Origin: Eledone cirrhosa
Lineage: Eukaryota
DNA length: 64,000 nt
Direction of reading: 5' to 3'
Assembly (NCBI GenBank): GCA_964016885.1
Contig: CAXHJY010001589.1
Location: forward strand, 6,862-70,861
This document shows positions 1-64,000 of this stretch, piece by piece. The position numbers and the translations under genes are program-made. The notes beneath the pieces are model-generated. The model saw nothing but the letters and a program-made list of their open reading frames with translations, ran no database searches and was not told the origin of the DNA. How positions within the stretch are numbered: position 1 is the first letter of the stretch; every line of letters starts with the position of its first letter.

Positions 1-17900: not shown

Positions 17901-18622
17901 GTATGGCATAAATTCAGGCTGTTCAGTTTGTTTACAAACGAACAAAGCGACGTTAGCGCCGCTAAACTGATACGTGCATATATGTATGTGTACCTGTATG
18001 CATATGTATGTATATATGTATATATATATATATATGTGCATGCTACTGTACGTCTGTATACATATATGTATGTACGTATACATGCATACTTACATTTAAG
18101 TAAGTGCCATACTAAGAGTGAGAAATGAAATTTCGTTTTCATTTTGTTTCAATTTATCGTTTTCGGTATGCCTGACCGATTTAACTCACTCAATATGCAA
18201 ATTAGGCTGCTCAGCCGTTAATTTTCATAAGGAAAGTATATACTTTCGAACGTTCAACTATCTGGCAGATGGGTAAACGGTGCTGATGATAGCTAACAAG
18301 CTTGAAACTAGTACATCGTTCCTGTGTCAGTGTTGAACAAAAAGGTGACGTGGTTGCCTTAACACCGTATGGCATAAATTCAGGCTGTTCAGTTTGTTTA
18401 CAAACGAATAAAGCGACGTTAGCGCCGCTAAACTGATACGTGCATATATGTATGTGTACCTGTATGCATATGTATGTATATATGTATATATATATATATA
18501 TGTGCATGCTACTGTACGTCTGTATACATATATGTATGTACGTATACATGCATACTTACATTTAAGTAAGTGCCATACTAAGAGTGAGAAATGAAATTTC
18601 GTTTTCATTTTGTTTCAATTTA

Positions 18623-18623
<1 letters not shown>
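14935..18623. mobile_element. Retrozyme-like family A: one inverted monomer (14935-15419) fused to ~6.9 tandem 466-bp monomers (15420-18623), each with an HHR
   Basis: Unit starts at 15420, 15886, 16352, 16820, 17286, 17752, 18218; copies essentially identical; no credible ORF; flanked by (TA)n. Confidence 0.88.
15478..15522 (+). ncRNA. Minimal type I hammerhead ribozyme (first of 7 in the array; an eighth lies on the minus strand at ~15175-15219)
   Basis: AACGGTG-CTGATGA-TAGCT-AACA-AGCTT-GAAA-CTAG-TA-CATCGTT; palindromic loop III CTAG; U-U at base of stem II. Confidence 0.85.
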
Positions 18624-20176
<1,553 letters not shown>

Positions 20177-22993
20177 CCAATTGTACTGTTGACACATTCA
20201 AACTCAGTCTGTGACACACTGATAATACATATGAAGCAACTACAGACGGTAATATGTGTCACATATCGGCCGCCCGATGCCCCCAGTCATGAGGGTAAAT
20301 TTGAGGATAGCCTAAGTAGGATAGAATAGGTCCTTGACAAACTGGACCAGGGTCTCAACATCCTACTGTTGGGAGACTTCAACCTACCAAAGGTCAAATG
20401 GCCTGAGGGCCACCTCCTCCCTGGAATGACGTCAATAGAACAGAGACAGACGGAATCCCTGCTGGCCCTCACACACAGGCTGTTCATGGAGCAAGCAATA
20501 CTCCTCCCAACAAGAGGCGAAAATGTCCTGGACCTCTGTTTTACAAACAACGAAGTGCTCATCCACAATGTAAAGGTGACACCAACAATTCTCTCGGATC
20601 ATAACTTGGTAGAGCTAATGATATGTGGTCCAAGAGAACCAACAGAGACAAAACCACCAAGAAGCTCCGGGACGCTATCCAGCCTTAACTTCTACGGGGC
20701 TGACTGGAAGAAGATTAAGAGTAAAATCCGGAAGCAAACATGGAGTGCAAACATCGCCACACGAGACACTAACACACAATTTCAACACTTCATGACAACG
20801 ATACACACCATATGCAAAAAGTGTGTCCCGGAGAAAGAGGCAAACAGACACACAAAAATCTTATTCCCAGAGATAGGAAAATCCTTATGAGACGTAGAAC
20901 TAAACTCTCAAACCAGTTGAATAGTCAACAAAACCAAAACAAGAAGGAATCCTATTTGAAACGTGCACTACTTGACACCGAGATTGCACTCAAGCTTTCA
21001 CATGAGAATGAGAGGGCAAGGAAAGAGAACAGGGCCATAGAAAACATTAAAACAAACCCTAAGGCCTTCTTTAAATTTGCAAAAGAAACTGCCTCAGTAC
21101 ACTGCAAGATTGGACCACTCTTCCACACGGACGGTTCATTAACCGAAAATCCCCAAGAGATATGTGAAATACTGAACGAACAGTACAAAAGTGTCTTCAC
21201 ATGTCCACTGAGGCACATGCAAATAACGAAGCCAGAGGAGTTCTTTGATGCCACAACACTACATCAAGAAATGGCAACCATCAACCACATAGACATAACG
21301 GAGGAGGATGTGGTGTACGCCATTGATGAAATTAGAACAGACTCGGCTGCTGGACCTGATGGATTCCCAGCAGTTCTCCTAAAAATATGTAAGCGGGCCT
21401 TAGCAACTCCACAGAAGATGCTCTTCAGAAGCTCCTTAGCTAGCGGTGTACTACCCAGGGAGCTGAAAGAAGGCACAATATGCCCTATCCATAAAGGAGG
21501 TAGTAGAGCGGAGGCCAAGAACTATAGGCCAGTTTCCCTGACGTCGCATATCAGTAAGGTCATGGAGCGAGTCGTCAGAAAGAAACTAATCACTTTCCTC
21601 GAAGAAAATGACCGTCTGACTAGCACGCAACATGGCTTCCGCCCAGGAAGAAGCTGCCTTACACAGCTGCTACATCACTACGACTGGGTACTGAGACAAC
21701 TACTAGACAGCTCACATGTGGACGTGATATATCTTAACTTTGCGAAGGCCTTTGACAAGGTCGACCACGGAATGATATGTCACACACTACACGGACTCGG
21801 CATAATTGGAAAAGTAGGTGAGTGGCTGCATGGCTTCCTAACGGACAGAAGCCAGGCAGTCGCAGCAAATGGGGCCCTCTCGAAGGAAACACCGATAACA
21901 AGTGGGGTGCCCCAGGGGACAGTCCTGGGACCACTACTGTTTTTGGTGGCTCTCTCGGACATGCCCTCTGTGGTGCATGCAACAACATCTCTCACTAGCT
22001 ATGCTGATGACACTAAGGTAGCACAGGCAATCAAAAACCCGGCTGACGCTGCTCTTTTACAGCAGAATCTGGATGCCATATACAGATGGGCGGAAGAAAA
22101 CAACATGCAGTTTAATGCTGGCAAATTCCAAGCCCTACAATACAAACCTGCAAACACAAACACAAATATAGCGGAACACAGCTACACAGGACCAGGAGGG
22201 ACCGATATCCCCGTGTCAAAATCGATACGAGACCAGGGCATAGACATGAGCGATGATGCATATTTTTCTTCACACATCATGAAGGTGGCGACAGCATGTA
22301 GACGATTCGCTGGCTGGATCTTGAGGACATTTCTTACAAGAGATCGAGACACCATGTTGACACTGTGGAGGACTTTTGTCCTAAGCCGCCTGGACTACTG
22401 CTCCCAGCTGTGGTCACCCCATAGTGTCAAACTAACCACGGAGCTTGAGGCAATCCAGCGAAGCTACACCAAGAGGATTGCCAAGATGAGGGAGACAAGC
22501 TACTGGGAGAGGCTGAGGGAACTGAGCCTCTACTCCTTGGAGCGAAGACGGGAGAGATACGCAGTGATCTACATGTGGAAAATCCTGGAGGGACTAGTAC
22601 CAAACTTTGGCATTGGGAGCTGGACCAACCGTCGAACAGGACGTCACTGTGTGGTGTCAAAGGTCCCGTCTTCCACATCTAGAATAAGGAGCAGGTATTG
22701 CAATAGCCTGGGATTCAAGAGCCCTCAACTCTTCAACAGGCTGCCGAGGCATCTGCGAGACTTGCATGACGTGGAGGTGGATGTCTTTAAGAAACATCTC
22801 GACACCTTGTTATCCAGGATCCCGGATGAGCCCACAGCAAGACACGAGGGAAACCTAAGGGCAGCAGCAACAAACTCCCTCCTACACCAGTGGCCAACCT
22901 ATACAGGCTGGAGATAAAATGTTTAGCAACAAGGGCGGTGCCCCAGCATGGCCTCAGCCGGATGGCTGAAACAGGTAAAAGAGTAAAAGAGTA
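20177..22993 (+). pseudogene. CR1-type LINE family B, 5'-truncated ORF2 (APE-RT) with stop and frameshift
   Basis: YRPP, GDFN, SDH, NYRPVSLTS, GVPQG, YADD, YSLERRRERY; TAG at 20327-20329, frameshift near 20850, YLD>YLN; 3' stem-loop TCAGCC/GGCTGA and GTAAAAGAGTAAAAGAGTA tail into (TA)n. Confidence 0.93.
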
Positions 22994-23144
22994 TGTATAT
23001 ATATGTATATATATATATATGTATATATACAATTAAGTTAAAAAAATACATCTACATACTGAAATACATATGTAACCGGTTTTTAGATTCATACTGGTTT
23101 TTGAGGGAACACCTTCCCTCTATTCTCCAGAAAGCCAGACAAGG

Positions 23145-23189
23145 AATATTGAACTAGTTTCGTTGTTGTTACAACTCATCAGCAATATT
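23145..23189 (-). ncRNA. Minimal type I hammerhead ribozyme
   Basis: AATATTG-CTGATGA-GTTGT-AACA-ACAAC-GAAA-CTAG-TT-CAATATT; canonical core with perfect stems. Confidence 0.92.
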
Positions 23190-23610
23190 TACCTATCTAC
23201 CGGCCTTTCTGGAGAATTGTAAAAGCACATATTGTTATATGCTTTTTCTATGAAAATTAGTAGTGGGCAGACTAATTTGCATAGAGTGTGAGTACGCACC
23301 GGTTCAGCGGAGACGATAAAAACAAATAACGAAACGAAATTAAATTTCGTTTCGTTTGTAACTCACTTTTGTATGACTGACGCTTAAACAATTAAGTTAA
23401 AAAAATACATCTACATATGCATACTGAAATACTAGTGTGTATATGAATACACACACGTATACATATGTATATGTAACAAGTCTTTCACTGGTTGCTTTAC
23501 TGTGAGCACCCAGCTATTCTGTATGTAAACACACAGACAAACCGGTTTTTAGAGTCATACTGGTTTTTGAGGGAACACCTTCCCTCTATTCTCCAGAAAG
23601 CCAGACAAGG

Positions 23611-23655
23611 AATATTGAACTAGTTTCGTTGTTGTTACAACTCATCAGCAATATT
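23611..23655 (-). ncRNA. Minimal type I hammerhead ribozyme
   Basis: Identical to 23145-23189. Confidence 0.92.
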
Positions 23656-24043
23656 TACCTATCTACCGGCCTTTCTGGAGAATTGTAAAAGCACATATAG
23701 TTATATGCTTTTTCTATGAAAATTAGTAGTGGGCAGACTAATTTGCATAGAGTGTGAGTACGCACCGGTTCAGCGGAGACGATAAAAACAAATAACGAAA
23801 CGAAATTAAATTTCGTTTCGTTTGTAACTCACTTTTGTATGACTGACGCTTAAACAATTAAGTTAAAAAAATACATCTACATATGCATACTGAAATACTA
23901 GTGTGTATATGAATACACACACGTATACATATGTATATGTAACAAGTCTTTCACTGGTTGCTTTACTGTGAGCACCCAGCTATTCTGTATGTAAACACAC
24001 AGACAAACCGGTTTTTAGAGTCATACTCGTTTTTGAGTCATAC

Positions 24044-24778
24044 TTGTTATGAGTTGCGATTTAGATTTTTGAATGGGACGGATAGCACGAGGCCCAAGCC
24101 TTGGGTGTATATTGAAGGCGATGCCAACATCATTTGGGCAGTGATGATGGCACATTTTCCACATCATGCAGATAATATAACGCTCACGGCGACGTTGGAG
24201 TGAGTAAAGTTTCAGGTTTTCTAGTCGACCCCAGTATTCAAGGTCTGACATGCCATCTATCTTTTTCGTGATTGCCCTTTGAGGAGCTTCAAGTTTCATG
24301 ATACTTTGTTTCGTGTGGGGAGACCACAGTGGACAACAGTATTCAAGGTGTGGTCGGGCAAAAGTAGAGAAGAGAAGGATAATGGTGTGGGAATCTCTCG
24401 ACTGGAAGGTTCTGAGGATCCAGGAACACATTCTGCGGGCCATGTCAATTTTGCTGCTTATATTCGTGGCCCAGCTGATGTTGCTGTCCACGGTTACTCC
24501 CGAGTCTCTGATGTTGTTAGATGCCACGAGAGTTTCCCCGGAGGGAAGGGAGTACGGGAGTTTCAGAGCACCCACTTTTCCAAAGTGGATCAGTTCGAAT
24601 TTGTCTTCGTTCAGTAACATGTTGTTCTTTTCCGCCCATTGGGTAACAGCCAGTAGGTCTGACTGAAGGCTTATCCGGTCATCCACGCCATTGATGACCT
24701 TTTGGAGATTGGAATCATCAGCGAAATATTTTAATGTTGCTGTGTTTGATGATGTCAGTGATGTCATTAATATAGATG
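24044..24778 (-). mobile_element. CR1-type LINE family A fragment (duplicate of 7200-7934)
   Basis: Shares private changes with 6907-7934 ([10 protein letters not shown] frameshift, IRDSG, SKIDM) and the same 5' junction. Confidence 0.92.
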
Positions 24779-24918
24779 TATATACTTATATATATATGTA
24801 TATACTTATATATACATATATATGTATATACATGTATATACATATATATATATATATATGTATATATATGTATATACATATATATATGTATATACATATA
24901 TATATATATGTATATACT

Positions 24919-24965
<47 letters not shown>

Positions 24966-25244
24966 GTATATACTTATATATACATATATATATATATGTA
25001 TATACATATATATATATGTATATACTTATATATACATATATATATTTATGTATATACATATATACATATATATATATATATGTATATACATATATATATA
25101 TATGTATATACTTATATATATATATATATGTATATACTTATATATACATATATATATATATGTATATACATATATATATATATGTATATATATATATATG
25201 TATATACATATATATACATACATATATATACATATATATACATG

Positions 25245-25331
<87 letters not shown>

Positions 25332-25335
<4 letters not shown>

Positions 25336-26724
25336 CAATGTCCAGTAGTGCTAAGTTTAATATTATGATCGCAGTTTTGGTACGAGTGAAGAAGAATGTG
25401 TCCCGAATGTGCGACCCAACAGAAATGGAAAGACACATCCAACACTTCATCAACCGTATGCAGTTCTCTGGCTACAACCAAAGAGACAGAGTGAGAGTAT
25501 ACGAAGGAGCCATGGAGAAGTATAAGACCCTCATAGAACTGGACATGAAAGGAATTTTCCCATTATACAGAAGCAAATCATGGAATAGCTTAGATAGGGC
25601 TAGACATAAGATAGAGAAAGCCACCGCATGGTACGACAACCAGAGATACCAGAGTGTCATGTTTGTGGACGCTACCCCTGGAGGGAAATTAGCTAACCAG
25701 TGTAGAAAGGCCCTGAGAAAGACCCACTTAAAGATTAAGGTGGTAGAAAAGCCAGGAACCACCATAAAATCCCTGATCAGCAAAACCTACCCTTTTAAGA
25801 AAACCCACTTTACTAATAGGAAATGTATCATATGTAAGGTAAACCCTCGGATTAACTGTAAAACTAGAAACGTAGTCTATAGCATAAGATGTACAGAGGG
25901 TACTTGCAGAAACATGACAACAACATACATAGGCGAGACAGCTCGTAGCATAGGTGAAAGGATAGACCAATACTGGGGGGAACCTAAAGGACGAAAATAC
26001 GGATCAGTACTATACGAACATGCCAGACAACATAACGACGGTAATATAGACAACATAAAAATTAGAATAATATCTAAACATAGAAATGACCCAGCAGACA
26101 GGCAAATCAGAGAGGCCAGTGAAATAGTAATTAGAAGGCCAAGGCAAAACAGAAAGAATGAATGGAATAACAACAACACCCAAACAAACAACACTGACCT
26201 AAGAGAAGTATAAATAAATAAATAAATAAATAAATAGATAAATAAATAAATAATACATACACAAGCAGAATAACAACAAACACATATAAACACACACTAG
26301 TAACGATAGAATACATTAACCAATACACAGTCACCCAATCACGAACACACATCAAACACTATACACACACGCAAACACATGCGCAAAGAAGACAAAATAA
26401 AATGAACAAATAAATAAATATATACATACGGACTAAATAAAGATGGCGTAGAAAATAGAATGTAACGGGAGGAAACAATAGCACCACTGATGATGTTGCA
26501 GATGTGCAACGAAAGAACTTTGATGAACTATATATATGTGTTTGTGTCTATATTGTATCTGTATTATTTTTGACCGTTGGTCAGTCAATGGCAACATTGA
26601 GGACCGAATATATTAGATTACCGATATAAAAGACACAGAAGCGAAAAGCGAAAAGCAACCAAACAATAAGTGTGTTCTGTTACTAATTCTGGCAATATTA
26701 CGAAAATATGACCCTCCCAAGTAT

Positions 26725-26732
<8 letters not shown>
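25332..26732 (+). mobile_element. Naiad-like PLE family N1 fragment (duplicate of 8498-9898); HHR at 26482-26525
   Basis: Near-identical sequence and the same 5' truncation point; ORF runs to 26213. Confidence 0.88.
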
Positions 26733-26822
<90 letters not shown>

Positions 26823-26928
26823 GTGAGGTTTTTTTTACAATTGAAAAATAACCGGTGTCCTACACGAGTGAAAGTATAAAGAAAAAGAGATGAAATCAAA
26901 ATGCAACTGGAGTCTTATTTTTTTAAAA

Positions 26929-29723
<2,795 letters not shown>

Positions 29724-30025
29724 TGGTTATACTTTGGGAGGGTCATGTTTCCAATAAGAAACACACGCACCAGTAGCATTCACTTCAATTTATTATATAT
29801 TTATAAATTTATGAATTTACAAATCTACAAATTTATAAATTTCTGGTTGGTTGGTTGGTTCCACAACCAGATAGTTGTTTATATATAGTCATAGTCCTTG
29901 GTTGTGGAACCAACCAACCAACCAACCAGAAATTTATAAATTTGTAGATTTGTAAATTTATAAATTTATAAATATATAATAAATTGAAGTGAAAGCAACT
30001 GGTGTGTGTGTTTCTTATTGGCAAC

Positions 30026-33000
30026 AGGACCCTCCCAAAGTATAACAATATCCGTTTCAACACACGATTTCAGATAAAGAATCTTACTAAACAAATTCAG
30101 AAACGAAATATCGTAAGCCTTAGCCAGGCTAACAAGATACTGAAAACCACCATGTTCTGTTGTCTACGAAAAAGCATAACATCTCGACAACTATACTTCA
30201 TAAAGCTGTGTTCCTCGTCCAGAATCTACACCAACACCATCAATACTAACGTTAGAAGATTACAACTCACCAAAAAACAAGCAGATAGGCTAAAACGAAC
30301 ATTAATTCTAAACATAAAAAAGAAAATCTATAGAGAATTAAGTCATCAAGAAAAACAAAAGCGTAACCTAATACAAGAAATAGCTAGGATCACCACACCA
30401 AGAGAGAAACTAATATTTATAAGCCTTATACGCCCTGAAGAACAGTACATTACTCAAGAATGTGATAAGCACTTTAAGAGGAAACTAAAGTGGCTTAAAA
30501 AGGCAAAGCTAAATCAGGATACTATAGAGTATACCAATAGATATCCCGACAAAATTGACGGTATCAACATGGCCGACACCTCATTATCAGAAGAGTTCAA
30601 CAACAAAAAACACCAACATATATGGGAACGCAAAAATACATAATGATGAAATGTCTGTGTTATGTTTGCCGCCGAAATTTGAGACATTCAAGAAGGTAAA
30701 TATGATTAGTTGTCTGTCAGAAATAGAAAATTCATTTACAAAACTACGCTGGAGCATCAAAAACAAAAGCAACAATATACGCACACACATATACAACACA
30801 CATCCCAACAACAACAGACACACAGACACAAACAACAATAACAACAACACACACATCAACATCAACAATAACAACATACCCAGAAACAACAACAACAGAC
30901 ACGCAGACACAAACAACAATAACAACACACACAACAACGATAACACACACGGAGACAACAACAACACACATCAACAACAGCACACATCAACAACAACAAC
31001 ACACACGCATTCAATGCCTCTCACCACCACCACAATCTTAACAAACACACAGACACAGAAAACAAGTAATGACAGTAGCACAGAAATCACAGAAATAAGG
31101 GAAAGTAATAGGATTAAAAGGAGAAGGGAGACTAAGGACAAAGAGAATAACCAAGACGAACACACAGACACACAAAATAGGGTAGATAACAACATTGAGC
31201 CAGTGGAAAGAGACAGGAGTAATTATGAGAGACATAGAAACAACCATGATGCTGTTGGTGGAAATAGAAATAGAAACTACACAACTAACAATAACAATAG
31301 CACTAGTACACATAAAGCAGCAGCCTGGAACTCTCCGTTTTATAATCCCTCCGATAAATCATTCGACCTGCGACGAGTCCACGCCACGACTTTACCATTT
31401 AACAAACGCACGCAGTTGCCGTCGCAAGTCGATGAACAAACAGAAGCACAATTTAGTATAGCTAGATCCGAACTTAGAAATATTATAGAACAGTATAGCA
31501 AGAAGCATAATAGAATGGAGGCCCAGCAACTGGGAGAAAAATCTGCAAATGGCTTGCGTAAGCTCATGCAGCGCTCACGTAATGGAGAGATAGCATGCTT
31601 TCCAACAGACAAGTCTGGCAGAATGTCGGTTGACAGCCTGCCAAACTACATCCAGGCAATGCAACCCCACATCACTAACACAAGAGAGGTAACACCACAG
31701 GAGCATGAGGATAGAGAAAAAGCCCTCAATGCCCATATGGTGATGTGGACGAATATAATGCAGCCCAACAAAAGGACTGCCAACAACTTCCAGGCCTAGA
31801 ACAATGACGTGCCGGCGTTGTATGGGCTTCGAAAAGACCATAAAACGGGCTGTGACCCTGTCGCGGGACCACCAGCACGGCCAATCTGTGGAGCTAACAT
31901 TGCTAGTAACTACAGACTGTCCTATTTCCTCTCCCTGATTCATACGCCCCATCATTGAGATGTCCCCAGATGTATGTGACAGCACGGAGGACCTCCTCAG
32001 CGGAATCGGCGTGAGTAACCGATCTGGGGACCTAACAAACTGCATAATAGGCAGTATGGATGTTGTGTCCCTGTATCCATCTATTGACGTGGATTTTGCT
32101 GTGGAGAAATGCGTAGAAATGATCAGCGAGAGCAAGGTTGAGTTCCGTGGGATTGATACCAGTGAGCTGGGACTTCTACTTAAGCTTACCCATAGTAATA
32201 GTTACCTAGACACATATGACCTTAGCAACCTGTGCCCTACAAGACCAGCAAGAGGCAGACCACCTACCATTACCTCAACGGCCAAGAAAACCCACACAGA
32301 AAGATCGAACGGGTGGACCAGAGCCATACGGACACCCGAAAACCACGATGAACTGAAGAAAATGATTGCACATGCGGTAGGGGCCAGCATAAAATTAACC
32401 CTTAAGGAACATATGTTCAAATTTAATGGAAAAACATATGCCCAAGAGGAAGGAGCAGCCATTGGTGTTAGCATTGCAGGCGACATAGCTAACTTATTCA
32501 TGGTATGGTGGGACAGTAGACTTAAACTTAAACTTAAAGAACAATTAGAAGACAGCTTAACCCTGATAATGTACTCCCGCCACGTAGATGATATAAACAT
32601 CGTAATTAAGACACCCCCACTAGAGAACAGTCAGGAACTAGAGAAAAACACAATGGAAAGCATCCAGCAAATAGCAAACTCCATCCACCAGAGCATTAGA
32701 GTTACTATAGACTACCCAAGTAGACATCCCAACCATCGATTACCTGTACTAGACACAGAGCTCTGGTTAGATACGATTAATAACCAAAAACAAATCCTCC
32801 ATTCCCATTATGCCAAACCCATGACTTCCAAACATCTGATCCACCGAAACTCGGCCATTTCGGACCATACCAAAATCAACATACTGATTGCGGATTTGGT
32901 ACGGGTGATGAGAAATGTGTCCCGCATGTGCAACCCCGAAGAACTAGAGAGACACATACAACACTTCATCCACCTCCACCGTATGCAGTTCTCTGGCTAC

Positions 33001-33760
33001 AATCAGAGAGATAGAATCAGAGTGTATAGAGGAGCCAGAACCAAATGGGAAAAAATGGTAAATAATGACATAAATGGGACCTGCCCCTTGTATAGGAGCA
33101 AATTTTGGAATAGAATAGAAAGAACTAGGAACAAGGCCAATAGAATAAACTCATGGTATGATAGCAATAAATACCAGAGTGTAATGTTCATCGATACAAC
33201 CCCTAGAGGCGAACTAGCCTACACATTTAGAAGGGCCCTAAATAAACATAAACTCAATATTAAGATAGTAGAAAGACCAGGTACCTCCGTAAAAACACTT
33301 ATTAGCAAGACATACCCGTTCCAAAGACCCTCATGTATAGATAAGAAATGTATAACCTGTAAAATAAGCCCCCATATTAACTGTAAAACTGGAAATGTAG
33401 TGTATAGCATAAGATGTACTGAAGGACAATGTAGAAACAAAAATATAGTGTACATAGGTGAGACAGCTCGTAGTATAGGGGAACGGATAAATGAACACTG
33501 GCGAGACCTTCAAGATAATAAAGAATCATCTGTACTCTACCAACATGCTAAGATAGAACACAAGGGTAAATTAGAGAACAGAAATAAAAATAGAATCTAC
33601 ACACAGAAAAGACGCAATGTTTAGACAAATTACAGAGGCAATAAACATAAAAGAATTACAACCAAAATTAAATAGAAAATATGAGTGGAACAGCAACATC
33701 ACAAATTACAATAAAGGACAAAATGAAAACACACACACACATAAAACAAACAACCAACCA
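30026..33760 (+). pseudogene. PLE RT-GIY-YIG ORF, unit 1, disrupted
   Basis: Start ATG>AGG, frameshift ~30605, TAG 31797-31799, frameshift ~31941, YVDD>HVDD, frameshift ~33578; motifs [55 protein letters not shown]. Confidence 0.9.
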
Positions 33761-33917
33761 ATAACATGTAAATAAATAAACAAATAGATAAATGAACACA
33801 AACACACAGACACCCGGATGTGGCGCATGCGCAAACTGAGCACACAACACACACACAGAAACAAGATGTCGTAGGACAGAAGAAAGGAAAGGCACAGAAA
33901 CAAAGAAAGGAATCCCC

Positions 33918-33962
33918 AGTCACTGAAGAGGTCACAGAGTGTGTGACGAAAGGACTATGACT
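33918..33962 (+). ncRNA. Minimal type I hammerhead ribozyme (PLE pLTR)
   Basis: AGTCA-CTGAAGA-G-GTCACA-GAGTG-TGTGAC-GAAA-GGAC-TA-TGACT. Confidence 0.82.
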
Positions 33963-34102
33963 ATATATAAACAACTATCTGGTTTTGGAACCAACCAACC
34001 AACCAGAAATTTATAAATTTGTAGATTTGTAAATTTATAAATTTATAAATATATAATAAATTGAAGTGAAAGCAACTGGTGCGTGTGTTTCTTATTGGCA
34101 AC

Positions 34103-37100
34103 ATGACCCTCCCAAAGTATAACAATATCGGTTTCAACACACGATTTCAGATAAAGAATCTTGCTAAACAAATTCAGAAACGAAATATCGTAAGCCTTAG
34201 CCAGGCTAACAAGATACTGAAAACCACCATGTTCTGTTGTTTACGAAAAACCATAACATCTCGACAACTATACTTCATAAAGCAGTGTGCCTCGTCCAGA
34301 ATCTACACCAACACCATCAATACCGACGTTAGAAGATTACAACTCACCAAAAAACAAGCAGATAGGCTAAAACGAACATTAATTCTAAACATAAAAAAGA
34401 AGATCTATAGAGAATTAAGTCATCAAGAAAAACAAAAGCGTAACCTAATACAAGAAATAGCTAGGATCACCACACCAAGAGAGAAACTAATATTTATAAG
34501 CCTTATACGCCCTGAAGAACAGTACATTACTCAAGAATGTGATAAGCACTTTAAGAGGAAACTAAAGTGGCTTAAACAGGCAAAGCTAAATCAGGATACT
34601 ATAGAGTATACCAATAGATATCCCGACAAAATTGACGGTATCAACATGGCCGACACCTCATTATCAGAAGAGTTCAACAACAAAAACACCAACATATATG
34701 GGAACGCAAAAATACATAATGATGAAATGTCTGTGTTATGTTTGCCGCCGAAATTTGAGACATTCAAGAAGGTAAATATGATTAGTTGTCTGTCAGAAAT
34801 AGAAAATTCATTTACAAAACTACGCTGGAGCATCAAAAACAAAAGCAACAATATACGCACACACATATACAACACACATCCCAACAACAACAGACACACA
34901 GACACAAACAACAATAACAACAACACACACATCAACAACAACAATAACAACATACCCAGAAACAACAACAACAGACACGCAGACACAAACAACAATAACA
35001 ACACACACAACAACGATAACACACACGGAGACAACAACAACACACATCAACAACAGCACACATCAACAACAACAACACACACGCATTCAATGCCTCTCAC
35101 CACCACCACAATCTTAACAAACACACAGACACAGAAAACAAGTAATGACAGTAGCACAGAAATCACAGAAATAAGGGAAAATAATAGGATTAAAAGGAGA
35201 AGGGAGACTAAGGACAAAGAGAATAACCAAGACGAACACACAGACACACAAAATAGGGTAGATAACAACATTGAGCCAGTGGAAAGAGACAGGAGTAATT
35301 ATGAGAGACATAGAAACAACCATGATGCTGTTGGTGGAAATAGAAATAGAAACAACACAACTAACAATAACAATAGCACTAGTACACATAAAGCAGCAGC
35401 CTGGAACTCTCCGTTTATAATCCCTCCGATATATCATTCGACCTGCGACGAGTCCACGCCACGACTTTACCATTTAACAAACGCACGCAGTTGCCGTCGC
35501 AGGTCGATGAACAAACAGAAGCACAATTTAGTATAGCTAGATCCGAACTTAGAAATATTATAGAACAGTATAGCAAGAAGCATAATAGAATGGAGGCCCA
35601 GCAACAGGGAGAAAAATCTGCAAATGGCTTGCGTAAGCTCATACAGCGCTCACGTAATGGAGAGATAGCATGCTTTCCAACAGACAAGTCTGGCAGAATG
35701 TCGGTTGACAGCCTGCCAAACTACATCCAGGCAATGCAACCCCACATCACTAACACAAGAGAGGTAACACCACAGGAGCATGAGGATAGAGAAAAAGCCC
35801 TCAATGCCCATATGGTGATGTGGACGAATATAATGCAGCCCAACAAAAGGACTGCCAACAACTTCCAGGCCTAGAACAATGACGTGCCGGCGTTGTATGG
35901 GCTTCGAAAAGACCATAAAACGGGCTGTGACCCTGTCGCGGGACCACCAGCACGGCCAATCTGTGGAGCTAACATTGCTAGTAACTACAGACTGTCCTAT
36001 TTCCTCTCCCTGATTCATACGCCCCATCATTGAGATGTCCCCAGATGTATGTGACAGCACGGAGGACCTCCTCAGCAGAATCGGCGTGAGTAACCGATCT
36101 GGGGACCTAACAAACTGCATAATAGGCAGTATGGATGTTGTGTCCCTGTATCCATCTATTGACGTGGATTTTGCTGTGGAGAAATGCGTAGAAATGATCA
36201 GCGAGAGCAAGGTTGAGTTCGGTGGGATTGATACCAGTGAGCTGGGACTTCTACTTAAGCTTACCCATAGTAATAGTTACCTAGACACATATGACCTTAG
36301 CAACCTGTGCCCTACAAGACCAGCAAGAGGCAGACCACCTACCATTACCTCAACGGCCAAGGAAACCCACACAGAAAGATGGAAGGGGTTTACCAGAGCC
36401 ATACGGACACCCGAAAACCACGATGAACTGAAGAAAATGATTGCACATGCGGTAGGGGCCAGCATAAAATTAACCCTTAAGGAACATATGTTCAAATTTA
36501 ATGGAAAAACATATGCCCAAGAGGAAGGAGCAGCCATTGGTGTTAGCATTGCAGGCGACATAGCTAACTTATTCATGGTATGGTGGGACAGTAGACTTAA
36601 ACTTAAACTTAAAGAACAATTAGAAGACAGCTTAACCCTGATAATGTACTCCCGCTACGTAGATGATATAAACATCGTAATTAAGACACCCCCACTAGAG
36701 AACAGTCAGGAACTAGAGAAAAACACAATGGAAAGCATCCAGCAAATAGCAAACTCCATCCACCAGAGCATTAGAGTTACTATAGACTACCCAAGTAGAC
36801 ATCCCAACCATCGATTACCTGTACTAGACACAGAGCTCTGGTTAGATACGATTAATAACCAAAAACAAATCCTCCATTTCCATTATGCCAAACCCATGAC
36901 TTCCAAACATCTGATCCACCGAAACTCGGCCATTTCGGACCATACCAAAATCAACATACTGATTGCGGATTTGGTACGGGTGATGAGAAATGTGTCCCGC
37001 ATGTGCAACCCCGAAGAACTAGAGAGACACATACAACACTTCATCCACCTCCACCGTATGCAGTTCTCTGGCTACAATCAGAGAGATAGAATCAGATTGT

Positions 37101-37840
37101 ATAGAGGAGCCAGAACCAAATGGGAAAAAATGGTAAATAATGACATAAATGGGACCTGCCCCTTGTATAGGAGCAAATTTTGGAATAGAATAGAAAGAAC
37201 TAGGAACAAGGCCAATAGAATAAACTCATGGTATGATAGCAATAAATACCAGAGTGTAATGTTCATCGATATAACCCCTAGAGGCGAACTAGCCTACAAA
37301 TTTAGAAGGGCCCTAAATAAACATAAACTCAATATTAAGATAGTAGAAAGACCAGGTACCTCCGTAAAAACACTTATTAGCAAGACATACCCGTTCCAAA
37401 GACCCTCATGTATAGATAAGAAATGTATAACCTGTAACATAAGCCCCCATATTAACTGTAAAACTGGAAATGTAATGTATAGCATAAGATGTACTGAAGG
37501 ACAATGTAGAAACAAAAATATAGTGTACATAGGTGAGACAGCTCGTAGTATAGGGGATCGGATAAATGAACACTGGCGACACCTTCAACATAATAAAGAA
37601 TCATCTGTACTCTACCAACATGCTAAGATAGAACACAAGGGTAAATTAGAGAACATAGAAATAAAAATAGAATCTACACACAGAAAAGATGCAATGTTTA
37701 GACAAATTACAGAGGCAATAAACATAAAAGAATTACAACCAAAATTAAATAGGAAAAATGATGGAACAGCAACATCACAACTTAAAATTAAGGACAAAAT
37801 GAAAACACACACACACATAAAACAAACAACCAACCAATAA
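34103..37840 (+). pseudogene. PLE RT-GIY-YIG ORF, unit 2, disrupted
   Basis: ATG 34103 (MTLPKYNNI); frameshift ~35415, TAG 35872-35874, frameshift ~36016; intact YVDD and GIY-YIG in 36035-37840. Confidence 0.9.
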
Positions 37841-37991
37841 CATGTAAATAAACAAATAAATAAATGAACATAAACACAGACAGACACCCGGATGTGGCGC
37901 ATGCGCAGACTGTGCACACAACACACACACAGAAACAAAGTGGCGTAGGACAGAAGAAAGGAAAGGCACAGAAACAAAGAAATGAATCCCC

Positions 37992-38036
37992 AGTCACTGA
38001 AGAGGTCACAGAGTGTGTGACGAAAGGACTATGACT
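37992..38036 (+). ncRNA. Minimal type I hammerhead ribozyme (PLE pLTR)
   Basis: Identical to 33918-33962. Confidence 0.82.
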
Positions 38037-38298
38037 ATATTTAAACAACTATCTGGTTGTGGAACCAACCAACCAACCAGAAATTTATAAATTTGTAGAT
38101 TTGTAAATTTATAAATTTATAAATATATAATAAATTGAAGTGAAGGCATGGGGTGCGTGTGTTTCTTATTGGCAACATGACCCTCCCAAAGTATAACAAC
38201 ATCGGTTTCAACACACGATTTCAGATAAAGAATCTTGCTAAATAAATTAAGAAACGAAATATATATATATGCATATATATATATATATATGTATATGC

Positions 38299-38328
<30 letters not shown>

Positions 38329-38329
<1 letters not shown>

Positions 38330-40016
38330 ATATATTTAGAAACACACAGATACATGCGGACACACACATATACATGAATGCATCCGCACCCAACCATGAG
38401 TTAAGGGTGCCAACTTCACCGATGTTGCTCAATGAATGACTGGGACAGACCAATCCGGTTGAACCAGACTGAACCAGTATCAGAGTTAAAAATACATTAT
38501 GAAGAGAGAAGAAACATTTAGATATAATTAGTAATAAAATGTATCATACCTAAACTGCTCCTAGATTCCTCGACTACGTAGTTTCGTGGCATAAACAAAA
38601 ACAATATATCATAAAGATATAGAGTCCTTGCGAGGTCTGCCGACTTATCAAGAGGATACCTCATTTTACTAGTCTCAAGAACGCGTCTCCACAACGTGAG
38701 AAAGAATCCCAAAAGGCGGAGGGGGAGATAGTCACGCGATATAACGGTCGAGAAACAGAGCTAAGCCTCTTATAACCCCGAAGAAAATACCACGGAGGCG
38801 GAGGGGGTATTTATATCGAAGCCGTAGAAGAGGTGGTGAAGGAGGCGAGAAGTATGAGTAATGAAAGCTTTCCAGCAGTCCCCACACTTCAAAGATTGCT
38901 CGACCAGAGGGAGTTATTAACAATATATTTAGAAACACACAGATACATGCGGACACACACATATACATGAATGCATCCGCACCCAACCATGAGTTAAGGG
39001 TGCCAACTTCACCGATGTTGCTCAATGAATGACTGGGACAGACCAATCCGGTTGAACCAGACTGAACCAGTATCAGAGTTAAAAATACATTATGAAGAGA
39101 GAAGAAACATTTAGATATAATTAGTAATAAAATGTATCATACCTAAACTGCTCCTAGATTCCTCGACTACGTAGTTTCGTGGCATAAACAAAAACAATAT
39201 ATCATAAAGATATAGAGTCCTCGCGAGGTCTGCCGACTTATCAAGAGGATACCTCATTTTACTAGTCTCAAGAACGCGTCTCCACAACGTGAGAAAGAAT
39301 CCCAAAAGGCGGAGGGGGAGATAGTCACGCGATATAACGGTCGAGAAACAGCGCTAAGCTTCTTATAACCCCGAAGAAAATACCACGGAGGCGGAGGGGG
39401 TATTTATATCGAAGCCGTAGAAGAGGTGGTGAAGGAGGCGAGAAGTATGAGTAATGAAAGCTTTCCAGCAGTCCCCACACTTCAAAGATTGCTCGACCAG
39501 AGGGAGTTATTAACAATATATTTAGAAACACACAGATACATGCGGACACACACATATACATGAATGCATCCGCACCCAACCATGAGTTAAGGGTGCCAAC
39601 TTCACCGATGTTGCTCAATGAATGACTGGGACAGACCAATCCGGTTGAACCAGACTGAACCAGTATCAGAGTTAAAAATACATTATGAAGAGAGAAGAAA
39701 CATTTAGATATAATTAGTAATAAAATGTATCATACCTAAACTTAGGCTTAGCTCTGTTTCTCGACCGTTATATCGCGTGACTATCTCCCCCTCCGCCTTT
39801 TGGGATTCTTTCTCACGTTGTGGAGACGCGTTCTTGAGACTAGTAAAATGAGGTATCCTCTTGATAAGTCGGCAGACCTCGCAAGGACTCTATATCTTTA
39901 TGATATATTGTTTTTGTTTATGCCACGAAACTACGTAGTCGAGGAATCTAGGAGCAGTTTAGGTATGATACATTTTATTACTAATTATATCTAAATGTTT
40001 CTTCTCTCTTCATAAT

Positions 40017-40020
<4 letters not shown>
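38329..40020. mobile_element. Retrozyme-like family C: ~2.4 tandem 593-bp monomers (38329-39742) fused to an inverted arm (39744-40020)
   Basis: Units start 38329, 38922, 39515; variant HHRs at 38567-38656 (-), 39160-39249 (-), 39856-39945 (+); flanked by (TA)n. Confidence 0.82.
39856..39945 (+). ncRNA. Type I hammerhead variant with U3-A8 core and ~60 nt domain II
   Basis: TCCTC-TTGATAA-GTCGGCA...TGCCAC-GAAA-CTACGTAG-TC-GAGGA; GUC cleavage triplet, palindromic stem III. Confidence 0.75.
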
Positions 40021-40054
<34 letters not shown>

Positions 40055-40089
40055 GTATATATCTATATATATATATGTATATATATATG

Positions 40090-40120
<31 letters not shown>

Positions 40121-40385
40121 GTATATATACGTATATGTATATATGTATGTATATATATATGTATATATATATGTATATATATATGTATATATATATGTAT
40201 ATATATATGTATATATTTATATATATATGTATATATATATGTATATATATATGTATATATATGTATATATATATGTATATATATGTATATGTATATATAT
40301 ATATGTGTATGTATATATATATATATGTATATGTATATATATGTATATGTATATGTATATATATATGTATATATATATGTATATG

Positions 40386-40418
<33 letters not shown>

Positions 40419-40422
40419 GTAT

Positions 40423-40470
<48 letters not shown>

Positions 40471-40623
40471 GTATGTATATATATATATATGTATGTATAT
40501 ATATATATATGTATATATATATATGTATGTATATATATATATATGTATATATATATATGTATGTATATATATATATATGTATGTATATGTATATGTATGT
40601 ATATATATATATATATGTATATA
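40021..40623. repeat. Imperfect (TA)n/(TATG)n tract
   Basis: Directly visible. Confidence 0.97.
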
Positions 40624-40720
40624 GATTTTGAGTTTATGTTGGTTGTATACCAACACCTCAGTATGCAGGCTGGAGCACTCGACGAAGTGCGCAGGTTGGT
40701 TTGGTTACCCCGGAGTAGTG

Positions 40721-41030
40721 TAAAATAAAGTTAAATAAAAGTCAAATGATTAAAATTTAGCTTCGTTTATTACTGCTATATATATTTCAGTGACAGCCAT
40801 CTTTGTCATATGACTCCAGTTCCCCAGTGAATTAACAACCCAGCAAGGAACTGGGCATATCAGAGTATTGACAATATCATACACCTAAACAACATATGTA
40901 CTTGTCTATACCATACTAATTCAAACTGCCTGAAGAGGTCACAGCCAAAGATGGCTGTCACTGAAATATATATAGCAGTAATAAACGAAGCTAAATTTTA
41001 ATCATTTGACTTTTATTTAACTTTATTTTA
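40721..41030 (+). mobile_element. Short PLE/retrozyme 3' end (family D) with an 85-bp inverted 5' arm and an HHR
   Basis: 40721-40805 is the reverse complement of 40946-41030; HHR at 40925-40979. Confidence 0.75.
40925..40979 (+). ncRNA. Type I hammerhead ribozyme
   Basis: ACTGC-CTGAAGA-GGTCACAGCC-AAAGAT-GGCTGTCACT-GAAA-TATATA-TA-GCAGT. Confidence 0.82.
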
Positions 41031-41036
41031 TATATG

Positions 41037-41090
<54 letters not shown>

Positions 41091-41188
41091 TATGTATATA
41101 TATATATGTATATATGTATATATATATGTATGTATATATATATGTATGTATGTATATATATATGTATATATATATATGTATATATACA

Positions 41189-41798
41189 TGTCAGGTCACC
41201 AGTTGGTGCTACTGGTAACATGTATCCCAGTACAACCTGTCTCATGGTCGGATCGTTGGCGACTAAACTGGCAACCCCACCAATGTTTCTTGGTGAGGAG
41301 GGTGACTTTGGACATCCTGCAGGACTAAAAACAAAACCTGTCAAAGGGCAAAGGGGCTTTTAAGAGTCAATGGCCATCCAAAATCACCGGGAGAGATGAC
41401 CCCTTAGCCTTTGTCAAGGCAGAATTCTAGGAGAAGGAAAACTCTGATATAACACCAGCAACCTTGATGGTATCCAATGATGTTGACTTGTTCTACTTTT
41501 TGGTATATATCATCTTGGTTAAGAGAGTGGGACTGGCTTTGTGCAGTGCCTTTGCTGACTATAAAAGCTTCACGGCACAGACATTGCTTTATATCTGGAG
41601 ATCTCTCTGCACTTGTCGTCACATGGTACCATTGTCCCAGCACTATGTGTCAATAATTGTCACAAGTGTAGTGTTTGTACCAGAGTTTTCAAGTCGCTGG
41701 CTGGACTAAAATGTCACACTCGTTCAGTGCATCGGTAGGGGTTCTCCTACATGGATATAAAGTAGTGGCCGTACTCGAAAACGAGTTGGCAGCCACCA
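41189..41798 (+). mobile_element. Non-coding interspersed element with 3' stem-loop (non-autonomous LINE derivative/SINE-like); 40624-40720 may be its displaced 5' end
   Basis: Second diverged, 5'-truncated copy at 57448-57944 with an identical 3' end (TGGCCGTACTCGAAAACGAGTTGGCAGCCACCA) into (TA)n. Confidence 0.65.
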
Positions 41799-41834
41799 TA
41801 TTTATATATATATATGTATATATATATATGTATG

Positions 41835-41869
<35 letters not shown>

Positions 41870-41870
41870 G

Positions 41871-41904
<34 letters not shown>

Positions 41905-42006
41905 TATGTATATATATATGTATATATATATATATATATGTATGTATATATACATATGTATATATATATGTATGTATATATATATATATGTATGTATATA
42001 TATATG

Positions 42007-42041
<35 letters not shown>

Positions 42042-42071
42042 GTATGTATATATATATATATATATGTATAT

Positions 42072-42654
42072 ATAATTAAGTTAAAAATGTACATCCACAT
42101 ATGTATACTGAAATACTAGTATGCATATGAATACACACACGTATACATATGTAGATGTACCGAGTTTTTCACTGGTCACTTTACTGTGAGTGTCCAGCTA
42201 TTCTGTATGTAAACACACAGACAAACCGGTTTTTAGAGTCATACTGGTTTTTGAGGAAACACCTTTCCTCTATTCTCCAGAAAGCCAGACAAGGAATATT
42301 GAACTAGTTTCGATGTTGTTACATCTCATCAGCAATATTTACCTATCTTCCGGCCTCTCTAGAGAATCGTAAAAGCACATATCGTTATATGCTTTTTCTA
42401 TGAAAATTAGTAGTGGGCAGACTAATTTGCATAGAGCGTGTTTACATACAGAATAGCTGGACACTCACAGTAAAGTGACCAGTGAAAAACTCGGTACATC
42501 TACATATGTATACGTGTGTGTATTCATATGCATACTAGTATTTCAGTATACATATGTGGATGTACATTTTTAACTTAATTGTTTAAGCGTCAGTCATACA
42601 AAAGTGAGTTACAAACGAAACGAAATTTAATTTCGTTTCGTTATTTGTTTTTAT
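42072..42654. mobile_element. Retrozyme-like family B variant: antisense arm (42072-42440, HHR 42295-42339 on minus) fused to a sense arm (42438-42654)
   Basis: Homologous to 23030-24044; inversion junction at GTG microhomology; (TA)n on both sides. Confidence 0.87.
42295..42339 (-). ncRNA. Minimal type I hammerhead ribozyme
   Basis: AATATTG-CTGATGA-GATGT-AACA-ACATC-GAAA-CTAG-TT-CAATATT; compensatory change in stem II versus 23145-23189. Confidence 0.92.
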
Positions 42655-43480
<826 letters not shown>

Positions 43481-45002
43481 ACGCTTTGGCGTACTTGTGT
43501 TTGCTATTCCTAATATTAGGTTTCCTTATGGACATGTTGTGCGAGATGATGTTGTAGCTATGTGTTTTCTTAGGTAGGAACTCAATTTCTATATTATGGC
43601 CGGATCTAGCTAATGCTTGATTATAATATTGTGAGTTTTTGCTAAATATGTTTGCGTCATAGGATAGATTAGAGATTCTATTGGATACCCCCTTAGAGAT
43701 AGAGTTTAATATTGATCTAGGGTGATTAGACTTGGTATCTACGTAAATGATTTTTTCGTTAGGCTTATGGAAAGGTGTATATATTTTTGAGTCTAGGTAT
43801 AGTGTGGAGTCTAGGAAGTTAACATTTTTAGTGTTTTTTGTGCATGGTGATACTAAGGTTAAAGTTTTTGAATGTCTTGTGCAATAGTTTTCTAGTTCTT
43901 TCTATATTTAATTTTCTATAAGTAGAAGTGCATCATCGCGGTACAAACCACCGTTGAGGTAAGGGAGGTCCTTATGGATTTCATTGAGAAGGTATAGGCC
44001 GACCAAATCAGTGACCTGCGCCGAGTCACTAGATCCCACGGTTATGTCGAAGTTGTTGTGTGTATCCTTGCGTGTTCATAGTTGGTCCTCGAAGGTGATT
44101 ATGGTTTTACGGGCCGCAAGGATGACATCAATCTGTGCTCTAGTCAGGTCGCTATTGTTCATGGCCATGATTAGTGCCTTATTTAATAGGATAGGGGAAA
44201 TAGAGGTGTAGTATTAATTGATATCAAATTGAATAAATTTTTTGTCCTTATTATTCTTGATATCTTTGAACCATTCAATAACTTCACCCGTATTTCCCAA
44301 TTGTTTAAGGTGTATCTTGTGTTTAATTTGTGGGATGATTTTATCTAAAATTTTCTTGCTGATAATACCAATGTCGGACTTGTAAGGGCAGATAAGTCTT
44401 ATCGAGGGGTTGCTGATGAAGTCCTTCTTATGATCCTTCAGAGAGAATCTAGGGGATTTTGGGGTGAATGGTTGTGTATGCCTCTGAAGTCCTAGTTTAG
44501 ACACTATATTATATCCCTCTATATTAATATCTTCTAAGTTTTTCAAGGTGGTCTTCTTGTAGCTTTTATGTAGTTCATTATATATAAACTTTCTATAAGT
44601 ATTATAATCTAGGCTGTATATGTTATTAGTTTTATCTGCGTGTACAATAATTTTATTACTAGTTTTGAATCCGTTAATAGAGGTGTTAAGTTTGTTTAAG
44701 AAGGTGCTGCTTCTATTATGGTGCTTATTGTATTTAATGTTCTTAACTAGTTTAACTAGATCATTTTCAAAGAAGTTAAGTAGTGTGTTATGAGGGGGGC
44801 TTTTAAAGGTTTTAAAGCCGAAGGAGTCAAATTTGTTAGTATTATTCACATTGTTAGATCTGTTTCTATCATAATGGAATGTCCTCCATCTCACTCTATT
44901 GATAAATGAATTTACACTGTTGATCAGCAATTTCTCATATGTATTCCTGGATGGTATTGGTATGTTCTTGGTTGACATGGGGAGTTGGTCTTTGATTAGC
45001 AT
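43481..45002 (-). pseudogene. Penelope-like RT ORF (SxKNIPxP N-terminus type), degenerate and 3'-truncated
   Basis: STKNIPIP, RVRW, FGFKT, ADKT, LKDHK, IRLICP, FIQFDI in 44214-45002; continues through stops to GLYRDD (~43932-43949), NFLD and SNHP. Confidence 0.88.
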
Positions 45003-46725
45003 ATTGGTAATATTATATGTCAGCTCAACAATATGGAGCAGTTAATAGTATTAATTATACTATTTATGGTTATGTAAATACGAAAACCTTTTGCAGTTAT
45101 ATATATTTTTATATACAAACCCTAAATAGTGGGAGGAAGTAATATATTACTACCTTATTACCAGTAAGTTAAGTAGCTCAATGTAAAAACATCAGATGAT
45201 TTACAGAGCAGTTATATGAAATATAAGAATCAAAGAACTGTTCAAAACATGTTTATGCTTACAACTGTTTCCTCCAAACCGAGGTTTGGATTCTTCGGAG
45301 CAATTTATTAATGAATGAACACTTATATGACCTCCTTTTCACCCAAGAGACATACAGATACATATGCAAATATTGTGGGTCAACATTCATTACAGCATTT
45401 AGAGTGGCAGTACACACTTAGAGATTACATTCATATTAAAAGATACAATCAAAAATACAGGTTAAAATACATGAAAATAAGCGGTTATATAGTGCAAAGC
45501 TTATGTGTGGCAAGCACGTGCGTCTGTTTCTATAGTGTGGCAGAGAGTTACGTGTAGTAGAAGCACTTAAGTAGATAAACAAGAGTGTTAGGTTGGTTGA
45601 TCTGGTGGCAAATTCTTTATATGATTGTTATAGTCTTTGTGTGGAGAAATAATATAAGCATTAAAATTAGTGCAAGAATTAAAAATATTGGAAATGCACA
45701 GCAAAGGGATGATATGGACTTCATGTACTTCGACATTTTCATAGTCTGGGGAGTGTATTTTTCAGATTATATGCCCCTCACATAATCCACGACAATTCGA
45801 TATTGAGCGTTTGACAATCCAGTTAGAGAATCGTAGTCTGATGTTCTTTAGTTCAATACAGAAGGATGTTACGTTTCGAGAATCGACATTGAAATACTAC
45901 CCGGAAGTGTGTGTGTGGCTAAGGGGAGTTAATGCATGAGGGGAGGTAACTCCGAGGTTTCTATTACTAACTATTGAAATGTGTCTCAAAATAGACCCTA
46001 ACTTCTATGGTTAAGCGCAATTTCTAAAAAATGTCTAAAGCTTAAAGTGTTTTAACTATAGAGTAGTCTATTAGGTAGTGCTGAAGGTGTTCGTATTATT
46101 ATGGTGAATTAACCCCCATCGTAGAGTGCCGCACATGAATATTATAGACGCCGCGCGAGGATTCAAAATTAATGATCTCTGTGGTTGTAGTCTACTCAAA
46201 GGACCAGGCGCGGTGATTGCAGAATCACTTCAACACACAATGATCTCTGGTAAGTTCTGGGTCATCGCTTGCTACATTGGATGTCGAAAGATAATCATCA
46301 CCAGGGCCGACCAGAGGTCAATCCGCAGTCCTCATGACCCCACCCTGACCATCAAATCATCCATATATGTACAACCCGCACGCCAGTTGCAATACATTCA
46401 TTCCCTGCACTCAGCGTACCGGTCATACTGCTCAACAGCGTTACTAGATTAATTCGTTTTTCATCTGTCCAACGAAGGCACTTCCTCCGCACAACACTAA
46501 CAAGACAATCAATTCATGCTTAAATTACCTATAGAGCGGTGTAGTGCATTTCAAGTGGGTGGATGTTGTCACACCTAAAGTAGAGGTGCAAATGGGTATT
46601 CGCCCTGCGAAGGGTTCTAGAGGGATATCGCTGTTTGTGTTATATTAGATCAGTTAGTGTTGGGTATGCGGTATAAGGTGTGCCCCTGGTGTTTGATGCT
46701 AGAGGTGGTGTATTTCATATATTTC
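45003..46725 (-). mobile_element. PLE pLTR and long non-coding region upstream of the RT ORF
   Basis: Contiguous with the RT ORF, contains an HHR, homologous to 984-1404 over 45047-45473; assignment of the distal part is inference. Confidence 0.55.
45256..45302 (-). ncRNA. Type I hammerhead ribozyme, CCGAAGA core variant
   Basis: TGCT-CCGAAGA-A-TCCAAACC-TC-GGTTTGGA-G-GAAA-CAGTTG-TA-AGCA. Confidence 0.68.
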
Positions 46726-47461
<736 letters not shown>

Positions 47462-47504
47462 ATTGTTATACTTTGGGAGGGTCATGTTGCCAATAAGAAA
47501 CGAA

Positions 47505-47508
<4 letters not shown>
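47462..47508. mobile_element. ~45-bp remnant of PLE family N2 made only of its two termini
   Basis: TTGTTATACTTTGGGAGGGTCATGTTGCCAATAAGAAAC (inverted arm) overlaps AAGAAACGAAATAT (3' end as at 38248-38262). Confidence 0.75.
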
Positions 47509-47562
<54 letters not shown>

Positions 47563-47564
<2 letters not shown>

Positions 47565-48439
47565 AAGGCGGGTAAAATTCCCGAGATCCATGGACGAGTT
47601 CTCTCCAGCGGTCTCTGTCCCTCATTATCGCTGCCATATCCTGCATCTCCAACAGACCAGTGTCTGTCCTTAGGGCAGCAACATGTGTTAACCTTGGTCT
47701 TCCGCTTCTAGTGTGTCCATGTAGGGGCTCCCAAAGGAGCACTGAGTGCAATGTCAACTCTGGATGTCGGTGAGCATGTCCAGCCAACCTCAGTCTCCTC
47801 TGTGTCATTTTGAGCTGACTTTTGTGATGCTCCCATACAGCTCTGAGTTTTTCATCCTCAGTGTATACTGATTAATGTTCAGAGCCATCCTCAGCATTCT
47901 CGTGTAGAACCCATCCACCATCTGAGTGAGTCTCTTGGTCAGTGTCCAAGTCTCAGACCCATACAGCAGCACAGACTCCACTACAGCAATGAAGAGGCGG
48001 ATTTTCAGGTCTCTACGAAGGTCCGACTTCCAGACCGATCTCAAGCTGTGACACGCCGCCCAGGCCTTGCTCTTCCTCTCAACCACATCATCTTCCGTAT
48101 TCCCAATCTTTGCTCCCAAATACAGGAAGTCCTCAACCAATTCCAGCGGCTTCCCGCCTACATTAGTGATCCCCTCTGGCTTCTCAACATTCTCTACCAG
48201 ATATTTTGTTTTAGTCTCATTCATTCTCAGCCCCACACTCATCGACACAGTCTCAACCTCCCGCATCAAATCCTCTGCCTCCTTCACTGTATTTGTCACC
48301 AAAACTATGTCGTCGGCAAATTGAGCATCCGATACCTTTTTCGCCCCAACTCTCCTGCTCTGAGCCGGTGCTACAGTAAAGCCAGTGTCCTGGTGTTTCT
48401 CCAGTGCAAGGCGCATACAATAGTCCACTACGATGATAA

Positions 48440-48445
<6 letters not shown>
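47563..48445 (-). pseudogene. RTE-like non-LTR retrotransposon, 5'-truncated RT fragment
   Basis: [52 protein letters not shown]; one frameshift at ~47806; stop codon abuts (TA)n. Confidence 0.88.
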
Positions 48446-48531
<86 letters not shown>

Positions 48532-48541
48532 GTATGTATAT

Positions 48542-50038
48542 ATAAAGGAGGTAGTAGAGCGGAGGCCAAGAACTATAGGCCAGTTTCCCTGACGACGCAT
48601 ATCAGTAAGGTCATGGAGCGAGTCGTCAGAAAGAAACTAATCACTTTCCTCGAAGAAAATGACCGTCTGACTAGCACGCAACATGGCTTCCGCCCAGGAA
48701 GAAGTTGCCTTACACAGCTGCTACATCACTACGACTGGGTACTGAGACAACTACTAGACAGCTCACATGTGGACGTGATATATCTTGACTTTGCGAAGGC
48801 CTTTGACAAGGTCGACCACGGAATGATATGTCACACACTACACGGACTAGGCATAATTGGAAAAGTAGGTGAGTGGCTGCATGGCTTCCTAACGGACAGA
48901 AGCCAGGCAGTCGCAGTAAATGGGGCCCTCTCGAAGGAAACACCGATAACAAGTGGGGTGCCCCAGGGGACAGTCCTGGGACCACTACTGTTTTTGGTGG
49001 CTCTCTCGGACATGCCCTCTGTGGTGCATGCAACAACATCTCTCACTAGCTATGCTGATGACACTAAGGTAGCACAGGCAATCAAAAACCCGGCTGACGC
49101 TGCTCTTTTACAGCAGAATCTGGATGCCATATACAGATGGGCGGAAGAAAACAACATGCAGTTTAATGTTGGCAAATTCCAAGCCCTACAATACAAACCT
49201 ACAAACACAAATATAGTGGAACACAGCTACACAGGACCAGGAGGGACCGATATCCCCGTGTCAAAATCGATACGAGACCTGGGCATAGACATGAGCGATG
49301 ATGCATCTTTTTCTTCACACATCATGAAGGTGGCGACAACATGTAGACGATTCGCTGGCTGGATCTTGAGGACTTTCCTTACAAGAGATCGACCCACCAT
49401 GTTGACACTGTGGAGGACTTTTGTTCTAAGCCGCCTGGACTACTGCTCCCAGCTGTGGTCACCCCATAGTGTCAAACTAACCACGGAGATTGAGGCAATC
49501 CAGCGAAGCTACACCAAGAGGATTGCCAAGATGAGGGAGACAAGCTACTGGGAGAGGCTAAAGGAACTGAACCTCTACTCCTTGGAGCGAAGACGGGAGA
49601 GATACGCAGTGATCTACATGTGGAAAATCCTGGAGGGACTAGCACCGAACTTTGGCATTGGGAGCTGGACCAACCGTCGAAGAGGACGTCACTGTGTGGT
49701 GCCAAAGATCCCGTCTTCCACATCTAGAATAAGGAGCAGGTATTGCAATAGCCTGGGATTCAAGGGTCCTCAACTCTTCAACAGGCTGCCGAGGCATCTG
49801 AGAGACTTGCATGACGTGGAGGTGGATGTCTTTAAGAAACATCTCGACACCTTGTTATCCAGGATCCCGGATGAGCCCACAGCAAGACACGAGGGAAACC
49901 TAAGGGCAGCAGCAACAAACTCCCTCCTACACCAGTGGCCAACCTATACAGGCTGGAGATAAAACGTGTAGCAACAAGGGCGGTGCACCAGCATGGCCTC
50001 AGCCGGATGGCTGAAACAGGTAAAAGAGTAAAAGAGTA
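48542..50038 (+). mobile_element. CR1-type LINE family B, 5'-truncated copy with open RT frame (to 49962)
   Basis: NYRPVSLT, YLDFAKAFD, GVPQG, YADD, ...TGWR*; same tail as the 20177-22993 copy. Confidence 0.94.
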
Positions 50039-50045
50039 ATATATG

Positions 50046-50128
<83 letters not shown>

Positions 50129-50143
50129 GTATATATATATATG

Positions 50144-50196
<53 letters not shown>

Positions 50197-50289
50197 GTAT
50201 GTATATATATATATGTATGTATATATATATATATGTATGTATATATATATATATATGTATGTATATATATATATGTATGTATATATATA

Positions 50290-50641
50290 TAACTTTGAAT
50301 AACTTTGAAATGTTTTGGCCAGTATTGGCCCAGGCCATGTCTAACTTAATAGCACCACCTGGCGAAGTCTTTCAATTCAGGATTTGGGCACCATGGCCCA
50401 TTCGAGAAGAGAATTACTGTTTGCGGAGACATATCCGGGTGTGGGTGGTTTGTCCGGGATTACTTGGAGGAATTTGTCCAAAGACTTCTTGAATATTTTG
50501 TGCTCAGTTTCTGTTTTGACGTGTCCTGGTGTGATGTTGAAGAGAGCAGGGCCAATTGAGGTGAAATAATTGTGCCGTATTGTTGTTATGAGTTGCGATT
50601 TAGATTTTTGTATGGGACGGATAGCACGGGGCCCAAGCCTT
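50290..50641 (-). mobile_element. CR1-type LINE family A, short 3' fragment
   Basis: Matches 10314-10665; (TA)n on both sides. Confidence 0.93.
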
Positions 50642-52381
<1,740 letters not shown>

Positions 52382-52817
52382 TTATTAGTAATAATAATAA
52401 AATTGAAGACTAAAACCCAAAGAGGGCTGGATAAGGAAAATGTATATCAAATATATAAGAACCGTAGAGCAAATATTTATTAAAATAGCAGATTAAAGTT
52501 TAAGCAAAGAATCGCTGCTTTCACCCTTAACGGGATCTTCTGAAACTAACAAAGTCAATCTGTAAACGCAGAACTGGATATTTCAAAAAACGTTGCAACC
52601 GGAGGAAGACAGGAAGACGATACTTTGGTTCGTGGTAACGTTCGCTGGCAAAGAACGGGAAAAAACGAATAATACGTCATTAATAGGAGCGGTGAAAAAC
52701 AATTACGCGCAAAGACAAAACCACGTTTATGGTATAAAAGAGGTCGTAGACTAATGTTCTCTTAGGTGGTTCTCTGACAATGAACGGAAAAACGAAGATA
52801 ATAAGTCATATGTGGAG

Positions 52818-53303
52818 CGTGGAGAACAATTACCTAGCCGTAGGAACACGTGCAACCCTGTAGTTAGTACTAACTGTAATTGTAGGAATCGGGCTGATTG
52901 CCCCCTATCCGGGAAATGCCTCTCTAGTAACATTGTCTACAAATGTAAGGTTGTAACACCCACGTCCCGTAGCGCCTACATAGGGTTAACCGCCAATAGT
53001 TTCAAGCAGCGTCTTTACATGCATACCCATTCTTTTCGTTACCCTCTAAGAAGGAATATGACGTCACTTTCAGCTTATATCTGGAGTCTAAAAGACAACC
53101 ACACCCAATATAAGTTACACTGGGAGATCCTAGCTAGGGCTAGATCGTATAACGGAAATAAAAGACCATGTGACCTCTGCGCCGCTGAGGCCCTGGAAAT
53201 ACTCTACGCCACAGACCACATCTTAAACAAAAAATCTGAGGCAATTTCGGCTTGTAAACATAATTTGCACAAAACTTTCCTGTATTACAGCCCCACGTTA
53301 TAA
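52818..53303 (+). pseudogene. GIY-YIG endonuclease domain of a PLE, 5'-truncated
   Basis: CNCRNRADCPLSGKC-NIVYKC-AYIGLT-FKQR-H-TSLSAYIW-CDLCAAE-LNKKSE-CKH. Confidence 0.9.
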
Positions 53304-54243
53304 CCTAACGGATAGCACGATCTATACGTGGATATTTTACGTCTTGATGTGGGAGCTAAGTATATGTTTTGTTTATTCCTTTACTTATTTGCATAGGTAA
53401 GTATATATTAGCCGTATGTTGTGTGAAGGTATGTATACCTTCTCGTACGTATATTTGACTGTTATGGCGTATAATTTTTACATATTCTGGTATTTAGAGT
53501 TTGGCTATGTGTATACGGGAGTTTTGCGTCCGCGTGAGTATGCAGGTTCGTATGTATGGTGGGTGTGTGTATATGTGTACTTCTTGTTTTAGTTGACTTA
53601 CGTCTCCGAACATTCGTGTATTTATATGTAGATATGCGTGTGCGCTTGTTATATACGTATTTATTTACTTATATACGTTTATATAATTATTTATTTATTT
53701 GTACACAAGCATACACACACACACATATTTATATGTGCGTGGTTTTGTATACCTATGGTAAGGTTTTGCGTATGCTTGTGTATGTACGTATTTGTTTGCG
53801 TGTATGTATTTATTTGTTTCTATTACTTCTGTATCGTATTTATTTACTTTGTTCTTAACTCTGTAGCGGAGATTCATTTGGTCTCCTAGTTAGAATTTTA
53901 GTTTACGATTTCTGCTATACCATTTACGTGGTTTTGTCTTTGCGTGCTATTGTTCTCCACACTCCACATATGACTTATTATCTTCGTTTTTTCGTTCATT
54001 GCCAGAGAACGTCTCTATGCACCACCTAAGAGAACATTAGTCTACGACCTCTTTTATACCATAAACGTGGTTTTGTCTTTGCGCGTAATTGTTTTTCACC
54101 GCTCAAATTAATGACGTATTATTCGTTTTTTCCCGTTCTTTGCCAGCGAACGTTACCACGAACCAAAGTATCATCTTCCTGTCTTCCTCCGGTTGCAACG
54201 CTTTTTGAAATATCCAGTTCTGCGTTTACAGATTGACTTTGTT

Positions 54244-54294
54244 AGTTTCAGAAGATCCCGTTAAGGGTGAAAGCAGCGATTCTTTGCTTAAACT
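54244..54294 (+). ncRNA. Type I hammerhead-like motif, CAGAAGA core (mirror copy 52497-52547 on minus)
   Basis: AGTTT-CAGAAGA-TCCC-GTTAA-GGGT-GAAA-GCA..TGC-TT-AAACT. Confidence 0.62.
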
Positions 54295-54335
54295 TTAATC
54301 TGTTATTTTAATAAATATATATATATGTATATATA

Positions 54336-54562
54336 TTTCATTATTTCTGAATACGGCATATATATGTGTTGGTATGTATATTTAATTTTGATAGTTTGTA
54401 TAATTTTATATAATTTTGTACATAGATCTGTTGAATATGCATGCCAATTCTAACACATATATATCCTAGAAACGATCGTTAAATAATGAACTTTTTTTGT
54501 TTAATATAAGGAACTGTTTCATTGTTTTATTCATTATTTTTTTAATATTTTTTTTAATATTT
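54336..54562 (+). mobile_element. Family F fragment with HHR-like fold (54339-54488)
   Basis: Shares ATTATTTCTGAA.ACGGC, TACATAGATC and AGAAACGATCGT.AAATAATGA with 63408-63590. Confidence 0.6.
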
Positions 54563-54590
54563 TATATGTATATATATATATATATATATG

Positions 54591-54665
<75 letters not shown>

Positions 54666-54954
54666 GTATGTATATATACATGTATATATATATATATAGG
54701 TATATATATATGTATATATATATATAGGTATATATATATATGTATATATATATAGGTATATATATATATGTATATATATATAGGTATATATATATATGTA
54801 TATATATATATAGGTATATATATATATGTATATATAGGTATATATATATATGTATATATACATAGGTATATATATATATATGTATATATACATTGGTATA
54901 TATATATGTATGTGTATATATATGTATATATGTATATATGTATATATATATATG

Positions 54955-54988
<34 letters not shown>

Positions 54989-55002
54989 TATGTGTATATA
55001 TG

Positions 55003-55049
<47 letters not shown>

Positions 55050-55170
55050 ATATGTATATATATGTATATATGTATATATATATGTATATATATATATATG
55101 TATATATATATGTATATATATATATGTATATATATGTATATGTATGTGTATATATATGTATGTGTATATG

Positions 55171-55201
<31 letters not shown>

Positions 55202-55716
55202 GTATATGTATATATATGTATGTGTATATGTATGTATATATATATGTATATGCATATATATGTATGTGTATATGTATATATATATGTATATATATATGTA
55301 TATGTATGTATATATATATATGTATATATATGTATATGTATATGTATATATATATATATGTGTATATGAATATATATATGTATATATATATATATATGTA
55401 TATATATATGTATATATATGTATATGTATATGTATATATATGTATATGTATGTATATATATGTATATGTATGTGTATATATATGTATATGTACGTGTATA
55501 TATATGTATATGTATATATATATGTATGTATATGTATATATATATGTATGTATATGTATATATATATGTGTATATATGTATATGTATGTATATATATGTA
55601 TATCTATGTGTATATATATGTATATGTATGTGTATATATATGTCTATGTATATGTATATATGTATATGTATATATATATGTATATGTATATGTATATATA
55701 TTTGTATATGTATATA

Positions 55717-55761
<45 letters not shown>

Positions 55762-56370
55762 GTATATATATATGTATATATATATGTATATATATGTATA
55801 TATATATGTATATATATATATATATGTATATATATATGTATATATATATATGTATATATATATGTATATATATATATATGTATATATATATGTATATATA
55901 TGTATATGTATATGTATATATATGTATATGTATGTATATATATGTATATGTATGTGTATATATATGTATATGTACGTGTATATATATGTATATGTATATA
56001 TATATGTATGTATATGTATATATATATGTATGTATATGTATATATATATGTATATATATGTATATGTATGTATATATATGTATATGTATGTATATATATG
56101 TATATCTATGTGTATATATATGTATATGTATGTGTATATATATGTCTATGTATATGTATATATGTATATGTATATATATATGTATATGTATATGTATATA
56201 TATTTGTATATGTATATATATATGTATATATATATGTATATATATATGTATATATATGTATATATATATGTATATATATATGTATATATATATGTATATA
56301 TGTATATATATATGTATATATGTATATATATATGTATATATATATATGTATATATATATGTATATATATG

Positions 56371-56401
<31 letters not shown>

Positions 56402-56428
56402 GTATGTATATATATGTATATATATATG

Positions 56429-56467
<39 letters not shown>

Positions 56468-56605
56468 GTATATATATATGTGTATATATATATGTATATA
56501 TATGTGTATATGTATATATGTATATGTATATATGTATATATGTATATGTATATATGTATATATGTATATATATATGTGTATGTATATATATATGTGTATA
56601 TATAG

Positions 56606-56637
<32 letters not shown>

Positions 56638-57388
56638 GTGTATGTATATATATATATGTGTATATATAGATATGTATATATGTATATGTATATGTATATA
56701 TGTATATATATATGTATATGTGTATATGTATATGTATATATGTATATGTATATATGTATATATGTATTTGTATATATATGTATATATGTATATATATATA
56801 TGTATATATATATATGTGTATATGTATATATATGTATATATATATATAAAGAATGAATAATAACAGGTAGACATCATAAAAAGGTAATTTATTTCGTATG
56901 TGTATATATATATATATGTATATATATGTATATGTATATATATGAATGTGTATATGTATATATATATGTATATATATATGTATATGTATGTATATATATA
57001 TATGTATATATATGTATATGTATATATATGTATGTATATATATATATATATGTATATATATATGTATATATATGTATATATATATGTATATATATGTATA
57101 TGTAATTATATATATGTATATGTATGTGTATATATATGTATATGTATGTGTCTATATATGTATATGTATATATATATGTATGTATATGTATATATATATG
57201 TATGTATCTGTATATATATATGTATATATAGGTATATGTATGTATATATATGTATATGTATGTGTATATATATGTATATGTATGTGTATATATATGTCTA
57301 TGTATATGTATATATGTATATGTATATATATATGTATATGTATATGTATATATATTTGTATATGTATATATATTTGTATATGTATATA

Positions 57389-57447
<59 letters not shown>
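54563..57447. repeat. Imperfect (TA)n/(TATG)n tract with block duplications and a ~48-bp PLE tail (56848-56895)
   Basis: The island matches 58754-58801. Confidence 0.95.
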
Positions 57448-57453
<6 letters not shown>

Positions 57454-57944
57454 TTGGACATCCTGCAGGACTAAAAACAAAACCTGTCAAAGGGCAAAGG
57501 AGCTCTTAAGAGTCAATGGCCATCCAAAATCACCGGGAGAGATGACCCCTTAGCCTTTGTCAAGGCAGAATTCTAGGAGAAGGAAAACTACGATATACCA
57601 CCTGCAACCCTTATGGTATGCAATGATGTTGACTTGTTCTTCTTTTTGGTAAATATCATCTTGTTTAAGATAATGGAACTGGCTTTGTGCAGTGCCTTTG
57701 CTCACTATAAAATTTTCACGGCACAGGCATTGCTTTATATCTGGAAATCTCTCTGCACTTGTCGTCAGATGATACCATGGGCCCAGCACTATGTATCAAT
57801 AATTGTCAAAAGCGTAGTGTTTGTACCAGTGTTTTCAAATCGCTGGCTGGACTAAAAAGTCACACTCGTTCAGCGCATCTGTAGGGGTTCTCCTACATGG
57901 ATATAAAGTAGTGGCCGTACTCGAAAACGAGTTGGCAGCCACCA
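57448..57944 (+). mobile_element. 5'-truncated copy of the 41189-41798 element
   Basis: Colinear similarity and the same 3' stem-loop end. Confidence 0.68.
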
Positions 57945-57966
57945 TATATATATGTATATATATATG

Positions 57967-58045
<79 letters not shown>

Positions 58046-58566
58046 GTATATATATATATATGTATATATATATATGTATATATATATGTATATATGTATA
58101 TATATATGTATATATATATAGTATTTACGTATCGAGAAAGAGAGAAAAAAGGAGTGATAGGTGATACATATAGTTATTTGCCAAGTGGCGTACGCCAAAG
58201 GTGCTCGATACTAGTGCCGGCAGTATTAAATATTCGAAGTGTTAATATTTAGTGGGCTAGAGAGTTAGCAGAGCGTAAGCACGTGGGAAAGTGAAAAATC
58301 GGAGAATAGACCGTTAAAACATGTTTATTGAAAATGTATATATATATATATGTATATATATATGTATATATATATGTAAATATATATATGTATATATATA
58401 TGTATATATATATATATGTATATATATGTATATATATATGTATATATATATTTGTATATATATATATGTATATATATATGTGTATATGTATATATGTATA
58501 TGTATATATGTATGTATGTATATGTATATATGTATATATGTATATATATATGTGTATGTATATATG

Positions 58567-58599
<33 letters not shown>

Positions 58600-58722
58600 G
58601 TATATATGTATATGTATATGTATATATGTATATATGTATATATATATGTATATGTGTATATGTATATGTATATACGTATATGTATATATGTATATATGTA
58701 TATGTATATATATGTATATATG

Positions 58723-58754
<32 letters not shown>

Positions 58755-58804
58755 AAGAATGAATAACAACAGGTAGACATCATAAAAAGGTAATTTATTT
58801 CTTG

Positions 58805-58916
58805 TGCTTACAAATGTTTCCACGGTGGTACTACAGCCTAGTTATGCTATGTGCAAATTTATAAGAATTTGCAGAACTCAAATATCCAATGCTGTGACCA
58901 CTGTATCCTCAGAGCA
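58805..58916 (-). ncRNA. Type I hammerhead with ~85 nt domain II
   Basis: TGCT-CTGAGGA-TACAGTGGT...ACCACCGTG-GAAA-CATTTG-TA-AGCA; inner stems ACAGC/GCTGT and TGCAAATT/AATTTGCA. Confidence 0.75.
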
Positions 58917-59461
58917 GAATGGTAAAATGTACAATGTAAATACCCTTAAGTGGGGTTGTTGGGGAAGATAGAGTAGAAAAGGAAGAGAGATAAGTAGGGG
59001 AGAGGGAGAGAGAGAGAAAGATATGCAGGGGTTGGAGAAGTAGGAGAGAGTGGTTTGTAGATAACTTAATCAAAATGTTATGGTAGGGGTTTTATTATAC
59101 TGGTTACTTTTGGAGAGATGCGTTGATAGTTAAGGTCGGAATTATTTATTGCCCCAGAGGGCAGGTTCATAGATGTGGAGAGGGAGGTAGGCTAAAGGCG
59201 AGAGAGAGAGAGTGTAATGGATGTAGAGAGAGAGGTAGATAGGGGACAGACGAAGTTTATGTGGTGAGTGAACTTTGGGTTTGTAGTAGTAATCTGTGAA
59301 TTGCACTGAGTTACCATTTATAGTGATAAGCAGTGTACTGTCTTGTAATGTGGGGGAAGAGAAGGTGGTTATCTAGAAAGCGATGTTATAGTTACGTGTT
59401 CGAATGTTAATTTATTTTATAGTGAGAGAATTTAGCTTTTAGTTTGTGGTTGCAGTATAAT

Positions 59462-59651
59462 TGTTTCTACTTTAGGCACAAGGCCAGCAATTATCCAGTG
59501 CATTACTGGTACTTTATTTTATCGACCCCGTAAGGATGAAAGGCAAAGTATACCTCGGCGGGATTTGAACTCAGAGCGTAAAGGGATGTAACTATGCTGG
59601 AAAGCATGGCGTCCGACCCTCTACCGATACTGCCAATCCACTGCCCCAACC
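59462..59651 (-). mobile_element. tRNA-derived SINE with 16-bp target-site duplication
   Basis: A-box-like TGGCAGTATCGG and B-box-like GAGTTCAAATCCC on minus; GTGGTTGCAGTATAAT at 59446-59461 and 59652-59667. Confidence 0.88.
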
Positions 59652-60706
59652 GTGGTTGCAGTATAATGATCGTTCAACTCTATCGTTAAGTAGTTTGTTT
59701 TTGGATTTTAATATGTAAAAGAGTTCAAGGTTACACAACCTGCAGTATTTCAATCCACTCCGATATGCACTTGCGCTGGAAAGTATATCCCATTTTAAGG
59801 TGAACTGTTGGTTGCGTTCACGGACTTGCCAGGTCTTGTTGGCGAGCGTGGTCACAAAACGGTGATTAAGATGTTTGATTGAGAATCGATGACGGTACCA
59901 GCGAGATTTAAACGAGGTGGTGGTAATCCGATATAATACCATTTCTGGTCGTTCGATTCAACCGTGCATTGGTAAACAATGTTGGACTATAGGCATTCAT
60001 TCTTCAATGGACATCTTTCAGGTAGATGGCAGTTACATTCTTTGTTGTTGGTAGCGGGTACACCATGGATAGGTTGTGATAGCGGTACAGGTGGATTGTG
60101 TAATACCCGTCTCCCATTTAGTGGTTGGGAGGCAGATATTACGTTCTGCCCATCTGTTACTAAAATGTTTTGTTTTGTAGAGTTGTTTAATTGCCTTAAG
60201 TTAAGTTTTTTTTATGTATGCTTCAAGGTTTGGTGCCGTGGAGTATGATAGTCTAATAGTTTTAGAGTTCAGAATTTTGCTGTATTTATGGGAACTAGGG
60301 AAATGTTTGTTGATTAACTTAAAGAATGATAGAGATAGTTTTGTACTAATCGAGGCATTAAAAATAGGATTGTACCAGATATACTTTCTACAACGTGATT
60401 TATTTGGTGGTGATTTTCTATTATTAGTATGTCTGGTACTACTGTGTGTGTGCACTTGTATTTTAGTCCCCCGGTTACGTATTCCTTGATTTCGTGTAGA
60501 GCTATGTGTGTTATGGAAGTTCCTATCAATGTATTCTATTGTATCCCGGTGGTCGGCATTCCTTAATGCATTATTGTAGTATTCAGCGTGTTCACTAAAA
60601 ATAGTGTTAGACGATAGGCGAGAGATTCTAAGAGAAATACTCCGGGGAACTGATTTGATCATGGACAGTGGGTGGTTTGAGTTAAAGTTAATATACGTAA
60701 GGTTCA

Positions 60707-61957
<1,251 letters not shown>

Positions 61958-62915
61958 ATGAAAAATTGAACAGGGACAGAACAGAGAGGCAGTACGACAA
62001 ATCGTATCATCTACATTCACGCTCAGGAGAGTGGGGGGTAGGTGGGGGACGACGTTTCGGGCATAAGCCCTTCTTCAGGTGAGAGTTCAAAACGTGTGTA
62101 GGGGAGTGGTGGAGAGACATATAGCGAAAGGAAACGGTGCGAATGAAAAATTAACAAATAAAGACAAAAATATAATAAATAATAAATAAAGCATGATCAA
62201 AATACAAGGAATGAGAACATTTAAAAATAAAGGCATGATCAAAATAAACTGAAATTAAAAGGGGGGTAAACAGGTGGTGGAAGGGTGTGGGGTGAGTAGA
62301 GGTGGTGGCGGGTGGAGTGGGGAGAGGGAGACGGGGTGTCCGAGCGGGGAGGGCTGAAGGTGGTGTGTGTGGTTAGGTGTGCGTGCGTGTGTGTGTGTGT
62401 GTGTGTATGTGAAACTGAGGGTTGGGGGAAGAACGGGGTTGCATGTTCAGGAAGGTGTGTGTGGGGGGTGTTTTTGTGGGTCGGAGGGTCTGTGCGTGTG
62501 TGGATAGGGGGGTGGGGGGAGAGGAATCAGGGGGCTGAGGGTGTAAATATGTGGTGGGAAGCACGTGTGTGTGGTTTAAGCGTGTTGTGGGTGTGGGTGG
62601 CGTGTGGATAAAAAAATGTTGTTTTGGGGTGTGTGTGTGTGGGTGAGTTATATAGGTGGTGGTGTAAGAGGGTGGTTGAAAAGTGGTAAGTTACACGGAT
62701 GTATGGAGATTTTGGTGAGAAGTCAAAACGCGTGTGGGTAATCCAAGAAGCGGTGGTCGGAAGAGGAGAGATGTGGGGTGCGCGCGCAACAGGAAGTGGT
62801 CAGCAGTGGAAGTGCTGTGGTCAGTTGGGGCTGAGACAGTGGTCGGAAGGGCATAGCAGCAGTCGGCGGAATGGTAGGGAGGCGAGGATGGGTAGGTGTG
62901 AGAGTTGGAGTGAGG

Positions 62916-62946
<31 letters not shown>

Positions 62947-63041
62947 ATTAGTGGGGTGTTAGTGGGATGAGTGAGTGTGGAGCGGGGAGAGAAGAGTATG
63001 TGTGGTTCTATGGAGGGAGTGTGGTGTACTGGTGTGTGTGT

Positions 63042-63042
<1 letters not shown>
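61958..63042 (-). mobile_element. Probable PLE 3' UTR/pLTR (C/A-rich on minus) with a minimal HHR
   Basis: HHR at 62049-62081; strong strand skew; flanked by (TA)n; no ORF recognised. Confidence 0.55.
62049..62081 (-). ncRNA. Minimal type I hammerhead ribozyme
   Basis: CAC-CTGAAGA-A-GGGC-TTAT-GCCC-GAAA-CG-TC-GT; very short stem I. Confidence 0.7.
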
Positions 63043-63098
<56 letters not shown>

Positions 63099-63102
<4 letters not shown>

Positions 63103-63590
63103 TAAATCTACCAATTAATGGTAGGGTCGAAACCGAATGAAGAACTCAATGTAATCCGTATGTAGATGTCGTGAAGAAAAGTTTAAAATACAACATTTTC
63201 AACGATATAATTCATTGAATACAAAGTCAAAAATAGAAATATTAAAACAATGAAATTAAACAAAAAAAACGGTTAATTCATAGTAAAACTCATTATTTTA
63301 CGATCGTTTATGGGGGGTAGTTCTTTTCTTACGCATAGTTGCCCGTATGTCCATTCAATTATTGATCTATGTAAAATATATTACAAAATATGATAGTAAG
63401 AAAAAATATTATTTCTGAACACGGCGGGTAGTGAAGACGTATGTATTTTTCCTTACTATGATATATTGTAATATATTTTACATAGATCAATAATTGAATG
63501 GACATACGGCGAACTACCCCCGAGAAACGATCGTAAAATAATGAGTTTTACTATGAATTAACCTTTTTTTGTTTAATTTCATTGCTTTTT
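63099..63590. mobile_element. Family F: inverted arm fused to a sense arm with an HHR-like fold (63408-63542)
   Basis: 63245-63408 is an imperfect reverse complement of 63444-63590; homologous to 54336-54562. Confidence 0.62.
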
Positions 63591-63638
63591 TAGATTTCTC
63601 TCTCTCTCTCTATATATATATAAACTAGAAATCGATTG

Positions 63639-63684
<46 letters not shown>

Positions 63685-64000
63685 AACATGAAAGAATCAG
63701 AAGGGGATGATTTGTCAAGAGGGTAAGCACCCACAGCTAGGTAGGTAGCTAATTAAAGTTTAACGAGAATTCAAATAGAGATAGGTTTTTAAAATGATTA
63801 ATCTGCTTTGTATATATTTCATTAAGTAAAGAAATATATTTCACCATCAATCGGTAAATCACAGTAGTCAAATTCCGGATCGTCAGCAGAGGATAAGATC
63901 TAACTATCTGTGTTTACACTGCAAATGCAAATCTGTGAATGACTAGAAGCACGTTATGCATTCAAAAATAAAATTCACACATGGTACTAGCATCATCCAG

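What the first reader, a model, noticed from the sequence alone, without database searches (positions are those of the whole stretch)
38329..40020. 593-bp tandem family C carries a hammerhead with a U3-A8 core swap and a large branched domain II
Seen: core TTGATAA instead of CTGANGA, stem I TCCTC/GAGGA, stem II GT(C)GGCA/TGCCAC enclosing two small hairpins (CCT/AGG, TATATC/GATATA), then GAAA, an 8-nt palindrome CTACGTAG and a GUC triplet. Known: positions 3 and 8 form a Watson-Crick pair in the active HHR, so the double change C3U+G8A preserves pairing. Inference: a functional variant that standard CUGANGA searches would miss, in an unusually long retrozyme-like monomer.
Basis: partly seen in the sequence, partly recalled or inferred. 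Interest (0 to 1): 0.72.

Follow-up and report, generated by a model that had tools for sequence, protein, structure and literature searches.

The report
Variant-core hammerhead in a mobile repeat
This 593-base repeat, present in more than 6,000 copies in the genome, carries a hammerhead self-cutting RNA motif with a known swapped base pair (U3-A8) in its core, and comparison with an older sister repeat shows the motif has been kept by selection and likely cuts as a pair of two copies; cutting itself has not been tested.

Summary
The sequence is as described. A 593-bp unit lies in 2.39 direct copies (38322-39742), followed by a 282-bp inverted piece (39744-40025), between (TA)n tracts. Each unit holds a complete type I hammerhead: core UUGAUAA, GAAA, A15.1-U16.1 and C17 (39940 on +; 39165 and 38572 on -).

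It is not chance: 1 of 3000 shuffles gives any match.

It is family-wide. Of 6,372 genomic copies, 6,355 have U3-A8, 17 are single mutants and none has the canonical core.

Across the genome positions 3 and 8 covary: 13,527 C-G and 6,679 U-A motifs, against 216 and 359 unpaired ones.

An older sister family, about 73% identical, keeps all 13 core bases. It has compensated pairs in helices I and II, in the apical hairpin, and in two pairs of the 8-nt palindrome that can only form between two molecules. This argues for a selected, dimer-acting ribozyme.

Domain II is one long hairpin, not branched.

Insertions have Penelope-type shape, with hammerhead-sense 3' ends facing outward into (TA)n.

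U3-A8 has been in print since 2011 and 2014, and this scan found such retrozymes before, in this genome too. Verdict: a real, well-supported new member of a known kind. Cleavage, circles and expression are untested, and no RNA run was available.

The parts
38322..39742 (-). Left arm: 2.39 direct 593-bp units of family C. The hammerhead-sense (RNA-sense) strand is the - strand, so its 3' end faces left into (TA)n.
39744..40025 (+). Right arm: inverted partial unit (unit positions about 164-438). The hammerhead-sense strand is the + strand, so its 3' end faces right into (TA)n.
39856..39945 (+). Hammerhead copy in the right arm. Stem I 39856-39860 with 39941-39945; core U3-A9 39861-39867; helix II domain 39868-39926; G12-A15.1 39927-39930; 8-nt palindrome 39931-39938; U16.1 39939; C17 39940 (predicted cut after it).
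39160..39249 (-). Hammerhead copy in direct unit 2. U3 is at 39244 and C17 at 39165. It carries the G variant in the helix II arm (CGCGAGG).
38567..38656 (-). Hammerhead copy in direct unit 1. U3 is at 38651 and C17 at 38572.
38259..38335 (.). Left (TA)n target microsatellite, abutting unit position 1.
40018..40623 (.). Right (TA)n target microsatellite, abutting unit position 164.

Best explanation
Family C is a young, high-copy, non-coding mobile repeat of the non-LTR retrozyme kind whose RNA-sense strand carries a complete type I hammerhead motif with the natural U3-A8 core variant. The motif is predicted to cut after C17 (39940 on +; 39165 and 38572 on -), most likely as a double hammerhead in which the palindromes of two copies pair.

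Shown here:
- The motif and its place.
- Its presence in at least 6,355 units.
- Conservation of the core and compensated base pairs against an older sister family.
- Genome-wide covariation of positions 3 and 8.
- Two-armed insertions in (TA)n with the hammerhead-sense 3' ends outward.

Inferred steps:
- Arrays are transcribed on the hammerhead strand.
- Two motifs form a 10-bp helix III in trans, and each cuts. This would give 593-nt RNAs with 5'-OH and 2',3'-cyclic phosphate ends.
- These RNAs are probably closed into circles by a host tRNA ligase.
- A Penelope-like reverse transcriptase/endonuclease would then copy the circular or multimeric RNA. It would start from both 3' ends of a break in (TA)n, primed at two AU-rich template sites (unit positions 1 and 164). 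This would leave two opposed arms with variable inner ends.
For: Motif:
- All invariant hammerhead positions are present except C3/G8, which are replaced by a U-A pair. G10.1-C11.1, A15.1-U16.1 and the GUC site are also present.
- 1 of 3000 unit shuffles and 0 of 60 window shuffles match the descriptor.

Family-wide:
- The 18-mer with U3/A8 occurs 6,355 times (control 0). The canonical-core version occurs 0 times. The Y/R version occurs 6,372 times, which leaves 17 single mutants.
- The core is invariant in 101 of 101 copies read from loci that partly overlap.

Genome-wide 3-8 covariation, in the frame xTGATxAG-N8-24-CGAAAC:
- C..G 13,527 (control 32).
- U..A 6,679 (control 254).
- C..A 216 (control 96).
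- U..G 359 (control 108).
- At least 7 different compensated helix II sequences occur among the U-A motifs.

Sister family C' (2,242 first-look candidates, 40 scored; copies 86-92% alike, about 73.5% identical to family C). On a 42-row alignment:
- 91.7% of cells are paired, against 34-61% when partners are slid.
- 21 cells are changed on both sides, against a shuffled mean of 7.9 (0 of 500 shuffles reach it).
- Compensated pairs: helix I 2.4-1.4 (UA 21, UG 13, CG 4); helix II 10.2-11.2 (UA 37, CG 4); apical hairpin (CG 36, UA 2, UG 2); palindrome positions 3-6 (GC 36, AU 4) and 4-5 (CG 27, UA 7, UG 4).
- The last two pairs cannot form within one hairpin, only between two molecules.
- Family C against the C' majority: core 0 of 13 differences, paired 11 of 54, unpaired 12 of 29, flank 13 of 42.
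- Within C' copies, core columns deviate 1.6% (8 of 494), against 5.7-7.6% elsewhere.

Dimer fold: two copies fold to -62.5 kcal/mol with a 10-bp trans helix III, against 2 x -24.4.

Mobility and strand:
- 40 insertion sites were derived from the 137 scored matches.
- 25 are two-armed, all in the order that puts hammerhead-sense 3' ends outward.
- 21 of the 25 have outer ends at unit positions 1/2 and 159-170.
- All 15 single arms start at position 1/2 (11) or 164 (4).
- 25 of 25 such ends examined abut (TA)n.
- A Penelope-type ORF (RVT_1 E 3e-4; GIY-YIG E 1.4e-3, below cut-off) lies next door.

Literature (passages read):
- U3-A8 covaries in nature and such cores are active in vitro (PMC3088659).
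- U3-A8 occurs in Penelope-element hammerheads, which have a 4-5 bp helix I, a long helix II with an unpaired base, and work as dimers (PMC4209133).
- Penelope insertions are partial tandems with an inverted truncated copy and a microsatellite bias (PMC8557442).
Against: - No cleavage, circle or transcript was observed, and no RNA run was listed.
- Rfam models do not score the motif.
- The single-molecule fold is only mildly better than shuffles (z -1.74; 9 of 200 shuffles fold as well).
- No loop-loop tertiary contact of the canonical metazoan kind can be pointed to. A roughly 45-nt arm replaces loop 2. Penelope-type minimal hammerheads cut poorly in vitro (PMC4209133).
- None of 65 inner arm ends lies at the predicted cleavage site (unit position 243/244). 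The insertions therefore give no direct trace of cut RNA.
- Covariation rests on a few lineages, not many independent events. The single-step intermediates at the CpG of the C' palindrome (UG 4, other 4) look like ordinary CpG decay.
- No autonomous partner with sequence similarity to family C was found.
Confidence: 0.7

Rival explanations
1. Relic motif. The hammerhead is inherited from an ancestor but no longer cuts usefully. The repeat spreads simply because Penelope-type enzymes copy its multimeric transcript.
For: - Penelope elements of the Naiad clade multiply to tens of thousands of copies without canonical hammerheads (PMC8557442 passages).
- Minimal Penelope hammerheads have low activity in vitro.
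- No arm end lies at the cleavage site.
- Loop 2 is replaced by a long arm.
Against: - There are 0 of 13 core differences from a family about 27% diverged, against 35% in unconstrained columns.
- Compensated changes occur in all three helices.
- Core columns are about 4-fold less variable among C' copies.
- A relic would have drifted.
Confidence: 0.17
2. The ribozyme is active but works as a single molecule, with a 3-bp helix III capped by an ACGU tetraloop as in invertebrate retrozymes. On this view the palindrome is incidental.
For: - Invertebrate retrozyme hammerheads with a 2-bp helix III plus tetraloop cut well as monomers (PMC7229834 passages).
- A-U, C-G and U-A pairs can close an ACGU loop.
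Against: - The four 'loop' positions stay self-complementary through two compensated changes: CUACGUAG, CUGCGCAG and CUGUACAG. A loop would not need this.
- The dimer fold gains 13.7 kcal/mol.
Confidence: 0.1
3. An ordinary satellite, or a chance look-alike. On this view the repeat is a tandem DNA satellite spread by recombination, and its hammerhead resemblance is accidental.
For: - Tandem arrangement.
- Rfam is silent on the motif.
Against: - Shuffle test.
- 40 dispersed sites with two fixed ends and (TA)n targets.
- Covariation.
- 26-fold excess of U3-A8 motifs over the reversed-pattern control.
Confidence: 0.02

Closest known systems
Metazoan non-LTR retrozymes (Cervera and de la Pena 2020, PMC7229834, abstract and passages read; Li, Clavereau and Pollet 2026 preprint 10.64898/2026.07.22.740005, abstract and sections 12 and 14 read)
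   Same: - Short, non-coding, low-GC (42.7%) tandem repeats.
- One type I hammerhead per unit.
- Dispersed in many copies.
- Proposed dependence on Penelope-like elements.
   Different: - The unit of 593 nt exceeds the 170-400 nt of the 2020 paper, though it lies inside the 51-972 bp of the preprint.
- The core is U3-A8.
- Loop 2 is replaced by a long hairpin arm (helix II domain of 59 nt).
- RNA circles are not shown here.
Minimal hammerheads of Penelope-like elements, including the U3-A8 variant of Schistosoma Cercyon elements (Cervera and de la Pena 2014, PMC4209133, passages read)
   Same: - U3-A8 covariation.
- Short helix I (5 bp).
- Long helix II base (6 bp) with an unpaired nucleotide on the 5' strand.
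- Palindromic helix III and dimeric action.
- Insertion shape of Penelope elements.
   Different: - Here the motif sits in a tandem non-coding unit, not in the terminal repeat of a coding element.
- Helix III is an 8-nt palindrome rather than absent or minimal.
- Helix II carries a further arm of about 45 nt.
Natural U3-A8 hammerhead core variants (Perreault et al. 2011, PMC3088659, passages read)
   Same: The same compensated core pair. The paper states that such cores were already proven active in vitro.
   Different: This is an abundant eukaryotic repeat in which U3-A8 motifs are about as common as canonical ones.
Double hammerheads of newt satellite 2, avocado sunblotch viroid and Aedes repeats (cited in PMC4209133, and in the Figure S8 legend of PMC3088659; original papers not read)
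   Same: A weak or palindromic helix III that becomes a long helix (10 bp in Aedes and here) when two copies pair.
   Different: Here the trans pairing is backed by compensated changes between sister families. The core is the U3-A8 variant.

Membership tests
Hammerhead ribozyme (Rfam clan CL00010) | Three helices around a junction, in the order helix I, core, helix II, GAAA, helix III, cleavage site, helix I | tested here: met
   The descriptor scan finds 3 of 3 units. 91.7% of cells are paired across 42 relatives, with compensated pairs in helices I, II and III.
Hammerhead ribozyme (Rfam clan CL00010) | Core C3 U4 G5 A6 N7 G8 A9 | tested here: inconclusive
   U4, G5, A6 and A9 are present. 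C3 and G8 are replaced by U3 and A8. This is a published natural covariation that keeps the 3-8 pair and covaries genome-wide here. The literal consensus is not met; the pairing rule is.
Hammerhead ribozyme (Rfam clan CL00010) | G12 A13 A14, A15.1-U16.1 pair, H17 at the cleavage site | tested here: met
   GAAA at 39927-39930, U 39939, C 39940. These differ at 0 of 13 core columns from the sister family.
Hammerhead ribozyme (Rfam clan CL00010) | Scores above the gathering threshold of an Rfam hammerhead model | tested here: not met
   No hammerhead match, even at E<=10. This is expected from the changed core and the 59-nt helix II domain.
Hammerhead ribozyme (Rfam clan CL00010) | Site-specific self-cleavage giving 2',3'-cyclic phosphate and 5'-OH ends | not testable with these tools
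   No RNA run was listed.
Metazoan non-LTR retrozyme | Short tandem repeats, each with a type I hammerhead, low GC, dispersed in many copies | tested here: met
   593-bp units, GC 42.7%. There are at least 6,355 motif copies and 40 sites among the 137 scored matches.
Metazoan non-LTR retrozyme | [quoted passage not shown] | not testable with these tools
   No RNA holder was listed. The runs laid were contigs of unknown kind.
Penelope-type insertion | Partial tandems with an adjacent inverted 5'-truncated copy, fixed 3' ends, and a microsatellite target | tested here: met
   - 25 of 40 sites are two-armed, all in one order.
- 21 of the 25 have outer ends at unit positions 1/2 and 159-170.
- 25 of 25 such ends abut (TA)n.
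- The features are as described in PMC8557442.
Penelope-type insertion | Sequence relation to the terminal repeat of an autonomous Penelope-like element | tested here: not met
   There is no similarity to the neighbouring RT plus GIY-YIG element or to anything else in the window. No RT was found in the loci of a related long-arm hammerhead family. The search was narrow.

The most novel reading that the evidence does not exclude
U3-A8 hammerheads with a long helix II arm are a separate, long-lived and selected lineage. Together with the compact U3-A8 forms they make up about half of this genome's hammerheads. They work only as dimers. The conserved arm is not decoration: it is a handle for the copying machinery (the Penelope reverse transcriptase or the ligase that closes the circle), which would explain why it co-occurs with the variant core in several unrelated repeat families.
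Probability: 0.15. Interest if true: 0.6.

Novelty: new member of a known kind. Interest (0 to 1): 0.4.

Why it matters
Motif searches built on CUGANGA or on Rfam models miss this family entirely.

In this genome the U3-A8 core is common. There are 6,355 family C units, 6,679 compact motifs and about 800 other long-arm motifs above the control (1,189 against 376). The comparable canonical count is 13,527. Ribozyme and retrozyme censuses of animal genomes may therefore be low by a large factor.

The sister-family comparison also gives natural compensatory evidence, not just a plausible drawing, that a genomic hammerhead works as a dimer. The two-armed insertions show which strand is the copied RNA. 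Both points are directly testable with simple constructs.

The element itself is an ordinary member of a known class.

Tried and rejected
- RNA evidence: no RNA holder was listed for the unit. The four runs laid were contigs of unknown kind. They show only that the family exists at 95-99% likeness in runs labelled as three organisms, with no variant of >=10% share at core positions.
- An own-genome search with the 106-nt motif returned nothing, not even the window itself. This is a filter effect of the tool. The 593-nt query worked.
- A canonical-core ancestor of family C was looked for and not found (0 matches).
- Arm ends at the cleavage site were looked for as a trace of cut RNA: 0 of 65.
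- Autonomous partner: family C has no similarity to the rest of the window. ORFs between paired long-arm hammerheads of another family (L091-L093) have no Pfam match at E<=0.1 apart from two sub-threshold chance-level hits. Against those loci (L091-L095), tblastn with the window's RT and Penelope-like ORFs gave no RT match; the only hit was a 24-residue match of a neighbouring non-RT ORF in L095.
- Literature: Przybilski and Hammann 2007 (PMC1986816) is not held, so the in vitro activity of U3-A8 cores rests on the statement in PMC3088659. A phrase search for hammerheads with a long or extended helix II found only 6-bp 'long' helices. No report of arms of tens of nucleotides was seen, but the search was narrow. 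The supplements of the cited papers were not opened.

Full report
**What is in the window**

Reading 38000-40400 and the repeat finder show a 593-bp unit. It lies in direct copies from 38322 to 39742 (2.39 units, 99% alike). An inverted piece follows at 39744-40025 that is 99% complementary to 38487-38768. Both outer ends run into (TA)n tracts (38259-38335 and 40018-40623). The 'tandem family' is therefore a two-armed insertion. The two full units carry the same motif on the - strand.

**The motif**

On the + strand the parts are:

| Part | Coordinates | Sequence |
|---|---|---|
| Stem I | 39856-39860 with 39941-39945 | UCCUC/GAGGA |
| Core | 39861-39867 | UUGAUAA |
| Helix II domain (59 nt) | 39868-39926 | closed by G-C, U-A, a bulged C, then G-C, G-C, C-G, A-U |
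| G12-A15.1 | 39927-39930 | GAAA |
| Palindrome | 39931-39938 | CUACGUAG |
| U16.1 | 39939 | U |
| C17 | 39940 | C |

- Every invariant hammerhead position is present except C3 and G8, which are U and A.
- My descriptor scan finds exactly these three copies. It also finds three canonical hammerheads elsewhere in the window, at 23152-23182, 23618-23648 and 42302-42332 on the - strand.
- The same descriptor hits 1 of 3000 dinucleotide-preserving shuffles of the unit and 0 of 60 shuffles of the window.
- Rfam gives nothing for this region even at E<=10.
- Rfam does give sub-threshold HH9 matches (38.6 bits, cut-off 52) to the neighbouring 466-bp repeat.

**Family size and uniformity**

- The 593-bp unit finds 1,529 first-look candidates in the 3.0-Gb genome. 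Of the 40 scored, 137 matching pieces are 96-100% identical and lie on many contigs.
- The 18-mer spanning stem I, core and helix II occurs 6,355 times (reversed-pattern control 0).
- The version with the canonical C3/G8 occurs 0 times.
- The version with Y at 3 and R at 8 occurs 6,372 times, which leaves 17 single mutants.
- Among 101 copies read from partly overlapping loci, the core, GAAA and GUC never vary.
- Contigs of runs labelled as two further organisms hold the family at 95-99% likeness, with no common variant in the core.

**U3-A8 is a regular core in this genome**

Counts in the frame xTGATxAG, 8-24 nt, CGAAAC:

| Positions 3..8 | Matches | Reversed-pattern control |
|---|---|---|
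| C..G | 13,527 | 32 |
| U..A | 6,679 | 254 |
| C..A | 216 | 96 |
| U..G | 359 | 108 |

- The listed mixed cases look like scattered single mutants of the two paired classes.
- The U..A motifs fall into several families whose helix II differs by compensated changes: GCUU/AAGC, GUAC/GUAC, GCAC/GUGC, GCAU/AUGC, GGAG/CUCC, GCCC/GGGC and GAUG/CAUC.
- With a longer gap (25-52 nt) there are 1,189 matches against 376 in the control.
- These include other families with long helix II arms and compensated closing stems, such as GCUCG/CGAGC, GCUUG/CAAGC and GUUCC/GGAAC.
- The long arm is therefore not unique to family C.

**A sister family gives the comparative test**

- One long-gap match (L094) is a diverged relative, 73.5% identical over 370 nt, with the same outer ends.
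- Searching with it found an older family, here called C'. It has 2,242 first-look candidates, 40 scored, and copies 86-92% like the query.
- I aligned 38 C' hammerhead regions with 4 family C rows: two from the window and two from a variant array in L118. I then counted pairs for the hammerhead structure.
- 91.7% of cells are paired, against 34-61% when partners are slid by 1-3 columns.
- 21 cells are changed on both sides, against 7.9 in shuffles (0 of 500 reach it).

The compensated pairs are:

| Pair | States observed |
|---|---|
| Helix I 2.4-1.4 | UA 21, UG 13, CG 4 |
| Helix II 10.2-11.2 | UA 37, CG 4 |
| Apical hairpin | CG 36, UA 2, UG 2 |
| Palindrome positions 3-6 | GC 36, AU 4 |
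| Palindrome positions 4-5 | CG 27, UA 7, UG 4 |

- The 3-8 pair is U-A in 42 of 42 rows.
- Family C against the C' majority differs at 0 of 13 core columns, 11 of 54 paired columns, 12 of 29 unpaired hammerhead columns and 13 of 42 flank columns.
- Among C' copies, core columns deviate in 1.6% of cells (8 of 494), against 5.7-7.6% elsewhere.

Caveats:
- The rows descend from a few master lineages, so each compensated pair is probably one event.
- The single-step UG and CA states at the CpG of the C' palindrome look like CpG decay of dead copies.

**Dimer**

- The three versions of the 8-mer (CUACGUAG, CUGCGCAG, CUGUACAG) are all perfect palindromes.
- Positions 3-6 and 4-5 would be a tetraloop in a single hairpin and cannot pair there. 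Their compensated changes make sense only if two copies pair.
- Two copies of the motif fold to -62.5 kcal/mol with a 10-bp intermolecular helix III, against -24.4 each alone.
- This is the double-hammerhead arrangement described for newt, viroid, Aedes and Penelope-element motifs (passages).

**Domain II**

- A single long imperfect hairpin is paired in 92.4% and is the minimum-energy fold.
- The domain is long but unbranched.

**How it moves, and which strand is the RNA**

- Grouping the 137 pieces gives 40 insertion sites. Two of them look like one segmental duplicate.
- 25 sites are two-armed, and all 25 have the arms in the same relative order.
- 21 of the 25 have their outer ends at unit positions 1/2 on one side and 159-170 on the other. 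None has the same end twice.
- The four exceptions have the short arm ending at positions 72, 307, 370 or 482.
- The 15 single arms start at position 1/2 (11) or 164 (4).
- Inner ends vary.
- 25 of 25 fixed ends examined in the loci abut (TA)n.
- Loose ends in the contig run X1 show the same (table 7).
- Fixed ends are the starts of reverse transcription in retroelements. On that reading the copied RNA is the hammerhead-sense strand in both arms, and the same order holds for C'. That is what a ribozyme-bearing template requires. This step is inferred.
- Partial tandems with an inverted truncated copy and a microsatellite bias are the described footprint of Penelope-like elements (PMC8557442).
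- An ORF with reverse transcriptase and a weak GIY-YIG match lies directly upstream, in a 4,076-bp tandem. It shares no sequence with family C.
- No inner end lies at the cleavage site (0 of 65). This fits circular or uncut multimeric templates but gives no trace of cleavage.

**Comparison with what is known**

- U3-A8 covariation in natural hammerheads, and the activity of such cores in vitro, are stated in PMC3088659.
- The same variant in Penelope-element hammerheads, about 1,300 hits in Schistosoma, is in PMC4209133. That paper also describes the short helix I, the long helix II with an unpaired base, and dimeric action.
- The 2'-OH of residue 8, not its base, is the proposed general acid (PMC6155905). 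This fits tolerance of the swap.
- Animal retrozymes are described as 170-400 nt in PMC7229834 and as 51-972 bp in the 2026 preprint.
- Earlier notes of this scan had already reported two-armed Penelope-type retrozymes of 310, 422 and 467 bp and a compact U3-A8 hammerhead in this same genome, and U3-A8 retrozymes in other genomes.

**Verdict**

The thing is a new member of a known kind. This analysis adds three points:
- The genome-wide 3-8 covariation table.
- The sister-family evidence for a selected core and a trans helix III.
- The finding that long helix II arms recur among U3-A8 motifs here.

Cleavage, expression, circularisation and the identity of the copying enzyme remain untested.

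Noticed in passing
window 29930-38230: A unit of about 4,076 bp is repeated in tandem (markers at 29930, 34007 and 38081). Its ORFs at 31960-33624 and 36035-37840 are 97% identical. [quoted passage not shown] This looks like a Penelope-like element in partial tandem, directly upstream of family C but unrelated in sequence.
   Followed up: partly
window 15420-18623 (+), 23074-24037 (-), 42302-42332 (-): Two 466-bp tandem families have canonical CUGAUGA type I hammerheads and a CUAG palindromic loop III. The first starts helix II with a U-U mismatch; the second gives Rfam HH9 38.6 bits. There is also a solitary related hammerhead near 42.3 kb. All lie next to (TA)n.
   Followed up: partly
window 20812-22917 (+), 48433-49962 (+), 10401-13418 (-): Two reverse-transcriptase ORFs are 95% identical over 479 residues and have no endonuclease domain detected. 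A separate LINE-type ORF has an apurinic-type endonuclease plus RT. The window is a nest of retroelements in microsatellite DNA.
   Followed up: no
L091-L093, L095 (G000 contig C1, four sites): Another U3-A8 hammerhead family has a 52-nt helix II arm whose base (UCGGCUA/UAGCCG) resembles that of family C. It also has a stable 6-bp helix III. It occurs as opposed pairs 1.9-5.5 kb apart. The ORFs of 236-452 residues between them have no Pfam match. It may be a larger element using the same kind of ribozyme.
   Followed up: partly
family C unit positions 39-74 and 198-232 (window 38960-38995 and 39119-39153): Inner (variable) arm ends are not uniform. 15 of 65 fall in positions 39-74 and 13 of 65 in positions 198-232, each about 6% of the unit. 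The second cluster lies 11-45 nt before the hammerhead on the template. This could be a pausing or joining preference of the reverse transcriptase.
   Followed up: no
window 39850-39860 (+): Just upstream of stem I, GAGG-UAU-CCUC can form a small hairpin that competes with stem I for the CCUC strand. The GAGG is kept in the sister family (G-C becomes G-U). It is a possible on/off switch of the ribozyme, but there is no covariation to test it.
   Followed up: partly
L118:237-380 and 832-975 (-): A diverged subfamily of family C with a 595-bp period differs mainly in the helix II arm and keeps the core and the CUACGUAG palindrome.
   Followed up: no

Follow-up and report, generated by a model that had tools for sequence, protein, structure and literature searches.

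A two-armed hammerhead retrozyme in Eledone cirrhosa ends at two fixed internal sites and was most likely inserted by a Penelope-like enzyme

The DNA analyzed is a 64,000-nucleotide stretch of the Eledone cirrhosa genome (GCA_964016885.1, contig CAXHJY010001589.1, positions 6,862 to 70,861 of the forward strand), hereafter called the window. At 42074-42654 it carries a single insertion of a 466-nt hammerhead repeat of subfamily B2, built of two arms that lie head-to-head. The sense strand is defined as that of the hammerhead, and monomer position 1 is the first base 3' of the predicted cut. In the sense direction, the left arm (42074..42440, minus strand) runs from monomer position 328 through 466/1 to 228, crossing the predicted ribozyme cut and terminating at a position termed site I, and the right arm (42438..42654, plus strand) runs from position 86 to 302 and terminates at site II. 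The arms overlap by 3 nt at the inversion point (42438-42440), and monomer positions 86-228 are present in both. Because the arms are head-to-head, both outer ends are 3' ends of the sense strand. The stretch from site I to site II, the tail, is found on one arm only (42581..42654, plus strand, 74 nt) and contains a 14-bp inverted repeat at 42614-42642. The target flanks are (TA)n-type microsatellites at 41798..42073 on the left and 42655..43481 on the right; positions 42072-42073 are part of this target and lie outside the B2 copy. Reading frames of at least 120 amino acids across 42074-42654 are microsatellite read-throughs, and the repeat itself has no coding capacity. Terminal direct repeats, as in an LTR structure, are absent.

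Two related families, A and B, are present in the window, both with 466-nt monomers in tandem arrays. They can be aligned over the hammerhead and 120 nt upstream of it, with about 67-70% identity. The targets of A and B insertions are (TA)n, so target-site duplications are unreadable. Family B is further represented by a one-armed insertion of subfamily B1 with about two units (23030..24037, minus strand), which has its 3' end at site I and an internal deletion near 23067-23074. Family A is represented by a two-armed insertion (14935..18623) with a minus-sense arm extending to site I at 14935 and a plus-sense array of about seven units extending to site II at 18623. Genome-wide, family A yields 10,759 exact pattern matches. 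Long arrays, of 30 or more units, also exist. The octamer ATGCAAAT (42425..42432, minus strand; near 15862 in the A monomer) is common to both families and is a candidate promoter element. Together with a downstream TAATTTTCATA block, it forms the best-conserved stretch between A and B outside the ribozyme. It may belong to a promoter of the snRNA type, like that of newt satellite 2; the literature searched on the newt octamer yielded one unrelated paper.

A type I hammerhead motif was identified in the B2 copy by sequence (42295..42339, minus strand; Rfam HH9). It comprises a 7-bp stem I, a CUGAUGA core, a 5-bp stem II, and a palindromic 2-bp stem III, and its predicted cut lies between 42302 and 42301. 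The HH9 match at 42279-42350 has an E-value of 1.4e-07 and a score of 36.5 bits, under the gathering score of 52, and at the gathering score no Rfam match to the hammerhead was obtained. Rfam matches of microRNA families to the AU-rich hairpin were rejected as lying far under their gathering scores. A short palindromic stem III and a dimeric fold, of the kind predicted here, are described in PMC4209133, as far as the cited text goes. In some B2 copies GUC replaces GUU at the predicted cut. In family A, stem II (15490-15510) has a U-U opposition where the stem normally closes on the core, and this form is present in 10,759 exact copies; judged from its sequence, the family A ribozyme may have low activity or may require a dimer or a protein.

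The B2 copy differs from the B1 copy at 23030 at 25 of 441 positions. Two compensatory pairs between these copies had been noted in a first-pass annotation, which does not describe the inverted arms; both are real, and the actual total is four fully compensatory pairs. They are located in stem II (42313/42324, corresponding to 23629/23640), in a hairpin at 42254..42269 on the minus strand (42266/42257, corresponding to 23573/23582), and in a small hairpin at 42176..42194 on the minus strand, which holds two pairs (42192/42177 and 42191/42178). Thus 8 of the 25 differences belong to compensatory pairs. A further 6 are one-sided with the pairing kept, mostly via G-U. Of the remainder, 10 fall at unpaired positions of the predicted B1 fold and 1 disrupts a predicted pair. 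When the same substitutions were placed at random 20,000 times, a mean of 9.3 pairs was broken, no run had one or fewer, and four compensatory pairs were reached once. The covariation score of 24 distinct monomers exceeded all 500 shuffles, and the number of pairs with two-sided change in this alignment (7) was not better than in the shuffles (60/500). The compensatory changes are few independent events that were clonally inherited. Exact copies of stem II number 5,217 for the B1 type, 2,607 for the B2 type, and 7,828 for either type or mixed, so that by subtraction just 4 of the 7,828 copies in the genome have a mixed stem II, a linkage that clonal descent yields too. Intermediates between B1 and B2 were seen in L016 and L029, with a G-U pair at hairpin positions 36/45 of alignment A1, in L025, with a mismatch at the same positions, and in L061, where 110/125 and 111/124 show a third combination of paired bases. 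The monomer RNA is highly self-paired (fold z-scores -9.4 and -7.8). In the predicted folds of both A and B, site I comes after an extended AU-rich hairpin, whereas the U-rich sequence around site II is unpaired and directly 3' of a hairpin starting GAAAYGAAAT.

The distribution of insertion ends over the monomer was determined in samples retrieved with a B1 query or by exact patterns, largely within the first 80 Mb of a single contig, with the ends tallied by hand. The first B sets combined 30 of 45 sequences matching a B1 query, for which 40 out of 939 candidates were scored, with 20 clusters among the first 100 B2 matches (2,607 in all). For A, 40 clusters were taken among the first 100 matches (10,759 in all). 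A held-out B sample, drawn after the prediction had been fixed, comprised 18 clusters among the first 100 B1 matches (5,217 in all). The end tallies exclude loci that repeat an insertion already counted, ends at the edges of fetched stretches, and false opposite-strand palindrome segments, as well as L091 (a foreign insertion into the TA tract of A) and L181 and L182 (selected for read-through). Five insertions picked by a wide-gap junction pattern were also omitted because that pattern favors TA junctions and counts reverse matches repeatedly.

Of the 67 ends in the first B sets, site I (227-234) accounted for 35 and site II (300-303) for 31, with 1 elsewhere. In the held-out set 33 of 35 ends were on site and 2 elsewhere, bringing family B to 99 of 102 ends at the two sites. 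Family A gave 69 ends, 26 at site I (approximately 245-252) and 34 at site II (304-310), i.e. 60 on site. The remaining nine comprised six in the internal TA tract of A and three elsewhere. The mapping of termini on the monomer, proposed earlier as a check, therefore shows two sharp peaks in each family. The 5' ends of the sampled insertions are scattered over the monomer without a pile-up at the cut. Ends joined to TA at monomer positions 302, 233, and 228 were also present among the 9 listed of 50 loose ends in contigs from short-read run X1, which may be the same sample as the window; organisms B and C gave 3 and 1 contigs, too few for ends. Three insertions (L183, L129, and L116) are flanked by (CAT)n/(ATG)n rather than (TA)n.

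Sites I and II lie 59-74 nt apart, are homologous between A and B, and are 230-310 nt from the predicted cut. Two conserved sites some 60-75 nt apart and far from the cut had been proposed from the window alone, and this part of the proposal stands, as does the homology of the right ends, where 42654 (B position 302) and 18623 (A position 310) align at TTTAT|CG. The left ends had all been placed just past CTTAAA; this is correct for 14935 and 23030, but the B2 copy begins one base further, at 42074. The idea that AT-richness defines the sites had to be abandoned, since 103-117 positions per monomer equal them in this respect. Alternating T/A runs of at least 3 nt number 22-23 per monomer, and B uses only the one at site II; the runs at the sites are 0-3 nt. 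Priming at the ribozyme cut was rejected, as no sampled 3' end is found there and the arms cross it.

The way in which the two sites are combined within single insertions was then counted. Among the 56 two-armed insertions that have both ends on site, each combines one site I end with one site II end, without exception (24 and 15 in the B sets, 39 in sum, and 17 in A). For the first 41 of these insertions, the chance of this outcome under independence is 4.5e-13. About ten further two-armed insertions (7 A, 3 B) have one off-site end. L182, selected for reading past site II, has ends at 302 and 306 and is a possible II + II exception. The two arms of an insertion agree at nearly all subfamily-diagnostic positions (19 informative of 20 insertions), and of the private variants in 20 two-armed insertions, 25 are common to both arms and 46 are on one arm. 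These common subfamily alleles and rare variants indicate that both arms derive from one template or donor. The overlap of the arms in sequence and their crossing of the cut further indicate a template that was a multimer, a circle, or two RNA copies.

An autonomous-type Penelope-like element (PLE), family C, is located at 29721..38262 on the plus strand as a tandem of about 4,076 bp with broken reverse transcriptase (RT) and C-terminal GIY-YIG frames. Its domain matches (RVT_1, E 3e-4; GIY-YIG, E 2e-4) are just or well under the Pfam cut-offs. The linker between the two domains, read in frame, contains C-x4-C-x2-C. In the cited text of PMC8557442, a linker of the CX2-5CxxC type is a mark of Neptune/Nematis, and by its sequence family C is probably of this type. 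In the window copy the inverted 5' arm ends at +26 from the ATG and the distal end lies at +86. Among 30 of 72 matches, 32 of 34 family C ends are at +25/26 or +86, 60 nt apart, and all five apparent two-armed copies, including that in the window, combine the two sites (L154 and L155 may be duplicates). The family is very abundant, with 53,877 candidates. A hammerhead-like core was noticed near 33923 within the tandem.

Comparison of family C with A and B gave no alignable homology, only short words in common; family C is thus only a candidate helper. A search for a helper with homology to A or B, covering one PLE family and one read-through pattern, found none. A pattern for the B tail followed by foreign sequence had 19 matches, and the two examined were point variants, neither entering a PLE frame. 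Site II of family C falls at TAT|CG, as in A and B, and the word GAAAYGAAAT is present in all three tails. This likeness, noticed post hoc, is a weak hint of the helper at the sequence level.

The repeat corresponds to a known class of elements. Non-LTR retrozymes were defined by Cervera and de la Peña (2020, PMC7229834), who in the cited text name PLEs as likely mobilizers, and a phylogeny supporting a PLE origin is given in the cited part of Li, Clavereau and Pollet (2026, bioRxiv 10.64898/2026.07.22.740005). Like the metazoan elements of these two sources, A and B consist of non-coding tandem monomers of low GC with one type I hammerhead each, have a highly self-paired fold, are present in thousands of copies, and co-occur with PLEs, proposed for the class as mobilizers. 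As a class criterion in the text consulted, target-site duplications are longer than 4 bp when present. Insertion ends, inversions, and tails are unmapped in the cited text, and no study mapping retrozyme ends or counting site pairing was found in a literature search limited to titles and abstract openings, with subscription papers outside its scope. The Xenopus retrozymes have 21 PLE matches in the cited text, whereas here no PLE with a homologous pLTR was found, with family C being the one compared.

The two-site pattern is that of the known PLE tail. According to the cited text of PMC8557442 (Craig et al., 2021), Neptune and Naiad PLEs likewise have an inverted, 5'-truncated copy, a tail often at one end only, a bias for (TA)n targets, and no discernible target duplications. 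They differ in being coding PLEs, with a few non-autonomous Chlamys elements, and in having a tail of 30-40 nt. A biochemical parallel is the Poseidon PLE PAc of the green anole (Frangieh et al. 2024, PMC11167929). In the text cited, the PAc protein cleaves both strands of AT-rich DNA, each target strand is extended, two internal RT starts match the genomic tail ends, ribozyme cleavage is dispensable, and a dimer is predicted. PAc and A/B are alike in having two internal starts that bound the tail, AT-rich targets, and sites downstream of the hammerhead. PAc differs in being autonomous, and its tail of 30-40 nt lies within the ORF, whereas A and B are non-coding with tails of 59-74 nt. The cited text leaves the pairing of sites per insertion uncounted for PAc, in contrast to the 56 of 56 counted for A and B; Fig. 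S2 of that paper concerns genomic ends and bears on the novelty of end counts. It reports no start-site difference between the strands in vitro, so strict one-of-each use is not demonstrated by that system.

L1 twin priming also lets both target strands prime cDNA, leading to 5' inversion. Its first start is at the poly(A) end and its second at a variable internal site, and its arms are not known to overlap. The A and B insertions differ in having overlapping arms and two internal sites that are both fixed.

Based on these comparisons, we consider it probable that 42074-42654 is a non-coding hammerhead non-LTR retrozyme of subfamily B2 with two-site ends, most likely written into TA microsatellites in trans by a Penelope-like, probably Neptune-type, RT-endonuclease. 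Movement by a PLE is the most likely route because the ends match the PLE tail, which is explained in vitro by two internal RT starts. By the same analogy, we infer that sites I and II are starts of reverse transcription, as had been suggested from the window, although the suggestion of a new mechanism falls away before the established PLE tail. The retrozyme RNA would be transcribed, and a PLE protein would bind the folded element around the tail hairpin and cut both strands of the (TA)n target. From each exposed 3' end a cDNA would be primed, with site I as the start of one and site II as that of the other. These cDNAs would stop at variable points and be joined head-to-head over 0-9 nt of microhomology or with a few additional bases. 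Either an uncleaved multimer or a circle would be the template, rather than unit-length cleaved linear RNA.

Alternative origins of the two fixed ends were considered. Rather than points of RNA priming, the sites could be places where the GIY-YIG endonuclease domain of the PLE cuts and resolves a double-stranded DNA intermediate of the element, and a staggered pair of cuts would also yield one end of each kind. Against this stand the exact coincidence of RT starts in vitro with genomic tail ends, given in the cited text of PMC11167929, and the scattered 5' ends and overlapping arms, which are expected of two cDNAs; DNA cutting is therefore an unlikely origin of the ends. Spread as DNA, by segmental duplication or recombination of a few founders whose ends were inherited, has in its favor that arrays of at least 30 units exist and that unequal exchange may lengthen them. 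It has to contend with inversion points and 5' ends that differ in nearly every insertion while the 3' ends are fixed, with flanks that differ past the TA tracts, and with the recurrence of the pattern across B1, B2, A, and family C, a non-homologous PLE, and we regard it as barely credible.

That priming follows chance microhomology of the nicked (TA)n target with whichever part of the RNA is AT-rich is very improbable. At both sites 1-3 nt of T/A microhomology is indeed found, and the six A ends in the internal TA tract agree with it, but the two end peaks contradict it, longer alternating runs in B (4-5 nt) are unused, and 103-117 positions are equally AT-rich. Five of the six A tract ends moreover occur in two-armed copies with the other end on site, and we infer that they fit a later deletion between the internal and the flanking TA tracts.

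Priming by a PLE protein in trans thus remains the preferred reading. The additions to the cited text are the quantitative one-of-each rule, a tail of 59-74 nt like that of a coding PLE in the same genome, and strong conservation of structure. A more far-reaching version may be put forward tentatively. Retrozymes non-homologous to their helper might keep a structural mimic of the PLE tail, and a dimeric PLE protein might start from the two ends of a single (TA)n break at fixed sites that are necessarily different, both located on one small circular RNA, and copy round it. A two-armed array would then be a fossil of rolling-circle, double-ended reverse transcription. The link between retrozymes and PLEs, earlier argued from ribozymes, co-occurrence, and pLTR similarity, is readable here from insertion ends. 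One-of-each use of two starts is a clear in vivo prediction for tandem and inverted PLE insertions, a step left open in the cited text of PMC11167929, and the 466-nt RNA, for which start sites are mapped and compensatory variants occur naturally, lends itself directly to in vitro work.

Other elements were also observed in the window. A tandem of approximately 593-bp units with an inverted terminal arm lies between TA tracts at 38320-40017; no canonical hammerhead core was seen in it by eye, and it is possibly another retrozyme-like family. LINE-type elements with RT are present at 10401-13535, 20773-22917, and 48424-49962, the first of which also has an AP-endonuclease domain. Fragments of a second PLE-like family are found at 42651-45041, 52755-54560, and 59592-61085, with a hammerhead-like core, seen by eye, near 54250.
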